Assembly (NCBI GenBank): GCA_000002435.2 | Contig: CM018789.1 | Origin: Giardia intestinalis | Lineage: Eukaryota | DNA: 64,000 nucleotides | Reading direction: 5' to 3' (one strand) | Shown: piece after piece, positions 1 to 64,000 of the stretch | Position numbering within the stretch: the stretch's first letter is position 1 | Layout: the number at the start of each line of letters is the position of its first letter | Position numbers and translations under genes: made by a program | The notes under the pieces: generated by a model | Database searches by the model: none | What the model was told of the DNA's origin: nothing | Seen by the model: the letters and a program-made list of their open reading frames with translations, nothing else

Positions 1-39
1 AGTAAGGCAGAGGCAGAGCAGAGCAGTACCCTAGATCAT

Positions 40-705
40 ATGAGCTCGCTTGAGAGGAGCACAGTTTACGGGTACGACGTTCCTGTCATCACTACACCCT
101 ATCTCCTGCACATCATCCATTGCCTGATGGCATTTACAGATGTTTCATCGTCTGAGCCCCTTCTTGACACAATCAAATCCTTATTAATACTAATTTTGCG
201 CCACTCACAAGTCCGTCGTCTCTTACCAGAGCTAGCCTCTCTTTTGGAGTTTACCAAATGTGTTATTAAGAAGGACACTCAGTTCATACTATCGAGTCTC
301 ATACCCTCTGCTTCTGTCCTCGTCTGCTATCAAACAGCAGCCGATACCAACGTAACATATAAAGTTTTAGGAACCCTTGCATTTCTAGTGGACATAGAGT
401 GGAGCTATAGCGCAGCATCCACTTCAATTTCTGATGCATTAGCTCACTTGTACTCTCACGTCTATACTCGGCCAAATACGGAAGTTCAAGGGCTTTTAGC
501 ATTTTTCGCAAGGCTAATGGTTTCGGGAGGGATAAGTAGTTACACCCAATGCAACCTGCTCAGATTGCTGACCAATCTTGTAGAAAAGGCTCTGTTCTCC
601 GCGCAAGAAGTCCTTAGTATCATAGAGAGTATCCTTCAGGACGCGTGCTCAGAGAGCGTTGCGGCACAATGCCTTATTTCGGCCAGTGTACTGTTAAGTA
701 TGTGA
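40..705 (+). CDS. hypothetical protein (221 aa from ATG at 40; frame is open to base 1, so possibly 5'-partial)
   Basis: Long ORF with ATG at 40 and no in-frame stop upstream in the window. Its 3' end overlaps the convergent 965-aa gene by 12 bp. No recognisable domain. Confidence 0.35.
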   Translation: MSSLERSTVYGYDVPVITTPYLLHIIHCLMAFTDVSSSEPLLDTIKSLLILILRHSQVRRLLPELASLLEFTKCVIKKDTQFILSSLIPSASVLVCYQTAADTNVTYKVLGTLAFLVDIEWSYSAASTSISDALAHLYSHVYTRPNTEVQGLLAFFARLMVSGGISSYTQCNLLRLLTNLVEKALFSAQEVLSIIESILQDACSESVAAQCLISASVLLSM

Positions 706-3591
706 TTGTGTGTCACTTAATGGATTTAGGTCGGAGAAATTTATCAAAAACTCCCCCATGAAGGAGAAATACTCATTGCTGTCGACTTGGATGGAGTCCT
801 GCGATCCCTCCAACGGGGATGTTGACGCCCCGTTGACTATAGCTTCTAGGAGCGCTGAATCGGCGTTTGATGCAGTGAATTCAAAGACAGTGGACGAGTC
901 CGTAAAGTCATCCGTGCTGCTTTCTGTCGCTTGGTTGGCCACTTTGGAAAGTAGTAAGTCATAGCTGTGATCAAGTAGGCGTGTGCTGAGATCCATTATG
1001 GCCCCTGTTTGCAGCAGGTACTTGACTGTCGGGTTAGGCTCATGGGTGGCAGCCGCTGCCAATCTCTTTATGGAAAAAGGGATGAGGTTAGAGATTCGTT
1101 CAAAAAGCCTGGGCCTCAGCTGCTTCCAGTCAATCGTGAATATAATCTTATCAGAGATGCCACCGGCAAGTCGTACGATGCTTCTGAAAAGATTGATGTA
1201 GTGGGTAAGACCACTGCTCCACAAATTCCCCTCGCAGTCAACAATCTTTACGAACTCCTGACCGACGTCAATGAAGGAGCTCTGCAAGCAGATGGTGTCG
1301 AGTACATTCGGATCTGAAATAAACAGCTCAACACAGGGGATGAGGATGCGGCCAACCGCAAAATGGAGTGCTGTGGCATCTGGATAGCTGTAGAAAAGCT
1401 TGCACATCCCCTTAGTCAGCCCAGCATCTAAAAGATCTAACATCAAATTGCGAAGAGAGATAGGCAATGCACATCCATCCTTCAAGAGATATGTAGCTGA
1501 GATGGCTATTTCAGACGGGCCTCCAGATCCTGCTCGAGCGGAGTATGGTATCGGTGCCTCCAGCAACGGTTCCGTTACTCGCTGAAGAGAGTCTCGCTGC
1601 TGTATCTTTCCATTAAACTCATTCGAAGGCTTAGCTCCAGTCTCCTTGAAGTATAAGTATGCTTTGATGTCAGCAGTAACAGAAAGGATCCGTGCATACA
1701 ACATTAAGTAGTGGTACAGATAAGCAATAAACCGTGATGTATGTGAGTGCTTGACAATACTAGGATAAGAGCTGGTTGTCTCATCGACAAATTGTACAAG
1801 CGTTCTGGTTAGAGTGCCTAGTCTATACACAATGCGAGGATACACCATTCCAATTTCTTGCCATAAGAGAAAATCGTTTTGAGCAAAATTAGATGACTCT
1901 ATCGACATCCTCAAAGCTGTTTTGAATATGAGGGAGAGGCCTATGGCTAAAACTTTACCACATGCATTGAAGCATGTACACACGAATAGACTCAAATCTT
2001 CTGTGACTTCAACCAGTGCATGGAGCTCACTTACATACGAATTCAGTGTGGTCAGAAGCGATGGGAGCTCGGACACGGCTAATATAACAAGCCCAGAAAT
2101 ACGACAATTGAAGAGTTTTTCATATAAATGCATGATAGATAGCAGAGTTGACAAGCAAGTTCGACTACCAACGGCAGTGACCAACTGAGCGCACAGATTG
2201 ACCTGTGAAGCGCAACGCACCAGCGCCGAATTGATTTCTTCGTCATGAAATTGCGATCCCACATCTATAAGAGTGAGAAGAGTCCCAGCAACCTCCTCGT
2301 ATTGTATGTTGGAAAGCAATTGCTCAAACAAGCTAGGTTGCTCTGCATACGCAAATAGGAGAAGGGCAGTGGATTGTTGAGTGATCAAAAGGCTGGTCAC
2401 GATGCGCTTAAACGTCTTGAGATAAAGTTGTGACGGGTTTGTTGGAAGAAACAGAAGCTTGCGAGCCAGCTCAGTGTCTCGCAGAATAAGATTCTGTAAT
2501 GTAAATTCTTCAAAGCTATAACGCAAAAGGACAACGAAGATGTCGAGACAGTCTTCGTGGTCTAAAGTACAATTAGGATGATTAGTAGAAAAGATATCAT
2601 CAATGCGGTCATTGGCCGCTCTAGGGGACGTATAGATATATTCAATTATCCAGGCGACGTTGGCCTTGTCAATAAGAAAGGGTAGAAGCTCTTCTGCATT
2701 ATAGCTGGAGGCACGGAACGTATTGTTGCAGAGAGACTGCGCAGCCAAGAAAAAAGAGTTAAGTTCAGTGCTGAACGACGTAGTATTGTCTAGTTCAAGA
2801 TCCTCGCTAATGTTGGACTCAGTTGGGTCGTAGAGTGTCAATGGAGAGCAATTGAGCGGTGACAAAAACGTAAAGCTGGCATAGCTAGATGACAATAGCC
2901 TAGGCCAAAAGCGCTCCTGGCTGTGCTGCAAAGAGAGGAGGGTCGAGAGTAGTCGCCCTAACTCCTGCGAGTAGCCACGATGCTTGACAGTATGTACTAT
3001 GGATTCATCAGTGAACAGAGGAGAGGCAGAGCAAGGGAGATCTGCTACATATTTATATAAAACTCTTCCCAGAACAAGGAGTTCTGCCTCCACAGCGCTC
3101 AAGTTTGATGGCACATGCTCACCTTCAAAGCAGCACCCATTGGCCTCTGCACACACTTCTTCACTACAGAAAAAGAGGGGGGACACTAGCTTAAGGGAGT
3201 GACTGCTATCAAGATATGCCAAGTTTGCACTGATCAAATTGAGGTAATTTAAAGTAGGAGTTCGGTCAATGGAGTCTTGATAGAAGCTGCTGTACTTGTA
3301 GCGGACCGTTTCCATTGTAGATAGAATGAACCGCTGCAATTCTCTTTCAGATAAACGAGTGCTTTTTTCTGGTTGGACTGCAGGTTCACTTTGGACAATA
3401 AGTCGCCTACATCCGTCTGTGTTGAATGTCATTCTGCATCCTTGCCCTTCTTGGTCTATGATGAGACACTCGGGACGCATCAAGCAACTGAATCGAGAAG
3501 ACTCAACGTGCTCAAGAAACTCTGCAGGACGTTTAGAGCATAAGATATGCACCACAACACTACCTGAAGTGTACTCAATATGTAGTTTCAT
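694..3591 (-). CDS. hypothetical protein, 965 aa
   Basis: Uninterrupted 2.9-kb ORF with a verified ATG (cat at 3589-3591). No family motifs recognised. Confidence 0.5.
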   Translation of the reverse strand: MKLHIEYTSGSVVVHILCSKRPAEFLEHVESSRFSCLMRPECLIIDQEGQGCRMTFNTDGCRRLIVQSEPAVQPEKSTRLSERELQRFILSTMETVRYKYSSFYQDSIDRTPTLNYLNLISANLAYLDSSHSLKLVSPLFFCSEEVCAEANGCCFEGEHVPSNLSAVEAELLVLGRVLYKYVADLPCSASPLFTDESIVHTVKHRGYSQELGRLLSTLLSLQHSQERFWPRLLSSSYASFTFLSPLNCSPLTLYDPTESNISEDLELDNTTSFSTELNSFFLAAQSLCNNTFRASSYNAEELLPFLIDKANVAWIIEYIYTSPRAANDRIDDIFSTNHPNCTLDHEDCLDIFVVLLRYSFEEFTLQNLILRDTELARKLLFLPTNPSQLYLKTFKRIVTSLLITQQSTALLLFAYAEQPSLFEQLLSNIQYEEVAGTLLTLIDVGSQFHDEEINSALVRCASQVNLCAQLVTAVGSRTCLSTLLSIMHLYEKLFNCRISGLVILAVSELPSLLTTLNSYVSELHALVEVTEDLSLFVCTCFNACGKVLAIGLSLIFKTALRMSIESSNFAQNDFLLWQEIGMVYPRIVYRLGTLTRTLVQFVDETTSSYPSIVKHSHTSRFIAYLYHYLMLYARILSVTADIKAYLYFKETGAKPSNEFNGKIQQRDSLQRVTEPLLEAPIPYSARAGSGGPSEIAISATYLLKDGCALPISLRNLMLDLLDAGLTKGMCKLFYSYPDATALHFAVGRILIPCVELFISDPNVLDTICLQSSFIDVGQEFVKIVDCEGNLWSSGLTHYINLFRSIVRLAGGISDKIIFTIDWKQLRPRLFERISNLIPFSIKRLAAAATHEPNPTVKYLLQTGAIMDLSTRLLDHSYDLLLSKVANQATESSTDDFTDSSTVFEFTASNADSALLEAIVNGASTSPLEGSQDSIQVDSNEYFSFMGEFLINFSDLNPLSDTQSHT

Positions 3592-3982
3592 TTCAAATGT
3601 AATAATGTTGCCACTTATGAATGACTTGAGGAAATTTTTAAAATCTCAAATCCTCTTCATTGAGGTATTTGGGGAAAGTTGTGCAACAGCTTTTCTTGTT
3701 CAACATGCCAATTGTTGTCTTGTAACGCAACGCCCAGAGGTTATACTTTAAGTCTCTTGAGTCTCTTGAGACTTATTGGTGTTCTGTTTTGCCTTTGTGT
3801 GAGAGTATTTCTAGAGTACTTCTGCACCTTCACTGGCGTCGTGGCCTATGCGGCACTTAGGGTCTGCGTGGACACTCGACCACATGCGCTTATGTTATGG
3901 CAGTTTAAAAAATTCTTGTAAAAATCGACTTCGAGCTGTAAACGAAAATGCTCAATTTCAATCAGGTATCTTTAAGTAAGGT

Positions 3983-6900
3983 TTACACGGAATACAGGTA
4001 TCGTACATCTGCCTTAAATACGTAGTCGAACTGTTGATAGTTCTTCTGTCCATTGTGAGTATACAGGACCCGATTGAAGTCCATCTCGCGGTCAATATAG
4101 ATTTTGATTTTTTTAGGTATGTAGGTCTCTGACAACCCTGCAGCTCTTATGGCGGCGGCTATATCTTCTAGTACAAAGCGTTCAACCGCTTGCGCCAGCG
4201 CTCTGGTGAAATTGGTCGGAGACACGACTGGCAGAAAGACTCTCATTAGATCATCTTCGTCCTTACCGTAGCGTTCGCACAGAAGCCCATCACGCGATGA
4301 GATCTTGCTACTGATGACGGAGGACATCGATTGGACAGACGGAGTAAGGCCCCGCTCAACGACGGCCACTTCTCCCTCTGAATCCAAGGTATCTTCGCAA
4401 CCTTTGATTCCAGAGGTCTCTAACACAACGTCATGGGAGGTGGCTCCCTTGAGCTTAATCTTCTGTTCTCTGTACCGGGCTTCTAGCAAATACTTCTTGC
4501 AGTTGATAATACATACTGTGTAGTTAGTATTGGGATTGGCAAACAGGCAACACGTTATTATGTATGGAATGCTCTCAATGATTCTGTTTGCTAGATCTCT
4601 GTCGAGAATCTGCTTGCCGAGCACAAGGTGTTTGTGGAGCGATCGCAAGTAGACCAGGCGTCCGTCCGGAAGAAGCTTGATTAAGTCCCCAGTATGGAAG
4701 TACCCGTCTGCATCAAAGATGTCATTAGCTTTAAAGAGATCACACTGCTTTTTCTGCGGACAGGAAAATGACCCTTGAAAGAGGGACAGTGAGGTATACC
4801 GCTTTGAGTATGCGTCTAAGAATGTATCAGTGGTGCAAGGTTCGGCATGCACAGGAAGGATATCTGCTGCGCTGGTGGACTCCTTGCCGAGAGGTGCAGG
4901 TACGCTCTTAAGCTCAGGCATTTCATCACTGATTATTGTATCTGGAGAACAAATGCCTTTCAGTACCACATTGAGAGGAACGTCTTGGTCGCAAAGTTCG
5001 TGGGACGTATCTCTAGAGGGCGATGTCGCAAGGGTATTGCTTTTTGGTTTTTCTGATGGCTGACTGGATCGTACAAAGCTCTGGTCCTTGACGCTCAGGG
5101 GAATTCCGCAGGCAGAGCCAGACAGTTTGTTGAGCTTCAGCTCGCTAATGGTTATGCTTTGGCGAACAGACGAGGCAGTTTGCGACATGAGTGGAGGGTT
5201 TAGTCGTAAATCTTCTACACTCATGCTAGAGAACTTAGAGAAGCCCGCAAGCCCTTGTTTATTGACTATGCTTGCAATTCCTAATTGTGCACCAGAAGAC
5301 GTGGGAGTGTCGTCGACAGAGCCAGGTTCTGGCCCAAACAGTGACGGTCTCTTGATAATGTCCTTAGAAATAGCCTGTGTATCTGCTGCGGCCAGAGCTG
5401 AGTTGGGTTCTGGAGACTCTTGGGCATCATTGTTATGGCTCGGCGATTGGGTCGAAGAAGCTACTGTTCTAATGGGCTTCAGCTGGCCGCTGTCATTAGA
5501 ATCTAACCGTGAATTTTCGGCATTAATAGCGTACAGCAAAGCAACGGCTATACTGTGCTGTCTCTCAGCCAGATTGGGGGCCTTGAAGAGACCCATATGC
5601 TCAACCTTTTTCTTTAGAATCTTGACAACACCCAGAGTTGACATCCTGAAGGGACTAGAGCAGAACTTGAACATGTGAGCGATCTTCCGGAAGAGGAGGG
5701 ATCCAGAGTAATTGCCCGCAACAGCCATTTTCCCCTTGAAACAAAGCTCACCAACCCCGTCTCTTTCCAATGAAAACTCACACCTCTCCTTGCAGTCCAT
5801 CACCACGCTGGAAATACCTGGCATGGATCTGCCCAGCAAACCTTCGTAGGACGGCAGGTCATGATAGTATGTGTAGCATCCCAGCCCCAGAAACTCTGAG
5901 ACCCCATAGACAGTTGAAAAGATACCCCCAGTGCCCACCCGAAAGAACTCAATGACCTTGTGCTGTAGCGGGCCGCCGATTGAAATGAAGTGAGTCGTAT
6001 TGCCTCCAAAGGCTTGAGCATTGATAAACCTTAGAGTTGAGGGGAGCTTTAACGTGCTCACCTGTGACTGGTAAAAAAGCGTCTTCAGGGATACCATTAG
6101 GGATTGCGATAGGCGACCATTTGCTTTCAATATTGGAGATAAAAACGCGTTGGCAAGGCGATGATGCTTGGCGATAATCCTTTCCGTGGTCTTGTAATAT
6201 GGTGTTAACCGATGATTTCTAAACGAAGAGAATGTGTCCAGTATCCTTTTGCAATCATCATTAGAGACTCGTTCGGGGACCACGCGGGAGGCCTTTATGA
6301 GCGCCTTTTGCGAGTGAGCAAACACCTTCTGGATCGCAAGCGCATGGGGGTCGTCGCTACTGGTTTGCGGCTTAGTATAATCCGCAGCAGCCAAGTCAAC
6401 GTTTAGATTGACAGTGAGAGGCCCGAAAGGACCAGAGGTCAGCTGATCAACTCCAACCTGATCCAGGAACATCGACTCCTGACAGATGCTGTCCATCTTA
6501 TCTGCACGTCGCTCGAGATCCTTCTCTATGCGGTCGACTTCCTTATTTCCCAGTTCAGTCAGATATGTCAGCCCCGCCTTGTAGATTCGTTGATATATCT
6601 GGCATGTTCCCACAAATAGCGTGCATTGACTGTCTCTCAGATCAAGCATAAATTGTCTGTCGATTCCGGATGAATAGTATATTTGGTAGCCTCTAATGTA
6701 TGCGAGATGCTCAAGAACCCTCTCAAAGGGCATGGAGAGAGGAAGATGGGAGAGAAAGGAGGGCTGGTGGTGGACAAACCCGGATGATTTGATTGACGGA
6801 CTTCCTGGCAGGATAACATCGGCTGTAAAGGCTCTCGTCCCGGATCCTCTGCCAACAAAGATATTGGTCAAATGCTTTGCTGAGTTTCCTGGGCTTTGCT

Positions 6901-8554
6901 TACTTGCTAGGTTTTGTGAGCCAGTCCTAGACTGCCCCTTTTTGTCCCGTTCGTGAGATGAAGAAGGTTGGTGCTTGTTTGCTTGAATAATGTCTGATGT
7001 TTCGGAAGCATCTGCAAAGGGGTTAATGTATGGATCACATGGGGAGCGCATATGCCCAGGAAGGTAGCCCAGTGCAAGTGATGTCATGGCCGAAATAAAC
7101 GCACCATAGGTGACCCCTAGTCCGACAATAGGCGGGGAAGGAGAACTAGACTTCTTATTAGATTTATACAGTATGCTGCAGATATCAGTGGCGCCGGCGC
7201 GCACGTCGTTCTGAGCAGTGTATTTAATGTGCTTCGTCTTCTGCATCAGGACATCTAGCGATATGATGTTCAGAGGCGTCTCGTCTTCTAGAAGATGCTT
7301 AAGTCCTGCCTGAGCTCCATTTAAGTTAGGGGTGTGCGCGGGGTCGTCGCTCTCGGGCTTATCGGAACAAGTTACCGCTGAGCTCTGCACTACAGCTGGT
7401 TCAGAATCTAGCAAACAATTTTCAATAGAGTTTGCATCCGATATGTGTGCACGCAGATACGATGAGATATCTATAAGATTCTTGTCGACAGTGTGTTCTA
7501 GGGTTCGTCGGTCGTGTTTGGTCGACGTTTGATTTAAGATGGCTGGAAAGGGTGCCATGCAAGCACTGAGCTTTCCGTTAGCAAAGCACGTAAAGACCCG
7601 TCCGTCACGTAAGTAGTAGGACCCAAGCCTATCCTCAAGGTGTGCCTGTGTCGAGACCTTACTGTTGCGAATTTCGTTTAGATATGATATACCGTCAATA
7701 GATAAGATATTAGAACTGGGGCTGGCAGGCGGATCCTCCAACTTGTCAACAACAGCAGAGGCCTCTTGGCAAGGGAGGGGAGAATTCCCTGTCCGCATCC
7801 CTTGTAACGGAGATGCTAGTGCGTGCGCGGAGGGAGATCCATCCGCAGAATTGAAAAACTCATCGTAGATCATCTGGTCTATGACGGACGTTGTGAGGAG
7901 TTCTTGTTCCAAGGTACCAAACACCATGGACGCAGCGTTGATCAAATTAGGGCTATCGGGAAGCGTATCCAACGATAATACAAGGCGGAGGTTGTCGCAG
8001 CGATGGGCAACGCCAAGAACCCGACTCACATACTGCTTCTGAGTTATGATGAGCTTCATTCCCGAGTGGAGGATGATGTATGCAAGCTTCTCATGGTTGC
8101 TCGTGGTTGGAACGGGAACAGTGACGGCGCCACGCGCCATAATGGCAAGATCTGAGATGAGCCAAAGGGGAGAGTTGGCTGCCATGAGCCCAACCATGTC
8201 TCCGCTCCTAATCCCCAGATACTGAAAGGCGGCAGTGACATGGTTGACCATGCGCTCTGCCTTAGCATAGGAAAGGTTGGTAAAGGGGGAAGGCGCGCTG
8301 ACAGCCTGTGTGCTCTCTTGACAAGTGTTGTCCCTGGGCCTTTCAGGAAGTGTTGTTGCTAGTCCATTACGAAAAAACATAAATGGGAGGTCAGAAAAGC
8401 GCGAGCACGCATCCCTGAACATCTCTATGAGGGATTGCTGCATTTTGGGTAAATAGCCTGCAGAGACGTGTGCATGCGATGCAGAGAGTAGATTGGCTGA
8501 TTGTGTGGCAAGATACTTTCTATTGCTGTTTGGAGTATATGATACAGTTAACAT
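3983..8554 (-). CDS. long-chain fatty-acid-CoA ligase (acyl-CoA synthetase, AMP-binding family) with large low-complexity insertions
   Basis: The N-terminus has the ACSL-type motif block YAKAERMVNHVTAAFQYLGIRSGDMVGLMAANSPLWLISDLAIMARGAVTVPVPTTSNHEKLAYIILHS. The C-terminus has YGVSEF (GYGxTE-like) and FHTGDLIKLLPDGRLVYLRSLHKHLVLGKQ (HTGD...DGxLxIxDRKK-like). The track start at 8560 is TTG; the first ATG is at 8554. Confidence 0.8.
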   Translation of the reverse strand: MLTVSYTPNSNRKYLATQSANLLSASHAHVSAGYLPKMQQSLIEMFRDACSRFSDLPFMFFRNGLATTLPERPRDNTCQESTQAVSAPSPFTNLSYAKAERMVNHVTAAFQYLGIRSGDMVGLMAANSPLWLISDLAIMARGAVTVPVPTTSNHEKLAYIILHSGMKLIITQKQYVSRVLGVAHRCDNLRLVLSLDTLPDSPNLINAASMVFGTLEQELLTTSVIDQMIYDEFFNSADGSPSAHALASPLQGMRTGNSPLPCQEASAVVDKLEDPPASPSSNILSIDGISYLNEIRNSKVSTQAHLEDRLGSYYLRDGRVFTCFANGKLSACMAPFPAILNQTSTKHDRRTLEHTVDKNLIDISSYLRAHISDANSIENCLLDSEPAVVQSSAVTCSDKPESDDPAHTPNLNGAQAGLKHLLEDETPLNIISLDVLMQKTKHIKYTAQNDVRAGATDICSILYKSNKKSSSPSPPIVGLGVTYGAFISAMTSLALGYLPGHMRSPCDPYINPFADASETSDIIQANKHQPSSSHERDKKGQSRTGSQNLASKQSPGNSAKHLTNIFVGRGSGTRAFTADVILPGSPSIKSSGFVHHQPSFLSHLPLSMPFERVLEHLAYIRGYQIYYSSGIDRQFMLDLRDSQCTLFVGTCQIYQRIYKAGLTYLTELGNKEVDRIEKDLERRADKMDSICQESMFLDQVGVDQLTSGPFGPLTVNLNVDLAAADYTKPQTSSDDPHALAIQKVFAHSQKALIKASRVVPERVSNDDCKRILDTFSSFRNHRLTPYYKTTERIIAKHHRLANAFLSPILKANGRLSQSLMVSLKTLFYQSQVSTLKLPSTLRFINAQAFGGNTTHFISIGGPLQHKVIEFFRVGTGGIFSTVYGVSEFLGLGCYTYYHDLPSYEGLLGRSMPGISSVVMDCKERCEFSLERDGVGELCFKGKMAVAGNYSGSLLFRKIAHMFKFCSSPFRMSTLGVVKILKKKVEHMGLFKAPNLAERQHSIAVALLYAINAENSRLDSNDSGQLKPIRTVASSTQSPSHNNDAQESPEPNSALAAADTQAISKDIIKRPSLFGPEPGSVDDTPTSSGAQLGIASIVNKQGLAGFSKFSSMSVEDLRLNPPLMSQTASSVRQSITISELKLNKLSGSACGIPLSVKDQSFVRSSQPSEKPKSNTLATSPSRDTSHELCDQDVPLNVVLKGICSPDTIISDEMPELKSVPAPLGKESTSAADILPVHAEPCTTDTFLDAYSKRYTSLSLFQGSFSCPQKKQCDLFKANDIFDADGYFHTGDLIKLLPDGRLVYLRSLHKHLVLGKQILDRDLANRIIESIPYIITCCLFANPNTNYTVCIINCKKYLLEARYREQKIKLKGATSHDVVLETSGIKGCEDTLDSEGEVAVVERGLTPSVQSMSSVISSKISSRDGLLCERYGKDEDDLMRVFLPVVSPTNFTRALAQAVERFVLEDIAAAIRAAGLSETYIPKKIKIYIDREMDFNRVLYTHNGQKNYQQFDYVFKADVRYLYSV

Positions 8555-8596
8555 AAACAATTGCTCTATTTTTGATTTACTGATGTGACTGTTTAT

Positions 8597-10981
8597 CTAC
8601 TTGCTGGCACTATCAAGGATGGACGCCGCAGCCTCTTGTTCTGCAACCTGTGCCACTTGAAGTGCAGTCTTGCCGGCGTTGTTCCGTAGGTCTTGCTCAG
8701 AGAGCAGGAGGCGGACGCAGGAGATGTTGTTCTTTGATGCAGCCCACATAAGAGCACACCATCCATTCCAGTCTCGAAGCGTGGTCTCATGCTCCGACAG
8801 TAACTTCACCCCCATAATATAGTCCATTTCGGCTGCACGCATAAGGGCTGTCAGTCCCTCCTTTGTCTGGATCCCGGCCTCTCGCTCTACAAGGAGAGAA
8901 GCGCAGTCGATATTCCTATTGTTGATGGCCATCATTAAGGCCGTGCCACAACTTTGGGAAACGAACCCTGGCAGCAAGCATCCTGCTTGGTCTAGATATT
9001 GGGCCACCAGATCAGGCCTATTTTGCTCGGCAGCCTCCATAAGCTGTGTTTTGTGCTCTACAACGCAGCTTGGTCTGCGAGGTGAGAGAGTTAAAGAGGC
9101 GCCGTGGGTCTTAGCATACGTTAAGACTGCCTTACGGTAAACGGTGTTCCCTGTCCGCGAGAGGTAGTCCAGGATATTGGTCCCATCCGATGCCAAAACC
9201 ATCCAAGTCTCATCTATGAGCAGATCGAAGACCCTACGGTTAGCAGTTTTAGCAGCAACCATCAGAGGGGTTAGTCCGTCCGCTGTGTGCCCTTTCCCTT
9301 CATGCGGAAGCAGAATCTTGACCATATTAACATCTTCCGCTCTCATAGCCTTGATTATAGCCATCTCTCCTCGCTCGTCATGTTGCTTGCATTCATGTGG
9401 AGCTAGTAGTTCAACTGCGTCTGCGTTGCTTTCCAGAACAGCGTACATAAGCGCAGTACGTCCGTGAATATCAGACCTTCGTGCCTGAAAAAGAAGGGTA
9501 TTGATTGCGGTCGTAAATCCAGTGATTGCTGCTAACATAAGCGCAGTCTTCCCGGACTCGGAAGAAGAAGGCTCACAGCTAGCAGCTGCGTCAGCGAGCT
9601 CAGCTAGGAAAGTTTCCTCCCTTTTGTGGACAGCCCACATGAGGACTGTTTCGCCTCCTGTCTCGGGGATCTTAGCATTCGTTTCCTCGAGCGCCAGTAT
9701 GCGTACACATTCGGCGCGATTATGACTGATGGCATACATAAGTGCACAATGGTTATCAGAACTGAAAACCCCTGTTTCTTGTGCTCCTGATTGGGAACCT
9801 GCTACTATCAAATAAGAAACAACGTTAGCACGGCCCGCCATGGCTGCATACATGAGTGCGGTCATTCCCTTCTCGTCCCGCAACTGGAGCTCGTGTGAAG
9901 CTAGAAGCTTGACGGCCTCCAGATGACCTCGCTCAGCAGCGAGCATAAGAGCAGTTCTACCATGCTTATTCTGAGATCTAGCGAAGCCAATGTGCAAGGA
10001 GACGGCACTTGTATCATTGAGCGCGGCGGCCTGCATCAGATCAGTGTCTCCATCAGTATACTCGTAAGGCTGGACTGGTGCAGCCAAGTGCGCTGTTGTT
10101 TTAAGATGGACCAGGCTTGATATCTTCTCTAGATGCTCACGCTTTTTGGTATCGTGCTCCAGACAACCTGACACTATTCTTATTAGCTGGCCGGAGAATC
10201 CTCTTTCAGATAGTAGCTTTGGTAGGTTGATAGCACCATCTGTTGTATACATCGAGCTCATAGCGGGCTTCATTGTCATGATCTTCAAGACCAAGGTTCC
10301 GATGTTCCACACAAGTCTTTCATCAAGGGAAGAACACGATATATGATTTGCTACCGGGGAGGGTACGTGGAACGGAAGTGAAAAATTATATTGCTCATGG
10401 TTGAGTAGAAGGTCCGACAAAGAATGGATTTGATAATCCATGTACTCACAAACAAGAACAGAAAGGGGTTTCCCCGGGTTCTCCCGTTCTAGGAGAAGGA
10501 CGTTATCAGGTGTGAAGAAAAGGGGCTCGTTCAAAGCACCCAATTTGCGGAGAGAATCAATGGCCGTCACAATTCCAGCTAAGATCTCCCAGACCTCAGA
10601 TTCGGAGAAGCTTGATCCCGTTGATCTGCGGCGAGATATTTCATCCGCTAGACTTCGGCCATGCTGCACCTCCTGGTAAATGAAGCCCTCCCGACCGTAC
10701 GATACTACGCTTCCGTGCAGAGCGAGACAACTGCCCGGCAGTTTAGGCAAACGAGCGCCTATGTCTGCAAGCCTTTCAAGGTTCATGACCAAACGTCCGC
10801 GGGCCTCTAATGAAAGCTCAGCTACATCGTACTCCAGTATGTTAACGGGGCTTCCTGTCTTCAGTGAGACCGCAGAGTAGAGTCTACGGGTAATGACCTC
10901 TGGACCGTGGATCTGTACTCCCTGTAATTCACTACTAAGCTGAACGTTAGTATACTTTTCCGCGATGACACCCAGGTGCAT
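8597..10981 (-). CDS. NEK-like kinase-fold (probably catalytically dead) plus ankyrin-repeat protein, 794 aa
   Basis: The N-terminal ~230 aa has kinase-like architecture but no HRD or DFG. The rest is repeated ankyrin units (GRTALMLAAERGHLEAVKLL, GMTALMYAAMAGRANVVSYL and similar). ATG verified. Confidence 0.7.
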   Translation of the reverse strand: MHLGVIAEKYTNVQLSSELQGVQIHGPEVITRRLYSAVSLKTGSPVNILEYDVAELSLEARGRLVMNLERLADIGARLPKLPGSCLALHGSVVSYGREGFIYQEVQHGRSLADEISRRRSTGSSFSESEVWEILAGIVTAIDSLRKLGALNEPLFFTPDNVLLLERENPGKPLSVLVCEYMDYQIHSLSDLLLNHEQYNFSLPFHVPSPVANHISCSSLDERLVWNIGTLVLKIMTMKPAMSSMYTTDGAINLPKLLSERGFSGQLIRIVSGCLEHDTKKREHLEKISSLVHLKTTAHLAAPVQPYEYTDGDTDLMQAAALNDTSAVSLHIGFARSQNKHGRTALMLAAERGHLEAVKLLASHELQLRDEKGMTALMYAAMAGRANVVSYLIVAGSQSGAQETGVFSSDNHCALMYAISHNRAECVRILALEETNAKIPETGGETVLMWAVHKREETFLAELADAAASCEPSSSESGKTALMLAAITGFTTAINTLLFQARRSDIHGRTALMYAVLESNADAVELLAPHECKQHDERGEMAIIKAMRAEDVNMVKILLPHEGKGHTADGLTPLMVAAKTANRRVFDLLIDETWMVLASDGTNILDYLSRTGNTVYRKAVLTYAKTHGASLTLSPRRPSCVVEHKTQLMEAAEQNRPDLVAQYLDQAGCLLPGFVSQSCGTALMMAINNRNIDCASLLVEREAGIQTKEGLTALMRAAEMDYIMGVKLLSEHETTLRDWNGWCALMWAASKNNISCVRLLLSEQDLRNNAGKTALQVAQVAEQEAAASILDSASK

Positions 10982-11043
10982 TTTAAAATTGAAACGATAA
11001 CGGTGTGCAGTGTTGACATACCACCGGTAGCTTTGCCGTACCG

Positions 11044-11436
11044 TTAGACCGGCGGGGCTTGCTGAGGCTCGATTGTCCTCCTTGGCTCGGAGCGGCCACC
11101 GTCATCGGGACTGTCTTTGGCATGAATCACCAACAGTGCTCCAAAAACAATGCTCCAGATCCACGGAACAAATAGCCACATGAGAAAGAACTGGATTGCA
11201 GCAATGATAAGTAGGTTACAGCGGTTTCTGTGGGCAGAACTCAGACATGCTGAAAGTGCTGTCCCTAGCCCCGAGACTATTATGTTGCAGATGAGAAGCA
11301 GCACGGCGACGCAGATGGTGGTCCTTGGGGTGTGTCCTTGGAAGATGTATGTCCAGAGGGGAATCTGCTCATCGTCGAGGGACTTGGCGGGGGCTCCCTC
11401 GGCAGGCGGGTGTTGCGTAGGTTGCGCGTCAGGCAT
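11044..11436 (-). CDS. small two-TM membrane protein (130 aa), paralogue of 16206-16709
   Basis: Two hydrophobic helices. Shares the blocks LLICNIIVSGLGTALSAC and IIAAIQFFLMWLFVPWIWSIVFGALLVIHAK with ILFCNIVLPGIGTMFSAI and SIGLLQFFGAPLIFPYCWALFYGAQLISHSK of the upstream paralogue. ATG verified. Confidence 0.45.
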   Translation of the reverse strand: MPDAQPTQHPPAEGAPAKSLDDEQIPLWTYIFQGHTPRTTICVAVLLLICNIIVSGLGTALSACLSSAHRNRCNLLIIAAIQFFLMWLFVPWIWSIVFGALLVIHAKDSPDDGGRSEPRRTIEPQQAPPV

Positions 11437-11509
11437 TTTTATTCTCCATGGTACAAAGCTTCGAGGGATGCGAATTGTCTGAAGGCGGGTTTATCTACCT
11501 TAGTAATCT

Positions 11510-14500
11510 TTAGTTCTTTGTAAAAATAAATGACGGGGTCAAGGGACGAAGCGAAGAAGGCCTCTGGGCCTCCCTGATTACCAGAGAGGCAGATACACCG
11601 GGGAGAGAGGGAGAAGGAGTGTGTATAGACATCCTGTTTGTGTGGATCAATGACGTGGATGCACTTCGTCTATTTGAAAGTTTTATTCCAACGCTACCAG
11701 TGGCCAGCTCTTCTCTGATATTGCTTCTCCCAATGGATATATCTATATGTTGTGATAATACCGCCATAATCTTTGCGTCCTGTATGGCTGAGACGAACTC
11801 CTTTGTCAGCAGCCGACTTTCCCTTGCAGCCAGAAGCGATATTGATTTAATATCACGACGATCCAGTGCAAATGCCAATGCACAATCGCCATCTAAGTTT
11901 AGACGCCCGGCTTCATCACATAAAAGCGCTGCGCTTGTGGACTGAGAGTGCTTTGTTGCCCACATGAGAGCAGTATTTCCACTGCGATCAGACATTCCTT
12001 TCTGCGTCGAATAGTAGAGGCTTGCAAGGGGCAGGTTTCCCATTCCCGCGGCAACCATGAGGGGCGTCAGTCCGTTCTTATCGCAAATAGTCGTACTGAC
12101 GCCTGCTGTTTGCTGCACCAGTATTCTGCATATGTCCTCACGCTGTGTGCAAGTGGCGATGAGCAACGGGCTTGGAAAGTCAAATGCCCAGATCCCGCTG
12201 CTCCATTTTCCGACAAACGATATGGAGTGCTCAAGAGGAGCCAGCATAGCAACCATGTTAACAATTCCCTTTTCGATGGCAATGATCAGTGCTGTCCTGC
12301 CCGTGGGATCTGTGGCTCCGGCCTCGTGAAGAAGCTCCTCTGCCAATGCTTGGTCGTTATTCATCACAGCCTTGTGCAATTCTGTTACTCCACTTTCGGA
12401 CCTTATCGCCGGTTTTATCAGTGACGCGATTTCGGAAAGTCCCAGCTCTGTTGCCAGTTTCCAAGGCAGAGTCTCTCCAACAGTTATGCTAGCCTCTATC
12501 CGGAGCAACTTAATTACGTCTATATCTCCCAGCTTTATGGCGAGTGTTAGAGCGGAATACATTCCACGGTAGACAGCTTGGCAGAAACAGATGTTTTCCT
12601 TGACCAGCTCCAAGTCTTTGTTCACAACAGCAGCCATCAAGGGCGTGAAGCCTCTACGTGATATTCTTTCCAACTCTTCCTTGCAGCATAGTAAAGCTGC
12701 TGCAGCTCTATATTCGTCTTTATCCAGAGCATAGTCTGTTGCTACCAGGCCTGCTAAATCCTGCAATCCGCCCTCTGTGTCCATTAGCAAGTTAATCGCA
12801 TCTATGTTTCCTGCTGCTGCAGCCAGCATTAGGGCCGTTTGGCCTTGAGCATTTCTTCTGCGCGCAAGGTGCATGCACATTCGCATACCTTCCAGGTTGC
12901 CATTGATGGCCTCGACGTGCAGCTGTGTGTGTCCGTCTTCGTCTTCGAACGCTGGGTGAAGGACGTATTGCTTGAGTAGGATAGTGGCCTCTTCTAATTG
13001 CTCAGCTGCCTTTATAAATCTTGACGGGTTAGGGTGTCTATGAATGAGCTGTCTGATAAGCTCGGTGTTTTTGTCCGCACTTACTTTGGAGGGACGAAGG
13101 AGTGCTTTGAAAAGCGCTAAGTCACCGTCCCAGTCGCTAGCCATAGATGGCTCTAGAAGTGCTAAGCTCAGGAGTCCATTTGAATAACAGGGAAACTCAT
13201 GCCGCAAAGTTAGGGTAGCCCCCTCGAGAAAATCGTTGTCCAAAGCAATGTCGGTTGCTAGTTCTCCTGCAGAACTGACAAGGCAAGACTCGAGCGGAGC
13301 AAGGACTGCAACAATGTGCTTGTATTTATATTTCATAGCATACATCAGTGCGGTCCAGCCTGTATAATCCTGTTGACGGGCCTCTAAAAGGAATTTAATC
13401 GCTCCACTTATATCGCCTGAGATGGTGGCAATCATTAGATTAGTATATCCACAGGAAAGAAGAGCCTTTGTCTCAAATGGAGAGATAAGCCGGAACGTCT
13501 CAAGGTGGCCTTCTTTCAAAGCAAGCATCGAGGCGCAACATCCATACTTTTCAGTATTCTCAGTGCTTACAATCCCCCCTTCTAGTGTCAGCAAATCTTG
13601 GTCAATATCATTGAGTCCAAAGCTTGCCGCCAGCATCAGTGCAGTGTGACCATCATTGTTCTTCACTCCGTGGCAATGTAAAACCGCGAGAAGGTCGGCT
13701 CTTTTCCGAGTCATGCTACCATTTTGTGCACAGAATCGTATATATGTATGCAGTGGAGTCTCTCCCTTGGAGTCAACGTCGTACGTCGGTCGCAAGATCA
13801 TGCAAAGATCGGGGCTCTGCACCTTGTACGCCAAATACCATGCAGTCACCCCATCTTCTGTGATGAGATCCCGCTCCATCAGCAGAAGCTTGACACAGTC
13901 TTCGTCCCCAGTATTGACCGCATACATTAGGGCAGTCCACCCCTTGCTGTCGCGAGCGTTAGCTTGGTTGATATAAAGCCATACCAACCCGGGGCGTTTT
14001 TCGGCGGCAGCAATCATCAACTGCGTCATATCAGGGGGATACTTCTCTGCATTGGGAACAGCCAACTCATATTCAGCAATAGCCTCTGCAATATTGAGGG
14101 ACCCACTTAGGACAGCAAAATCAATTGCACTGAGACAACGGTTTCCTGTGGTGACTGCGAGTCCAGCCTCTAGTGATGCTAGTAGCACCGCACACTCCAG
14201 ACTTCCGTGCATCGATGCGTGCATCAAGGCCGTGAATCCATCATTATCCACCAGGCCTACTTGTCCTAGGTGGCAGAACACCATAAAAGGATCGCCGTTC
14301 AATGCCCCGATCATCAGGTTAGTCCTTCCACACTTGTCCGGCGGTGATGTAACTACGTGCTCAGGGAGCAGAAGGTGCTTTGCCAGCTCAAGATTTCCCA
14401 TGTGGAACGCTATCTCAGCAGCAGAAATGCCTGGAGCAAGGAGTCGGGACGGGATATCCTTGGAACTGCTTGGCGTTAACTTCTCTGCAGGAGCCCCAGA

Positions 14501-16195
14501 GAGAACGCTTTTTTCATACTCTAACAGCAGCAGAGCCATCTCCTCTCGTCCATGAAGGCAGCTCTGATGAAGCGCCGTGTGTCCATTATGGTCTCTTTCT
14601 CCGGCCTCGTAGTTTCTGAGGAGGCAAACAATTTCTTTGTGTTTGAGTGCAGCTGCAAGCATAAGGGCGGTATAATCGTCATTATTTTTCTTTCTGGCCA
14701 GGGAGAGGAACAACCTAGTGCCCACTGTGTCGCCTCCCATGACAGCGCGGTGCAGCTGAGTGTTTCCATCAGAATCCACGACGGGGCTCTGCTCTAGGAC
14801 GGTGAGAGCATCCATAAAGCCACTGTCTCGAGCCAGCTGCCACGGGGTGATACCAGAAGAAATGCAAATATCTTTTTCTGTCGAGAGAAGCTTAACACAG
14901 GTAAGGCTTTTGGAGGCTATTGCATACGCCAAGGCAGTGTTGCCAAGTGTGTCTACCCGTCCAGCTTGCCCTAAGTTTAGGTAGACACCAATAATGTCGT
15001 TATTACGCACGCTCTCAACTAGCGTGTCAGGAGCCTTGGGGATATCTCCGCTGTACGATAACAGTAGACGAATGATAGAGTTCGGATAGGTGCGTGATAT
15101 TCCAATAGATACTGGCAGTTCTCCGGCTGCATTTTTGACAGCTCCCTCTTGTGGAGCGAGTATCCTTATAATTTGTGCTAGTACGAACTCCTCAAAGGCA
15201 GCATATGAGCAAGAGGAGTCAGTCCCAGGCTTCGGGGTTTGAAACGTCGATCTCATCATTGCATAATGGAGCGCAGTATTTCCTGTAATCGAATGTACCT
15301 CTCCACACTCAAACGGGGCCAGAATTCTTACTACAGCAAGAGAAAGCCTCTTAGCCGCCATCATCAAGGCCGTGTTGCCGGTCTCATTGGTGCTTTTAGC
15401 AAACACTGCACCCAGTTCCTGTACCACAGCGAGATTATCCGTTTCAACAGCTCTGAAGAAGTCAGCCTGGGTAGATGATATGGAACATATGCTCTGCGTG
15501 TGTGGGTTCTCGTCCATGGAAGAAAACTCAGCCACAAGCCTATCTTGAAATGTGCTAAGGGACTGGTTATTAGTATACATTAGTAAGCACTGAATTAAGC
15601 TTGCTATACGCGAGCTGCATGACAGTCTACTACTGAGGTCAGAGGCTGCCAATTCAGCGCTCAGACATGGATATTCTCCAGCGTACGATCTATAAATCGC
15701 TGCACCAAGTCCACGGACAGCAGGCACGACGGAGGATAAATTGTGGTCCTCCTCTGGCACCAAGAGGAGTTCAATGTCTCCAAGAAATGGGATTTCCCCT
15801 GCCCTGTAGAAGACATTACTGCATTGAATCGTGGATAAATAAAGCCCAGCCGATGACAAACGCTCAATGGCTAGCAGAATAGAAAACGCCACGTTGGCTA
15901 CATCCAAGTCTGAGATCAAATTCTTTAGGACACCGCCCGAATGACATATGTTTTCGAGCGTGAGATGGTCACTTTCCAGTGCATAGAGTCTGATCACGTC
16001 TCCTTGAAACACGATCTTTCGTAACTTTAAAACATCACATTCCAGCGTGTTTCGTGCTGCGTTGAGTCGATCGAGGGCGCGTCTCAGGATGGGACTGACT
16101 TGAGCTTCTTGGTGAGCTGCTGCCGCGTTTTCTTTTGGGGGCGCCAACTCTTCTGATTTGCTCATTAAATCCTGATTTTCAGTTTGTGTTCGCAT
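11510..16195 (-). CDS. ankyrin-repeat protein ('protein 21.1'-like) with degenerate N-terminal kinase-like domain, 1561 aa
   Basis: More than 25 ankyrin repeats (GNTALMMAAKRLSLAVVRIL, GWTALMYAVNTGDEDCVKLL and similar). The N-terminal ~200 aa is kinase-like without catalytic motifs. ATG verified at 16193-16195. Confidence 0.75.
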   Translation of the reverse strand: MRTQTENQDLMSKSEELAPPKENAAAAHQEAQVSPILRRALDRLNAARNTLECDVLKLRKIVFQGDVIRLYALESDHLTLENICHSGGVLKNLISDLDVANVAFSILLAIERLSSAGLYLSTIQCSNVFYRAGEIPFLGDIELLLVPEEDHNLSSVVPAVRGLGAAIYRSYAGEYPCLSAELAASDLSSRLSCSSRIASLIQCLLMYTNNQSLSTFQDRLVAEFSSMDENPHTQSICSISSTQADFFRAVETDNLAVVQELGAVFAKSTNETGNTALMMAAKRLSLAVVRILAPFECGEVHSITGNTALHYAMMRSTFQTPKPGTDSSCSYAAFEEFVLAQIIRILAPQEGAVKNAAGELPVSIGISRTYPNSIIRLLLSYSGDIPKAPDTLVESVRNNDIIGVYLNLGQAGRVDTLGNTALAYAIASKSLTCVKLLSTEKDICISSGITPWQLARDSGFMDALTVLEQSPVVDSDGNTQLHRAVMGGDTVGTRLFLSLARKKNNDDYTALMLAAALKHKEIVCLLRNYEAGERDHNGHTALHQSCLHGREEMALLLLEYEKSVLSGAPAEKLTPSSSKDIPSRLLAPGISAAEIAFHMGNLELAKHLLLPEHVVTSPPDKCGRTNLMIGALNGDPFMVFCHLGQVGLVDNDGFTALMHASMHGSLECAVLLASLEAGLAVTTGNRCLSAIDFAVLSGSLNIAEAIAEYELAVPNAEKYPPDMTQLMIAAAEKRPGLVWLYINQANARDSKGWTALMYAVNTGDEDCVKLLLMERDLITEDGVTAWYLAYKVQSPDLCMILRPTYDVDSKGETPLHTYIRFCAQNGSMTRKRADLLAVLHCHGVKNNDGHTALMLAASFGLNDIDQDLLTLEGGIVSTENTEKYGCCASMLALKEGHLETFRLISPFETKALLSCGYTNLMIATISGDISGAIKFLLEARQQDYTGWTALMYAMKYKYKHIVAVLAPLESCLVSSAGELATDIALDNDFLEGATLTLRHEFPCYSNGLLSLALLEPSMASDWDGDLALFKALLRPSKVSADKNTELIRQLIHRHPNPSRFIKAAEQLEEATILLKQYVLHPAFEDEDGHTQLHVEAINGNLEGMRMCMHLARRRNAQGQTALMLAAAAGNIDAINLLMDTEGGLQDLAGLVATDYALDKDEYRAAAALLCCKEELERISRRGFTPLMAAVVNKDLELVKENICFCQAVYRGMYSALTLAIKLGDIDVIKLLRIEASITVGETLPWKLATELGLSEIASLIKPAIRSESGVTELHKAVMNNDQALAEELLHEAGATDPTGRTALIIAIEKGIVNMVAMLAPLEHSISFVGKWSSGIWAFDFPSPLLIATCTQREDICRILVQQTAGVSTTICDKNGLTPLMVAAGMGNLPLASLYYSTQKGMSDRSGNTALMWATKHSQSTSAALLCDEAGRLNLDGDCALAFALDRRDIKSISLLAARESRLLTKEFVSAIQDAKIMAVLSQHIDISIGRSNIREELATGSVGIKLSNRRSASTSLIHTNRMSIHTPSPSLPGVSASLVIREAQRPSSLRPLTPSFIFTKN

Positions 16196-16205
16196 TTACT
16201 CTAGA

Positions 16206-16709
16206 CTAGTACATTGGAACTGGGAATTGGTGGATCGAGCGAACGTGGTGGCCGTCTGAATCGGGGGAATTTGTTGTGCTCTGCGTGGAGGGAGTGTCCG
16301 GTGTGGGTAGATCGCCCGATGCCCTCATAGCCGCAAGCCGTCGAAGCTGGTCTTCTACCTGGTGCATCTTGGAGTGTGATATTAGCTGTGCACCATAAAA
16401 TAGGGCCCAGCAATAGGGGAAGATAAGGGGTGCGCCAAAGAACTGTAGAAGGCCTATGGAGAGTATTGTCCGTCGGTTGGCCTTGGCCGACGGGGCTATC
16501 GCCGAAAACATCGTCCCAATCCCTGGGAGCACTATGTTGCAGAATAGGATCGTCACAGCTGCGCCAATGGGAAGAACCGGGGTTGCTCCCGCTTTGACAT
16601 ATGAGACAAAGGACATGGGCTCGCACTCCTTGCACAGGGGCCCTTTTGTTACTGGCTTATCATGTGCAAGAGATATCGTTTCGTCGCTCAGACACACAGG
16701 AGAGCTCAT
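16206..16709 (-). CDS. small two-TM membrane protein (167 aa from first ATG), paralogue of 11044-11436
   Basis: The track start at 16733 is TTG; the first ATG is at 16709. Two TM helices with the conserved paralogue blocks. Its stop lies 10 bp from the ATG of the downstream ankyrin gene. Confidence 0.45.
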   Translation of the reverse strand: MSSPVCLSDETISLAHDKPVTKGPLCKECEPMSFVSYVKAGATPVLPIGAAVTILFCNIVLPGIGTMFSAIAPSAKANRRTILSIGLLQFFGAPLIFPYCWALFYGAQLISHSKMHQVEDQLRRLAAMRASGDLPTPDTPSTQSTTNSPDSDGHHVRSIHQFPVPMY

Positions 16710-16865
16710 TTTTGTTCTAGAGGTACTAACCAACTAATGATTTGTGAATGGCTTGTTAGTAGAGCTAGTATCTTCACAGCTCACACCCAGAAAGCATGCC
16801 AGCTTTTGCCATACTTGTCAAGTTCCTTTCAGCCCATTTAGCGCACGGTGCACGCGCTGAAAAAA

Positions 16866-17870
16866 ATGTTCTTCGATATTCTCTTTGTAAATACAAGCAC
16901 AGGGATACTTCAGTATCACCACCGAGTCAACACGTTCTTTACTGATTCCCCAATGAAGCCCCATAGTCTGTGCATGATTCTCAGGTCTATAACCCAAGCA
17001 TCCATGGAAGTCTTTAAGCAAGCTCTTCTGTACATGGAGCTCAGCTCTGCCGCCATATCGATTTATGATGCCCAGCCAATTACCTGCATTGTTATTCATG
17101 AAATCTTCGACAGAGATTGCTACGGCTCCATACTCTCTGAGGCGTTTGTCAGTCTCTATAAGAACGTAATACAGAATTCGTTTACGCGGACGCAGCATAT
17201 GAACCCCCCGATAGCCCAATCGCATGTCACTTCAAAATTATTAGAATATATGCAGTTAGCCCTCTCGATTGTCCTGGACAGAATTTGCTGCATGAAGTAT
17301 ACTGCGTCGTGCTATGTTATGATTCTTGACCACCCTTATTCTCCCGTCTTTCCGCCTGGAATGATCATGGGGAGGACTAAGCACCTTCCTCCCAGGCCAA
17401 ACTTCGCTGAACTGAACTCGAAAGCAATAGAAACCAATATCAGCAACCTCATTGATCAAATTAACGAAGCGCTAGAGGTCATCTTTGCCTCGTCGGACGG
17501 TGGATCCGTAGCAGATAACCCTAACAATAAGCTCAGCTCCCGTCTTTCTACCTTCGAATTATGCTACGACATGTCCTTCCGGATTCGCGTCACTAACGTT
17601 TTCCCCGGTGCATACGTTGTGCTCATGCAGAATAAGCGAACGCGGCAATACAGTTCTCTGCACCAGGACAATGCAACAATGTCTATCATGACTCAGGAAT
17701 CTGCGCTAGAGCTATCTGCGCAGGCATCAACCCTCACTGCAACCCCCTTTCACGGGAAGTCCGGCACCGCTAAGTTCGAGAAAAACAAGTTCATGGTGAG
17801 CCAGTTGACGCATGCTATCGCCCGCATCTTTGACAGCGCACATCAGATACGGCAACGGAATAGCACCTAG
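16866..17870 (+). CDS. hypothetical protein (~335 aa); start uncertain
   Basis: 1-kb ORF whose track start is GTG; the first ATG is near 16866. A 135-aa antisense ORF (16818-17225) overlaps its 5' third and is a competing model. Confidence 0.35.
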   Translation: MFFDILFVNTSTGILQYHHRVNTFFTDSPMKPHSLCMILRSITQASMEVFKQALLYMELSSAAISIYDAQPITCIVIHEIFDRDCYGSILSEAFVSLYKNVIQNSFTRTQHMNPPIAQSHVTSKLLEYMQLALSIVLDRICCMKYTASCYVMILDHPYSPVFPPGMIMGRTKHLPPRPNFAELNSKAIETNISNLIDQINEALEVIFASSDGGSVADNPNNKLSSRLSTFELCYDMSFRIRVTNVFPGAYVVLMQNKRTRQYSSLHQDNATMSIMTQESALELSAQASTLTATPFHGKSGTAKFEKNKFMVSQLTHAIARIFDSAHQIRQRNST

Positions 17871-17895
17871 CAACACCCACCCGATCACACACGTC

Positions 17896-20800
17896 TTACT
17901 TACGGATCTTCATAGCGGGTATATTAGCATCGTAGTCCAGAGCATGGGTCAAGTTCCTGTGTCTGTTGTACATTTGTTTAAAGTTGTAGCGCCTATTTCT
18001 CGGAGATCCACGTGGGGTATGATCCGTATTTCTGCTCATCAATGCATTCCCAATTAGTGCCAACAGCAGGAATGCCCGTATCTTACGCAACGTCTTTCGT
18101 GTTTTGGTGTCAAGCTTCAAGGTGCGAAGAATTTGATCTCGCTGGACAAAGGCGTCCTGTACTTCTACGTCCTCAGTTTCATCCACAAACTCGTCAAGGC
18201 TTCGTCTTTCTTCTCTGGCGCCTATAGCTGCGCTCAATCGCTCAGTGACATGTCTTGATCTGCTTATGGACCCACGTCTCGAACGTGGAAATAGGGGGTC
18301 CTGGTCTGAGAGAACTGATGTTTCTCTCCGCGTATCGGTGTAGTCAGAGTATTGGGCATCAATGCTTCCTCTTATCTGCATATCCAATGATAGCCTGTTC
18401 ATGGAGTCTATCGAGGCCCTGGTAGCAGAGCTCCGGCGCTCAAGTATCGAATTAAGGCGATGTTTGCGTTGATCCGGCGTCAAGGCCCGCATTCTATCTG
18501 CGACACTTGACGATTGAGACACCGAAGTGCTTTCTGTCATCCTATTTGCGAGGTTTTTTTGTGCAATGAGCATTCCGTTGATATTCTTTGTTTTGGAGTC
18601 CAGCGACGAGATTCTCACGGGGTAAAGACTACTCTCACCAGCTTGTCCCAGTGGTGATGAGCTCTGCTCAATGATGGATAGACGCATACTCTCAGGGGGT
18701 TCATGTGGTACACCCTTGGTTCCGGGAGACGGCAGTGGAGGCGTCAGGGCCGCCTTAGCTACTCGAGAGGCTGCAGGAGACGAACCAGGGGTACTGCTGA
18801 GACTGAAGGTCGAGGGAAGAAGTAGTTCCTGTGCTGCTGTGTGTGCCACTCGCATTTCTAGTGAGTGTCGTGGCTGAGAGATAACATTATTGTTCACCAT
18901 TTCCTCGAGTAGCGATGTATTTTTCTTTCGTGATATTTTTGTGTTAGTATTCGTGCCTGAAGTACTGAAAATATTCAAGGTGGGGATTCGCACACCCTTC
19001 TTTTGTTGTTGAGATAAGGACGCCGTGGTTCCTATAGGGGTCTTTGGATTGGCTTTGGCTAGTACAGTGATTGGTTGCTGACTCACGATGCTGGCAGTAG
19101 ACTCTTCAGAATCTATGTTCTTATTAGGCACTGGAGACATGGGTATTTGCTGATGGGGCCGCGTAAGTGAGGCTTTCCGTTGATGCGCCCCCGCTTCTTT
19201 TGGGACTTTTTGTTGTTTGGTGGTAGGCCGCTTTTTAGATGTCTTTGCAGTCCGCTTTGTCCTTTCTCCCTCTCGATGAACCTGAGTATTTTTCCCTTGC
19301 TGTTGCTTGACCGAGGGTCGCTTTTGAATGGAGCTGATGGTACGCTTAACAAGACTATCTGCGCTTTTTGATTGTTGTGTCAGCTGCCTACCTTGGGTTA
19401 ACGACTCCATGCTTGATGGAGTAGGAGTCAAGAGAAGGGTATCCATGGACTTTGATGAAACTATTTGGAAGCCTTCTGTGCTGCTATCGCTATTGTCTTC
19501 AGGCTTTTCGCAAACAGGTGTATCATCATCGACGATTTTATCACTCTGGAGAGGCTCAGGTTGTACATCGTGAGATTGCTGAGACGAAATATTAGATTGA
19601 CTCTGGTATTCTGTAACATGTGATGGAGGACCAGGCTGGACTGAATAGTATTTTTCTGCTGCTGTCTTAATATGTTGGGCAGCATAGTTAAATGCCAAGA
19701 GCTCGGGATCTAAGTTATCTGCTGCACTGGATCTTAATTGGAAGGCATCATCTAGAGGGTTTCCACTGCACCCGGCAATAGTGGAAAGGAGCATCTGAGA
19801 CGCGCCCATTTGAGAGTCAGGCTCATCCGTGGCATACTTGGCTGGACTAGACTTTCTCTTGGGCGATTCAAAGGCTCTTGCTAGTGAATCTGCAAACGCC
19901 TCTGTCCTTCCCCTTTTAGTAACGTAAGTCATGGATGCAGGGGATCTAATCCTGTTGGCATTAACGTCAAAGCATTGGGGTGTCATTTGCGAGGTAGCGC
20001 CTGCTTTAACACCTCTCTCGGCTTTGGAGGTGAAAGTATTGCTCGACGAACGGTGATACGGCTTGCTGCGTATAGGAGACAACGCCTTAGCACTCTCTGC
20101 AACTACCGCGTTCTGAAATATAGCATTCGCGTTCCCATCGTTGATGAACGAGACAACATCGTGGTTAGTTATATTATTAACAATGTGGTCCAGCTGGTCG
20201 AGCCGACGCACCGGATTGCACACCAGTGCACGATCCTCGCTGGCCATTTCTTGTGCAGCGTAATAATCGCAGTATTCTCCGTGCTGAGACAGGTCGCGCC
20301 GAACCTCCTCTTTAGCCTCGACCAGGTGCCCAATGAGGGACCTGTTTATTTCTACGTGGTCAAGCACGGCCTTCTGTGCCATATTTTGGTGTAGATTGAT
20401 CAGCTGCTTGTTTGAAGACGCAGCTGAACGTAGCGGAACACGAGAGGCGTATGTATTATAAAGCTGAACGGAAGTGCGGGAAGGAGAACCCTCGGAGCTT
20501 TGCTTTGTGTTGTAATCATAGAGTCTGGACTGGTGCCTGATTTTGTAAGGCAATGCTGTCTGGATGTTTCGTGCTGCCGCATTAGGAGACCAGACAATCG
20601 CTCCACCGATTTCTTCAGGCGGAAAGATCCGCTGGAACGCATCGATACACGGCTCGGAACGCCCGACCCGCTGGACTATACTGGCAGATGCACGCTGCAA
20701 CGCCTTAGGAGTGAGGGCCCCGTTGTCGAGGCATTGCTTTGTGCGCTCTAGCTGCTTGTGAGCAACAGTTAATGCTGCAAGGGTTTTCTCGGCCGTGCTC

Positions 20801-20967
20801 TTGGAGTTCACCGTGATGTTGTGGGACGTGTGGATCAGTTGGTTGGAGCGGTTCAACAGGCCTTTTGTGGCGATAACCACCTCATTGATGGCCTGATTCC
20901 TCTCACCGATAGCTGACTGGTGCCTGTTCCCCCACGCCTTGGCGGAAGAATAGGACCCCAGTTTCAT
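17896..20967 (-). CDS. hypothetical Ser/Thr/Pro-rich basic protein, 1023 aa
   Basis: Uninterrupted 3-kb ORF with a verified ATG. Low-complexity S/T/P/K-rich middle section. No identifiable domain. Confidence 0.5.
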   Translation of the reverse strand: MKLGSYSSAKAWGNRHQSAIGERNQAINEVVIATKGLLNRSNQLIHTSHNITVNSKSTAEKTLAALTVAHKQLERTKQCLDNGALTPKALQRASASIVQRVGRSEPCIDAFQRIFPPEEIGGAIVWSPNAAARNIQTALPYKIRHQSRLYDYNTKQSSEGSPSRTSVQLYNTYASRVPLRSAASSNKQLINLHQNMAQKAVLDHVEINRSLIGHLVEAKEEVRRDLSQHGEYCDYYAAQEMASEDRALVCNPVRRLDQLDHIVNNITNHDVVSFINDGNANAIFQNAVVAESAKALSPIRSKPYHRSSSNTFTSKAERGVKAGATSQMTPQCFDVNANRIRSPASMTYVTKRGRTEAFADSLARAFESPKRKSSPAKYATDEPDSQMGASQMLLSTIAGCSGNPLDDAFQLRSSAADNLDPELLAFNYAAQHIKTAAEKYYSVQPGPPSHVTEYQSQSNISSQQSHDVQPEPLQSDKIVDDDTPVCEKPEDNSDSSTEGFQIVSSKSMDTLLLTPTPSSMESLTQGRQLTQQSKSADSLVKRTISSIQKRPSVKQQQGKNTQVHREGERTKRTAKTSKKRPTTKQQKVPKEAGAHQRKASLTRPHQQIPMSPVPNKNIDSEESTASIVSQQPITVLAKANPKTPIGTTASLSQQQKKGVRIPTLNIFSTSGTNTNTKISRKKNTSLLEEMVNNNVISQPRHSLEMRVAHTAAQELLLPSTFSLSSTPGSSPAASRVAKAALTPPLPSPGTKGVPHEPPESMRLSIIEQSSSPLGQAGESSLYPVRISSLDSKTKNINGMLIAQKNLANRMTESTSVSQSSSVADRMRALTPDQRKHRLNSILERRSSATRASIDSMNRLSLDMQIRGSIDAQYSDYTDTRRETSVLSDQDPLFPRSRRGSISRSRHVTERLSAAIGAREERRSLDEFVDETEDVEVQDAFVQRDQILRTLKLDTKTRKTLRKIRAFLLLALIGNALMSRNTDHTPRGSPRNRRYNFKQMYNRHRNLTHALDYDANIPAMKIRK

Positions 20968-20978
20968 TAGAAAAATAA

Positions 20979-21884
20979 ATGGAACCCACCGTTAAGAAAT
21001 GCACCTCTTGCACTTGCGAACCCGTCTCTGCGCCTGCGCATGAGCAACAGAAGCTTTTGGAAAACACATCTGCACCCTCAGCCTCTGCTACATTTAAGGC
21101 AGTTTCCAAGCGCCTTGTTAGAAACGTAGGCAGAGCCATCTCCACCTACAAACTTATTGAACAGGGCGATCGTGTTGCACTGGCCCTCTCGGGAGGAAAG
21201 GACAGCTGGACACTTCTCCACGTCCTCCTTGATATAGCAAAACGCTCCCCAGTTAAGTTCACTGTTATCCCTGTGACGGTGGAGACAGGATATCCAGGGT
21301 TTGAAGCCAATGTCGCAAAGCTCACGAAGTACATTGAGGAGAACCTCGGCATAAAGCACGTGGTCATAAAGGAGACCTTCCCGGAGATAATCGACGGGAA
21401 CTTACGCCAAGGAACAAGCAACTGCTCGTTCTGCGCCCGCTTACGAAGAGGAACCCTCTACACGCATTGCCAAAAACTGGGGATTAATAAGCTCGCCCTA
21501 GGTCACCATAGGGAGGACGTTAACGAGTCACTTTTGATGTCTCTTTTCTTCAACGGAAAACTCTGGACGCAAGGCCCGATAATTCATAACTCAGAGAAGA
21601 ACGTTACGCTAATTCGCCCCATGGTATTCTGCGCAGAAGAGGACACTATTGCATATGCGCGCCATAGTACGTTTCCAATAGTTACATGCAACTGTCCCCA
21701 CGAGGGAAACAAAGAACATCGGCGGTACAAGATCAAGCAGACGATTCTTACCATGCGCCAGTGGATTCCAGATATCCAGCGCAGCATCTTGACGGGGGCC
21801 ACAGAGCTATTCCAATTCATGCAATATACAGACAAGGGCAAGGAGCGAAATAACAGAGCAGAGGACGATGGTGAGCTAATGTAA
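20979..21884 (+). CDS. PP-loop ATPase, TtcA-family tRNA thiolation enzyme (tRNA 2-thiocytidine synthetase-like)
   Basis: SGGKDS PP-loop ([18 protein letters not shown]), [51 protein letters not shown] and [12 protein letters not shown] blocks. These align one-to-one with the E. coli TtcA blocks [63 protein letters not shown] and FPIIPCNLCG. Confidence 0.8.
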   Translation: [301 protein letters not shown]

Positions 21885-24800
21885 ACTGCAAGCATGCGCT
21901 CTGTCGGTGAGTAAAGGAGTAACAGGGGCTATCTCCTTTGTATCAATCTGATAAAGGGTCAGTTTCTTAGTTATGGTTTCCTTAGTTGCAGTCAGAGGAC
22001 GCGATAGAAGCTTCTCGTAGTTTAGTTGTGCAGGAGTGAAGGGGTGCAGACGAGGTGCAGTGCACTGGGCGTATCCTCGGTAGACGCGGCCCACATCTCT
22101 GTCTATGATGGCTTCTTTGTAGAATCTGCGGCAGGCTTTCCGATTAGAGACCGTCTTATCCCCAGCAACCGCTCGTTGTCGAGGGCCCCTATCATGTTTA
22201 TCTGGTGGAGGATTTGGTGGAAGCTTTTCTAAGGTATTAGTGATACGTTTATCAGAATCGTGCATGAGACCTCGTACTAGAGCCCCATTGGCATCACCGT
22301 CGTGCTCAGCAAAAACGTTTGTTGGTGCCTCTTGCAAAGATACTGGGTCTAGATTCTGACACCCGTGTGGATCTTCAAATAATTGTTTGCAACCATCACT
22401 GACAGGAATATTCAGCGTGGCCTCGTCATCCTTTGCTTCCCTTGTGACTTCGTCGCCAGTCTGTAGCACCGTTACGGGCTCAACAAGATGATTGTGAACT
22501 GTCGGTCTATCAGTACTAGTAAGACATCCATGGTCATCTAGAATTACTTGGGAACTACCAGTATCTATCCTCGAAGCAGTTCTAGCAGAAACGGGGGGTC
22601 TGGCTGGTTCCTTGGAACGGGTACAGGATGGAGCGCAAGAAAGTGGACGGGATATGCCAAAGCTCGCGCAGCGCTGCCTGTTAAGCCCCTCCTTGAGAAG
22701 TTTGGTCAGGTGCGAATCGTAGGCTGTGGTATTTAATGCCGCACTTTTAGCAGCATGATTGCGTTGCGGAGGAGCCCGAAGTTTCGGGGTGTAGGCCTGG
22801 AGGTACGCGATGTAGTCCAGCATCATGTTAGAGTGCGGACAAGAAGGCAGTGCAGTCTCGCTCCTGCGAAGATTAGGTAACGGGGTTGTTAATAGTCTAT
22901 TTGGAGTGACATCCAGAGCTTGCTTCGATATGCCGATCATTGGATTATGCGTTGGTGTGCTTATCACAACCTCTGTAAGATTCTGCGCTAGTGACAAATG
23001 CGGCCCTTCATGTTGAGCTTCTTCAAAACGGTCAGTCGGGAGCGATTCTTCCAAAGGAGAAGAAGATGGGGTGTAGAAAAACGCTTTGACAGCCTTAAGG
23101 TTTCTGTCGGCTTCAATTGTGGCATCCTGTGGGCTGGTAATCTCATTAGTTAGCTCTCTGAAATCAGGGGGTTCAAATCCGTCAGGGGCGCTGGAATCTG
23201 TGTCGGGGTGAAGTCCTCGTACCTTATGTATTACAGTATCCCCATCCGAGTACTTAATTCGTTTGTACAGCTCCATGTTCAGGCCTCGCTTCACCCTATC
23301 GATTCCATATATTCGTCTGATCTCGGCATCCTTTCGGAGATCGTTAAACAACTTTGTAACGCAATTTTTCTGATCAGGAGTCACTAGACGCTGCGCATAT
23401 GGAGATAATGCAGAGTCATGAGAGGTGTTGTGAAAGATCTGCTTTATGTCTTTCACGTCCTCTTCTGTGAGCGCATTAGTGCGCGCAGAAACGGCGTTGC
23501 ACATTGTAGAAATTTGGTTCTCCTTGGTGGGGATCTTCATCGGCGCGTATACACTCCGCACGATTCGTGATGAAGCATGTGGCGTTTGGCACTCAATGCG
23601 AGTATCAACCGGTGAAGTACCACTCAGATCCTCAGGAAAAATTCGAATATCACTCGGGACGTATGGAGAAGGGATATCCTTCACACTTCGAATGATGTTC
23701 TCTCTCTCAATGGTCATTGGAGTGTTGTATAGTAGCCTTAGATGTGCAGGAGAATGCAGTGGCAGCATTCCAAAAGCAGGCGCAGTACGTGGCCTAAAAG
23801 AAAGTAGATCAGGGCGCAGAGGCTCAGTGCGAGACACATAAGCAGAGGCAGACCTCAGCTTGTAACAGCGTAGCTTAGGAAGATCCGAGCTTCGCCTTGA
23901 TACAGTGGACGAAGCGGCCTTATTACGTAACCGTTGCAACTCTGTCTTTGTACCAGATGCCGATGCTTTTATGAATGCTCGCAGCTGTGGCGGATAGCGG
24001 GATATACCCAAATTGATTGGAGGTGGCGGTTTTGAAGGCACAACGGCCCCACAAGCATCTGTTTGAGAAGCTACATGTTGGAACTCACTAGGCATAGGGA
24101 CACGGAGAACTGAAGGTGCTGGTAAATCTGTAGGCATCGGCTGCGCAGCATTGTGAAAGGGAATCGGTTCAATGGCCACTAGTGAATGAACAATAAGACC
24201 AGCAAGTTTAGTTAGGTCAGGCATCCAATAGTAATTTTGTGCTCCTCGCTCCTGAAGCCTGGACGCCTTTGAACCTACCTGCAGCTGTGTCTGGGAACAA
24301 AGGGCAGGAGGGCTAGATAGAGTAAACCGCTTTGGAATGCGGCCTCGGAATGAGGGGTTGGGCCGTATGTGAGTAAAGCTAGACTGTAGAAAAGCTCTAG
24401 GCTGGTGCATCTTTTCCTCCTGAGAAGGGCTGGAAAGGCCATGCTGCGAGGTAAGCAACTTAGATGGCGGAATACTGGGTTTTATGGCAAGAGGCGGAGA
24501 CACGCACACGTATGACGTCCTCGAGCTTTTCTGGTCAATGTGCATAGGTGGTGGGGTAGCAGTTGGCACTCGGGAAACTACAGGCGAGATGGGAGCATCG
24601 TAGGAGGGCCGTGCATCGATAGGTCGATCTGTGAAATGGTAAGATGTGTCTGACGATGTATCTGTTGGTAGATCCGTTGTCAATAGCGGGAGTGAGATCG
24701 ATGACAGATGAACAGATTCAGAGTTCTCGCGAGACTGTGAAGCCGTATCCTCAGAAGTATAGTACTGCAGTGGGTGGATAACAAAAGAATCATTTCCAGA

Positions 24801-25940
24801 CTCTGGAAGTAGCCTCCTTTCGAAGGAAAGGATATTTCCACAAATAGTCTCACTCTGCGTTGGATTAGATTGAGAAAACGCATCTTCAAGGTCCTTCACC
24901 TGGGGAGACAAGTGAGACCCGCACTTATCTGACGAAGTATATTGTGGCATATTGGCACAGGGGCTTCCCGCTTGCGAATTATTCTCCTCGCAACAACTGG
25001 GAGAGGCAGTGCCAGGAAGCATAGATGCATGTTCCACTTTAGTTGGCTGCTTAAAGGATTGAGACTTCTTGCCCTCAGCAGTCACGAAAGGTTCATGAGA
25101 AAACTCTGCTTCCGTGCCCTGGCCAGGGTCTGGCCAAGAATTAGCTGTGTCAGTATGCATTTCTTCTTGTGACTCGAGTACGTCATGCATATTCTGCGAG
25201 CCCAAGCTGCCAGCTATGACCAACGGCTGCTTAAGTTGTAACGCAAAAGCGCCTTCTTGTTCCACGCCAGTAGTTGCATGGAGCATGCTCCTCATAGATC
25301 TCTCTGTTCTTTTGACAAGGTTAACATTCTTCAGGGTGTAAAGAGCATTCTTGTGGGCCTCTCGATTACGAGCCTCCTTGTGATGAAAACGGGAACTCTT
25401 TGGTTGCGGAGTTATGGTTGAGACTTCTTGCTTCGAGCCATCTGTCGACTTTTCGCAAATCTCGGGAGGCTTATTGGCATGTGTCAAAATGGGTGGGGGA
25501 TGTCCCAAAGTCGCCTGACGAACCGGCTCAGCCACAGAAAGCATGCCCCCTCTCCGCTTTTCCCTCCACTGACTAACGGAGTGTAAAACATTGTACTTGG
25601 TTGTGCTGTAGCCCTCATTACAGTACATCACGCGAGGTAACGTGACTGTCCGCCGAGAGTGGTTAGAGATCAAAACGCGGGGCTTCCTTGTGTCCATGTT
25701 CTTGTCATCCGAATAGATGTGTTCATTGAGGACTATTTGGGAGGGCATGACATAGCGTTTCTGGCCACTGGTTCGGAGCCCAAGAAGATCTATGGAGTCA
25801 TCGCCCTTAACAGGCCGCAACCTTAGAAGCTGCTCTCTTTCTGGCTCAGTATGGACGACGATGCCTGTGTCTCTAGCGGAAAAGCTTCTATTGGGTCGCT
25901 CTGAAAGTGGCCTCTTGCGTTCTGCCCTTCTGATAATCAT
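21876..25940 (-). CDS. hypothetical protein (~1354 aa from first ATG; 1401 aa if the GTG at 26081 is used)
   Basis: 4.2-kb uninterrupted ORF. The track start is GTG; the first in-frame ATG is at 25940. S/P-rich, no recognised domain. Overlaps the TtcA 3' end by 9 bp. Confidence 0.5.
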   Translation of the reverse strand: MIIRRAERKRPLSERPNRSFSARDTGIVVHTEPEREQLLRLRPVKGDDSIDLLGLRTSGQKRYVMPSQIVLNEHIYSDDKNMDTRKPRVLISNHSRRTVTLPRVMYCNEGYSTTKYNVLHSVSQWREKRRGGMLSVAEPVRQATLGHPPPILTHANKPPEICEKSTDGSKQEVSTITPQPKSSRFHHKEARNREAHKNALYTLKNVNLVKRTERSMRSMLHATTGVEQEGAFALQLKQPLVIAGSLGSQNMHDVLESQEEMHTDTANSWPDPGQGTEAEFSHEPFVTAEGKKSQSFKQPTKVEHASMLPGTASPSCCEENNSQAGSPCANMPQYTSSDKCGSHLSPQVKDLEDAFSQSNPTQSETICGNILSFERRLLPESGNDSFVIHPLQYYTSEDTASQSRENSESVHLSSISLPLLTTDLPTDTSSDTSYHFTDRPIDARPSYDAPISPVVSRVPTATPPPMHIDQKSSRTSYVCVSPPLAIKPSIPPSKLLTSQHGLSSPSQEEKMHQPRAFLQSSFTHIRPNPSFRGRIPKRFTLSSPPALCSQTQLQVGSKASRLQERGAQNYYWMPDLTKLAGLIVHSLVAIEPIPFHNAAQPMPTDLPAPSVLRVPMPSEFQHVASQTDACGAVVPSKPPPPINLGISRYPPQLRAFIKASASGTKTELQRLRNKAASSTVSRRSSDLPKLRCYKLRSASAYVSRTEPLRPDLLSFRPRTAPAFGMLPLHSPAHLRLLYNTPMTIERENIIRSVKDIPSPYVPSDIRIFPEDLSGTSPVDTRIECQTPHASSRIVRSVYAPMKIPTKENQISTMCNAVSARTNALTEEDVKDIKQIFHNTSHDSALSPYAQRLVTPDQKNCVTKLFNDLRKDAEIRRIYGIDRVKRGLNMELYKRIKYSDGDTVIHKVRGLHPDTDSSAPDGFEPPDFRELTNEITSPQDATIEADRNLKAVKAFFYTPSSSPLEESLPTDRFEEAQHEGPHLSLAQNLTEVVISTPTHNPMIGISKQALDVTPNRLLTTPLPNLRRSETALPSCPHSNMMLDYIAYLQAYTPKLRAPPQRNHAAKSAALNTTAYDSHLTKLLKEGLNRQRCASFGISRPLSCAPSCTRSKEPARPPVSARTASRIDTGSSQVILDDHGCLTSTDRPTVHNHLVEPVTVLQTGDEVTREAKDDEATLNIPVSDGCKQLFEDPHGCQNLDPVSLQEAPTNVFAEHDGDANGALVRGLMHDSDKRITNTLEKLPPNPPPDKHDRGPRQRAVAGDKTVSNRKACRRFYKEAIIDRDVGRVYRGYAQCTAPRLHPFTPAQLNYEKLLSRPLTATKETITKKLTLYQIDTKEIAPVTPLLTDRAHACSLH

Positions 25941-26332
25941 GGACGCCGTGTATGGGCATAGCAATGGCTCAGACGGCCTCCCTGAAAAGCTAGATGATTC
26001 ACAAAGGGCCGCTTTAGACAGAGAAGAGACAGGGCGGTCTGGATTTGTTTTTGTTCTGGGCAGACTTACTGTCCGATGCACATGCTATCGGCCTCTACAT
26101 GTCTCAATGACAGAGTTTAGAGACCTACAAAAGAGTCTTCTAGACGGTGGTGAGGGGAAGAAACTCTTGCAAATGCAACCCACAAGTGGCCGTGAAAGCA
26201 GAGAGGCACCCTCATTATAATCCCATCACAAGCGCGGAGTTAGCGCATCACCCCTGTGCCCAGCTGACAGCAGATAGCGCGCACAAACCCTGCCTAAAAA
26301 CAGTAACAGTTTATTCACGATACAGCCCAACA

Positions 26333-26590
26333 TCATTGGGCATCCTCCGGAATGTTTCCGTCATGAGGGCGCCTGAACATCAGAATATTTGGTTCTGGCT
26401 TATGGTAATCATAGTGCACCCAGCCTTGCGACATCTGAATGCCTAGGCCTCGCCACTCCTGCTCCGACAACAAGTGGTCAAAGTTATATTTTTTCACCAT
26501 CTCTTCTGGCATGATAACGTGTCGGTACTCGTATACGTCGTCGTAGTACTTGCGCGAGTAATAAAAACCGTTGTGAGCCGTACCTGACAT
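26333..26590 (-). CDS. CKS1: cyclin-dependent kinase regulatory subunit (Cks1/Suc1)
   Basis: GFYYSRKYYDDVYEYRHVIMP...LSEQEWRGLGIQMSQGWVHYDYHKPEPNILMFRRP matches the Cks signature YSDKYxDDxxEYRHVxLP...SExEWRxLGVQQSxGWxHY...EPHILLFRRP. ATG verified. Confidence 0.85.
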   Translation of the reverse strand: MSGTAHNGFYYSRKYYDDVYEYRHVIMPEEMVKKYNFDHLLSEQEWRGLGIQMSQGWVHYDYHKPEPNILMFRRPHDGNIPEDAQ

Positions 26591-26624
26591 TTGATTTTTG
26601 ACCTTCAGAATTTCTGTGGAGAAA

Positions 26625-27977
26625 CTAGTGGAACAAGGCTGTATATGCGCTCAAGGAAGGCGATTTCTTGTCATAGAGGCATGCTATGGCTCGTTTCCAC
26701 TGAGAAGTCTCCTCGATAAAGGCTGCATTCTGACCCTCATCTAACCCACTATTTTCACTAGCCTCTTCGCTTTCTTCGCTTTCCTGATTAGACTTTTTGA
26801 CTGCTAGTAGCTCATCTATTTTACTGATGAGTCTGTCTGCGCGTTCCTTGTACTCTGCAAGATATTGTCCTGTGGGGAGGTTCTTAGATCCGTGATCAGA
26901 GTATCTCATGTGGGCCAGAATTAGGATTGCTTTTCTGATGCTTGCTACCAGCTCCCGTGAAGGTCTAACTGCTGATTGCGGTAGATCCACGATTGCGTCC
27001 ACGATAAGCATTATCTTCTTATTAACTCCTGCCCTACTCAGCTCTGTTGTAAAGGAGTCGCTGAGTCTATCATTGCTCTTAAAAAGGGAACATATGTATG
27101 TGAAGACGGTGGCGTACGGTTGGAGAACAAACGGCTCCTCTTCCGGAATTGAAAGTAAGATAGACAAGGCATCACAGAAGAGGTTCATCTTAATTATGTT
27201 TTTGTAATTCTCATACAGGACAGCAAGGTAGGCGATGATGTCTCCTGCTCTTCTCATCCGCTCGGTGTCACTCATGATTCTGGTCAGCGAGATAACGAAC
27301 GGCTTAAGAAACAAGTCTGATGCCAGCAGGGCGATGCAGCATCTTTGAGGATCGGATGGAGACAGGGAAGAGAAAAGTATGCTGGGCTGCAGGATGGCTG
27401 TGTACGAAAAGAGGCTCCGCAGCTGCTCGATTGTTTGAAGTGTGAAAGGTGTCTGAATCGCGAATGTCAAAATCACATAGATGTCATGGTAGCTTGTGAA
27501 CTCTCTCTGCTTGCGGACGTTTAGGATTTTTGTGAGCAAGTCGACGGGGTTCTTGGATATTTCGGCGCAGGTAGGAGCCTTTGTCTGATTGGTCAGTTCG
27601 AAGAAATTCCCGTTATAGAAATCGCTCAGCTGTGCAGTGTCCTTTGGAAGCGCTACCCTGGGCAGAGAAAAGAGGTACTGCTCCAAAGCCGTTTTGATCT
27701 CAGGGGATATGTTGCTGAGCCAGGAAATAGGGAAGCGGGGGGCATAGCCTGCCATTACCGACTGCTTCGTCAGTTTGCGCTTCTTCTTTGGCGCAGATTC
27801 CTCGTTGGTAGGGTCTGCGGTGTTCTGCTCAAGGAAGGACTGTTTGCCGCGTGGCTCTAAAAATAAGGTGCCGTTCACGTCGTAGCCACTCACCAATATG
27901 GTTTTCTGCCAGAGGGGCGCGCCATCATGAACGTAGCCGGCGGGAAGCTCAGCGGGTGGAAAGTAAAGGGCCTGCAT
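26625..27977 (-). CDS. hypothetical protein (~450 aa from ATG 27977; the track ORF extends to a GTG at 28163)
   Basis: Long ORF. The first ATG on the minus strand is at 27977, 14 bp from the ATG of the divergent nucleotidyltransferase gene. Contains a KKKRK basic patch. No domain assigned. Confidence 0.45.
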   Translation of the reverse strand: MQALYFPPAELPAGYVHDGAPLWQKTILVSGYDVNGTLFLEPRGKQSFLEQNTADPTNEESAPKKKRKLTKQSVMAGYAPRFPISWLSNISPEIKTALEQYLFSLPRVALPKDTAQLSDFYNGNFFELTNQTKAPTCAEISKNPVDLLTKILNVRKQREFTSYHDIYVILTFAIQTPFTLQTIEQLRSLFSYTAILQPSILFSSLSPSDPQRCCIALLASDLFLKPFVISLTRIMSDTERMRRAGDIIAYLAVLYENYKNIIKMNLFCDALSILLSIPEEEPFVLQPYATVFTYICSLFKSNDRLSDSFTTELSRAGVNKKIMLIVDAIVDLPQSAVRPSRELVASIRKAILILAHMRYSDHGSKNLPTGQYLAEYKERADRLISKIDELLAVKKSNQESEESEEASENSGLDEGQNAAFIEETSQWKRAIACLYDKKSPSLSAYTALFH

Positions 27978-27991
27978 GCTGTAAAATACTA
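27978..27991. promoter_or_regulatory. putative AT-rich bidirectional initiator region between divergent ATGs
   Basis: The 14 bp gctgtaaaatacta lie between ATG 27977 (minus strand) and ATG 27992 (plus strand). Giardia promoters are short AT-rich elements next to the start codon. This is inferred only. Confidence 0.25.
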
Positions 27992-30187
27992 ATGCCCAGT
28001 ATAATTTTATGCAATCTGAAAAGAAGGCAGGGACAGATGAGTTGGCACGCAGGAGAGGCTTTGGAGCGGCGCGAGTCGCACAAGCTACGCGAGCCCAGGA
28101 CCGCCGAAGAGGGAGAAGACATCGAAGAAACCATTGTGGAGGCGACGCGGGTAGCGCAGGCACTCGAGGCCTTGTCTCAGCGGACGGACTATATCGTGTC
28201 CCTCGTGAGCCCGGACAAGGCTTCGGAAGAATTCAGACTAAAGATATTCACATTCATCTCTAAAGTAATAGAGGCTGTACTGCCGAATACATTGATTGTG
28301 CCTTACGGCAGCTTCATCTCCAAGATCTATCTTCCAAGCTCTGACTTGGATATCTGCTGCTTCAACCATGGTCTTGACGAGATACCCCTTCTGCAGAAGA
28401 TTCTGGAAGCGCTTACGGTTTTCAGTGATCCGAGCCTTCGACCGACCGGAGTCCGGGTCCCTCCCGCAGTGTCCCAACTCATCAATTCACGTATACCGAC
28501 GGAGGAGCGGTTGGAACTAGAGAATATTGAGTTCATCATGGCAAAGGTGTCCTTGATTAAGTGCACCGTTTGTGGATTGGGAGTGGACATCTCGGCGGCC
28601 CAGCCCGGCTCACTGGTTACGTCTCTACTAATAGAGAAGCTTTCTCAGTCCATCGGGCGCAATAACCTTCTTAAGCGCTCTTTTCTCCTCATCCAGTCCT
28701 GGTGTTTATATGAGGCGAGAATCGTCGGTGGACACTCACAGATGCTTAGCTCTTACGCACTCCGCGTTATGGTGATCAACATCTTACTAAATTGCAGAGA
28801 TATCTATACGCCTTTCCAGGCGCTATATGTCTTTCTTGCATATTATTCTAGTTTTGACTACGATAGGGACATTGTCCATCCTTCTGGGCCTCTTCCAAAG
28901 CCTCCAGCCCATGAGTCTCTTACGGCGGCTCAGCTCAGTGGAAGTATGGAGGTGTTAGAGAGCCACATCTCGCCGTCGTATCTAAATCATCTGCGGTTTC
29001 TCAGAGACCTGTGCAGTGGGACAATATACAAGCCCGAGGTTCAGAATGTTTACGAAATAGTTAAGACGTACTTTGAGAAGCTCAGAGAAGCTCAGGAAAA
29101 GCCACTAGAGAGACTTGGAGACCCGCATGAGACGGATGAAACCCGCTCTACGCCGATTGATGATAGAAACACCGTGTCTGCTCAAGCAGATGTGCCGTCT
29201 TCTGTAGATGGTACAAAGGATCACGCAGTGGGTAGTGATTTTGTCAGTGTGGACTTGGATGATCGGAGACATCAAGGCACAGGTGAGAGGGCTTTTCCTA
29301 AGCGGCAGTGTAAGCATACAACCGGGCTAGTATTCTCTAGTGTGCCGACCAGCACCGAGAGCGCCACATCCATGGCCAGTTCAAATGCTGATGCGCTGCC
29401 TCACCAAGAAAAGGTATTCACAGATGATGCAGATGGTGTTGAGGCCGCATCACTGTCCCAGCGTCTGGGCCTTAAGCACCATGCAGTGGGCGGTGATCAG
29501 AATGCAGTAAGTCCCTCTGTCTCTCCTTCCCTTTCTGGTCGCCAGCCTGCACTAGAGAGCAAGCCATTTTCTAATGCACCTAGACCAAACACCAAAACAG
29601 AGACGGTCTCCTACGATCCGGTCTCACTAAAAGGGCTGACCAACATGTCTCGCTCTATCCTTTCTTACTTTAAGGACCAGGGAGCATTTAATGAACCGAA
29701 TCTCAACGATCATGACATCCTGCTCCTTTTTAAGCGGTATTTTTCTATGGGCACACTCCCTAACGTGCTATCGGACTCTCGAGCGTTTCTCCCTTCCTAC
29801 ATCTCAATAGTGGATCCCCTTCAGGTGATTAATAACTTGGGGCGCTCTGTCTCTGAGCCTAACTTCATGAGAATCACTCGGTCCTTTCAGACTGCACACA
29901 TAGTTCTTTCCGATATAGTTCAAATGTGTACCACAGGAAACATGACCATAACGGAAGCATTAGCGGAATACGACTGCTTTTTCATCTCTACTCTTTCTAT
30001 CTTTGGAGACATGAGTATAGAGAAGCTGACTGGTGGCGTATCTGACCTGTCTATCAACGTAGACGTGCTGGAGGCAGGGTGCCACCTTGTCGGGGCAACA
30101 GTATTGGGGTTCCCGATCGATGCACGGTCCTCACTGGTCGGATGCCTCCAGATTGGCTCTTGCCAGCCCACACCCGGTACTAAGTAG
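27992..30187 (+). CDS. non-canonical poly(A) polymerase / Trf4-Cid1-type nucleotidyltransferase
   Basis: Pol-beta-like NTase motif YGSFISKIYLPSSDLDICCF (GS...SDxD), followed by a PAP-associated-like region (LLIQSWCLYEARIVGGHSQMLSSYALRVMVINIL). The track start is GTG; the first ATG is at 27992. Confidence 0.65.
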   Translation: MPSIILCNLKRRQGQMSWHAGEALERRESHKLREPRTAEEGEDIEETIVEATRVAQALEALSQRTDYIVSLVSPDKASEEFRLKIFTFISKVIEAVLPNTLIVPYGSFISKIYLPSSDLDICCFNHGLDEIPLLQKILEALTVFSDPSLRPTGVRVPPAVSQLINSRIPTEERLELENIEFIMAKVSLIKCTVCGLGVDISAAQPGSLVTSLLIEKLSQSIGRNNLLKRSFLLIQSWCLYEARIVGGHSQMLSSYALRVMVINILLNCRDIYTPFQALYVFLAYYSSFDYDRDIVHPSGPLPKPPAHESLTAAQLSGSMEVLESHISPSYLNHLRFLRDLCSGTIYKPEVQNVYEIVKTYFEKLREAQEKPLERLGDPHETDETRSTPIDDRNTVSAQADVPSSVDGTKDHAVGSDFVSVDLDDRRHQGTGERAFPKRQCKHTTGLVFSSVPTSTESATSMASSNADALPHQEKVFTDDADGVEAASLSQRLGLKHHAVGGDQNAVSPSVSPSLSGRQPALESKPFSNAPRPNTKTETVSYDPVSLKGLTNMSRSILSYFKDQGAFNEPNLNDHDILLLFKRYFSMGTLPNVLSDSRAFLPSYISIVDPLQVINNLGRSVSEPNFMRITRSFQTAHIVLSDIVQMCTTGNMTITEALAEYDCFFISTLSIFGDMSIEKLTGGVSDLSINVDVLEAGCHLVGATVLGFPIDARSSLVGCLQIGSCQPTPGTK

Positions 30188-30215
30188 TAAACTAGGTAGT
30201 AAATCAAAAAAGGAC

Positions 30216-32756
30216 ATGGCAAAGGGAACCAGGATTCGATCCATTCCCATCTCCAATCAGCTGTCTGCGTTCATAGTCTTCTTTCTGAAGCTTCAGCTAA
30301 TGAATTGGATGTCGACCCTGTTTGTCGTAATCTTTCCCTTTATCTTTTACATTATGCTGTATGCTCTAAAAGAACTTCTCTATTGGCTCACAGAGGGGGC
30401 CCCCTTGCGCATAGGGTTGATAGAAATAGCAATGACCCTTTTTGCCACCCCAGTGTCCCAGCCGCTGAAGACAAATGCGAGTCTTCCGTACCTCATCGAC
30501 CAACAGAAGTACCACTTAACTAACGGACTTAGTATCGGCCACTCATTTAGCGCAACGTCCACGCCAGTCACCGGGCTCACGTTTGGCTCTATAGGAAACT
30601 GCCACGGCACAACCACTGTCCTCAACGTTCTTCCCATTATCCAACTCATTCCTATTCCAGGCATTAAGATCTCTGCAGATTCCTTGGGGCTCAAAACATG
30701 TAAGGATGGAACGCAGACAAACTACACGGGGAGTATTCACAATCTATCCATTAACAGCCAGCCCATCATCGATTCTGCCATTTTCACAGTTATGACAGAG
30801 ACCTTCTATCTCCAGCCAGAGGAGCAGTTTTCTCTAAATCCTGAGTTCTATACCGTCAGAAACAATCAGCTCAATTTCTCAATAATGGGTCCACTAGAGA
30901 TCCACAATCTCGACAGATGCAACTTCAGCATATATACACGCGATTGCCCGCTATTAGAGACCAACCAGGCTATTGTGGGAGGTTCTACAAATGTTACCGA
31001 GGACACGTATCTCAAGTCAACCACTGACATGGTGTATAGAGCATGGTACCAGCTCCGCTATGCCTCTGGGACTCCAGAGCAAGGAGCTCCCGGCCTCCCC
31101 GAGGGTCTTCCGGTGGGGAAGCCCATCCCACAGTTTAAGGTCATCGACTATGTTCTCATCCCAGACGTCAGGTGGATCACAGACGTTCTCATGGAGCAAG
31201 GGAGCTATCTGGTCTTGCTCTTCATAGGGCACATCGTCATCCCATTAATCACTGTTCTTCTTGTTACGCAGGCATGCACAGGTTTCACGAGTTTAATCTA
31301 TTCATCTGGCCTCCATCCTGTCGTGTATTATTTAACGTTCTTTATCTATTACTACTTAGTGTCTCTTGCAATGTCAGTTATAAATGTCTTCGCTAGCATG
31401 GCATTCTCGATGGATAGTGTTAACAAGTTGGGGGGCCTTCTCGTCATAATAACATTTACCTATCCAATCTTTTCCATCCCACTAGCATTTGCATTTGCAA
31501 TGGCCTTTAAATCCGTGTTCTCTGCTGCAATCATATCCTGGTTCAGTGTAATTTTCGTTCCCCAGATGATTTTGCTTTTATCTAAGGTATTGCCGTTCAG
31601 AATCAATATATTGGCCTGGTTCCTGCCATTTTCCTCCCTATCTTACATAACATCAAGCATCACCATTGAGTCCGGGGCGATAAACGGCATCCTTGTCTTT
31701 TGTGCAATCCAGTGCGCGATCTATGGACCGGTAATGCTATTCTTGGAGATCTACCTCACTGCACGTGGTATAGCGAAAAGAAAGGGGCTTCTGAAGTCTC
31801 AGCAGCTTGAGCAAGCCGAGCTGACGATAGCAGAAGATGACCAGGAGAACGTTGCCGTGAGTGTCTCCAACCTGAGCAAGACATTCAAGGCTAGGTCAGG
31901 GTATGTTCATGCTGTGAAGAACCTTTCCTTCCAGGTGCGGACGGGGGAGATTTTCTCCCTACTGGGACACAATGGCTGTGGGAAGTCGACTACTGTGAAC
32001 ATGATTGCAGGGGCGATTCCTCTTACGTCTGGGTCCATTAAGCTCAATGGGTATTTGTGTTTTGCGCCTCAATACGATGTGCTACCGAACGATACCAGGG
32101 TCGATCATGTGATGACCATGTTTGGACGAATGAGGGGGCTGAGCAAAAAAGAGTGTGAGAAGGAGATGGACGAGCTGCTCACCACTCTTAATTTGAGACA
32201 AGTCAAACACAAGACCATAAAGCAATGTTCGGGTGGATCGCAGAGACGGATATCCTTTGCGTGTGCATGCATTGGCACTAAGCCTCTTGATGTTGTCCTT
32301 TGCGATGAGGTGACCACTGGTCTGAGTCGCACAGATGCCATGGGTGTCTGGAACGTGCTTCTTGGGCTCCAGAAAAGAAATATCAGCGTTATCCTTATTT
32401 CCCACGATCTTGACGAGGCAGAGATGCTCTCCACCAATGTCTTATTCATGTCTGGTGGTCGCGGCATCAAGCAGGGGAATCCTACGGAGCTATGCATGAG
32501 CACAGAGTACCAAATATGCAAGATCAAGTCTTCTCACCCAATTTCAGAGCTGGAGCCACTTGTAGCAGATGGACGCATCACGTGTGTGCACGAGGCCAAC
32601 GACCTCATCTACCAAATAAAACTTGACATCATGACACCCGAGGAGGTGCTTGATGTAGCCCTCAAGTACGAAGACTGTTTTGTTGATAATGTGGGTCTTG
32701 AGGATGTCTTCTTTTCTATTGAGTCATATTTACACAAAGAGCAAAGCGAAAGATAA
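30216..32756 (+). CDS. ABC transporter, ABCA-like half transporter (TMD + one NBD)
   Basis: Multi-helix hydrophobic N-terminal half. Walker A GHNGCGKSTT, signature CSGGSQRR, Walker B VVLCDEVTTGLS and H-loop ISHDL. The track start at 30087 is TTG. ATG 30120 would overlap the upstream gene, so ATG 30216 just after that gene's stop is preferred. Confidence 0.8.
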   Translation: MAKGTRIRSIPISNQLSAFIVFFLKLQLMNWMSTLFVVIFPFIFYIMLYALKELLYWLTEGAPLRIGLIEIAMTLFATPVSQPLKTNASLPYLIDQQKYHLTNGLSIGHSFSATSTPVTGLTFGSIGNCHGTTTVLNVLPIIQLIPIPGIKISADSLGLKTCKDGTQTNYTGSIHNLSINSQPIIDSAIFTVMTETFYLQPEEQFSLNPEFYTVRNNQLNFSIMGPLEIHNLDRCNFSIYTRDCPLLETNQAIVGGSTNVTEDTYLKSTTDMVYRAWYQLRYASGTPEQGAPGLPEGLPVGKPIPQFKVIDYVLIPDVRWITDVLMEQGSYLVLLFIGHIVIPLITVLLVTQACTGFTSLIYSSGLHPVVYYLTFFIYYYLVSLAMSVINVFASMAFSMDSVNKLGGLLVIITFTYPIFSIPLAFAFAMAFKSVFSAAIISWFSVIFVPQMILLLSKVLPFRINILAWFLPFSSLSYITSSITIESGAINGILVFCAIQCAIYGPVMLFLEIYLTARGIAKRKGLLKSQQLEQAELTIAEDDQENVAVSVSNLSKTFKARSGYVHAVKNLSFQVRTGEIFSLLGHNGCGKSTTVNMIAGAIPLTSGSIKLNGYLCFAPQYDVLPNDTRVDHVMTMFGRMRGLSKKECEKEMDELLTTLNLRQVKHKTIKQCSGGSQRRISFACACIGTKPLDVVLCDEVTTGLSRTDAMGVWNVLLGLQKRNISVILISHDLDEAEMLSTNVLFMSGGRGIKQGNPTELCMSTEYQICKIKSSHPISELEPLVADGRITCVHEANDLIYQIKLDIMTPEEVLDVALKYEDCFVDNVGLEDVFFSIESYLHKEQSER

Positions 32757-32818
32757 GATAACGCGTTCTCTAGGTAAATTTGATCTTAATTTATTTCTAG
32801 AGTGGCGCGCGGTCTTTC

Positions 32819-35734
32819 ATGTCAAGGAGGTATCCAGCGCGCAAGTATCCTACTCAGGCCGGCGCAGGTGGGACCACTATGGCTACTTCCGCACCTGCTC
32901 CCGTGATGGCTGTGCCAATGATTCCAGCGGTTCAGAGCCAGGCTCCTCCGCAGCCTGTCTACTCCGGCCAACTGCACCCTCCCGTGGGTGCTCCGTCACA
33001 GCAGGTGTCTGCAGTTCCACTTATAGGTGTTCCAACGTCTCAGCAGCAGACATTTACACAGCCAAGTATTTCTGCTACTCTACCGCAACCCCCTGCAGGC
33101 ATAGCTTTACCGCAGGCTGCACCTCCGCAACAGGCCATCAATTACTCTGAAATAGCAGGCTCGTCTATTGCCTATCCGAGCGTGAATCCGGCTGCTCTGT
33201 TCGCCCCCACAGATCACTCTCAACCTTTCGCCAGCAGCCACATAGTTACCACTCCCCACTATGTAAAGCTAACACACACTGCACTGCCCCCGAGTAGCCA
33301 GGACCTCTCCAATTATGCCCTTCCCGTTGGAATGGTGATTGAACCGCTAGGGCCTGCAGATTCGCCCCCTCCCCTCATTGACTTTGCGGCAGAGTTCAAC
33401 ATCCAGCCTCCCCGATGCCAAAACTGCCAGGCATTCATCAATTGCTACAATACCTTTACCCCAGATAGGGTTTCGAGCATTTGCTGTCTCTGTGGACATT
33501 CAACACACCTTGACCATGCCTATCGATCATCCATTGACTTTTCTAACCCAAACTCAATAGGATCCAATCGCGTTGAACTGACCCATGAGGCTTATGAAGT
33601 CAAGGCCACTAAAAACTACGCAGCCAGGGCCAACCAGACACTGACATTTCGAACGTATGTGTTTCTCATTGATGTCAGCCCCCAGGCCATATCTTCTGGT
33701 CTTACTTCTGTGGCTTGTGAGGCCTGCGCTGAATTTATAAAGCTGGCTATAACAGACAGCACCGAAAATGACAGGCGAATCATGCTTGGGATTATTCTCT
33801 TCAACACCCACCTGCACTACATCATCGTCAAGGACGCTGCACGATACGAGCTTTACACTGTCCCAATGATAGACGAAAGGTTCATTCCGGCGCCACGGGA
33901 TATCATCGTATCTGCAAAGGCACGAGGAAATGCTCTCCTTAATGCTCTGCAGCAAGTCGTTTCTGTGTTCTCCCAGGCAAATACAGTCTGCCCGCCGACA
34001 TCGAATCAGAAGGAGACGGGGACGACTCGCGACGTCTGCTTTGGTGCGGCTTTGGATGCAGCTTACATTTGCATCTCCACTATTGGTGGGAAGATCCTAT
34101 ACTTCTTATCATCTCTTCCTTCTTGCGGGATGGGCTCGCTGCACGCCAGCGTCCACAAGCGTAACGGCAACCTCCTGTTTTCGTCGACAGGATCGCACTC
34201 TAAGGCATTTGAATCGGGCGATATAATAAAACAGCTTCTGACCCCTGATGCAAAAGATAGCGAGTTTTACATAGATTTGGCCGTCAGATCGACCATAAAC
34301 TTTGTCTCGATTGATGCCTTTCTGTGCCCACCCGCTTATGTTAATTTAGGTACGTGCTCGAGCACGACATCTTCGGTGGCAATGGGAGGCTTTCTAGATC
34401 CTGCCACGCTAGCAGAGTTGTCCAGATGCACTTCTGGGAGATATAACTACTATCCTGATTTTAATGGTAGTAGAGACCGAGTGCGACTGTATTCTGATAT
34501 CCTGGATGTGTATCAGCGCTACTCTGCTTTAGAAGCGTGTAGTCGCATTCGTTCCAGCAAGGAAATTGATGTTGCCTACACATATGGAAACATCTACCAA
34601 AGGCAGGAGGGGATCACACAGCTGGCGCAGTACGATGAGCAGAGTGGCTATGGGTGCGAGATTGTCTATCGAGTGAAAGAGATCCATGCAAAGACCCTGT
34701 ACATCCAGATGTCGTTTCTCTACACTGACGAGGCAGGACTACGGCACATTCGCTGCGTTACCAAACCCTTGCCAATCGCGTCCAATGCCGGTAGCGTCTC
34801 TACTGCCAGGGGCAGCTCTGTTGTTCTCTATAATTCGGTGGACATCAATGCTCAGGTAGCACTACTAGCCAAGAAGCTGGCGTGTGTTATGCGTACTAAC
34901 TCAGAAGTGACGTCTAGTAGCAACAGCACAGTTATGTCCGTCGGAACAGAAAGCACTAAGTACGAGAACGTTTCTGGAAGCTTGTCTAGCAACCAGCCGT
35001 ACCATGGGATCATTGCTGGTCTGTTTGCAGACCTTGTAGTCTGTCTTCACAACTACCGGTCACTCCTAAATCTACAACTAGACCCTCTGCTGAAGTTCAT
35101 TCCAGAGAAGCTGTCCCTATTGCCGCTTTTTGTCTACGCTATGTTACGAACTCATATGATGCGTCCCGTTAACTCGAAGAGCGCCCGTCTGGAGGAGCGG
35201 GTCTTGTCGATGATGCGCATAGAGCGCGGTAACGTGGCGGCGACTCTGAACGTGCTATACCCCAACATGTATTACATCCACCTTGATGAAGCGACAGGGC
35301 AGTGGGTGGCCTCAAAGACGCGCTTGTCTGCAGAGTATATGGTTCCTGGAGGAATCTATTTCATCGAGGACGTGCACGCCTTGTATATATTTTTCCACCA
35401 TTCCATCTCGCCCAGTACAGTCAGCCTGTTCTGCAAACCTAACAGCCAGGGGGCTATCAACATGGCCGAGCCCCTAGAGCTTCTCCCATTGATAGACCAG
35501 GAGGACATAGACTCAAATCTGTCTTCCCAGAACCCACTTGACCTCGTGTCCAAATTGGCAGCACTTCTGCGCGAGCAGCGAAACAGCTATCTCCCCATAT
35601 TCCCAATTACCGCGGAGACCAGGTTGGTCTCTGCCGTCATGAATTGCCTGATTGAAACGCGACAGGGGAGCCAGGGCTATGCAGACTTTGTCCGGATGCT
35701 TGGAAATGCCCTAGGCGCCAAGGCGGTTCGCTGA
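32819..35734 (+). CDS. SEC24: COPII coat subunit Sec24
   Basis: Pro/Gln-rich N-terminus. Sec23/24 zinc finger CQNCQAFINCYNTF...CCLCGH and a trunk beginning TYVFLIDVSPQAISSGL. 971 aa. ATG verified. Confidence 0.8.
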   Translation: MSRRYPARKYPTQAGAGGTTMATSAPAPVMAVPMIPAVQSQAPPQPVYSGQLHPPVGAPSQQVSAVPLIGVPTSQQQTFTQPSISATLPQPPAGIALPQAAPPQQAINYSEIAGSSIAYPSVNPAALFAPTDHSQPFASSHIVTTPHYVKLTHTALPPSSQDLSNYALPVGMVIEPLGPADSPPPLIDFAAEFNIQPPRCQNCQAFINCYNTFTPDRVSSICCLCGHSTHLDHAYRSSIDFSNPNSIGSNRVELTHEAYEVKATKNYAARANQTLTFRTYVFLIDVSPQAISSGLTSVACEACAEFIKLAITDSTENDRRIMLGIILFNTHLHYIIVKDAARYELYTVPMIDERFIPAPRDIIVSAKARGNALLNALQQVVSVFSQANTVCPPTSNQKETGTTRDVCFGAALDAAYICISTIGGKILYFLSSLPSCGMGSLHASVHKRNGNLLFSSTGSHSKAFESGDIIKQLLTPDAKDSEFYIDLAVRSTINFVSIDAFLCPPAYVNLGTCSSTTSSVAMGGFLDPATLAELSRCTSGRYNYYPDFNGSRDRVRLYSDILDVYQRYSALEACSRIRSSKEIDVAYTYGNIYQRQEGITQLAQYDEQSGYGCEIVYRVKEIHAKTLYIQMSFLYTDEAGLRHIRCVTKPLPIASNAGSVSTARGSSVVLYNSVDINAQVALLAKKLACVMRTNSEVTSSSNSTVMSVGTESTKYENVSGSLSSNQPYHGIIAGLFADLVVCLHNYRSLLNLQLDPLLKFIPEKLSLLPLFVYAMLRTHMMRPVNSKSARLEERVLSMMRIERGNVAATLNVLYPNMYYIHLDEATGQWVASKTRLSAEYMVPGGIYFIEDVHALYIFFHHSISPSTVSLFCKPNSQGAINMAEPLELLPLIDQEDIDSNLSSQNPLDLVSKLAALLREQRNSYLPIFPITAETRLVSAVMNCLIETRQGSQGYADFVRMLGNALGAKAVR

Positions 35735-35815
35735 TGGCACGGAGTGAATAGCAGCCTGTAGGTCATTGCAGACAACTTTAAATTGAATTCTTGTTGGAAA
35801 ACAGAAGGAGCGCTG

Positions 35816-36322
35816 ATGAACTCTCCAGTTTCTGACAAGGTCTTCTTTGACATCACCATCGGCGGCAAGCCTCTCGGCAGGATTACCATGGGGCTCTTCG
35901 GCTCAATCGTCCCGAAGACCGCGGAGAACTTCAAGAAGCTCTGCACCGGCGAGATGGGTTTCGGCTACAAGGGCTCTACGTTCCACCGCGTCATCCCCAA
36001 GTTCATGATCCAGGGTGGGGACTTCACGAACCATAACGGCACTGGCGGCAAGTCCATCTATGGCGCCAAGTTTCCTGACGAGAACTTCGAGATCAAGCAC
36101 TTCGTCGGGTGCCTCTCCATGGCGAATGCTGGGCCGAACACCAACGGCTCTCAGTTCTTCCTCACCGTGGCCGACACTGCTTGGCTCGACGGCAAGCACG
36201 TTGTCTTCGGGCGTGTCCTTGACGGGATGGACGTCGTCAAGGCAATCGAGACTACGAAGACCGGGGCCAACGACAAGCCGGTTGAGAAGGTTGTCATCGC
36301 CGACTGTGGCGTGCTCCAGTAA
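35816..36322 (+). CDS. peptidyl-prolyl cis-trans isomerase, cyclophilin A-type
   Basis: [20 protein letters not shown]...[28 protein letters not shown]...[18 protein letters not shown]...HVVFGRV are canonical cyclophilin blocks. The track start is TTG; the ATG is at 35816. AGTAAAT follows the stop. Confidence 0.9.
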
Positions 36323-36379
36323 GCCAAAGTAAATGCGCTAAAAAAGCCACCGAGACTCCAGCTCCTGCCTCCAGGCGCA

Positions 36380-39300
36380 ATGGAGCTCCGGTACATAAAC
36401 TCCCTATTTTTTCGCCGGTTCGGGTCCCACGCTGTGACGATCACGTCTGTGAGCCCTGCTAACGAGCTTGGGATTCTCTTCGCTGGCATGTCCAACGGGT
36501 GCCTTGTTGCGTGGGATATGCGCTACGAGCCATCGCCCCTTGCACGTGTCGTGGTCTACAATGCCCACAAGGGAGCCATCAAGGCCCTTTGCTGGCAGCC
36601 ATATTATCGCCTGCTCTTTAGTGGAGGCGTCGACGGGCTGGTAAAGGTCTGGGATCCCAGCTTCACAGACTTCCTTGACGTCAGTGGAATGATGGCAGAT
36701 CATTCTGCACTCGCACAGATCTTCTCCAGCGAAAAGTCAAACCCCATTATAGAGCGCTACAAATATACCGTTCAGCCGCTGATCACAGAAGAGGAAACAG
36801 TCTCACCGAGCACTGGTTCCATAAAACTGACCCGTCTAGTTCAGTCGCTCGGTGACTTCACTCGACCAATTATCAAGATTTCATACATCGCCCACCACAT
36901 CGCGGTCCTATCGATGGACGGCTATATAGTAGTCTATTACCCCGATCCTCGACGCGATCTTACTATATTGAGGTATCCTTTGTTCATCAAAGTAGCAAGC
37001 ATATTTCTCGGACATCAGCAGCTCGATCGCGTGAAGAACTTTTCCACCTTGCAACTAGGATATAGTCTTCAGGAGCCGATTCACAAAGACAGCGTGCTAG
37101 AGCGCTATAATTTTCCTGTTAGTGACTACGCATACAAGCGAGCCATGTCTATTAAGTTGCAGCCTGCCAGCTCCTCTGCCCCTTTGACGTCAGGCGCACC
37201 ACCACAGGCCTCGCTGCCTCAGAAGGAACCCGCTCGGTTATTATCTGCATCTTTTGAGACACATGACACACTGAATCTTCGGGACATAGTTGAGTGTGGT
37301 CAGTTGGACAATGGACGTTCGCTTTCAGTGACGAAAAGGGGCACGAACATAGACGTTAACGCACCCCTTGACTACAGTGTTAACCCTCTGCTGACTGAGC
37401 CAGTAATTCCGCTTTCTTTGGCAGTGGACACTGATAACACCACGTTTTACGTGGGCGATTCTAACGGCACTGTTCACAGTCTCTCGGTACTTGATGGCAA
37501 GGTGTTCTACAAAAGCCAAATTAAGTACGTTTCTAATAATTCCATACTGGATTGCTGCTTTGTCCCCCACGAATCATCCCTCATTGCGACAGGAGCAGAT
37601 GGAACAGTACGGGGACTCATTGCAATGACTGGAAAGAATTATTTCGGGCGTGCCGGCCCCAAGGGAGTGGTCTTTACCAGGGTTCTGCATTGTCCTAAGC
37701 GAAAGCTCGTTGAATACGAGGACCTAATGTCATCACGGCCGGAATCGGCGCAGTTTGTCAAGCAGATTCGAGCTAGGATGCGACAGTCAGGACCGTCCTT
37801 GAGTACGATTCATGAAACAGACGAGCTCCTGATAGATGTGATGACGCAGACCTTGGAGGAGCAACAGCTTAGAACTATGCTGCAGAAGAATCGAAATCAA
37901 GAGATGCGCGAGCAACCAATCGCAGAAACAGACTTAACGGCGCTGTTCACAGGGAGTTCTTCCAAGAAGGAGATAACAGCTAAAGAAGCCTATCACTATG
38001 AATCGCATGCAGCCAGATCTATGAAGATAGATGAGGGTGCCAACTCAGATCTAAAAAAGAAAGATGACAACATTATACTGATGGACGCCAGCGGTCTTCT
38101 TCTTATTGTGGAGTCAACAACCAATATAACTCTCTTTGAAGCGATGTACCCCGAAATAGGCCCTGTCCCAGCAGCCTTAATGGCTAAGGCTACAGAACTA
38201 GGAGTATTTCTTACCACACCAGTGGTTACTCAACCACGACGGTCCTTGAACTACCAATTCTATGCTATTGCTAAGATGAATCTCAGTCTCCAAGAAGAGT
38301 ATTGGATTCTTAGAGGCCGGTTTGCCAAAACAATGGCGAAGATGGACCAAAGGCATAAGTTAGAAAGCTTTATGACCGAATCGGCCATCAAGAAAGGCCC
38401 AGCTAGAGCATCCTCAGAAAGCAGACCCACCAATTCTCTACCAAGAGCTCAGCGGCGAGCAAAAAGCAAGAGCTCCATCGAATCCATGGATGAGAAGGTC
38501 AGCGCAACGAAGGTGAGCATTCTTAACTGTTACGAAGACATGCAGCTTATAGATATGTTCCTATTAAAGTTGCCACCGGACTTGAATCCCCGGGGAGAGG
38601 TCGTTATTGGAATTGTGAGGCCCGTGTGCATAGACTTCTTTAAGCCAGTTTATAAGCATGCGGGACAGTCGCGCGGTATGGGTCATTCCAAGCCAATCCA
38701 GCTACTGTCGCTTCTGCCAGCTCCACCCCTACCCTTCCTCGATCCTACAGATGAAACTAAAAACAGCGCAGAAATGCCTATTACCGACAAAAAGATTAAC
38801 TCTTTGCTCGAGGGTCGAAGCCAAGAATTTTTATCCACCACGGATGGTAATCCAATCTTGCAGCGATCGGGCGCTGCTTGCGCAGACAGTAAGTCCGCAC
38901 AAGGTATGCGCCTCTCCAATGAAAGGACGACAATGGAGGATATAGCTAACACACAAACAGAGTCAGTAAGCATTACAGCACAGAGCTACTACAAGAATCA
39001 TGCCATTCAAGAGTTGAGCAACGTGAGCGAATCTAAAAATGTAGACGTCCTATCAAGCATCGACGAGCCCGTTTCAGAAGACTATGCACAGGCTCAGCTC
39101 CAGCAGAACCGTTTAAGATACCGCAATAACAGCATCAGATCCAGAAAGATCAGCAACACAGAAACAGATTTTGTGAGTGCTATTATTAATGGTGACATCA
39201 GTGTTTCCCACAGTGGAGCTGAGACCATCAGAGGCGCATACAGCGTTCAAGACATTGTCAAGACCCAGTTGGATAGTATTGCCAGCATCTCGACAAAGCG

Positions 39301-42300
39301 CGCATTATCTCCTAACGACCCTCATAGCCGAATGACAGCATTTGCAGAGATGAGACATAGCATCCTAAAGAGCTTGACCGCAAGTAGAACACAGAGCCCA
39401 GGGCAGACTATTTCCTCAACAGTAGTCGCGTCGAATAAGCCTGCTCAAAAGAATCAAGAGAGAGATGATCTGACGCTGCAAGAACTGCAGGTAAGTAGTG
39501 CTACAGGCGCAGAGTCAGGTGGATCGCAACTGAATACTTGTCAGTTGACCCTGGGATCATCCCGTTTAAGCAACCTCATCCTCAGCAAGCGCATTACTGA
39601 CTCTCAGTTTAATAGGATCAATCAGCCAGAGGCTCAAGCAAAGCAGTTTGCACCGTACCTGCCGCCAGAGGTCGATATTGTCCATCATATTGTAAGCCAT
39701 CATACAGACGCTAGTGGCCGTCTGCCGCTGATTTCTCGCTCTGGGGCACGAAACGCTGCAAAGAAGAAGCTTATGCCTCCGTTTTACGTTCTATCGTGCT
39801 CATGCGATAATGACGTCTATACTTGGGACGCGCGCATCATGAGCCGCCCGTACCATCACTACACCTTTTCCTTCGATGTGCTGAAGTACGCAAGGATCCT
39901 CAACCTATCTCAAATCACAGGGATTGTGTTGGACGCTGCCTCCATCCTTTTCCATAAGTACCTTGTAGACGGAGCCACCATGGCGACAAAGTCTGCATCC
40001 GTTGGTATATGCAGTGACCCTATACTTAACAGATCTGGCGATAAGCAGATTAGAAAGCTCCTTCTTTCAAGCAGTCGATTGTACAATGTAGAGGGTAGCG
40101 ATTCAGATGAGCGAATGATCGAGTTAAAAGAATCAAATAGGTTCTGCCAGCGTGCTCTTGAAATAGGAGCCAGTGATCAGGAAGGTCATGGAGCAGGGCT
40201 GTCTTCCAAATTAAAGGATATCTCAGACCGTGTAAAGCAAGAAAAACTCAAAAAGGAAGCCGAAACACGCCAAGAAGAACTATTTACGCGGCTTTCTAAT
40301 GGCCTTTCGGCAAATGGAAAGGGGTTCCAACTGTCCACCGCACAAAAAGGAGCCAACGGGGTTCGCTCGAGCAATTACACAAACTACCATGTGGATGATG
40401 CAGATATTAGGGTTCGTCTACTGAAGTTGGGAAAGTCAGGATTACTCGACAAAGAAGCAGTGAAGTCACTTATTAATCAAGTACCCACAGAGACGAAGAT
40501 CTACACGCAGAAGACCAAAGACATGTCATTTTTAAATTTTGATCGCTTCTACGTTCTCCACCCGGATGTACTAAACATGATATCTGGAGCTCCCGAAGAC
40601 AATGCAGCCGCAGAAGATAGCCACTTGGGCATATCTCCATATTATGTTGGAAAATTCAGCAAGGACAGTATCTATAACATCATTAGTCAAAGCGATGTGA
40701 TGCCCACAGAGCTCCTCTGTGATATCAGTAACAGCATCACAGTCGACAAACACGCTGACTCGCAATTGGCGGAAGCAGTTAACAAATCCGGCCTCAGCCT
40801 TGACACGATCCTCTCTGAAGACCGTACTCAGAGTCAGACCCAATTTAACAGGCAGGTGTACTTTGAAGTAAAGAAGCTTTCAGAGCTCCCTTCGGCCTTT
40901 CGCTTCTTGGCTGTTGAGCCGTGCAATTTCCTGATGATTGGACATGAAGACGGATCGCTCACTGCTATGGTCACGACTATAAAGCAATCCTTTCAGGGTA
41001 CACCCAGAAAAAACCAGCTAGCCAAGGAGGCAGCATCTGATAGCACCATTTTGAAGAGGGGTAATATACCTGCTACCAATAAAGCAGTTTCCCGGCAGAC
41101 GACCTTCTTTAGAGTATTAGCAGGTCACAGCGAGTGCGTCTCTTGCATGTGCTATATATTGACAGATCAGTGCTGTTATGTGTGTAGTGCAAGCATTGAT
41201 GGGTCTATTTTGTGTCTGATACACCCTCTCGTGGGAGATTTCAGGCTCCAGTACAGCGTCTGGTCTAAGTTTGTTTCGGATCTAGACAACGAAGCATTAC
41301 AAGGGTCGAAGGATGGCGCTGAGGAGGCCCAGGACCTTCTATCTGAAGCTCGAAGAAGCCCTGAGATCATCGAGTTTTTACAAGGGTCGGGCTCGTTTCT
41401 TATTGCTGGAACTAGTTTCGGAAATGTATATTTCATTACGTTTCCCCTGCAGTCACCGTTACGCACGGCTCTATTCTTCCAGACAAAACCTTTCATGCAG
41501 GCATATATTAACAGCGAAGGCGTTACCACGCCAGCGTCTACCCCTTCGGCTAGTATTAAGTTTCTGGATTATTGTTGTGATACGCTGACGATTGTACTTG
41601 AAAGCGGCCACATTTTACAGTTCGATCAAGTGTCTCTCTACTACAAACACTGGCTCTATTTCTCTAACACTGGAAAGCTGGCTATGGATCCATCCACTAC
41701 TTCTCACTACCTCTCACGGCTCACATATGATAGGTCTTCTCATGCGCTTGTTCTATCGACGGGCTCATCTCCACTCTGCAATCCCCGGGATGCGATAAAG
41801 GCGCCCCCTAACAGTCCCTACTTTTCAAGCTGCTTCGCCGCATTTCTCCAGCATTTTCCCTTCAAGATAATGCCTCAGAGAGTTTTCTCTGCGTATACTC
41901 AGACAACCAGAAAACCGGTGTCCGCGGACGAGGTACGTGAACTACGCCGTCGAGAGGTTGTAGACGAGTCTGAGGATAATAAGATTGTTGCCACATACGT
42001 CGTTTTCCCAATTGTGCTAGATACACTGGGAATAGGTGGGGGCTGCACTTTAAGCGCCTGTGACTCCCTGACTGACGTCGCGACAGAATCGACGGCTACC
42101 AACTCTAAGACCTACACATCAGTAAGAGAGGTAATACATGCATATGATCCATCCCACGACTTAACATACAAAAATCAGTCATCCGTTGGAAAGGTATTTT
42201 ATAGTAACGGGAAGATACTGGAGCGGCCGGTTAACAAGGCTCTGGACCAGGGGCAGAAGTACTATGACGAAAAGCTAAGGAAGTGGAGGTATATCCTTCC

Positions 42301-42931
42301 CGAAGATCGGAGCCCTGAGGAGCAGCCTCGTAGAAAGCCACCCTCTGTTTTATCAAGGCAATCAGAAGAGCGTGCTGTCAGCAGGAGTAAGTCGACTACG
42401 CCCATGCGTTATATTAATGCCTCCACTGCCGCCGTCAAAGTGAGCACCATTGTGCAACGCAGTGTGTCTCTCGGGACGTCTTCCAGGAACAAATCGTGCA
42501 ACAGAACGTCACAGATTACCTTGGGTACGAAGCCTTCAGAACTCAGTGCACCACAAAACCAGAAGACTAAGGATACAGGGAGCCAGTCACGTGGTAACAT
42601 CGTGTCGGAAGCGCTTGAGCCATCCGCCAGAAGGGTGGAGAAGCCAGATGGGGTGAGCGAGTCTGTTAGCAGAAGCATAATTTGCATCGGTTATGCTTCA
42701 GGACTTGTCCGGGTTTACGGCAGTACAGGCCGGATTCTAGACGAGTTTTCATATGATAATCCTGTGTCTTCTCTCAGAGCTATTCGAGATGATGATGTCG
42801 GAAGGCAACTACTTCTTTCGATGGAAGCTGAGATGCGTATAGCCGCAGCCTCCACGATCTGGATGGGATTTTCAGACGGGCGCCTTACGATGGAAAAGTG
42901 CAGTGCTCTACTGGACTATTCCATTCCCTAG
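36380..42931 (+). CDS. giant WD40-repeat protein, 2183 aa
   Basis: N-terminal WD repeats (LFSGGVDGLVKVWD, VAWDMRYEP) and further beta-propeller-like repeats near the C-terminus (LVRVYGSTGRILDEF). Long S/T-rich middle section. ATG verified. Confidence 0.6.
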   Translation: MELRYINSLFFRRFGSHAVTITSVSPANELGILFAGMSNGCLVAWDMRYEPSPLARVVVYNAHKGAIKALCWQPYYRLLFSGGVDGLVKVWDPSFTDFLDVSGMMADHSALAQIFSSEKSNPIIERYKYTVQPLITEEETVSPSTGSIKLTRLVQSLGDFTRPIIKISYIAHHIAVLSMDGYIVVYYPDPRRDLTILRYPLFIKVASIFLGHQQLDRVKNFSTLQLGYSLQEPIHKDSVLERYNFPVSDYAYKRAMSIKLQPASSSAPLTSGAPPQASLPQKEPARLLSASFETHDTLNLRDIVECGQLDNGRSLSVTKRGTNIDVNAPLDYSVNPLLTEPVIPLSLAVDTDNTTFYVGDSNGTVHSLSVLDGKVFYKSQIKYVSNNSILDCCFVPHESSLIATGADGTVRGLIAMTGKNYFGRAGPKGVVFTRVLHCPKRKLVEYEDLMSSRPESAQFVKQIRARMRQSGPSLSTIHETDELLIDVMTQTLEEQQLRTMLQKNRNQEMREQPIAETDLTALFTGSSSKKEITAKEAYHYESHAARSMKIDEGANSDLKKKDDNIILMDASGLLLIVESTTNITLFEAMYPEIGPVPAALMAKATELGVFLTTPVVTQPRRSLNYQFYAIAKMNLSLQEEYWILRGRFAKTMAKMDQRHKLESFMTESAIKKGPARASSESRPTNSLPRAQRRAKSKSSIESMDEKVSATKVSILNCYEDMQLIDMFLLKLPPDLNPRGEVVIGIVRPVCIDFFKPVYKHAGQSRGMGHSKPIQLLSLLPAPPLPFLDPTDETKNSAEMPITDKKINSLLEGRSQEFLSTTDGNPILQRSGAACADSKSAQGMRLSNERTTMEDIANTQTESVSITAQSYYKNHAIQELSNVSESKNVDVLSSIDEPVSEDYAQAQLQQNRLRYRNNSIRSRKISNTETDFVSAIINGDISVSHSGAETIRGAYSVQDIVKTQLDSIASISTKRALSPNDPHSRMTAFAEMRHSILKSLTASRTQSPGQTISSTVVASNKPAQKNQERDDLTLQELQVSSATGAESGGSQLNTCQLTLGSSRLSNLILSKRITDSQFNRINQPEAQAKQFAPYLPPEVDIVHHIVSHHTDASGRLPLISRSGARNAAKKKLMPPFYVLSCSCDNDVYTWDARIMSRPYHHYTFSFDVLKYARILNLSQITGIVLDAASILFHKYLVDGATMATKSASVGICSDPILNRSGDKQIRKLLLSSSRLYNVEGSDSDERMIELKESNRFCQRALEIGASDQEGHGAGLSSKLKDISDRVKQEKLKKEAETRQEELFTRLSNGLSANGKGFQLSTAQKGANGVRSSNYTNYHVDDADIRVRLLKLGKSGLLDKEAVKSLINQVPTETKIYTQKTKDMSFLNFDRFYVLHPDVLNMISGAPEDNAAAEDSHLGISPYYVGKFSKDSIYNIISQSDVMPTELLCDISNSITVDKHADSQLAEAVNKSGLSLDTILSEDRTQSQTQFNRQVYFEVKKLSELPSAFRFLAVEPCNFLMIGHEDGSLTAMVTTIKQSFQGTPRKNQLAKEAASDSTILKRGNIPATNKAVSRQTTFFRVLAGHSECVSCMCYILTDQCCYVCSASIDGSILCLIHPLVGDFRLQYSVWSKFVSDLDNEALQGSKDGAEEAQDLLSEARRSPEIIEFLQGSGSFLIAGTSFGNVYFITFPLQSPLRTALFFQTKPFMQAYINSEGVTTPASTPSASIKFLDYCCDTLTIVLESGHILQFDQVSLYYKHWLYFSNTGKLAMDPSTTSHYLSRLTYDRSSHALVLSTGSSPLCNPRDAIKAPPNSPYFSSCFAAFLQHFPFKIMPQRVFSAYTQTTRKPVSADEVRELRRREVVDESEDNKIVATYVVFPIVLDTLGIGGGCTLSACDSLTDVATESTATNSKTYTSVREVIHAYDPSHDLTYKNQSSVGKVFYSNGKILERPVNKALDQGQKYYDEKLRKWRYILPEDRSPEEQPRRKPPSVLSRQSEERAVSRSKSTTPMRYINASTAAVKVSTIVQRSVSLGTSSRNKSCNRTSQITLGTKPSELSAPQNQKTKDTGSQSRGNIVSEALEPSARRVEKPDGVSESVSRSIICIGYASGLVRVYGSTGRILDEFSYDNPVSSLRAIRDDDVGRQLLLSMEAEMRIAAASTIWMGFSDGRLTMEKCSALLDYSIP

Positions 42932-43002
42932 CGTTCACAGATTATACTGGGATCTAAAGTGAACGTAAGACATACATTGTGGTCAAGAGCCTCAGTGAAA
43001 AA

Positions 43003-44070
43003 ATGCCCTTTCCTGGTCTATTCCGTAATAGCAATTATCCCGGAGAATACGCCCATCTAGCGCAGGATGCGGAGGCTGTTCTCAACGACAAAGCATATGA
43101 TTCCTTCAACCTCGTCTCGCAGCACAATTTAACCCCTCACACTTCTTTGACTACTATGCTCACGACTTCCCACAGAGGCCCGCCGAAAATCACTGAATCT
43201 CTCAGCATCGCTAGGCCACGTGGCTCTTTCCGAGGGTCTGTTGATTCTCAGGGAACATTAAGTGGGTCCTACACGACGTCCATTTTGCCTGGGCCCCGGT
43301 ACCGTAACGCCGCGCGTCTACGCCTATTAGGTGATGTGCACTCCTTCAGTGCAGAGAAGTCAAAGAAGGTCATGGCAACCGGCCGTGCCGAGCTCCACGT
43401 CGAAGGAGGAGACTACTCGCTCTCCGGTCTCTATAGCCTCCCAGGACACATCATAGCGGGCTCATACTTACAGGGATTTGGAGACAGGATAGCTGTGGGG
43501 TGTGAGATTGTGCGGCCTCCGCAAACGGATCCCTCTGTCAAGCCGGGTACCTCACCTATTGCCATGGCGGCAGGGGGAATCCGTTACACTAATATCAGCC
43601 GTGAGCGTAGTTCCGATCCAGGGATAATAGCCACGGCCCAGGTGAACACGGAGAAGACCGCGAATGCTTCCCTGCTTGCCCAGCTCTCTGGAGAGCTTGC
43701 TGTCGCAGCTTCTGTCAACGCGGACTTCTGTGGCTTCAGGTCTCCAGAACAAAAAGATGTCACAAAAGATCGCTCGGCCCTGTCAGGCCTTCTCAATGGC
43801 TTGAAGAAGACGCGTCTATCTGCATCATGTGGATTTACTAAACTGTTAAAAAGCTCGCAGGTTACGGTGAACTGCAACACGTACGGAGAGGTGTGCTGCG
43901 ACGTGCGGCATGCAATGCAGGATGGCACGGTTGCGGAGGTCATCGGGAGTCTCGACATTTTCTCAGGCCGCACGACCGTTGGGGTGGGCCTTGTGTTGTC
44001 AGAGCAGGCGCTCCCTCGCTTTATTCACAAGGCGGTTCGGAAGGCCAACTCTTCGAGCAATCACAAGTAA
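43003..44070 (+). CDS. hypothetical protein, candidate mitosomal outer-membrane beta-barrel (Tom40/porin-3-like)
   Basis: The track start is GTG; the first ATG is at 43003. The N-terminus SNYPGEYAHLAQDAEAV resembles the Tom40 NPGxxExLH segment. The remainder alternates hydrophobic/polar residues as beta strands (LHVEGGDYSLSGLYSLPGHIIAGSYL, TTVGVGLVLSE). The assignment is tentative. Confidence 0.45.
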   Translation: MPFPGLFRNSNYPGEYAHLAQDAEAVLNDKAYDSFNLVSQHNLTPHTSLTTMLTTSHRGPPKITESLSIARPRGSFRGSVDSQGTLSGSYTTSILPGPRYRNAARLRLLGDVHSFSAEKSKKVMATGRAELHVEGGDYSLSGLYSLPGHIIAGSYLQGFGDRIAVGCEIVRPPQTDPSVKPGTSPIAMAAGGIRYTNISRERSSDPGIIATAQVNTEKTANASLLAQLSGELAVAASVNADFCGFRSPEQKDVTKDRSALSGLLNGLKKTRLSASCGFTKLLKSSQVTVNCNTYGEVCCDVRHAMQDGTVAEVIGSLDIFSGRTTVGVGLVLSEQALPRFIHKAVRKANSSSNHK

Positions 44071-44088
44071 AGCCAAAATTCCAAAAAC

Positions 44089-45285
44089 ATGGCAGAGCTT
44101 TTCGAACGGACCGCCCATTACCGCGACGACAAGAACTACGATCGTACTATCGAAGGGCGTCGCATCTTTGATGAAGAGCGGCGTAAGCGAATCTTCAACC
44201 CTTCACTTCGCACCATGGGGGTGGACGTCGACGCCTTGGACCTGCAAACCGCAGAGCGACGTGCGCGCGAGGCTGCGGAGCTTATGGAGCAAATAGATGC
44301 CGAAGAGCGTCTTCTCGCTGCCAATCGGTTCCTCACCCAGCGGGAGCGTGAGTTTCATCGCATGAGGCTGCTTCGCGACCGTCAAATTGCAGAGTTCAAC
44401 TTTGAGAACATCCGCCCAGAATACAGCAGGGAGTATGACATTCACCGCAAGGACGTTCTCAAAGTGGACAATCCCATACGGCAGGACACAGTAGCACTGG
44501 AGCCCAGCACCATGCTTCTCAACACCGACGGGACTGCTAAGATGGTTACGCGAACTATTCCAGACAGTAAGCTAGGCGTTTCCTCGGGACAAGTGTTCGA
44601 CGGAGAAGATCTCGAAAGAGCAGAGCGTGAACAGCTGATGCGCGACGAGATGCGCGCAGCACTAGAGCAGCAAATCTATCAGGCTAGAGCAAAGCGTGAG
44701 GCTGAAAAGCTGCAGGATCTTGAAGACCAGCTTCGAGAGCTGAAGATTTGTGATTACCTGAGCCAGGTTGAGCGCGACTTCCACGCCACCAGACGCCAAG
44801 AAAGGATCAATCTGAAACATGACCAGATGCGCCAGGCAGAGCTGGATGCCTACAAAAGAGCGGAGGAGAAGCGTCGGGACGATTGCGAGACCTTGCAGCA
44901 CCATGCAAACTTTGGTAGCTCCAAGCTCATGATGGAGATACCTTCTGCTGGTGTTCCCATGGAGTACAAGGGCTGGAGCGACGAGGATCGCGAGGAGCAC
45001 ATGCGACAGCTCGCTCAACAATGTTTGGATGATAAGAAGAAGCGCAGGGCCGAGCTGGAAGAGAAGATTCTTTGGGAGACTAAGCAATTGAACGTCAACA
45101 GAGACCTGACGCTGCGCGATAACGAGCTCAAGAAGGAGAAGAGGCGCATTGCTTACGAGCAAAGGGCACAGCTGGAGTACCTGTCTGAGGAAGAAAAAGC
45201 TCGAGAAATAGCAAGGATCCAGGAGCTGGGTAGAAACGAGATCACTGATGACTTCTTCAAGCACTTTCAAAAAACCTCCAGGTGA
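44089..45285 (+). CDS. highly charged (E/R/K/D-rich) coiled-coil protein, 398 aa
   Basis: ATG verified. Continuous charged heptad-like sequence (RAEREQLMRDEMRAALEQQIYQARAKREAEKLQDLEDQLRELK). Confidence 0.5.
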   Translation: MAELFERTAHYRDDKNYDRTIEGRRIFDEERRKRIFNPSLRTMGVDVDALDLQTAERRAREAAELMEQIDAEERLLAANRFLTQREREFHRMRLLRDRQIAEFNFENIRPEYSREYDIHRKDVLKVDNPIRQDTVALEPSTMLLNTDGTAKMVTRTIPDSKLGVSSGQVFDGEDLERAEREQLMRDEMRAALEQQIYQARAKREAEKLQDLEDQLRELKICDYLSQVERDFHATRRQERINLKHDQMRQAELDAYKRAEEKRRDDCETLQHHANFGSSKLMMEIPSAGVPMEYKGWSDEDREEHMRQLAQQCLDDKKKRRAELEEKILWETKQLNVNRDLTLRDNELKKEKRRIAYEQRAQLEYLSEEEKAREIARIQELGRNEITDDFFKHFQKTSR

Positions 45286-45306
45286 AGTAAACACGTTTGA
45301 CAGCGC

Positions 45307-45777
45307 ATGAAGGAGCCTGCGCTTCTTCTTCATTGTCGGAGGGCAGATCTAGAAGAGAGGTACAAACTGCTCGGGCTCCTGTACATCTGTATTGAGGAGG
45401 ACTATGGGAAGTTCTGGGGAAAGGAGAGAGCGTACAAATTCACGCACAGCACTATTCTCCACGAATGCATGGATAGAAACATTGCAACCACGTATGTCGC
45501 CGAGTCTTACAACGGGCTCCTCGCTTTTGCTGTCACGACCGCGGCGGAGATCCTTTACCTTGTTGTCCTCCCACAGTTCCGAGACAAGGGCATTGGCCGG
45601 CGCCTGTTGAGCTTCGTTGAGGGCACAATGCTCCTGACCACGCATCGCCTAGAGGCCCGGATAAACAAGCTCAACCGAAGCGGGCTGGAGCTATTTTTAT
45701 CAAACGGGTGGAAGATGGTCACTTATAAGGAGACAGATGAAGAAGTCACGCTAGCCCTTGAGCGACGTCACTTCTGA
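45307..45777 (+). CDS. GNAT-family N-acetyltransferase, 156 aa
   Basis: GNAT motif A FRDKGIGRRLLSFVE (R/QxxGxG/A) preceded by the beta-strand block AFAVTTAAEILYLVVLPQ. ATG verified. Confidence 0.6.
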   Translation: MKEPALLLHCRRADLEERYKLLGLLYICIEEDYGKFWGKERAYKFTHSTILHECMDRNIATTYVAESYNGLLAFAVTTAAEILYLVVLPQFRDKGIGRRLLSFVEGTMLLTTHRLEARINKLNRSGLELFLSNGWKMVTYKETDEEVTLALERRHF

Positions 45778-45807
45778 TTCATTTGCTGATTTGGACGGAA
45801 TAAATTT

Positions 45808-47232
45808 ATGATGGGCTCCTTGGGGGCTGCTGAGCACTACGAGAAAGCCTGTACTGCCTACTCGCAGCGCGTTAACGACATTGTCCAGCTACTGAAGCGT
45901 CTGGATACCCTTCATAGTGATGGTTCCGCGGCATTTGATTCTAATAACCGCGATAGATACTTGACCTTCTATCGTGCGCAGGACTCCTTACTAGAAGCTA
46001 TGATTACAGACATATCGCCGATTGAAGGCGTCCCCACCTATCTTAAGCGCTTGCTCAAGAGCCTTGCAGAGTTGGTGGGGGCTCTCCGACTTCTAAACGG
46101 CTGCTGCGTCAGAGATCTAGAAGGCATTTTCGCGTGGATCGATGAACATAGCTTTGAGAAGGCGCAAGAACAGAGGGACTTCTTCAAGATGCAAGCTGAG
46201 GCTGCAGGGAGAAAGCTCGAAGAGGCCACTGCTCTCAACACCTCTCTCACAAAGGAGATGGAACAGCTTGTGTGTCGCTATGAGGCGCAGGCTCGACAGA
46301 AAGAGAATCAGGCGAGCAAGATGCTTGACGAGTACAAGAAGCTGTTCAGAGACATCGCAGGCAAAGCTTCAAGGTACGTAAAATCTGAGGAGCATGCTCT
46401 GCTGGGCCAAGAGGCAGTCTCAGATCATGAACTTCTTTCGACACAGATACAGATAGGCAGTAGAGCAATTGACACTTTGGATCCTGGACTGCCGATAAAT
46501 GATGAACTACTTGAATTCACGAGTCACACCGCTTCCAACTTGGTTGATCTTCTATTACGTTTAGTAGAGGCAGAAGGCAGACGTCACCCCTTGTCGGAGT
46601 CGGCAGAAGCTGAGATGATCAAGTACAGCGGTCCGGAGTCAGTAAGACTTGATGCCCTGGAAGCGCAGCAAGCTGCATTGTACAGACAGATCAATAGGCA
46701 AGATGAACGATTGGAAAGGTTTGATGCACAGAACCATCCCGTTCCCATGTCGATGCTCGACGAGTTGGCTAGGGATGCTTCAGAGCTAAAGGGAAAGTCA
46801 GCTGAGCAGACACAACACATCGCTGAACTATTGGGTATTCAGTATGAGTCGATTATACCAGTTGGTTACAGTCGCGAGCGCCCTCAATCTTCTCACAATA
46901 ATCCCTCAGACTGTCTAAAGGAAATAGTGGACTCTCTTATGTTTTCAACAGCGTGCATATGTAACTTGCATGCAGTGGTTGGCTATGGGATTGATTCATA
47001 TGCGATTATAGACACAGTAAAGGCGGAGTCCGATAGGAAGCGAAGAGTGTCCAGAAAAAGGAAAAGGATGGCAGGGACTGTCAGTGCAAGAGACATGATA
47101 TCTTCTGCGCTTGATGCCTCTGATCTTGGAGCTAAGAGCAATGTTGCAACAACACAAGAGGTTCCGTTGGGCGACTTGACGCCTAGTGGACAGCGAACAT
47201 ATACGGTTCGGGCGCAGCTAATGCAACTGTGA
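45808..47232 (+). CDS. coiled-coil hypothetical protein, 474 aa; the inverted-repeat boundary falls inside it at 46064
   Basis: ATG verified. Predicted coiled-coil stretches. Its 3' 390 codons are duplicated in inverted orientation at 61216-62394. Confidence 0.55.
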   Translation: MMGSLGAAEHYEKACTAYSQRVNDIVQLLKRLDTLHSDGSAAFDSNNRDRYLTFYRAQDSLLEAMITDISPIEGVPTYLKRLLKSLAELVGALRLLNGCCVRDLEGIFAWIDEHSFEKAQEQRDFFKMQAEAAGRKLEEATALNTSLTKEMEQLVCRYEAQARQKENQASKMLDEYKKLFRDIAGKASRYVKSEEHALLGQEAVSDHELLSTQIQIGSRAIDTLDPGLPINDELLEFTSHTASNLVDLLLRLVEAEGRRHPLSESAEAEMIKYSGPESVRLDALEAQQAALYRQINRQDERLERFDAQNHPVPMSMLDELARDASELKGKSAEQTQHIAELLGIQYESIIPVGYSRERPQSSHNNPSDCLKEIVDSLMFSTACICNLHAVVGYGIDSYAIIDTVKAESDRKRRVSRKRKRMAGTVSARDMISSALDASDLGAKSNVATTQEVPLGDLTPSGQRTYTVRAQLMQL

Positions 47233-47294
47233 AATTCTTTGATGCATGGATGAGTGGGGACCAGGTATGTAGTTGACTGACGCTTTGCAAGTAG

Positions 47295-48197
47295 TCATAG
47301 AATATGCTCCAGTGCACGCGCAACGTAATATTTAATCAGCGAGATTATCGCATACGCTTGCCTGGCCATAAAGGCGAGCATGTGCTTGTCGGCTCGCCAC
47401 GCAATCAGAAATTCGAGCTTGCCATGCTCTACGTCCACTGTCCATGAGTGTATGGAGTGTAAAGGATGAAGCGCAAGTTTGTTGTGTGTTTCACGATCAT
47501 ATATATGTAGAGCCTTAGAATCTACCGCTAGAAAAACAGAGACAGGGTCGTTGGGAGAGAGATATGTAGCCTCAAAGAATTCCATCCTAGTGAGATCGAC
47601 GCTATCGATGAATTCTACGAAAAGTCTGTGAGTCTGCACTGTGGGATGTCCCCTGGCCTTGGCCCGAGAGAGAACCAGAACATCCCAATCTTTGGCTGTG
47701 CGCTTGCTTCGTATGCACGGATGGATGTAGCGTTCTATATTTTGTGCCACAACTCCCGGTGACAGTGGATCCTTGTCTAGTAAAAGACGCAAAGATGCAA
47801 ATTCAACGACATTATCTTCTGACGGGGGTATAGGCAGACGCATGTAGTCCTCGATACCCTGGGCCACGGCAAGAAAACTATAGGGAGAGTTTTCAGTGAC
47901 ACTTGGGTTTGTCGTGTGCTGGGGTAGCCTCCGAAGTAAGAAGGGAGAAAGCCCGTCTGGGATATTGACTTGTTGAAGGTATAGTTCCAGAGGACGGTCG
48001 CTGGTCTGAAGAATGCGCGCGCCTGTCTCTTCTCGGAGGAATAGAGATAGGTCTTGAGTATGGTCCTCCAGCCCCATTGCTTTGCATAGTGCTTTAATGG
48101 CCTCGATCGTTGTGGCTCCCAGAGTAAGGGAGACCTCTGTTTCTGCTCCTCCCGGAGCTTGTGCTCGTAAAGTGTGGGCAAAGCGTGCAAGATCCAT
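47295..48197 (-). CDS. hypothetical protein (~300 aa), copy 1 of 2 inside the inverted repeat
   Basis: The track start at 48209 is TTG; the first ATG is at 48197. The C-terminal half (VEFIDSVDLTRMEFFEATYL...LEFLIAWRADKHMLAFMARQAYAIISLIKYY) suggests a PH/PTB-like fold, but nothing is certain. Confidence 0.5.
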   Translation of the reverse strand: MDLARFAHTLRAQAPGGAETEVSLTLGATTIEAIKALCKAMGLEDHTQDLSLFLREETGARILQTSDRPLELYLQQVNIPDGLSPFLLRRLPQHTTNPSVTENSPYSFLAVAQGIEDYMRLPIPPSEDNVVEFASLRLLLDKDPLSPGVVAQNIERYIHPCIRSKRTAKDWDVLVLSRAKARGHPTVQTHRLFVEFIDSVDLTRMEFFEATYLSPNDPVSVFLAVDSKALHIYDRETHNKLALHPLHSIHSWTVDVEHGKLEFLIAWRADKHMLAFMARQAYAIISLIKYYVARALEHIL

Positions 48198-50850
48198 TGA
48201 ATCAATCAACTCTTTTAAAGTTCATTGCCCCCGCTATGTTAACGACAATCCTCCGGTCATATCTACAGGTGTGTGAGTATCTTTGGGGCTGCAATGTCCG
48301 TCGTACTGCCTGGACGCAATGCTGAACCAGAGAGAGCTGCCATATGAATGTGCGTATATTGAGCTTAACAGAGTTAGGTTCGGCGCTATCGAGTTGTAAC
48401 ACGGTCTAGAACTACTCTATTCATAACTATGAATGCATTTCAGACAGAGCGAGGACCTATAGGTGCTATTCTCTGTGAGGATATCTGACAAATACAACTG
48501 TGATTGCTTTGGAGAAGCTGCTTATGTTAGTACTCTGGCACTTCTTCACGAAGTGCTTTGTTGACCTGCCATTAGGACGATGACTGTTCTTTGAAGCCTC
48601 TAACATGGGCCCTACGAACGTGCGTTCTTGTAGTTTCATCTCTTTATCTGGAGGCTACGTTCTCTAATGTCACGCTCTTATGGTGGCGGTAGGTCTTTGC
48701 AATCTATGGATTGAGTTACGATAAAACTTGTAATCTGTGTTTGAACTCGGAAAGCCACCGACATGTTAGAATAAGTTTAGACCATATTTACTGAATTGCT
48801 CCTTTTGCAATCAGGAGCTGCACTAGCTAAGGCTTTGCTTAACTTCTTTAGCACCTCGTAGTACAGCTGTTCAGCCCATTTGAGTTGGCACACCCTTCTG
48901 CTCAAGGTTGCAGAGGCCTACAGATTAGAATGCAGTGCTAACTGCCCCCTCAGCGTGGGCGTCTGATGGTATTTATGACACTGTATTCTATGACTCTCTA
49001 GAATTATCTGTGACACTTAGGCATATATATTTTGGTAATTCTGGCTTTTTGGCAGAGGGTTACGGAACTTAACCCTCGGGGATACCCTTTTACGGCATAT
49101 TTAAGGGTTCGTTCTATCTTCCACGGACTATTGAAACGTTGATCATAAGATCAGAGGAAAGCCACTATAAGGTGTCCTCGAGCTATCAGTCACAGCATGG
49201 AATAGGTAGCCCTTAAAGGTTACCATGCAATTCAGTGCCCTTTGAAAATCAGCACTAAGGCCTACTATATCAGCGATACTTAGAAGTATAGATAAGGCGC
49301 GCACACCCATGCAGATTGTGTATGTATAGCAGCGTGCATTGTGAGTTCATAGTGAAGCTATGATATGGGGCAGAACCCCGCTTAGACGATAAAGTCATTC
49401 GCGGTGCTTTACTTGGCACATTTACTCCGGTTCTGAGAAGCGTTATGAAAACACGGAGTCAGTGATGTGAACAAAGAGCGTGCAATGAACTGGGAATCAT
49501 CGAGGTTAATAGAATGGCGCGAAGCGAGTGTTATCTACCGCCCTGTTAGGCTACAGGTGTCGGTGTTCCTGGTTGTCAGTAGAGCTGCACAGATCCTACG
49601 ATTCCAAGAGCTGACCCCTCCCGAGAGCATTAGCAAGCGCTTATAGTGACGCGGAGTAGAGGCTGACCAATGCAAGTCGACGCACACTGTGCGACATAGA
49701 GGGGAGCGCCAAGCCGTAGCAGTAGGACTTTTACTGCGTGGTTTGCTGGCTCGCAACGCAGGAGATAACGTGTCTGTATCGACCAGTTTATCTGTTCAAG
49801 ATTGGGGACAGCTTAGACAGAGGTTGCAGACAGGAACTGGTTAGCTTGCTTGTCAGAAACTGGAGGCCTGATTTCTCCGCGTCCTACATGTGGGTTCAAA
49901 GAATGGTGGATCCGGAGACAGACACGCAAATGATAAAAAATGGCAACTCATTACAACCTCCCCGGGCGTCTGCTCCCACCTTTTGCAAGCATTTGTATGC
50001 TAGAGGAGCTTTAGTGCAGAGAATTCTGATGACGCAGGCAGCTTCTCGGTGGTTAGCATCCACGTAGAGAGTCCCGTCTCTTGAGACCTGCAGATTCAGT
50101 ACGCGCTTAGGAGTTACGGGTATGGATACTCTAAGACAGACGTGTCTATGGATGCAGCTGGGTACCAGTACTTGTCCCTGCATTAACCGTTGCCATGATT
50201 GGGTTGTGCAGCGTGTCCTGTCCGCTGACCCGAGATAGCACGTTTGGACAATGCCGCTTTCTATGCGGGCCTGGAAGAATTAAGCTTTTTGAAGTGTTGC
50301 CAGTCAACCCATCGCACAATGAGAGGCTGTACCAATAGCCTAGCGAAGCATCAGAAACAAGCCGTGCACGTTCCAGACCGGAGTGCCCAGCAAGCCAGTC
50401 TGTTGCTAGCATACACCTCCTACAGGCTTCTCGGTTGCCACAATCTCCTTTCGGAATCCTGCAAAGAACCGTTTCTGGGCTTATCCCGGATGCCGGGCTT
50501 TGAGTATGACCCGCGCAGGACCAGCAGCAGGCATAAAGCGTAGAGAATACCCAGGATGCCAGCTAATTCCACAGAGTAAGGGAGGTAGGCACAAAGGACA
50601 GCGCTGTTGTCTATTTCTGAAGTGTCTGTTCCCGCTGCACAGAGGGGTCGCAGAGTCTGTATTCGGCGGAGAAAGGGGCTACGCAAGGGACGCGTCTAAC
50701 GCTTGACGAAGTCATATTTCTCAACCAGAGACACATAAAAGGGTTTCCTTAGACTAGTCATCGTAGATACAACAACCAGATTCTTAGGCTTGGGTGCTTG
50801 AGATTATTAAGAAGATTCTTACCCGTATAAGTGAGCTGAGAAGGATTTTA

Positions 50851-52899
50851 ATGTTGCTTGCAATTTTCTACTTTGTGATAAGCACTCTTACAGCAAAGTG
50901 TACTACGCAGACACAAACTTGTGAAGCTGAGAAGTGCGAAATGGTTGGTGAAACAGAAATCTGTACACGGTGTCAAACAGGAAAAGTTCCAATTGATGGA
51001 AAGTGCGTAGATGCTACTGCTAATGCAAACTGCAAAAACGCTAGCGGTGATGGTGATGCAAACCAAGTCTGCGGAAAATGCATAGGAGCTAACTTTTTCA
51101 TGTATAAGGGCGGATGCTATGATAAAGAGAAGGTACCGGGAAATACTCTGTGCACAACTGTGTCACCAGATGGAGTATGCTCAGTAGCTGCGAATGAATA
51201 CTTTGTTCCACCAAATGCGGATGCTACTCATGATTCAGTCGTATCATGTTCTGAGGAAACCCCAATACATCTTGCTAATAACAAGCAGTACATAGGCGTA
51301 GCGGGATGTGCTACTTGCAGTGCTCCTAAGGCTCCTGGTGAAGACAACACCCCAAAGGCTGCTACGTGTACTAAGTGTGCAGCAGGATTTCTACATACTC
51401 CATCTGAAGGACTGAGTTCATGCGAAGAAACATGCCCAGAGGGATACTTCGGGCACACAGCTACTGCTGAAAGCAAGAAGACTTGCAAATCATGCACAGG
51501 CGGATCTAGCGAAGCACCGAATGTAAAGGGTATTGGAGACTGTCTGAAGTGCATGTACAATGAGGCTAGCGGCAATACCCTTACGTGCGAAAAATGCAGT
51601 GCACAAAAGAAGCCAAGTCTAGATAAAACAAGTTGTAATGATTGTACAGGTCAAAACTGCGCTTTCTGTAGTTCTAGTGGGGGAGACTGTGAGGGATGTG
51701 ACTCTGGTTTCATCTTGGATGGACAAAACTGTGTTAAGAGCGACTGCAAGACTGAGAACTGCAAGGCGTGCACCAATCCGAAGGCAGCAAACGAGGTCTG
51801 CACAGAGTGCATCTCCACTCACCATCTCACGCCGACAAGTCAATGTGTGCAGTACTGTCAAGCACTTGGAAACTACTATGCTGGCACTAATGCTGACAAC
51901 AAAAAGGCATGCAAGGAGTGCACTGTGGCTAACTGCAAAACTTGCAATGATCAGGGGCAGTGTCAAACATGCAACGACGGATTCTATAAAAACGGCGACG
52001 CATGCTCTCCGTGCCACGAAAGCTGCAAGACATGCAGCGCAGGCACTGCCAGCGACTGCACCGAGTGTCCCACTGGAAAAGCACTTAAGTATGGAAACGA
52101 CGGTACTAAGGGCACGTGTGGAGAAGGCTGCACAACAGGCCAAGGCAGCGGTGCCTGCAAAACGTGTGGGCTCACTATCGATGGTGCTAGCTACTGCTCT
52201 GAGTGTGATACACAAAATGAATATCCTCAAAATGGGATCTGTACTTCAACGACCGCTCGTACTGTGGCTACTTGTAAGAATAGCAACGTTGCCAATGGCA
52301 TATGTAGCTCATGTACCAATGGATTTCTTCGTATGAACGGAGGCTGCTATGAGACGACCAAGTTTCCGGGAAAGAGCGTCTGCGAAGGTGCAAACGCAGA
52401 CGCAGACACGTGCAAAGCACCTGTTCCAGGTTACAAAGTAGAGGCAGGAAAGCTTGTGATGTGCTCTAAGGGCTGTGACACGTGCAGCGACGCAACTACT
52501 TGTACAAAATGTGGAGATGGATACACAAAAATTGAAAACAGCCAAACATGCACAAAGTGTGATTCCAGCTGTGAAACATGTACTGGAGCAGCTACAACAT
52601 GTAAGGTGTGTGCTACAGGATACTACAAGACCGCATTGGGAGAAAGTACGTGCACATCCTGCGAAAATGATAGCAACGGAGTCATCGGTGTCAAGGGCTG
52701 CTTAAACTGCGCTCCTCCATCGTCTAGTACTGGCTCCGTTCTCTGCTACCTCATGAAAGGTGAGAATACTGGTGGAAGCGTCAACAAGAGCGGCCTTTCC
52801 ACTGGCGCCATCGCGGGGATCTCCGTCGCAGCCGTCGTCGTCGTGGCCGGCCTTGTGGGCTTCCTCTGCTGGTGGTTCATCTGCCGTGGAAAGGCGTAG
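50851..52899 (+). CDS. vsp: variant-specific surface protein (VSP), 682 aa, copy 1
   Basis: Signal peptide [15 protein letters not shown]. About 12% Cys, mostly as CXXC. GGCY motifs (KGGCYD, NGGCYE). One C-terminal TM helix and a CRGKA tail. The track start is GTG; the ATG is at 50851 with an AT-rich context (attttaATG). Confidence 0.9.
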
Positions 52900-52914
52900 A
52901 CTTAGGTAGTAAAC
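52900..52914 (+). promoter_or_regulatory. extended VSP-type polyadenylation signal ACTTAGGTAGTAAAC
   Basis: Begins 1 nt after the VSP stop codon. It matches the VSP-associated motif ACTYAGRTAGTRAAY, which contains the general Giardia signal AGTRAAY. Confidence 0.75.
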
Positions 52915-53367
52915 GCGTCACTGTATATGGCTTATTACGCTGTGCTGCTGGGGCTATCTGAGAGCGGTCCAGAGATCATGCGAGTGGGCCCGCTCCTTCC
53001 TGGCCAGTCTAAGGACGAGGGTTGAGTATGGATAACATAATGAAAGAGTCCTCTTCAGTGACACATCCAGAATCTGGGCATTCCTCGCCGCTCCATGAGG
53101 ATATGCTCTGTCTGGATGTCCATGCCGATCTGCCTTGGATTCAGGTCTTCTCGCAGACTCTCTGCTCTACCAGTGGCGCCTCTCCTTGGCCTGCCGTCTG
53201 GTGGGTGAAGCTCCAGTCGCCGTCTTTTTTAGATGCTCCCGTCTGACTCGGTGATTGCTGTCGGGCCCTCCGCTGGCTGGGCCCCTCGGTGTCCGGGCAG
53301 CTGTGGCCCGGGTCAGCGCTCCCACAGTCGCGGTCGCTTGGGTCCCAGCGGGTTCGGATGATGGGTG

Positions 53368-55080
53368 AGGCGGGGTATGGGGCGGTGAGGCTGGAGGGGA
53401 CCGGGGGGTGGTTGTATGTGCCCCTGGGTCTGATGGGCCATGTCGGGTGATCGCAGCTGTGGTGACTGGGGGCTGTCTATCTGTGACCCATCCCTCTGTG
53501 GACTCGTGAGTGCCCTCCGCCCAGGCAACCCTCAGGAGCCGTGCACGCTGGGACAGAGAGGGTGACCAAGGGAGTTAAGCAGCCCTGCCATGATGCTGAG
53601 GGTGCACAGCAGCCAGCCTGATCTGCAGGGCCTGCTCGAGCGATGGTAGTGGCAGACGACTCCCTCTGACAGCGACCCTGGTGACTGCACTGGCCTACTC
53701 TCGAAGCTGAGTGACAATGAACCAGACGGACCTGAGTGCAGGAGGACCGTCCACACACGAACAGACTGTGTAGACCCAGAGAGGACCGGAGTCTGCTCGG
53801 GACACGCTGACTGTGCCCCATACGAGAGCCCCAGGCAACCACCCGAGCACCCGAGAGGCAGCAACAGACACGGGCACCAGAGATTCCCAGCCAGACAGCT
53901 GCCATGCTCATCCACAGGGGCATCAGAGGACCAGGTGGAGTCACCCTCACAACCAGGGCCTAATAGGAAGCCAGAGGACTCACGCAGCACAGCAGAGCAG
54001 GCCCAAGGGAGGCACACTCCAGGCAGGTGAGCAGTGGCAGAGCCCTGACAGCTGCCAGCCCCCATGACACCCAGGCAGGCACCAGACTCGCTGGCCTCGA
54101 CTGCATTCACGATGACCTGAGGGGGCAGCAGCCAGAGGAGTGAGGAGACCTTCGGACACCACAAGAGGCCCGGCTGTCCAGCAGGCTATGGAGCACAGGT
54201 GACCTCTGAGCACCACAAAGGCACAGGAGCCGACCATCAGAGTGATGCCCGATCACAGAGACGACCACGAGCACCCTCCACCCACTCTGAGGGGCTGTCG
54301 ATCATTCCACTGCCTCTCATAGCAGACCTCCTTGAGGGCAGTGCAGTGAGTGACTCAGCTCATGCAGGAGGGTGCACGCCTCCCCTGGCATAGGATGCCG
54401 ACTCTCCCCGAGGGGTCATCAGAGCCACGAGGAGGGGTCAAGGTTAGTAGACCACACCGGGAACTCCCGAGGGCACAGCAGGTGATGTTGGGTGATCCTC
54501 AGCGTGCTCCTCTCTGATGGTAGAGCATCCTGAGACCAAGGGGGCTCACCCCTGCCTACGGACGACACACAGCGCTTCACAACGAGGACCCACCAGGAGC
54601 AGCACAGCTGACCACGGGGACAGTGCAGTCACCGATGCCCCACCGTGTTAGTCTTTTGAGTCATCACACTAGAGGCATGAGAGAACCCATCCCATCCACA
54701 GGCTCATCCACACCCCTGCTGGTCCCAGGTGAACTCCCCGTCGAGGCACCGGACAGGGCATGCCAGGGGCTCAGCAGACCCGCACAGAGCAACAGCGAGT
54801 AGCAGGAGGGGCTGCGATGGCCTGCCTCGACACTCACGCACCAGCCAGACAGAGCAGCAGTACTGCCTGAGGCATGCAGGGGCCAAGGGAGGCACTCAGT
54901 CAGGGGGACACGACACGATCGTCGGTGCCTGTGTCTCGGGAGTGCAACGAGGGCTGGAGAGCAGACACAACCACCTTGGCAAACAGAGCGGGGATCACCC
55001 CAATGACCCACCGAACCCAGAGGCACATACGAACACCACCAACCTCAGCCCCCACCAGAGCCCCACCAGCCTCACCGCCC
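53368..55080. other. central spacer of the inverted repeat: GC-rich, plus strand T-depleted from ~53560 to 55080, with only decayed inverted symmetry
   Basis: Representative lines carry ~8% T on the plus strand (e.g. 53941-54000). 53368-53560 is the complementary G/T-rich type. Arm-proximal ends still align at ~80% identity (tgtatgtgcccctgggtctgatgggccatgtcgggtgatcgcagctgt vs cgtatgtgcctctgggttcggtgggtcattggggtgatccccgctctgt). The long ORFs here are composition artefacts. Confidence 0.6.
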
Positions 55081-55533
55081 CACCCATCATCCGAACCCGC
55101 TGGGACCCAAGCGACCGCGACTGTGGGAGCGCTGACCCGGGCCACAGCTGCCCGGACACCGAGGGGCCCAGCCAGCGGAGGGCCCGACAGCAATCACCGA
55201 GTCAGACGGGAGCATCTAAAAAAGACGGCGACTGGAGCTTCACCCACCAGACGGCAGGCCAAGGAGAGGCGCCACTGGTAGAGCAGAGAGTCTGCGAGAA
55301 GACCTGAATCCAAGGCAGATCGGCATGGACATCCAGACAGAGCATATCCTCATGGAGCGGCGAGGAATGCCCAGATTCTGGATGTGTCACTGAAGAGGAC
55401 TCTTTCATTATGTTATCCATACTCAACCCTCGTCCTTAGACTGGCCAGGAAGGAGCGGGCCCACTCGCATGATCTCTGGACCGCTCTCAGATAGCCCCAG
55501 CAGCACAGCGTAATAAGCCATATACAGTGACGC

Positions 55534-55548
55534 GTTTACTACCTAAGT
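55534..55548 (-). promoter_or_regulatory. extended VSP-type polyadenylation signal (mirror copy)
   Basis: Reverse complement of gtttactacctaagt is ACTTAGGTAGTAAAC, immediately 3' of the minus-strand VSP stop. Confidence 0.75.
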
Positions 55549-57597
55549 CTACGCCTTTCCACGGCAGATGAACCACCAGCAGAGGAAGCCCACAAGGCCG
55601 GCCACGACGACGACGGCTGCGACGGAGATCCCCGCGATGGCGCCAGTGGAAAGGCCGCTCTTGTTGACGCTTCCACCAGTATTCTCACCTTTCATGAGGT
55701 AGCAGAGAACGGAGCCAGTACTAGACGATGGAGGAGCGCAGTTTAAGCAGCCCTTGACACCGATGACTCCGTTGCTATCATTTTCGCAGGATGTGCACGT
55801 ACTTTCTCCCAATGCGGTCTTGTAGTATCCTGTAGCACACACCTTACATGTTGTAGCTGCTCCAGTACATGTTTCACAGCTGGAATCACACTTTGTGCAT
55901 GTTTGGCTGTTTTCAATTTTTGTGTATCCATCTCCACATTTTGTACAAGTAGTTGCGTCGCTGCACGTGTCACAGCCCTTAGAGCACATCACAAGCTTTC
56001 CTGCCTCTACTTTGTAACCTGGAACAGGTGCTTTGCACGTGTCTGCGTCTGCGTTTGCACCTTCGCAGACGCTCTTTCCCGGAAACTTGGTCGTCTCATA
56101 GCAGCCTCCGTTCATACGAAGAAATCCATTGGTACATGAGCTACATATGCCATTGGCAACGTTGCTATTCTTACAAGTAGCCACAGTACGAGCGGTCGTT
56201 GAAGTACAGATCCCATTTTGAGGATATTCATTTTGTGTATCACACTCAGAGCAGTAGCTAGCACCATCGATAGTGAGCCCACACGTTTTGCAGGCACCGC
56301 TGCCTTGGCCTGTTGTGCAGCCTTCTCCACACGTGCCCTTAGTACCGTCGTTTCCATACTTAAGTGCTTTTCCAGTGGGACACTCGGTGCAGTCGCTGGC
56401 AGTGCCTGCGCTGCATGTCTTGCAGCTTTCGTGGCACGGAGAGCATGCGTCGCCGTTTTTATAGAATCCGTCGTTGCATGTTTGACACTGCCCCTGATCA
56501 TTGCAAGTTTTGCAGTTAGCCACAGTGCACTCCTTGCATGCCTTTTTGTTGTCAGCATTAGTGCCAGCATAGTAGTTTCCAAGTGCTTGACAGTACTGCA
56601 CACATTGACTTGTCGGCGTGAGATGGTGAGTGGAGATGCACTCTGTGCAGACCTCGTTTGCTGCCTTCGGATTGGTGCACGCCTTGCAGTTCTCAGTCTT
56701 GCAGTCGCTCTTAACACAGTTTTGTCCATCCAAGATGAAACCAGAGTCACATCCCTCACAGTCTCCCCCACTAGAACTACAGAAAGCGCAGTTTTGACCT
56801 GTACAATCATTACAACTTGTTTTATCTAGACTTGGCTTCTTTTGTGCACTGCATTTTTCGCACGTAAGGGTATTGCCGCTAGCCTCATTGTACATGCACT
56901 TCAGACAGTCTCCAATACCCTTTACATTCGGTGCTTCGCTAGATCCGCCTGTGCATGATTTGCAAGTCTTCTTGCTTTCAGCAGTAGCTGTGTGCCCGAA
57001 GTATCCCTCTGGGCATGTTTCTTCGCATGAACTCAGTCCTTCAGATGGAGTATGTAGAAATCCTGCTGCACACTTAGTACACGTAGCAGCCTTTGGGGTG
57101 TTGTCTTCACCAGGAGCCTTAGGAGCACTGCAAGTAGCACATCCCGCTACGCCTATGTACTGCTTGTTATTAGCAAGATGTATTGGGGTTTCCTCAGAAC
57201 ATGATACGACTGAATCATGAGTAGCATCCGCATTTGGTGGAACAAAGTATTCATTCGCAGCTACTGAGCATACTCCATCTGGTGACACAGTTGTGCACAG
57301 AGTATTTCCCGGTACCTTCTCTTTATCATAGCATCCGCCCTTATACATGAAAAAGTTAGCTCCTATGCATTTTCCGCAGACTTGGTTTGCATCACCATCA
57401 CCGCTAGCGTTTTTGCAGTTTGCATTAGCAGTAGCATCTACGCACTTTCCATCAATTGGAACTTTTCCTGTTTGACACCGTGTACAGATTTCTGTTTCAC
57501 CAACCATTTCGCACTTCTCAGCTTCACAAGTTTGTGTCTGCGTAGTACACTTTGCTGTAAGAGTGCTTATCACAAAGTAGAAAATTGCAAGCAACAT
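55549..57597 (-). CDS. vsp: variant-specific surface protein (VSP), 682 aa, copy 2 (100% identical to copy 1)
   Basis: Identical translation to 50851-52899. It is convergent (tail-to-tail) with copy 1, with 2.65 kb between the two stop codons. Confidence 0.9.
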
Positions 57598-60250
57598 TAA
57601 AATCCTTCTCAGCTCACTTATACGGGTAAGAATCTTCTTAATAATCTCAAGCACCCAAGCCTAAGAATCTGGTTGTTGTATCTACGATGACTAGTCTAAG
57701 GAAACCCTTTTATGTGTCTCTGGTTGAGAAATATGACTTCGTCAAGCGTTAGACGCGTCCCTTGCGTAGCCCCTTTCTCCGCCGAATACAGACTCTGCGA
57801 CCCCTCTGTGCAGCGGGAACAGACACTTCAGAAATAGACAACAGCGCTGTCCTTTGTGCCTACCTCCCTTACTCTGTGGAATTAGCTGGCATCCTGGGTA
57901 TTCTCTACGCTTTATGCCTGCTGCTGGTCCTGCGCGGGTCATACTCAAAGCCCGGCATCCGGGATAAGCCCAGAAACGGTTCTTTGCAGGATTCCGAAAG
58001 GAGATTGTGGCAACCGAGAAGCCTGTAGGAGGTGTATGCTAGCAACAGACTGGCTTGCTGGGCACTCCGGTCTGGAACGTGCACGGCTTGTTTCTGATGC
58101 TTCGCTAGGCTATTGGTACAGCCTCTCATTGTGCGATGGGTTGACTGGCAACACTTCAAAAAGCTTAATTCTTCCAGGCCCGCATAGAAAGCGGCATTGT
58201 CCAAACGTGCTATCTCGGGTCAGCGGACAGGACACGCTGCACAACCCAATCATGGCAACGGTTAATGCAGGGACAAGTACTGGTACCCAGCTGCATCCAT
58301 AGACACGTCTGTCTTAGAGTATCCATACCCGTAACTCCTAAGCGCGTACTGAATCTGCAGGTCTCAAGAGACGGGACTCTCTACGTGGATGCTAACCACC
58401 GAGAAGCTGCCTGCGTCATCAGAATTCTCTGCACTAAAGCTCCTCTAGCATACAAATGCTTGCAAAAGGTGGGAGCAGACGCCCGGGGAGGTTGTAATGA
58501 GTTGCCATTTTTTATCATTTGCGTGTCTGTCTCCGGATCCACCATTCTTTGAACCCACATGTAGGACGCGGAGAAATCAGGCCTCCAGTTTCTGACAAGC
58601 AAGCTAACCAGTTCCTGTCTGCAACCTCTGTCTAAGCTGTCCCCAATCTTGAACAGATAAACTGGTCGATACAGACACGTTATCTCCTGCGTTGCGAGCC
58701 AGCAAACCACGCAGTAAAAGTCCTACTGCTACGGCTTGGCGCTCCCCTCTATGTCGCACAGTGTGCGTCGACTTGCATTGGTCAGCCTCTACTCCGCGTC
58801 ACTATAAGCGCTTGCTAATGCTCTCGGGAGGGGTCAGCTCTTGGAATCGTAGGATCTGTGCAGCTCTACTGACAACCAGGAACACCGACACCTGTAGCCT
58901 AACAGGGCGGTAGATAACACTCGCTTCGCGCCATTCTATTAACCTCGATGATTCCCAGTTCATTGCACGCTCTTTGTTCACATCACTGACTCCGTGTTTT
59001 CATAACGCTTCTCAGAACCGGAGTAAATGTGCCAAGTAAAGCACCGCGAATGACTTTATCGTCTAAGCGGGGTTCTGCCCCATATCATAGCTTCACTATG
59101 AACTCACAATGCACGCTGCTATACATACACAATCTGCATGGGTGTGCGCGCCTTATCTATACTTCTAAGTATCGCTGATATAGTAGGCCTTAGTGCTGAT
59201 TTTCAAAGGGCACTGAATTGCATGGTAACCTTTAAGGGCTACCTATTCCATGCTGTGACTGATAGCTCGAGGACACCTTATAGTGGCTTTCCTCTGATCT
59301 TATGATCAACGTTTCAATAGTCCGTGGAAGATAGAACGAACCCTTAAATATGCCGTAAAAGGGTATCCCCGAGGGTTAAGTTCCGTAACCCTCTGCCAAA
59401 AAGCCAGAATTACCAAAATATATATGCCTAAGTGTCACAGATAATTCTAGAGAGTCATAGAATACAGTGTCATAAATACCATCAGACGCCCACGCTGAGG
59501 GGGCAGTTAGCACTGCATTCTAATCTGTAGGCCTCTGCAACCTTGAGCAGAAGGGTGTGCCAACTCAAATGGGCTGAACAGCTGTACTACGAGGTGCTAA
59601 AGAAGTTAAGCAAAGCCTTAGCTAGTGCAGCTCCTGATTGCAAAAGGAGCAATTCAGTAAATATGGTCTAAACTTATTCTAACATGTCGGTGGCTTTCCG
59701 AGTTCAAACACAGATTACAAGTTTTATCGTAACTCAATCCATAGATTGCAAAGACCTACCGCCACCATAAGAGCGTGACATTAGAGAACGTAGCCTCCAG
59801 ATAAAGAGATGAAACTACAAGAACGCACGTTCGTAGGGCCCATGTTAGAGGCTTCAAAGAACAGTCATCGTCCTAATGGCAGGTCAACAAAGCACTTCGT
59901 GAAGAAGTGCCAGAGTACTAACATAAGCAGCTTCTCCAAAGCAATCACAGTTGTATTTGTCAGATATCCTCACAGAGAATAGCACCTATAGGTCCTCGCT
60001 CTGTCTGAAATGCATTCATAGTTATGAATAGAGTAGTTCTAGACCGTGTTACAACTCGATAGCGCCGAACCTAACTCTGTTAAGCTCAATATACGCACAT
60101 TCATATGGCAGCTCTCTCTGGTTCAGCATTGCGTCCAGGCAGTACGACGGACATTGCAGCCCCAAAGATACTCACACACCTGTAGATATGACCGGAGGAT
60201 TGTCGTTAACATAGCGGGGGCAATGAACTTTAAAAGAGTTGATTGATTCA

Positions 60251-61153
60251 ATGGATCTTGCACGCTTTGCCCACACTTTACGAGCACAAGCTCCGGGAGG
60301 AGCAGAAACAGAGGTCTCCCTTACTCTGGGAGCCACAACGATCGAGGCCATTAAAGCACTATGCAAAGCAATGGGGCTGGAGGACCATACTCAAGACCTA
60401 TCTCTATTCCTCCGAGAAGAGACAGGCGCGCGCATTCTTCAGACCAGCGACCGTCCTCTGGAACTATACCTTCAACAAGTCAATATCCCAGACGGGCTTT
60501 CTCCCTTCTTACTTCGGAGGCTACCCCAGCACACGACAAACCCAAGTGTCACTGAAAACTCTCCCTATAGTTTTCTTGCCGTGGCCCAGGGTATCGAGGA
60601 CTACATGCGTCTGCCTATACCCCCGTCAGAAGATAATGTCGTTGAATTTGCATCTTTGCGTCTTTTACTAGACAAGGATCCACTGTCACCGGGAGTTGTG
60701 GCACAAAATATAGAACGCTACATCCATCCGTGCATACGAAGCAAGCGCACAGCCAAAGATTGGGATGTTCTGGTTCTCTCTCGGGCCAAGGCCAGGGGAC
60801 ATCCCACAGTGCAGACTCACAGACTTTTCGTAGAATTCATCGATAGCGTCGATCTCACTAGGATGGAATTCTTTGAGGCTACATATCTCTCTCCCAACGA
60901 CCCTGTCTCTGTTTTTCTAGCGGTAGATTCTAAGGCTCTACATATATATGATCGTGAAACACACAACAAACTTGCGCTTCATCCTTTACACTCCATACAC
61001 TCATGGACAGTGGACGTAGAGCATGGCAAGCTCGAATTTCTGATTGCGTGGCGAGCCGACAAGCACATGCTCGCCTTTATGGCCAGGCAAGCGTATGCGA
61101 TAATCTCGCTGATTAAATATTACGTTGCGCGTGCACTGGAGCATATTCTATGA
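60251..61153 (+). CDS. hypothetical protein (~300 aa), copy 2 of 2 (identical to 47295-48197)
   Basis: Mirror copy within inverted-repeat arm 2. Confidence 0.5.
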   Translation: MDLARFAHTLRAQAPGGAETEVSLTLGATTIEAIKALCKAMGLEDHTQDLSLFLREETGARILQTSDRPLELYLQQVNIPDGLSPFLLRRLPQHTTNPSVTENSPYSFLAVAQGIEDYMRLPIPPSEDNVVEFASLRLLLDKDPLSPGVVAQNIERYIHPCIRSKRTAKDWDVLVLSRAKARGHPTVQTHRLFVEFIDSVDLTRMEFFEATYLSPNDPVSVFLAVDSKALHIYDRETHNKLALHPLHSIHSWTVDVEHGKLEFLIAWRADKHMLAFMARQAYAIISLIKYYVARALEHIL

Positions 61154-61215
61154 CTACTTGCAAAGCGTCAGTCAACTACATACCTGGTCCCCACTCATCC
61201 ATGCATCAAAGAATT

Positions 61216-62394
61216 TCACAGTTGCATTAGCTGCGCCCGAACCGTATATGTTCGCTGTCCACTAGGCGTCAAGTCGCCCAACGGAACCTCTTGTGTTGTT
61301 GCAACATTGCTCTTAGCTCCAAGATCAGAGGCATCAAGCGCAGAAGATATCATGTCTCTTGCACTGACAGTCCCTGCCATCCTTTTCCTTTTTCTGGACA
61401 CTCTTCGCTTCCTATCGGACTCCGCCTTTACTGTGTCTATAATCGCATATGAATCAATCCCATAGCCAACCACTGCATGCAAGTTACATATGCACGCTGT
61501 TGAAAACATAAGAGAGTCCACTATTTCCTTTAGACAGTCTGAGGGATTATTGTGAGAAGATTGAGGGCGCTCGCGACTGTAACCAACTGGTATAATCGAC
61601 TCATACTGAATACCCAATAGTTCAGCGATGTGTTGTGTCTGCTCAGCTGACTTTCCCTTTAGCTCTGAAGCATCCCTAGCCAACTCGTCGAGCATCGACA
61701 TGGGAACGGGATGGTTCTGTGCATCAAACCTTTCCAATCGTTCATCTTGCCTATTGATCTGTCTGTACAATGCAGCTTGCTGCGCTTCCAGGGCATCAAG
61801 TCTTACTGACTCCGGACCGCTGTACTTGATCATCTCAGCTTCTGCCGACTCCGACAAGGGGTGACGTCTGCCTTCTGCCTCTACTAAACGTAATAGAAGA
61901 TCAACCAAGTTGGAAGCGGTGTGACTCGTGAATTCAAGTAGTTCATCATTTATCGGCAGTCCAGGATCCAAAGTGTCAATTGCTCTACTGCCTATCTGTA
62001 TCTGTGTCGAAAGAAGTTCATGATCTGAGACTGCCTCTTGGCCCAGCAGAGCATGCTCCTCAGATTTTACGTACCTTGAAGCTTTGCCTGCGATGTCTCT
62101 GAACAGCTTCTTGTACTCGTCAAGCATCTTGCTCGCCTGATTCTCTTTCTGTCGAGCCTGCGCCTCATAGCGACACACAAGCTGTTCCATCTCCTTTGTG
62201 AGAGAGGTGTTGAGAGCAGTGGCCTCTTCGAGCTTTCTCCCTGCAGCCTCAGCTTGCATCTTGAAGAAGTCCCTCTGTTCTTGCGCCTTCTCAAAGCTAT
62301 GTTCATCGATCCACGCGAAAATGCCTTCTAGATCTCTGACGCAGCAGCCGTTTAGAAGTCGGAGAGCCCCCACCAACTCTGCAAATGCCCACAT
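61216..62394 (-). CDS. 5'-truncated duplicate of the 474-aa coiled-coil gene (392 aa) with a junction-derived ATG; possibly a pseudogene
   Basis: Identical to the C-terminal 390 residues of 45808-47232. At the repeat boundary, unique sequence supplies atgtgggca (M W A) in frame, verified on the minus strand at 62392-62394. Confidence 0.4.
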   Translation of the reverse strand: MWAFAELVGALRLLNGCCVRDLEGIFAWIDEHSFEKAQEQRDFFKMQAEAAGRKLEEATALNTSLTKEMEQLVCRYEAQARQKENQASKMLDEYKKLFRDIAGKASRYVKSEEHALLGQEAVSDHELLSTQIQIGSRAIDTLDPGLPINDELLEFTSHTASNLVDLLLRLVEAEGRRHPLSESAEAEMIKYSGPESVRLDALEAQQAALYRQINRQDERLERFDAQNHPVPMSMLDELARDASELKGKSAEQTQHIAELLGIQYESIIPVGYSRERPQSSHNNPSDCLKEIVDSLMFSTACICNLHAVVGYGIDSYAIIDTVKAESDRKRRVSRKRKRMAGTVSARDMISSALDASDLGAKSNVATTQEVPLGDLTPSGQRTYTVRAQLMQL

Positions 62395-62448
62395 TTACTC
62401 AGTTGCTTGGAAAACAGACTCTCAGTTTACACGACCACGGACCAAAAA

Positions 62449-62838
62449 ATGGCATCGCATGGCAGAGTCCACCGAGCGACGCAGGAGTTTCTCGACCTGT
62501 ACAGCAGTGCGAAGATACCCACAAAACAAGAGCTCGCCGCGAACCCCATCACGCCCGAAGAAGTGCTTCGGCACAGGGACGTCAATGACTGCTGGGTCAG
62601 CCACAAGGGAATAGTTTATAACCTCACGCCTTACCTTAGATATCACCCAGCCGGTATTGCGCCCATAGAGGATTACTATGGCTATGACATAACGGCAGTC
62701 ACAGCGGCCGTGCACGGATTTGTCCAGGTGGAGCAAATAATTGCCCCTTTGGCCGTAGGGGTTCTGAACGGAGACCCCTGTGTACCCCCTGAGAAGAAGC
62801 TGAAGGTGGAAACGGGTGTTCTACGGAGGCGGTACTAG
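62449..62838 (+). CDS. cytochrome b5 (heme-binding domain protein), ~129 aa
   Basis: HRDVNDCWVSHKGIVYNLTPYLRYHPAGIAPIEDYYGYDIT...HG fits the cytochrome b5 pattern H..DCW..I.GKVYDVT.FL.EHPGG......G.DAT. The track start is TTG; the ATG is at 62449. Confidence 0.75.
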   Translation: MASHGRVHRATQEFLDLYSSAKIPTKQELAANPITPEEVLRHRDVNDCWVSHKGIVYNLTPYLRYHPAGIAPIEDYYGYDITAVTAAVHGFVQVEQIIAPLAVGVLNGDPCVPPEKKLKVETGVLRRRY

Positions 62839-62839
62839 C

Positions 62840-64000
62840 TCATGCAAATGCCCCATTCGGATGGACAGGCCTTTGTCCCTCGTTATGAACCGAAGCATTG
62901 AGGTCTGACTCCTGAAGATCCCTCGTCTGTAGCATCGAGGTATGGATACCCGGTGGGCGGAGTGCCGTGCTTGTTGTAAGGTCGAGTGACCTGTCCAGCT
63001 TTTCGTGAAAGTAATTCATATCGATGTTGAGGGTCCCGACTTGCGCATTCAGCTCGCGCGACCGATCAAGAAGCTCTTGTACCGTCAGACGCTGATTGTC
63101 TGCCCCCACTTTTTCATTCGAAGATGCGCTCTGTGTTGGGATCTCTATTTCTTGCACGCTACTCGGAGTTAATTCAGACTTAAAGGCTATTTGGTCATCA
63201 ATGTTCTTGATTCCGGTCGCAAATGTCTCTGGCGTGGCCAGTCCTGGCCTCTGAGAACGTGCTGATGCGGTAAACTGCGGGCTTATGCTTTTTTCCAACA
63301 CGTCTGCATAGTTACGCCCTCTGTCTGATCGTGTTCTGCTCACAAGGTCTTTCTTGTGGGACTGCTGCTTCAGCTGCTCGATCTGTTGGCGGAGATCTTT
63401 AATGGTACCCTCGTAAACCTCGCGCTCAGACAAAGAATCAGCCCTTTCTGATGTGTCCCTTGCAGTATCTAACTGTCTCTTCAGAGCCTGTATCTCTGCG
63501 TTCTTCGTTAGGATGACTCGGTCTAGGGTCTTTGTCGCTGCATCTAATTCTTGTTGGAGAGAGGCGGTGGTTGCGTTGCCAAATTGCTCCCTCTGTGATA
63601 GAAGCTGCATCCGCCAGTGGTTCTCGCGCTCCTCGAGTTCCTGTCTGTGCTTGTGCGTCAGAAGAGCAATTTCGTCGCGGAGTTTCAATACTTCTGCTGA
63701 TTCAGCCAGATTCTTGTGGGAAAGCTTATGCTCTGCAATTCTGAGCTGGTCCTGAAGAGCAGTGATTTCCTGGTTTGCCTCGTGAAGCCGCTCCTTGATA
63801 GCAGTAGCATGCTCGTGTGTAGCCCTTTCCTCGAGCGCTTTAAGTTGCACTTCCTTGTGTGTCGCAGTCAGAATCCCTACCAAGCTCCTCTTTTCCTCGT
63901 CCATATGCGCCAATTGATCTGAAAGCATGGCAAGCTTAGTTGTCTGTGATTGGTCTGTTGAGCGCCGTTCTTCCAAAAGAGCCTCTAGCTCGCACAATTT
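62840..64000 (-). CDS. coiled-coil protein, 5'-partial (runs off the window end)
   Basis: 385+ aa of heptad-rich sequence (LKRQLDTARDTSERADSLSEREVYEGTIKDLRQQIEQLKQQ). The first codon in the window is TTG with no in-frame ATG, so the gene continues beyond 64000. Its stop sits 1 bp from the cytochrome b5 stop. Confidence 0.45.
   Translation of the reverse strand, partial: KLCELEALLEERRSTDQSQTTKLAMLSDQLAHMDEEKRSLVGILTATHKEVQLKALEERATHEHATAIKERLHEANQEITALQDQLRIAEHKLSHKNLAESAEVLKLRDEIALLTHKHRQELEERENHWRMQLLSQREQFGNATTASLQQELDAATKTLDRVILTKNAEIQALKRQLDTARDTSERADSLSEREVYEGTIKDLRQQIEQLKQQSHKKDLVSRTRSDRGRNYADVLEKSISPQFTASARSQRPGLATPETFATGIKNIDDQIAFKSELTPSSVQEIEIPTQSASSNEKVGADNQRLTVQELLDRSRELNAQVGTLNIDMNYFHEKLDRSLDLTTSTALRPPGIHTSMLQTRDLQESDLNASVHNEGQRPVHPNGAFA

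Follow-up and report, generated by a model that had tools for sequence, protein, structure and literature searches.

This locus raises the question of whether a two-gene cassette, a small two-pass membrane protein gene followed by a gene for a pseudokinase/ankyrin protein, was duplicated in tandem, and whether the repeated order means that the two proteins function together, as the sequence-only reading of this DNA had proposed. The window, by which we mean the whole 64,000-nucleotide stretch that was analysed, is a piece of a Giardia intestinalis WB chromosome; exact cluster matches gave both the organism and the gene names. The four minus-strand open reading frames of the proposed cassettes were found where that reading had placed them, and each of them already has an annotation under a known family in the Giardia reference genome (Table 1). 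TM-A corresponds to XP_001707851 (GL50803_7374, inferred from the DHA2_7374 tag), and the annotated start of Ank-B is the second ATG (16165), which gives a protein of 1551 aa. Two of the approximately 30 genes in the window encode ankyrin proteins, and both of them lie directly 3' of a Spec3 gene and on the same strand. The gap between TM-B and Ank-B is 10 nt (40 nt to the annotated start), and that between TM-A and Ank-A is 62 nt.

Table 1. Features of the Spec3-ankyrin region, in window coordinates
Feature	Position	Strand	Length or residues	Basis
TM-B, Spec3/Stum two-pass membrane protein, B-type paralogue	16206..16709	-	167 aa	Pfam, exact cluster, synteny, hydrophobicity
Ank-B, TALM-ankyrin repeat protein (Protein 21.1 / ARP-1)	11510..16195	-	1561 aa	Ank_2, TALM motifs, orthologue
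TM-A, Spec3/Stum two-pass membrane protein, A-type paralogue	11044..11436	-	130 aa	Pfam, annotation, hydrophobicity
Ank-A, TALM-ankyrin repeat protein (ARP-1; UniProt A8BC91)	8597..10981	-	794 aa	Ank_2, annotation, TALM motifs
Ank-B N-terminal region, probable degenerate kinase-like remnant, mostly C-lobe	15461..16108	-	about aa 30-245	Profile matches
Ank-A N-terminal region, probable pseudokinase-like domain	10082..10981	-	aa 1-300	Profile matches, published InterPro match
Divergently transcribed gene, synteny anchor for the ancestral Spec3 position	16866..17870	+	about 335 aa	Homologues beside Spec3 elsewhere

The proposed paralogy of the two small proteins was confirmed. BLASTP aligned TM-A and TM-B with 34 of 85 residues identical (40%, E=4e-20), and the sequence blocks that had been quoted as common to both are present. 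Their family, which the sequence-only reading did not recognise, is Pfam PF15795, Spec3 (the Stum family), and the proteins are already annotated as such. TM-A scored 30.1 bits and TM-B 32.6 bits against this model, both over the gathering threshold of 27. In support of this assignment, the reference annotation of the two genes is 'Spec3 membrane protein', the exact 167-aa cluster for TM-B (P0035) bears the same name, and the orthologue clusters of the small proteins carry a precomputed PF15795 assignment.

Kyte-Doolittle profiles gave two hydrophobic segments in each protein (residues 36-66 and 72-107 in TM-A, 41-72 and 82-100 in TM-B), and two hydrophobic helices are a trait of this eukaryote-wide family, to which sea-urchin SPEC3, Drosophila Stum and human STUM also belong. 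When 13 Spec3 homologues were aligned, N51, G56, G58, T59, Q82, W94 and G99 were invariant; the first helix carries the family's N-x4-G-x-G-T signature and the second its Q...W...G, and these residues are common to the Giardia proteins and to their homologues from Dysnectes, Willaertia, Blastocystis, a gregarine and a mollusc. Note that the Giardia proteins (130-167 aa) are hardly more than the bare domain, whereas animal Stum and SPEC3 have long N-terminal regions. A profile of TM-A and TM-B matched 461 cluster representatives at E<=0.001; a profile search with 13 Spec3 sequences missed several of its own queries, the G. muris protein included, and the Spec3 genes considered here for G. muris and WB are a minimum set. 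The evidence that ties the Spec3/Stum family to cilia and mechanosensation is all from animals. Literature searches for functional work on Giardia Spec3, for the gene or protein accessions, or for Spec3 together with cilia found none.

How old is the duplication of the Spec3 genes? In the Spec3 tree, bootstrap support is 100% for clade B, which holds sequences from WB, a divergent Giardia and G. muris, and 82.5% for the grouping of clade A with the outgroup protein P0042. In the family core TM-A is 35% identical to TM-B and 39-54% identical to other Spec3 paralogues, and the A- and B-types are each conserved at 74-85% identity in the divergent Giardia. [quoted passage not shown] TM-A and TM-B are probably the products of an old local duplication, before the two Giardia species separated, of a Spec3 gene beside this conserved 340-aa gene.

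We followed the ankyrin neighbours through the same genomes. The divergent Giardia keeps the four-gene order, with 69-85% amino acid identity. At this locus G. muris has one pair only, TM-B and Ank-B, in the order 340-aa gene(-), Spec3-B(+), Ank-B orthologue(+), Sec23(-), and its Spec3-B is the TM-B orthologue (P0043) at the syntenic position. The AMP-binding gene of G. muris is on the other side, which places TM-A and Ank-A exactly at a rearrangement breakpoint. The search for further Spec3-ankyrin pairs recovered both pairs in the divergent Giardia but the B pair alone in G. muris, and it confirmed no ankyrin gene directly beside the other Spec3 paralogues examined, a third one of Giardia and the four of the outgroup. 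No ankyrin gene adjoins the third Giardia paralogue (P0047) or the outgroup paralogues P0042 and P0044, and none lies downstream of P0042, the positional orthologue beside the 340-aa gene; for the outgroup paralogue P0048, an ankyrin gene is found two genes away. Downstream of outgroup P0046, and on its strand, lies a gene for a 566-aa protein faintly similar to the Ank-A repeats (BLASTP, E=0.001). A home-made TALM-repeat HMM gave this protein 8.1 bits, where 200 shuffles reached 3.9 at most; we treat this as a hint, and neither Pfam nor PDB searches found ankyrin repeats in the protein. The gene that comes next after it is a weak AMP-binding homologue, which echoes the WB order TM-A, Ank-A, AMP-binding.

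Both downstream proteins do contain many ankyrin repeats, as had been read from the sequence: Ank_2 matched Ank-A at E=1.1e-67 and Ank-B at E=4.8e-95, the latter over 16 stretches, and Ank-family models were the only Pfam domains in either. Exact TALM motifs number six in Ank-A and eight in Ank-B. The annotation names Ank-A 'Ankyrin repeat protein 1' and Ank-B 'Protein 21.1' / 'Ankyrin repeat protein 1'. Like the Protein 21.1 / ARP-1 proteins and the NEK pseudokinases (Manning et al. 2011, PMC3218828; Xu et al. 2020, PMC7000408), both have TALM ankyrin arrays after an N-region that resembles a decayed kinase; unlike NEK, they have no kinase domain at any Pfam threshold, which by the annotation rule makes them ARP-1. 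Ank-B has a full-length orthologue in G. muris, with 38-40% identity across about 1400-1500 aa. The similarity between Ank-A and Ank-B is of the generic ankyrin-repeat kind only (26-28%). Among the few ankyrin proteins of the loci compared, an unlinked Giardia ARP matched Ank-A better (124 bits) than Ank-B did (72 bits). With the Ank-A N-domain as query, a database search yielded one orthologue fragment and no paralogues.

The claim that both proteins begin with a degenerate kinase-like domain was confirmed weakly. Neither N-domain had a Pfam match, even at E<=10. Profile searches of the PDB returned kinases only: Myt1, PERK and TAO3 for Ank-B, in the register of alphaE, catalytic loop and DFG (E=0.11-1.7), and CASK and MKK7 for Ank-A, collinear and weak (E=1.7-2). 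Using hhalign against a small, hand-typed alignment of three kinases, we obtained collinear alignments, at P=4.7e-4 for Ank-B across kinase columns 35-284 and at P=0.01 for Ank-A across columns 5-286. In these low-confidence alignments the VAIK Lys of Ank-A is replaced by Leu, HRD by LFF and DFG by EYM; in Ank-B, HRD is replaced by LST and the DFG-type Asp is kept. By the same alignments, the active-kinase residues K72, D166 and D184 are not all present in either protein. The Asn and the DFG-type Asp of the Ank-B N-region are conserved in G. muris. AlphaFold2 models of the N-domains, made from the window sequences and one homologue, were unusable (mean pLDDT of 38.0 for Ank-A and 35.7 for Ank-B).

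Published data point the same way. Ank-A (A8BC91) has an InterPro kinase-like match (IPR011009) at residues 59-313, and it was left out of the 2025 kinome because its model had no N-lobe (PMC12538575). The N-terminal regions of Ank-A and Ank-B are plausibly dead (NEK-type) kinase remnants, in agreement with Manning et al. 2011 on Protein 21.1 (PMC3218828). Both ankyrin proteins share one plan, a kinase-like remnant and then TALM repeats, a point against the explanation favoured below.

The tandem duplication of a two-gene cassette, the central claim of the sequence-only reading, found no support in these comparisons. DNA-level repeats between the two halves of the region are short ones only and fall mostly at TALM-motif codons. 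The N-domains of Ank-A and Ank-B had no similarity in a pairwise BLASTP alignment (E=1.8), and hhalign gave them a probability of 1.7%. Nor are the copies each other's closest relatives among the sequences compared: TM-A is closer to other Spec3 paralogues, and Ank-A is nearer to an unlinked ARP. Of the two gene pairs, sequence comparison demonstrates paralogy for the Spec3 genes alone.

On balance, the repeated Spec3-ankyrin order seems to result from inherited synteny, ankyrin-gene density and breakpoints rather than from a duplicated functional cassette. The B pair would have inherited its order through local synteny, the A pair would reflect the tendency of ankyrin/NEK genes toward rearrangement breakpoints, and the very high density of these genes in Giardia would also favour the arrangement. 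In WB, 489 of the 4963 genes belong to the ankyrin/NEK group (PMC7000408), about 10%, and rearrangements and duplications in G. muris often involve these families (PMC7641422). Under random placement the chance of the double adjacency is roughly 0.1 x 0.1 = 1%, for a pattern that was noticed post hoc. A Spec3 gene upstream of an ankyrin gene is an ordinary arrangement in Giardia. As it stands, the locus has little significance, since its families are known and its order can be explained by the Spec3 duplication together with the abundance of ankyrin genes. The Spec3 and ARP-1 proteins would then act separately. Sea-urchin Spec3 and Drosophila Stum suggest by analogy that TM-A and TM-B would be small proteins integral to a membrane, which may be that of the flagella or the plasma membrane. 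The ARP-1 proteins may serve as cytoskeletal scaffolds that lack catalytic activity and are targeted by their ankyrin repeats, a role put forward for this family (PMC3218828).

An older history, possible and in our estimate rather unlikely, is that an ancestral pair of Spec3 and ankyrin/pseudokinase genes was tandemly duplicated before the Giardia species split, that the ankyrin copies diverged beyond recognition, that the A pair was lost or relocated in G. muris, and that the order reflects a functional partnership, for instance with Spec3 as a membrane anchor that recruits an ankyrin scaffold. Order, strand and tight spacing are alike in the A and B pairs, and their double adjacency would seldom arise by chance (about 1%). 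The B pair is conserved as far as G. muris; however, this is expected from general local synteny, which is kept for 3043 orthologues (PMC7641422). A kinase-like remnant and TALM repeats occur in both ankyrin genes, and in the hhalign comparison of the N-domains their alphaE-like helices are matched to each other (P=0.029), whereas specific similarity between Ank-A and Ank-B is absent, Ank-A is nearer to the unlinked ARP, and the two proteins differ two-fold in length. The absence of specific similarity leaves room for co-duplication, because fast-evolving ankyrin genes could have lost it since the Spec3 split. The faint ankyrin-like gene behind outgroup P0046 also argues for an ancestral pair, but outgroup P0042 and the third Giardia paralogue have no adjoining ankyrin gene.

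A further idea, which we consider improbable, is an old diplomonad module that joins membrane to microtubules, in which Spec3/Stum proteins would physically interact with TALM-ankyrin pseudokinase scaffolds and whose gene linkage is left only in Giardia. The coupling of a membrane anchor to a scaffold, as suggested in the sequence-only reading, is speculation. The presence of a Stum-family membrane protein and a long ankyrin protein from a microtubule-localising Giardia family may recall the NompC/TRPN ankyrin spring on microtubules, although in Giardia the membrane and ankyrin parts are separate genes and have no known channel domain. The resemblance to the NompC/TRPN tether is a works-like analogy only. 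If such a module existed, it would provide the first candidate binding partner for Stum, which is needed for animal mechanosensation, and a defined membrane receptor for one among the hundreds of orphan ankyrin proteins in Giardia. A functional pairing would open a tractable route into two poorly understood families, Spec3/Stum and the roughly 490 Giardia ankyrin/NEK proteins, and would be a rare eukaryotic case of conserved functional gene linkage.

That each Spec3 gene is co-transcribed with its downstream ankyrin gene in an operon-like unit is very unlikely, although the gaps are very short (10-62 bases). A poly(A)-signal-like AGTAAAT, which we take to match the AGTRAAY consensus, is found 6 nt past the TM-B stop codon. 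Moreover, the A-rich initiator typical of Giardia precedes each ATG (PMC7000408), and short spacing is normal in Giardia, with a median intergenic distance of 37 bp in G. muris (PMC7641422). The ankyrin genes would be independently transcribed, tens of bases downstream of the Spec3 genes.

Finally, the possibility that a DNA segment bearing both genes was recently duplicated in tandem, for which the repeated gene order alone could be cited, was rejected as next to impossible: there is no DNA repeat apart from those at TALM codons, the TM proteins are just 35-40% identical, the B-type has its own G. muris orthologue, and both types are separately conserved (74-85%) in the divergent Giardia.

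The segment belongs to a chromosome of Giardia intestinalis (syn. duodenalis, lamblia) WB / ATCC 50803, with a GC content of ~49% and tightly packed genes without introns. ORF calls placed four minus-strand genes exactly where the sequence-only reading had located them: two small membrane proteins, TM-B and TM-A, each followed by an ankyrin gene, Ank-B and Ank-A respectively. Exact-sequence look-up revealed that 3/4 of the proteins, and a neighbouring hypothetical protein, are exact WB RefSeq/GenBank entries, while the fourth, TM-B, corresponds to cluster P0035 when translated from its ATG. The gaps between the genes (10-73 nt) are normal for Giardia, and an A-rich initiator precedes each ATG. 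Note that an AGTAAAT (16194-16200, minus), similar to the AGTRAAY poly(A) signal of Giardia, is found 6 nt beyond the stop codon of TM-B, where it shares bases with the first in-frame ATG of Ank-B. The overlap speaks for a start at the second ATG (16165), as in the current annotation (1551 aa).

Features of the locus and of the remaining window, with one comparison gene
Feature	Coordinates	Strand	Description
TM-B	16709-16206	minus	ORF, 167 aa
Ank-B	16195-11510	minus	ORF, 1561 aa
TM-A	11436-11044	minus	ORF, 130 aa
Ank-A	10981-8597	minus	ORF, 794 aa
AMP-binding (acyl-CoA-synthetase-like) gene	3983-8560		unusually long, ~1525 aa
363-aa protein	42979-44070		eukaryotic-porin match below threshold (26.4 bits vs cutoff 28.4)
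RIB43A flagellar protofilament-ribbon homologue	44089-45285		clear match, E=2.7e-47; adjoins 363-aa protein gene
Identical convergent VSP genes	50794-52899; 55549-57654	plus; minus	in inverted repeat; PF03302, E=1.7e-204
P0047, third Spec3 paralogue type	L007 4431-4871 (Logan ERR3333378, Giardia assembly)		146 aa

Pairwise BLASTP bore out the proposal that the two small proteins are paralogues (34/85 identical, E=4e-20). Their family, which had not been recognised from the sequence, is a known one: Pfam PF15795 ('Spec3, ectodermal ciliogenesis protein') matches both above its 27-bit gathering threshold (TM-A 30.1 bits, TM-B 32.6 bits), and the 2020 reference annotation already lists both genes as 'Spec3 membrane protein'. 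Two hydrophobic segments occur in each protein; N51, G56, G58 and T59 in the first and Q82, W94 and G99 in the second are invariant in 13 homologues. A TM-A and TM-B profile retrieved 461 relatives (E<=0.001) from 1.84 billion cluster representatives, the named ones belonging to G. muris, Dysnectes, Willaertia, Blastocystis, a gregarine and a mollusc ('Protein SPEC3'). The family is that of sea-urchin SPEC3 and of Drosophila Stum, which is needed for proprioceptive mechanosensing. A literature search on the Giardia Spec3 members found no paper.

As comparison we used SRR31929897 (Logan), from a Giardia-like organism whose genome is compact (GC 53-57%; contigs L003, L005, L006, L009); the 340-aa gene that neighbours TM-B places this organism as an outgroup to WB and G. 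muris. In the Spec3-core tree, TM-B grouped with orthologues from divergent Giardia and G. muris (100% bootstrap), whereas the clade of TM-A contains its orthologue plus an outgroup protein (82.5%). The further Giardia paralogue P0047 falls in a third clade, where it groups with outgroup P0044 (100% bootstrap). TM-A is 35% identical to TM-B, versus 39-54% to other paralogues. The A/B split is therefore older than the G. muris / G. intestinalis divergence.

As expected, both downstream genes encode multiple ankyrin repeats (Ank_2, E=1e-67 for Ank-A and 5e-95 for Ank-B). They contain 6 and 8 exact TALM motifs, respectively, a Giardia-specific repeat type (Manning et al. 2011, PMC3218828), and are annotated as Protein 21.1 / ankyrin repeat protein 1. 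The degenerate kinase-like domain proposed ahead of the repeats stood in part. Pfam searches of both N-domains gave zero matches even at E<=10, but PDB searches (single-sequence and profile) returned almost exclusively protein kinases, in proper register, with E values of only 0.1-2: CASK (beta3 to catalytic loop) and MKK7 (alphaH-alphaI) for Ank-A, and Myt1, PERK and TAO3, across alphaE, the catalytic loop and DFG, for Ank-B. Using hhalign against a small hand-entered alignment of three kinases (CDK2, PKA and NEK2), both N-domains aligned collinearly over nearly the full domain (Ank-A, P=0.01, kinase columns 5-286; Ank-B, P=4.7e-4, columns 35-284). In these alignments the HRD motif is gone from both and the VAIK lysine also from Ank-A; Ank-B retains the Asn and the DFG-type Asp, both invariant in G. 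muris. AF2 gave no usable model of either N-domain (pLDDT 38 and 36). A re-annotation of the kinome published in 2025 lists an InterPro kinase-like match in Ank-A (A8BC91, residues 59-313) but left the protein out because its predicted structure has no N-lobe (PMC12538575), and cryptic kinase domains in 21.1 proteins were already noted by Manning et al. (PMC3218828). Several weak signals and these published hints thus make a decayed kinase domain plausible rather than rigorously demonstrated, in keeping with existing knowledge.

The four genes had been read as a tandemly duplicated two-gene cassette, which the comparisons do not support; they speak against a recent event. The two N-domains showed no similarity by pairwise BLASTP (E=1.8), and hhalign joined a single alphaE-like helix only (1.7% probability, P=0.029). 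Identity between the two ankyrin regions is 26-28% (72 bits); Ank-A is nearer to an unlinked ankyrin protein encoded on another of the Giardia contigs compared (124 bits, with 31% identity over 474 aa). DNA comparison of the two halves revealed no larger repeat between them, and most short repeats fall at TALM-motif codons. Co-duplication is therefore without positive support.

Next, we compared gene order. The same four genes occur in the same order in a divergent Giardia lineage (Logan ERR3333381, ERR3333382; GC 41%, 69-85% protein identity to WB). In G. muris the order is PP-loop ATPase, X, 340-aa gene (-), Spec3-B (+), a full-length Ank-B orthologue (1491 aa, 38-40% identity) and, on the opposite strand, Sec23. 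The AMP-binding gene follows Ank-A in WB, and its G. muris counterpart lies on the opposite side, beside the PP-loop gene. Gene order thus puts TM-A/Ank-A (8597-11436) exactly at a rearrangement breakpoint, which fits the published association of synteny breaks and rearrangements with these gene families (PMC7000408; PMC7641422). Compared with G. muris contig L004 (1493-5428, 14934-17732), the stretch that runs from the PP-loop gene to Ank-B has the opposite orientation; in G. muris Sec23 comes directly after Ank-B.

Beyond these conserved pairs (both in divergent Giardia, the B pair in G. muris), the pairing did not extend to P0047, P0042 or P0044. The P0047 locus has no adjoining ankyrin gene; an ARP is found five genes upstream, and a TALM-rich ankyrin gene is present on the contig. 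The outgroup encodes four or more Spec3 paralogues. P0042 adjoins the 340-aa gene homologue and is the positional orthologue of TM-B, yet is A-like in sequence; the gene after it is convergent (1910 aa) and has no ankyrin repeats. P0044 has no ankyrin neighbour at its locus. P0046 comes after the orthologue of window gene 27851-30187, and the gene after it encodes a 566-aa protein showing only a faint ankyrin-like signal, with a weak AMP-binding homologue next in line; near P0048 an ankyrin gene lies two genes off, on the other strand. The synteny of two outgroup Spec3 loci with parts of the WB region suggests that the paralogues go back to an old local duplication of Spec3 alone.

We lean slightly towards there being no cassette, the adjacency reflecting synteny and family density. 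Most probably the locus holds two anciently diverged Spec3/Stum membrane-protein genes, each beside an ARP-1 gene that is transcribed independently. Inherited synteny is enough to account for one of the two adjacencies; local synteny is kept for 3043 orthologues between two Giardia species (PMC7641422). WB has 184 NEK, 267 ARP-1, 33 ARP-2 and 5 ARP-3 genes, 489/4963 or 9.9% in all (PMC7000408). The chance of both downstream neighbours of two given genes being NEK/ARP is ~1%, low yet not compelling for a pattern spotted post hoc. The strongest point for the cassette idea is that Ank-A and Ank-B, both Spec3 neighbours, are the only two ankyrin genes among ~30 in the window. This would suit an ancient co-duplication of a Spec3-ankyrin pair, with possible functional coupling, which the dissimilar N-domains and the nearer unlinked relative of Ank-A render rather unlikely. 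A recent duplication, contradicted by the DNA comparison, or operon-like co-transcription is very unlikely.

The existing annotation already covers both families and the four genes themselves; the gene-order observation alone is new, and it is weakly supported. A membrane-to-cytoskeleton module formed by the pair is improbable; it would be moderately interesting because, to our knowledge, Stum has no known partner and the Giardia ankyrin proteins no known receptors.

Elsewhere in the window, large low-complexity inserts split the Pfam domain of the AMP-binding gene, whose G. muris orthologue (1282 aa) aligns in three separate blocks. The 363-aa protein may be a mitosomal Tom40-like porin. Finally, a perfect inverted repeat of 7,310 nt (46064-53373 / 55075-62384, 100% complementary), with a GC-rich (0.57-0.59) spacer of 1,701 nt, matches the inverted VSP pairs tabulated as a class (PMC7000408); besides the VSP genes, it contains identical genes for a 304-aa protein, which has a weak PTB/IRS-type match.

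Follow-up and report, generated by a model that had tools for sequence, protein, structure and literature searches.

A single-domain TtcA-clade PP-loop protein encoded by the Giardia genome, with 2-thiocytidine at tRNA position 32 as its most likely product

The 64,000-nucleotide stretch of Giardia intestinalis DNA analysed here (the window) encodes a 301-residue protein that is 100% identical to Giardia duodenalis protein P0001. By profile score and phylogeny it is a member of the TtcA clade, neither Ctu1/Ncs6 nor TilS. We consider it, with a probability of roughly 0.6, to be a functional TtcA-clade PP-loop ATP pyrophosphatase of the [4Fe-4S]-dependent tRNA sulfurtransferase family, with 2-thiocytidine at position 32 (s2C32) as its most likely product. 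The gene is old in Fornicata and under strong purifying selection. It is not unique; relatives exist in other fornicates and, as desulfurase fusions, in many eukaryotes. The NCBI name 'tRNA(Ile)-lysidine synthase' carried by the G. duodenalis and G. muris records is wrong, and TtcA-like is correct. The gene and its features lie in the window as follows.

20968 to 20978, no strand: A/T-rich 11-bp spacer TAGAAAAATAA separating the divergent starts, read directly from the sequence
20979 to 21884, plus strand: TtcA-clade coding sequence of 301 aa from the open reading frame list, ATG start, stop TAA at 21882-21884
20979 to 21089, plus strand: rapidly evolving extension at the N terminus (residues 1-37), predicted to be disordered (alignment, pN, pLDDT)
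21000 to 21017, plus strand: Cys8-x2-Cys11-x-Cys13 (KKCxSCxCEP) within the extension, kept in 5 of 5 G. duodenalis-group sequences
21189 to 21206, plus strand: SGGKDS of the PP-loop (residues 71-76), the motif of ATP pyrophosphatases, without variation in two alignments (21 and 120 sequences)
21423 to 21434, plus strand: CSFC, in which C149 and C152 correspond to E. coli C122 and C125 (BLASTP, MAFFT), invariant in 120 sequences
21501 to 21542, plus strand: GHHxxD block with the 'ESxxMS' signature after it, residues 175-188 (alignments; bacterial counterpart 'ETLLLN')
21687 to 21698, plus strand: CNCP (C237, C239, P240), a 'CxCP'-type motif for the third ligand (BLASTP and profile alignments)
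21876 to 21884, no strand: 9 bp shared by the TtcA gene and a convergent 1354-aa gene at their 3' ends, an overlap also present in assemblage B
21910 to 21915, plus strand: AGTAAA, candidate polyadenylation signal 25 nt past the TtcA stop, read directly from the sequence

The divergent start codons are at 20967 (ATG, minus strand) and 20979 (ATG, plus strand), and the same 11-bp start-to-start spacing is called in assemblage B. From what is generally known of Giardia initiators a promoter role may be assigned to the spacer, which is presumed to be a shared Giardia-type initiator for both genes. The polyadenylation signal of Giardia is of the AGTRAA type, the basis on which AGTAAA is listed as a candidate. 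The convergent gene occupies 21876 to 25940 on the minus strand (1354 aa counted from its first ATG). Its TAG stop reads as CTA at 21876-21878, so that with the TtcA stop at 21882-21884 the 9-bp overlap claimed in an earlier, sequence-only reading of this DNA is real. Both neighbours of the TtcA gene lie on the opposite strand and are devoid of Pfam domains. No tRNA genes or Rfam matches were found in the 64-kb window.

BLASTP aligned the protein with E. coli K-12 TtcA (b1344, L001:6017-6949:-) at 37% identity over 227 aa (E 9e-57). All four of the sequence blocks that the sequence-only reading had quoted in claiming a block-for-block match were recovered. The NCBIfam TtcA model NF007972 gave 244.9 bits with E 1e-72, hence a similarity far above chance; the competing models gave 70.4 bits (NcsA), 65.4 (TilS_N) and 63 (TtuA). 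Yeast Ncs6, the control, scored 186.7 bits with NcsA against 81.5 with TtcA. The sole Pfam domain found in the 301 aa was PF01171 (53.7 bits). The score of the Giardia protein is below the curated equivalog cut-off of NF007972, which is 272 bits. Scores on the same model were 200-232 bits for other fornicates, 218 for Kipferlia, 206-221 for the TtcA domains of fusion proteins and 233 for the bacterial protein P0160; the nearest bacterial relatives reached 325-348 bits and E. coli TtcA 514. In a neighbour-joining tree of 69 sequences, TtcA and the fornicate proteins split from Ncs6, NcsA, TtuA and TilS with 95% bootstrap. Including the fusion domains, which have long branches, lowers support for the TtcA-side placement to 22-62%, and all the phylogenies were made by distance methods only. 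The placement of the Giardia protein with TtcA and outside Ctu1/Ncs6, which had been proposed from the letters alone, thus agrees with both the profile scores (245 against 70 bits) and the tree (95%). The sequence-only reading was also right in taking the organism to be Giardia. The AF2 model has a core pLDDT above 90, and in the PDB it is most similar to TtuA and NcsA, which are [4Fe-4S] thiolases (TM 0.67). The structure search found no structure of TtcA or of a TtcA-tRNA complex, and hence no residues known to confer C32 specificity are available for comparison.

Like the TtcA of E. coli and Salmonella, the Giardia protein stands alone as a single domain of about 300 aa and has SGGKDS, CxxC, a third cysteine, RLRRGxLY and GHHxxD. 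C122, C125 and C222 of E. coli TtcA are essential and are the proposed cluster ligands (PMC4081106). The sequence-only reading had three such cysteines retained in Giardia, and this is borne out: C149, C152 and C239 sit opposite C122, C125 and C222, with a one-residue indel at the third motif ('TCNCP' against 'CNLC' in E. coli). BLASTP pairs C239 with C222, and in profile alignments C239 falls on the third ligand of TtuA ('CPY') and on Cys233 of MmNcsA, which is a crystallographic ligand. The alignment of 120 relatives shows no variation at C149, C152 or C237, and at least 90% conservation of C239-P240. Going by these alignments the third cluster ligand would be C239, with C237 as the alternative; the assignment is ambiguous. 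A map of the cysteines shows none beyond residue 239 and no C-terminal zinc-finger CxxC pair. Of the 74 columns that are at least 90% conserved in bacterial TtcA, 53 (72%) are retained. Twelve positions conserved to that degree in bacteria, T184S, N188S and M198Q among them, are altered in 9 of 9 fornicate sequences, and it follows that specificity could have shifted. The protein also differs from E. coli TtcA in a fornicate insertion of 2-3 residues past the GF..V block, in the fornicate 'ESLLMS/TQxP' where E. coli has 'QTLFLN/GMPP', and in a 37-residue disordered N-terminal extension with CxxCxC. This extension is missing from G. muris, Hexamita, Dysnectes and bacteria in the alignment, its pLDDT is below 50 and its pN is 0.25, against 0.026 in the core. 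C8, C11 and C13 make up a lineage-specific three-cysteine motif in a disordered segment; they do not constitute a four-ligand zinc finger.

Among bacteria, the highest overall similarity to the Giardia protein (40-45%) and the same third-cysteine pattern are found in short 'CxCP' TtcAs of Thermodesulfobacteriota, Syntrophales, Nitrospirota, Geobacter and Acidobacteriota. These differ in scoring above the equivalog cut-off and in keeping T184, L187, N188, A197 and M198. TtuA, NcsA and Ctu1 share with the Giardia protein the fold (TM 0.67), the three-cysteine cluster site and, presumably, adenylation and cluster-bound sulfide chemistry, yet identity is only about 20-23%; they possess N- and C-terminal zinc fingers (PMC10067955) and target U54 or U34. 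TilS has the PP-loop N-terminal domain in common with the protein, but its reaction is different.

Bacterial proteins are the best non-fornicate matches among those listed, as would be expected of bacterial contamination. That explanation, like an assembly artefact or a decaying pseudogene, is refuted, and its remaining probability is negligible. The protein is present on 177 contigs of up to 1.49 Mb. Gene order is conserved in assemblages A and B and in a G. muris-like contig, in synteny with Giardia-specific neighbours. The GC content of the gene is that of the host genome, and dN/dS against assemblage B is 0.046 overall and 0.020 in the core. The Hexamita orthologue, which already carries a TtcA annotation, uses the hexamitine genetic code (six in-frame TAA/TAG codons are read as Gln) and has eukaryotic neighbour genes; the Kipferlia homologue is split by introns. 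On this sequence evidence the gene is native, functional and nuclear-encoded. Giardia, Hexamitinae and Dysnectes form one clade. The Kipferlia homologue keeps the bacterial states T/L/N and is without the 'ESxxMS' signature; these bacterial-like states, together with the convergent 'SLLMS' of P0160, weaken T184S/N188S/M198Q as fornicate synapomorphies. A PP-loop gene of Trichomonas proved unrelated, being of TilS type and recently transferred from Peptoniphilus. For TtcA homologues in Giardia lamblia, a 2026 preprint cites Jager 2004 and Bouvier 2014.

Three other identities for the enzyme were weighed against a TtcA that makes s2C32. The first, that it is the orthologue of Ctu1/Ncs6 (the enzyme that makes s2U34 in the Urm1 pathway), is refuted and very improbable. 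The superfamily is the same and the NcsA alignment spans residues 8-285 (70 bits), and as URM1 and UBA4 have been reported in Giardia (PMC7029713) the organism needs an enzyme of this type. However, the profile scores of the Giardia protein and of yeast Ncs6 (187 bits with NcsA, 81 with TtcA) are opposite, the 95% tree separation holds the two apart, and the Giardia protein is without the N- and C-terminal zinc fingers. TilS, the lysidine synthase of the NCBI records, is refuted at the sequence level and is more improbable still. Beyond the database names, what speaks for it is the PP-loop N-domain score of 65 bits, but this lies under the 93.6-bit cut-off and is a quarter of the TtcA score. 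The 301 aa hold only a PP-loop domain, against 317-464 aa in solved TilS chains, and a solved TilS chain has no cysteine at the aligned CxxC, where the ligand-aligned cysteines of the Giardia family are invariant. Lysidine, moreover, serves AUA decoding of the bacterial type and is unneeded in the eukaryotic cytosol. A more serious alternative, though an unlikely one, is that fold and chemistry are kept while the target is another: a nucleoside or position that has drifted (for example s2U, or a different set of tRNAs), or a substrate other than tRNA. It is consistent with the score under the equivalog threshold, with the way the twelve replacements cluster in a helix ('ETLLLN' to 'ESLLMS') and a loop ('AM.P' to 'TQ.P'), and with the application of the same chemistry to U54 or U34 by the relatives TtuA and NcsA. 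Against it, every catalytic motif and 72% of the bacterial-conserved columns are retained. The genuine bacterial TtcA P0160 and the fusion domains, at 206-233 bits, fall short of the cut-off too, so that a low score is a sign of divergence and does not have to imply a new function. Proteins with the fusion domain are, in addition, linked to s2C32 in Aplysia.

These fusions bear on how unusual the Giardia enzyme is. An exhaustive scan found SufS/CsdA-like proteins fused to TtcA in Choanoeca (P0208), Besnoitia (P0210) and Gregarina (P0226). They form a robust and widespread eukaryotic clade (choanoflagellate, apicomplexans, molluscs), and bootstrap support for the fusion domains is 98-100%. The sequence-only reading had regarded a TtcA-like enzyme as exceptional in eukaryotes, which would normally use Ctu1 instead. 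Neither point stands. Desulfurase-TtcA fusions are common and fornicate relatives exist, and Ctu1 is a false alternative: it makes s2U34, TtcA makes s2C32, and Giardia has URM1/UBA4. The fusions resemble the Giardia protein in having a TtcA-clade domain below the cut-off, S184/M187/S188 and 'NCP', and in being encoded by eukaryotic nuclear genes. They differ in length (950-1650 aa), in an N-terminal class-V aminotransferase (SufS/CsdA-like) domain that the single-domain Giardia protein lacks, and in 'GQH' for the fornicate 'GHH' (H176Q) and 'ENCPAC' for 'CNCP'. For Aplysia, the 2026 preprint reports both s2C32 in tRNA-Lys and a protein with a TtcA domain, a desulfurase fusion of the LOC101861551 type.

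How the fornicates came by the gene is less clear. Horizontal acquisition, suggested in the sequence-only reading, is plausible, but the trees do not settle the origin. We put at even odds a lateral gain from a bacterium, independent of the fusions, in the ancestor of Dysnectes and diplomonads or possibly earlier, so as to include Kipferlia; the donor would have had a 'CxCP'-type TtcA like those of anaerobic Thermodesulfobacteriota or Nitrospirota. When the fusion domains are left out, the fornicates nest within bacterial TtcAs, with a purely CxCP-type sister in 60% of replicates. With the fusions in, a bacterial sister is recovered in 43-62% of replicates and fornicates plus fusions in 6-17%. 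The PxxxCxCP third-cysteine pattern occurs in 25 of 111 bacterial TtcAs, among the 120 best word-search matches only fornicate proteins bear a eukaryote label, and the exhaustive scan gave fusion-type domains no advantage in score over bacterial TtcAs (137-160 bits). On the other side, these are distance methods only, no bacterial sister is strongly supported, and the best neighbour-joining tree of one data set sets the fornicates beside the fusion clade. A single donor could not be named by similarity, as identity to the top GTDB matches hardly varies, at 35-43%, across many phyla (Nitrospirota, Proteobacteria, Desulfobacterota, Myxococcota, Acidobacteriota), and no single 'CxCP' bacterial lineage is supported as donor. 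We find it rather unlikely that a single ancient eukaryotic gene gave rise both to the fornicate TtcA and to the TtcA domain of the fusions, the fornicates having either retained it unfused or shed its desulfurase portion. In a tree of 138 sequences (NJ) the fornicates are sister to the fusion clade with 43% bootstrap, both share S184/S188 (T/N in the outgroups) and 'N-C-P' at the third cysteine, and the fusions span eukaryotes as distant as a choanoflagellate, apicomplexans and molluscs. Denser sampling, however, lowers the support to 6-17%, and since fornicates and fusions are both long-branched, attraction is likely. Kipferlia, an earlier-branching fornicate, has the bacterial T/L/N, and S..MS arose independently in a gammaproteobacterial lineage (P0160), which makes the signature homoplastic; S184/S188 is thereby weakened as evidence for a fornicate and fusion clade. 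The fusion-specific H176Q and 'ENCPAC' are also not seen in fornicates.

Returning to the enzyme as a TtcA with s2C32 as its most likely product, we infer a mechanism modelled on E. coli TtcA and on the structurally characterised TtuA and NcsA. ATP would bind at the SGGKDS loop and C2 of the target pyrimidine would be adenylated. A [4Fe-4S] cluster, held by three cysteines only (C149, C152 and C239, or alternatively C237), could carry a hydrosulfide on its free iron. The cluster-borne sulfur would displace the activated oxygen with departure of AMP. The most likely product would be 2-thiocytidine at position 32 in a subset of cytosolic tRNAs. The cluster is predicted to be supplied by the cytosolic CIA machinery of Giardia. 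IscS, the known bacterial sulfur donor, is mitosomal in Giardia. The sulfur should for this reason come from outside the mitosome, perhaps from free sulfide or from a cytosolic persulfide or thiocarboxylate carrier; by the same token the sulfur supply is unexplained, which counts against our explanation. The literature searched yielded no tRNA modification data for Giardia and no paper on lysidine in Giardia. Mentions of TtcA in Giardia papers were mostly primer sequences, 2-thiocytidine and Giardia came together in one preprint, and in papers on Fe-S biology of Giardia and Excavata tRNA thiolation matched in reference lists only.

We would tentatively go further, at odds somewhat short of even, and propose that fornicates make s2C32 on cytosolic tRNAs by a stand-alone TtcA that is loaded by CIA and draws its sulfur from outside the mitosomal IscS (for example free sulfide, Uba4/Urm1 or an orphan MoeB relay). 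Taken together with the fusions, s2C32 would then be a widespread and overlooked modification in eukaryotes, and would have originated or been acquired two or more times. It has been treated as bacterial and archaeal, and the 2026 preprint claims the first eukaryotic case. The stand-alone TtcAs of Giardia, Hexamita, Dysnectes and Kipferlia and the fusion family predict that s2C32 is commoner in eukaryotes than catalogued. With the Giardia gene, an organism whose Fe-S machinery is minimal gains a predicted cytosolic [4Fe-4S] client, and the question arises of where this client gets its sulfur. Giardia, with a simple, single-domain enzyme and genetic tractability, provides a test case.

Judged by its sequence, the following gene encodes a real protein that belongs where the sequence-only reading had placed it, in the TtcA family:

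20979..21884, + strand: TtcA-clade open reading frame, 301 aa, from the ORF list

In BLASTP against TtcA of E. coli K-12, drawn from the annotated genome, the product is 37% identical over 227 residues (E 9e-57), which bears out the likeness claimed; every sequence block quoted earlier was recovered in this comparison. The PP-loop domain is the sole domain found by Pfam. With the NCBIfam models the protein scores highest for TtcA (244.9 bits), followed by NcsA (70), TilS_N (65) and TtuA (63); the control, yeast Ncs6 (an exact match to its database entry), gives 187 bits for NcsA and 81 for TtcA. A neighbour-joining tree of the family (69 sequences, 254 columns, 300 bootstraps) splits bacterial TtcA and the fornicate proteins from Ncs6, NcsA, TtuA and TilS with 95% support. 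The protein thus falls outside Ctu1/Ncs6 and the TtcA assignment therefore stands. Identity as the lysidine synthase TilS was rejected, the TilS domain scoring below its cut-off and the solved TilS chain in the profile alignment having no Cys at the aligned CxxC. For G. duodenalis and G. muris (P0001, identical to the window protein, and P0129) the name in NCBI and UniRef is ‘tRNA(Ile)-lysidine synthase’, and for P15 and assemblage B it is ‘PP family ATPase’. Hexamita's orthologue is entered as ‘tRNA 2-thiocytidine biosynthesis protein’; on sequence grounds the NCBI TilS names are misannotations. Giardia TtcA is already in the databases under these mixed names and is touched on in the literature: a 2026 preprint credits Jager 2004 and Bouvier 2014 with TtcA homologues in Giardia lamblia.

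Cysteines occur at positions 8, 11, 13, 149, 152, 164, 218, 237 and 239. The cysteines that align with the cluster ligands are kept, as had been claimed: BLASTP aligns C149/C152 with C122/C125 and C239 with C222 of E. coli TtcA, and in profile alignments C239 coincides with the third ligand of the cluster in NcsA (Cys233) and TtuA. In the E. coli enzyme C122, C125 and C222 are essential and C219 is dispensable (Bouvier et al., PMC4081106). No TtcA structure was found in the PDB. An AlphaFold model (120 relatives as input) has pLDDT >90 at residues ~38–285, and its best fold matches are the [4Fe-4S] thiolases TtuA and NcsA (TM 0.67), with TilS next. The PxxxCxCP pattern at the third Cys is an existing bacterial subtype (25/111 bacterial TtcAs), and Giardia keeps 53 of the 74 columns that are ≥90% conserved among the 111; the catalytic apparatus is therefore judged intact. 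Twelve of the 74 columns are altered in 9/9 fornicate sequences, including T184S, L187M, N188S, A197T and M198Q, and a surface that may contact tRNA is thereby altered. For this reason an altered specificity of the TtcA-descended enzyme was retained as an alternative, albeit an improbable one. The curated NCBIfam TtcA equivalog cut-off is 272 bits, and Giardia (245), G. muris (229), Dysnectes (232), Hexamita (200) and Kipferlia (218) all lie below it, as do the TtcA-like domains of eukaryotic desulfurase–TtcA fusions (206–221) and the fast-evolving bacterial TtcA P0160 (233). The nearest relatives among bacteria reach 325–348, and E. coli reaches 514.

The gene is native to Giardia. A 100% identical G. 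duodenalis protein is encoded on contigs as long as 1.49 Mb; orthologues are 96% (isolate P15, the source's name), 89% (assemblage B) and 85–86% (further sequences) identical, and the G. muris cluster representative 65%. The remainder of the window has typical Giardia content (VSP genes, a large ankyrin-repeat protein, CKS, RIB43A). The order Spec3-like gene, divergent large gene, TtcA is common to assemblages A and B and a G. muris-like contig, the divergent start codons being separated by

20968–20978: 11-bp spacer, TAGAAAAATAA, between the ATGs of the TtcA gene and the divergent 1023-aa gene

This spacing is 11 bp in both assemblages and 43 bp in the G. muris-like contig. The 9-bp overlap reported with the convergent 1354-aa gene is present, and is called in assemblage B too; AGTAAA lies 25 nt past the TtcA stop codon. 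GC is 0.498, against 0.494 for the genome, and a comparison of assemblages A and B gives a dN/dS of 0.046 (0.020 in the core), with the N-terminal 37 residues evolving fast. This N-terminal extension (pN 0.25, predicted disordered) is absent from G. muris, Hexamita, Dysnectes, Kipferlia and bacteria in the alignment. It carries KKCxSCxCEP (Cys-x2-Cys-x-Cys; window 21000–21017, residues 8–13), kept in 5/5 G. duodenalis-group sequences; its three Cys (C8/C11/C13) fall short of a full four-ligand zinc finger.

The Hexamita inflata gene (L084:6001-6810) has six in-frame TAA/TAG codons, each translated as Gln in the annotated protein, and one of these falls within the conserved IEQGD block. Its neighbours are eukaryotic (V-ATPase proteolipid, MRS2-like, kinesin, Trm1), and a tRNA-Asp(GTC) gene lies ~115 bp upstream (L084:5815-5887). 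The homologue of the free-living fornicate Kipferlia bialata, KIPB_003933 (P0165; L085:8001-9750), is in at least 7 exon pieces and adjoins a guanylate cyclase gene; it is stand-alone, with the bacterial-type residues NTMLLN, SMPP and SCSCP. Its C-terminal tail is Cys-rich, CPASACAGCPMARGCGGCG. Synteny, host-like GC, the low dN/dS, the Hexamita code and the Kipferlia introns exclude contamination and pseudogene readings.

The gene is less exceptional than had been assumed, because TtcA-like proteins are widespread in eukaryotes. In a word-indexed search the only eukaryote-labelled proteins among the best 120 matches are fornicate. An exhaustive HMMER scan gave 7,992 relatives at E ≤ 0.001, the best 150 of which include dozens of proteins of 950–1,650 aa with a C-terminal domain 34–43% identical to Giardia. 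These long proteins combine a SufS/CsdA-like class-V aminotransferase domain with a TtcA-like domain at the C terminus, and were found in Choanoeca perplexa, in Besnoitia besnoiti, in one Gregarina species and in other EukProt transcriptomes; the hosts are a choanoflagellate, apicomplexans and environmental eukaryotes. Members (P0180, P0192, P0198, P0204, P0208, P0210, P0226, P0296 and ~30 more) have ‘GQH’ and ‘ENCPAC’ motifs. The family is barely described in the literature outside one 2026 preprint, which reports the same architecture in Aplysia and other molluscs and presents its s2C32 result as the first such detection in a eukaryotic tRNA. With such fusions in a choanoflagellate, apicomplexans and molluscs, TtcA-like enzymes in eukaryotes are therefore not rare; what distinguishes the fornicate proteins is their stand-alone form. 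P0205 (552 aa, on a 32.8 kb Logan contig) joins an N-terminal TtcA domain to a C-terminal FdhD/NarQ domain. Since FdhD is a known sulfur-transfer protein, this would be a second type of fusion in which TtcA is coupled with a partner from sulfur relay.

The TtcAs of Giardia, Hexamitinae and Dysnectes group together in a single clade (99–100% bootstrap). Its branching order agrees with that of the organisms (Giardia 94%, diplomonads 98%), and its members all have a 2–3 residue insertion; the gene is therefore older than the Dysnectes/diplomonad split. Deeper than this the tree signal is weak. Independent lateral acquisition from a bacterium is given a probability of about one half on the bootstrap and character-state results. 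In large trees (216 sequences, two distance estimators, 300 bootstraps each) the sister to the fornicates is bacterial in 43–62% of replicates, but identity to named bacteria is flat, 35–43%, across many phyla. Without fusion domains, the fornicate clade joins a sister made up solely of CxCP-type TtcAs in 60% of replicates, and Thermodesulfobacteriota/Syntrophales sequences belong to that sister in 55%. A common origin of the fornicate genes and the fusion family is, on the same results, a tentative and less likely reading. One neighbour-joining tree has the fornicates beside the fusion clade (43%), and an outgroup-polarised count gives two derived states common to both, S184 and S188. However, the 216-sequence trees group fornicates with fusions in 6–17% (fornicates with Kipferlia 27–30%; the fusion clade itself 98–100%), and Kipferlia has bacterial states at such positions. 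P0160 also weighs against it. This divergent protein (L087:6624-7358; bacterial MAG GCA_045580225.1) has a dense bacterial gene context and is most closely related to ordinary TtcAs of gammaproteobacterial type; it has ‘HHREDLNISLLMS’, ‘SGGKDSW’ and ‘NNCP’, the third-ligand motif holding just one Cys. Over the matched stretches (Giardia residues 41–248) its identity to Giardia TtcA is 47%. This lineage gained ‘SLLMS’ states independently, which shows convergence at would-be eukaryotic signature positions.

Elsewhere in the window is an inverted repeat of 7,310 nt with 100% identical arms (46064–53373 and 55075–62384; spacer 1,701 nt). Each arm has one VSP gene, the two being tail to tail:

50794..52899, + strand: VSP gene, 701 aa (PF03302, 679 bits)
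55549..57654, − strand: VSP gene, 701 aa (PF03302, 679 bits)

Each arm also has an ORF of 304 aa that weakly matches PTB/IRS, and the arms span most of a 474-aa ORF and of its 392-aa mirror copy. GC climbs to 0.57–0.59 at 52–56 kb. Arms this alike point to a recent duplication, to gene conversion or to an effect of the assembly.

The family adenylates the target base at the expense of ATP, and a sulfide on the free iron of the three-Cys [4Fe-4S] cluster then attacks (PMC4081106; PMC10067955). The residues for thiolase chemistry are all present in the Giardia protein and strongly constrained. The enzyme would make s2C32 and is predicted to be cytosolic, its cluster presumably being supplied by the CIA pathway. 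The bacterial sulfur donor, IscS, is mitosomal in Giardia, so we propose sulfide or a cytosolic carrier as the likely donor. The idea that eukaryotes use Ctu1 instead is misplaced, as TtcA and Ctu1 modify different tRNA positions; Giardia is reported to have URM1 (GL50803_11884) and UBA4 (GL50803_12853), and also a bacterial-type orphan MoeB homologue (GL50803_11436) with no MoaD or ThiS partner (PMC7029713). This orphan sulfur-carrier-activating enzyme might bear on the sulfur supply of cytosolic thiolases. The interest of Giardia TtcA is that it predicts s2C32 in Giardia tRNA and poses the questions of its sulfur supply and its origin.

What the first reader, a model, noticed from the sequence alone, without database searches (positions are those of the whole stretch)
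43003..44070. Candidate mitosomal beta-barrel (Tom40-like) protein
The 355-aa product opens with MPFPGLFRNSNYPGEYAHLAQDAEAV, which resembles the Tom40 N-terminal NPGxxExLH segment. The remainder is dominated by short alternating hydrophobic/polar segments separated by Gly/Pro/Asp turns (LHVEGGDYSLSGLYSL, IIAGSYLQGFGDRIAVGCEIV, IIATAQVNTEK, LAVAASVNADFCGF, VTVNCNTYGEVCCDV, TTVGVGLVLSE), as expected for a ~19-strand porin-3 barrel of this size. Giardia mitosomes have a very reduced import machinery, so any outer-membrane barrel is notable. The call is tentative because compositional mimicry is possible.
Basis: inference. Interest (0 to 1): 0.5.

Follow-up and report, generated by a model that had tools for sequence, protein, structure and literature searches.

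The report
Giardia Tom40 gene, already known
The ORF really is the outer-membrane protein-import channel (Tom40) of the Giardia mitosome, but it is the published, experimentally localised GiTom40 gene (GL50803_17161), so it is a correct rediscovery and not a new finding.

Summary
The ORF at 43003-44070 (+) exists and encodes the quoted 355-aa protein. The exact sequence is XP_002364145.1 / UniRef D3KGX1, "Tom40, Giardia intestinalis WB C6" (orthologue tags DHA2_17161, GSB_17161). GL50803_17161 is GiTom40. It was found in the mitosome proteome, tagged and antibody-detected protein localises to mitosomes, and papers treat it as essential: a CRISPR attempt never removed all gene copies. It is now a standard mitosome marker.

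Independent tests here agree:
- Pfam Porin_3 is the top hit (E 5e-6, 1.9 bits under the cut-off). Orthologues pass it.
- A 10-sequence fornicate profile hits only Tom40 chains in the PDB (best E 1.8e-13, near full length). No VDAC appears at E<=10.
- hhalign of a Giardia-clade-only profile gives E 3e-6 over 264 columns against a fungal Tom40, and E 0.17 over 23 columns against human VDAC1.
- An AlphaFold model (pLDDT 75) has an N-terminal helix, exactly 19 strands and a C-terminal helix. Its 17 best PDB matches are all Tom40.
- The N-terminal PG motif and a C-terminal beta-signal (TVGVGLVL) sit at the homologous Tom40 positions.

Novelty: none. Channel activity itself remains inferred.

The parts
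43003..44070 (+). Complete intron-less coding sequence of GiTom40 (355 aa plus TAA stop), gene GL50803_17161
   Evidence: ORF and translation. Exact-sequence match to XP_002364145.1 / KAE8301435.1 / UniRef100_D3KGX1 'Tom40 Giardia intestinalis WB C6'.
42995..43002 (+). A-rich stretch (gtgaaaaa) directly abutting the ATG. It is consistent with the very short 5' UTR and AT-rich initiator typical of Giardia genes. The upstream gene ends only 71 nt before the ATG.
   Evidence: Sequence read directly. The role as initiator is inferred from general knowledge of Giardia promoters and was not tested.
43039..43083 (+). N-terminal conserved PG motif (aa 13-14) and amphipathic helix (aa 15-27), homologous to the NPG-helix segment of Tom40 that lies in the barrel lumen in solved TOM structures
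   Evidence: P13, G14 and Y16 are invariant in 10 fornicate sequences. The segment aligns to 'NPGLVENIAKEVQ' of Chaetomium Tom40 and 'NPGTVENLNKEVS' of yeast Tom40, and to 'NPGKFERLHTEAKD' of a fungal Tom40. The model shows helix 15-27.
43102..43995 (+). 19-strand beta-barrel (aa 34-331)
   Evidence: AlphaFold2 model with mean pLDDT 75.4 and pTM 0.64, with 19 DSSP strands. Foldseek top 17 hits are Tom40 chains, E 8e-13 to 2e-10, TM 0.62-0.81. Pfam Porin_3 covers aa 123-318.
43516..43563 (+). Lineage-specific loop insertion between b10 and b11 (aa 172-187, Pro/Ser/Thr-rich). It is absent from G. muris, Spironucleus and Dysnectes Tom40.
   Evidence: Gap in the other sequences in alignment A2. 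Model confidence is low here (pLDDT <50 at aa 179-184).
43726..43812 (+). Long variable loop between b14 and b15 (aa 242-270) with a short predicted helix (aa 259-268)
   Evidence: Poorly conserved and length-variable in alignments. pLDDT is <50 at aa 245-262; helix 259-268 in the model.
43975..43998 (+). Beta-signal-like motif Po-x-G-x-x-Hy-x-Hy (TVGVGLVL, aa 325-332) in the last strand (b19)
   Evidence: A regex match at the homologous position in all 12 aligned sequences, including two fungal Tom40s (KFGVGIML). G327 is invariant. The motif alone is degenerate: 17% of shuffles have one in that region.
44008..44061 (+). C-terminal basic helix after the barrel (aa 336-353, LPRFIHKAVRKANSSSNH). 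It is present in the G. intestinalis-group sequences and short or absent in more distant relatives.
   Evidence: Model helix 336-353. Alignment tails.
44066..44071 (+). AGTAAA overlapping the stop codon, matching the Giardia polyadenylation-signal consensus (AGTRAA). The next gene's ATG is only 18 nt after the stop.
   Evidence: Sequence read directly. The assignment as polyA signal is inferred from general knowledge and was not tested.

Best explanation
The ORF is the Giardia intestinalis (assemblage A, WB-type) tom40 gene, GL50803_17161. [quoted passage not shown] An N-terminal helix carrying the conserved PG motif is expected to lie in the lumen. Cytosolically made mitosomal precursors, such as the Fe-S cluster assembly proteins and chaperones, pass unfolded through this pore and are handed to the Tim17/Tim44/PAM-Hsp70 machinery of the inner membrane. 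Shown here: the gene's identity, membership of the Porin_3 superfamily, closer affinity to Tom40 than to VDAC, and the predicted fold. Shown in papers: mitosomal localisation, presence in the mitosome proteome, and failure of a CRISPR attempt to remove all gene copies (one clone fell to 5% of the protein), in line with the essentiality those authors assume. Inferred by homology: that the barrel actually conducts precursor proteins. Because Giardia is reported to lack Tom20/22/70/5/6/7, Sam50 and VDAC, the barrel probably works as a minimal translocase and may also carry small solutes. Both of those points are inference.
For: The sequence is identical to XP_002364145.1 / D3KGX1 'Tom40' of G. 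intestinalis WB C6, and the same 90% cluster holds DHA2_17161. The assemblage B orthologue is GSB_17161 and G. muris TNJ27823.1 is 'Tom40'. Pfam Porin_3 scores E 5.1e-6 and 26.5 bits for the window protein. Relatives score above the 28.4-bit cut-off: P0004 42.6, G. muris 45.4, Dysnectes 103.7. The exhaustive profile search of 1.84 billion representatives returns only 7 proteins, including Spironucleus salmonicida Tom40 and a Dysnectes brevis protein. That Dysnectes protein hits only Tom40 chains in the PDB, with human TOM40 at E 8e-11. The 10-sequence profile A2 gives 9 of 9 PDB hits as Tom40, best E 1.8e-13, aligned over profile positions 11-314, with no VDAC at E<=10. The Giardia-clade-only profile A3 has Tom40 as its top 8 PDB hits (E 0.011-0.56). 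hhalign of A3 against fungal Tom40 P0020 gives probability 87.9%, E 3.3e-6 and 264 columns. Against human VDAC1 it gives probability 0.4%, E 0.17 and 23 columns. The AlphaFold model has pLDDT 75.4, 19 strands and N- and C-terminal helices. Foldseek ranks 1-17 are all Tom40. The beta-signal is at the homologous last strand in 12 of 12 sequences. Literature: GL50803_17161 is Tom40 in the mitosome proteome and is detected by an anti-Tom40 antibody (PMC3044749). GlTom40-HA localises exclusively to mitosomes and was used as the co-IP bait (PMC5142787). All analysed CRISPR lines and subclones kept tom40, and one clone fell to 5% of the protein (PMC9042576). It was used as a marker for the 2026 organelle inventory (PMC13643923).
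Against: The window protein alone falls 1.9 bits short of the Pfam Porin_3 gathering score. It gives no PDB hit by single-sequence phmmer or with the 5-sequence Giardia profile, and no hit to the Tom40-specific TIGR00989 model. The link to Tom40 therefore depends on intermediate sequences. Structural similarity to VDAC is almost as good as to Tom40 (TM-scores 0.64-0.65 versus 0.62-0.67). The alignment used for folding contained two fungal Tom40s, which could bias the model towards Tom40 geometry. No electrophysiology or reconstituted import assay for GiTom40 was found in the papers read, so channel function is inferred. The original 2009 description (Dagley et al., Mol Biol Evol 26:1941) could not be read.
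Confidence: 0.95

Rival explanations
1. The protein is a VDAC-type metabolite porin, not a protein translocase. It would be the single outer-membrane solute channel of the mitosome, mislabelled as Tom40.
For: Pfam Porin_3 covers both VDAC and Tom40. VDAC structures match the model with E 2e-10 to 4e-9 and TM-scores equal to those of Tom40. Giardia is reported to have no separate VDAC (PMC3044749), so some solute-channel role is plausible.
Against: No VDAC chain is hit by any sequence profile, even at E<=10, while all hits are Tom40. hhalign gives E 3.3e-6 over 264 columns against Tom40, and E 0.17 over 23 columns against VDAC1. The N-terminal PG motif aligns with the Tom40 NPG segment. Foldseek ranks 17 Tom40 chains ahead of the first VDAC.
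Confidence: 0.03
2. The protein is an Mdm10-like member of the porin superfamily, acting in membrane tethering or barrel assembly and not in import.
For: Yeast Mdm10 (7btx_L) matches the model at E 9.9e-9. Mitosomes are reported to be constitutively associated with the ER (title of PMC5377515).
Against: Mdm10 ranks below all cryo-EM Tom40 chains and most VDAC chains and is never hit by the sequence profiles. The SAM components that are partners of Mdm10 are reported absent from Giardia (PMC3044749).
Confidence: 0.01
3. The resemblance is compositional mimicry. The protein would be soluble or otherwise folded, with a Ser/Thr/Gly-rich composition that only looks like a beta-barrel.
For: The window protein alone is just under the Pfam cut-off. 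The first AlphaFold run, with 5 close sequences, gave an unusable model (pLDDT 33.8).
Against: Beta-periodicity is above shuffles (z 3.2). Homology to Tom40 is significant and near full length through intermediates. The deeper alignment gives a confident 19-strand barrel. Published work places the protein in the mitosome membrane.
Confidence: 0.01

Closest known systems
GiTom40 / GlTom40 (GL50803_17161; XP_002364145.1), Giardia intestinalis WB
   Same: Identical in sequence over all 355 residues. It is the same gene.
   Different: Nothing. Automatic prokaryote-style gene calls in some assemblies start 8 codons earlier, at a GTG. That is an annotation artefact.
Tom40 of other fornicates: G. muris TNJ27823.1 (P0015), Spironucleus salmonicida Tom40 (P0018), Dysnectes brevis (P0019)
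   Same: Collinear over the barrel. They share invariant P13, G14, Y16, R128, S154, G166, E168, N215, G277, G308 and G327, and the same last-strand beta-signal.
   Different: Only 26-41% identical to the window protein. They lack the b10-b11 insertion (aa 172-187), most of the b14-b15 loop and most of the C-terminal basic helix of the G. intestinalis group.
Fungal and animal Tom40 (yeast 6JNF/6UCU, Chaetomium 9I6B, N. crassa 8B4I, human 7CK6, Drosophila 9ETM)
   Same: Predicted 19-strand barrel with an N-terminal helix preceded by the (N)PG motif, and a beta-signal in b19. Profile E-values reach 1.8e-13 and Foldseek E-values 8e-13, with TM-scores 0.62-0.81.
   Different: Only 13-16% identity in structural alignments. 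The partner subunits Tom22, Tom5/6/7 and Tom20/70 and the Sam50 insertase are reported absent from Giardia (PMC3044749; not re-tested here). The TIGR00989 Tom40 model does not detect it.
VDAC (mitochondrial porin; human VDAC1 2JK4/6G6U, mouse 3EMN)
   Same: Same Porin_3 superfamily and the same 19-strand barrel architecture. Foldseek E about 2e-10 and TM about 0.64.
   Different: No detectable sequence-profile similarity. The N-terminal motif is of the Tom40 type.

Membership tests
Eukaryotic porin superfamily (Pfam Porin_3, PF01459) | Significant match to the Porin_3 profile | tested here: met
   The window protein scores E 5.1e-6 and 26.5 bits, 1.9 bits below the 28.4 gathering score. The precomputed annotation of the identical protein lists PF01459. 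Orthologues and relatives score above the cut-off: 28.5, 29.9, 42.6, 45.4 and 103.7 bits.
Eukaryotic porin superfamily (Pfam Porin_3, PF01459) | 19-strand beta-barrel with an N-terminal helix | tested here: met
   The AlphaFold2 model (pLDDT 75.4) has helix 15-27 and 19 strands between aa 34 and 331. The 34 best Foldseek hits are all Tom40, VDAC or Mdm10. Bacterial barrels score only E >= 3e-4 with TM < 0.4. This is a prediction, not an experimental structure.
Tom40 | Sequence closer to Tom40 than to VDAC or Mdm10 | tested here: met
   PDB profile searches return only Tom40 among meaningful hits. hhalign gives E 3.3e-6 against Tom40 and 0.17 against VDAC1. Foldseek ranks 1-17 are Tom40. No full phylogeny was built.
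Tom40 | Conserved N-terminal (N)PG motif followed by a helix | tested here: met
   YPGEYAHLAQDAEA aligns with NPGKFERLHTEAKD, NPGLVENIAKEVQ and NPGTVENLNKEVS. P13 and G14 are invariant in 12 sequences.
Tom40 | Beta-signal (Po-x-G-x-x-Hy-x-Hy) in the last strand | tested here: met
   TVGVGLVL occupies aa 325-332 in b19, with the same register in all 12 sequences. The motif is degenerate, so its conserved position and the invariant Gly carry the weight.
Tom40 | [quoted passage not shown] | not testable with these tools
   Published: HA-, myc- and GFP-tagged GlTom40 and anti-Tom40 antibodies label mitosomes (PMC5142787; PMC3044749; PMC13643923).
Tom40 | Forms the protein-conducting pore (channel activity, precursor translocation) | not testable with these tools
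   Inferred from homology. The essentiality stated in PMC9042576 is consistent with it. No electrophysiology or import-arrest data were seen in the papers read.
Tom40 | Assembly with Tom22 and small Toms into a TOM core complex | not tested
   PMC3044749 reports no Tom22 or Tom7 in Giardia by HMM searches or proteomics. I did not search the genome. Absence of partners would make it a minimal variant of the complex and would not remove the protein from the Tom40 family.
VDAC | Sequence-profile similarity to VDAC | tested here: not met
   No VDAC chain appears at E<=10 in any PDB profile search. hhalign against verified human VDAC1 gives probability 0.4%.

The most novel reading that the evidence does not exclude
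The Tom40 beta-signal, including its invariant glycine, is strictly kept across fornicates, yet Giardia is reported to lack Sam50 and Sam35, the machinery that reads this signal elsewhere. One reading is that the single Giardia barrel is read by an undiscovered insertase that is not Sam50 or is unrecognisably divergent. Another is that it inserts itself. In either case the one barrel might serve at once as import pore, as its own assembly site and as the organelle's solute channel. My evidence neither supports nor excludes this. The conserved motif could equally be kept only for structural closure of b19 against b1.
Probability: 0.15. Interest if true: 0.6.

Novelty: already known. Interest (0 to 1): 0.08.

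Why it matters
As a scan result it matters only as a positive control. A reader working from raw sequence correctly recognised one of the most divergent Tom40s known, a protein that single-sequence searches against solved structures and the Tom40-specific TIGRFAM model both miss. Biologically, GiTom40 is important as the only known outer-membrane barrel of the Giardia mitosome and the entry gate of a minimal import system. All of that is established in the literature since 2009, and the gene is now a routine organelle marker. Nothing new about it follows from this window.

Tried and rejected
- Single-sequence phmmer against the PDB gave only a spurious MCM5 match at E 0.42.
- The 5-sequence Giardia-only profile found nothing in the PDB.
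- AlphaFold with those 5 close sequences gave pLDDT 33.8. I discarded that model and did not use it for fold searching.
- NCBIfam has a Tom40 model (TIGR00989). It does not detect the window protein, and it matches only the Dysnectes relative, far below its cut-off.
- Word-indexed homologue searches with the wider profile and with the Dysnectes protein added few sequences: 7 and 3 hits. The alignment for folding therefore stayed at 12 sequences.
- The original description (Dagley et al. 2009, Mol Biol Evol 26:1941, PMC2734158) is not held in the library. Its content is cited only through later papers.
- The 2026 inventory paper contains no mention of Sam50, VDAC, porin or beta-barrel. The reported absence of Sam50 and VDAC therefore rests on the 2011 paper alone.
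- I considered and rejected the VDAC, Mdm10 and compositional-mimicry readings (see rivals).

Full report
**Observation.** The + strand carries an ORF from the ATG at 43003 to the TAA at 44068-44070. The mechanical ORF list extends it to a GTG at 42979 (363 aa). The ATG is the supported start, because the 67%-identical orthologues, G. muris Tom40 (40-41% identical) and the more distant relatives P0014 and P0016 all begin at the homologous Met.

The gene is tightly packed. The upstream 2183-aa WD40 gene ends 71 nt before the ATG. An A-rich run abuts the ATG. AGTAAA overlaps the stop codon. The next gene (RIB43A family, E 2.7e-47) starts 18 nt after the stop. The neighbours are a Sec23/Sec24-family protein, RIB43A, a GNAT acetyltransferase and a VSP (E 1.7e-204), which mark the window as Giardia nuclear DNA.

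The beta-type hydrophobic moment over residues 31-335 is 3.2 standard deviations above shuffles, and only 1 of 2000 shuffles reaches it. The alpha-type moment is not raised, and there is no segment of transmembrane-helix hydrophobicity. All six quoted segments lie on predicted strands.

**Identity.** An exact-sequence look-up finds the 355-aa protein as XP_002364145.1 / KAE8301435.1 / UniRef100_D3KGX1, 'Tom40' of Giardia intestinalis WB clone C6. Its 90% cluster contains DHA2_17161. Other orthologues:
- Assemblage E (P15 GLP15_5141, UniRef 'Tom40'), 88% identical.
- Assemblage B (GSB_17161, GL50581_1022), 80% identical.
- G. muris TNJ27823.1 'Tom40', 40-41% identical.

**Published status of GL50803_17161.**
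- It is listed as Tom40 in the quantitative mitosome proteome and detected with a rabbit anti-Tom40 antibody (PMC3044749).
- GlTom40-HA localises exclusively to mitosomes and served as the bait for the outer-membrane interactome (PMC5142787).
- A CRISPR/Cas9 attempt could not remove all copies. It gave one clone with 5% of the protein, and the authors treat tom40 as essential (PMC9042576).
- Anti-Tom40 staining is the reference marker in the 2026 organelle inventory (PMC13643923).
- The first description is Dagley et al. 2009, Mol Biol Evol 26:1941, cited. It could not be read.

**Independent family tests: Pfam and distribution.** Pfam gives Porin_3 as the only meaningful hit (E 5.1e-6, 26.5 bits, against a cut-off of 28.4). 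Relatives pass the cut-off, up to 103.7 bits for the Dysnectes brevis protein P0019.

An exhaustive HMMER search of 1.84 billion representatives with the Giardia profile returns only seven proteins. These include P0003 (assemblage B), G. muris Tom40, Spironucleus salmonicida Tom40 and the Dysnectes protein, plus three unnamed sequences. No hit is named outside the fornicates.

**Independent family tests: Tom40 versus VDAC.** The window protein alone and the five-sequence Giardia profile see nothing in the PDB. Wider profiles do:
- The 10-sequence fornicate profile hits nine distinct PDB sequences, all Tom40. Chaetomium scores E 1.8e-13, yeast 1.3e-9, N. crassa 2.9e-7 and human 2e-4. The best matches (Chaetomium, yeast, N. 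crassa) span profile positions 11-314, and no VDAC appears at E<=10.
- As a control against domination by the canonical-looking members, a profile of Giardia-clade sequences only still ranks Tom40 chains as its top eight hits, weakly (E 0.011-0.56).
- hhalign of that same profile against a fungal Tom40 gives 87.9% probability, E 3.3e-6 and 264 aligned columns, running from the N-terminal PG motif to the last strand.

**Structure.** With five close sequences AlphaFold2 failed (pLDDT 33.8). With 12 sequences (fornicates plus two fungal Tom40s) the model reaches pLDDT 75.4 and pTM 0.64. It shows:
- a disordered residue 1-14 segment;
- helix 15-27;
- exactly 19 strands between residues 34 and 331;
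- a short helix (259-268) in the long b14-b15 loop;
- a C-terminal helix 336-353.

Foldseek against the PDB puts 17 Tom40 chains first (E 8e-13 to 1.9e-10, TM 0.62-0.81), then VDAC (from 1.9e-10) and Mdm10 (9.9e-9). Bacterial barrels are far behind. TM-scores for Tom40 and VDAC are alike, and the alignment contained fungal Tom40s. The fold result therefore establishes the 19-strand mitochondrial-porin architecture, while the Tom40 assignment rests mainly on the sequence profiles.

**Motifs.** P13, G14 and Y16 are invariant in the 10 fornicate sequences, and P13 and G14 remain invariant when the two fungal Tom40s are added. They align to the NPG segment of fungal Tom40s.

The last strand carries a beta-signal-type motif, TVGVGLVL (aa 325-332). 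It is in the same register in all 12 sequences, with G327 invariant. The pattern alone is not significant, since 17% of shuffles have one in that region, so the conserved position is what counts.

Features specific to the G. intestinalis group are a Pro/Ser/Thr-rich insertion between b10 and b11 (aa 172-187), a long b14-b15 loop and the basic C-terminal helix.

**Mechanism.** The best-supported account is that this is the protein-import pore of the outer mitosomal membrane. It is a 19-strand barrel whose N-terminal helix lines the lumen, and unfolded precursors pass through it to the Tim17/Tim44/PAM-Hsp70 system.
- Shown here: fold prediction and family assignment.
- Shown in the literature: localisation, and a failed complete knockout in line with the essentiality the authors assume.
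- Inferred: pore activity.

PMC3044749 reports that Giardia lacks Tom22, Tom7, Sam50 and VDAC. It speculates that GiTom40 also passes small solutes and mediates its own insertion. I did not re-test those absences. The retention of the beta-signal without a known reader is the one mildly intriguing point, and I give it as the 'novel case' at low probability.

**Verdict.** The gene is the already annotated and experimentally characterised GiTom40, so novelty is nil and interest is low.

Noticed in passing
window 46064-53373 and 55075-62384 (spacer 53374-55074): A perfect (100%) inverted repeat of 7,310 nt per arm, separated by 1,701 nt. The region around the spacer (52001-56000) is the most GC-rich part of the window (0.57-0.59). 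Each arm carries an identical 701-aa VSP gene (50794..52899 + and 55549..57654 -, i.e. tail-to-tail; Pfam VSP E 1.7e-204), a 304-aa ORF with a weak PTB/IRS-type hit, and part of a 474-aa ORF. Identical VSP pairs in tail-to-tail or head-to-head arrangement are reported for Giardia muris (PMC7641422) and, from memory, for G. intestinalis. The arrangement is therefore probably a known kind. I did not check whether this particular pair or its spacer has been described, or whether the perfect identity reflects gene conversion or an assembly artefact.
   Followed up: partly
window 42979-43002: Prokaryote-style gene callers in many public (Logan/ENA) assemblies start this gene at an upstream GTG, giving a 363-aa product with 8 spurious N-terminal residues (MVKSLSEK). 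The representative of the 90% cluster carries this artefact, and so do some NCBI entries (DHA2_17161, GSB_17161, both marked 'partial').
   Followed up: yes
P0004, P0005, P0014, P0016, P0017 (Logan assemblies; not in the window): Several unnamed Tom40 relatives exist only in raw-read assemblies. Two are 67% identical and one is 38% identical to the window protein. Two are Ala/Arg-rich sequences (P0016 is 30% identical). They probably come from unsequenced Giardia species or other diplomonads. They would deepen any future Tom40 alignment for this very divergent clade.
   Followed up: partly
window 36380-42931 (+): A very large (2183-aa) ORF lies immediately upstream of tom40. It has only an N-terminal WD40 match (aa 58-92, E 4.9e-14) and no other Pfam domain over about 2000 residues.
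   Followed up: no
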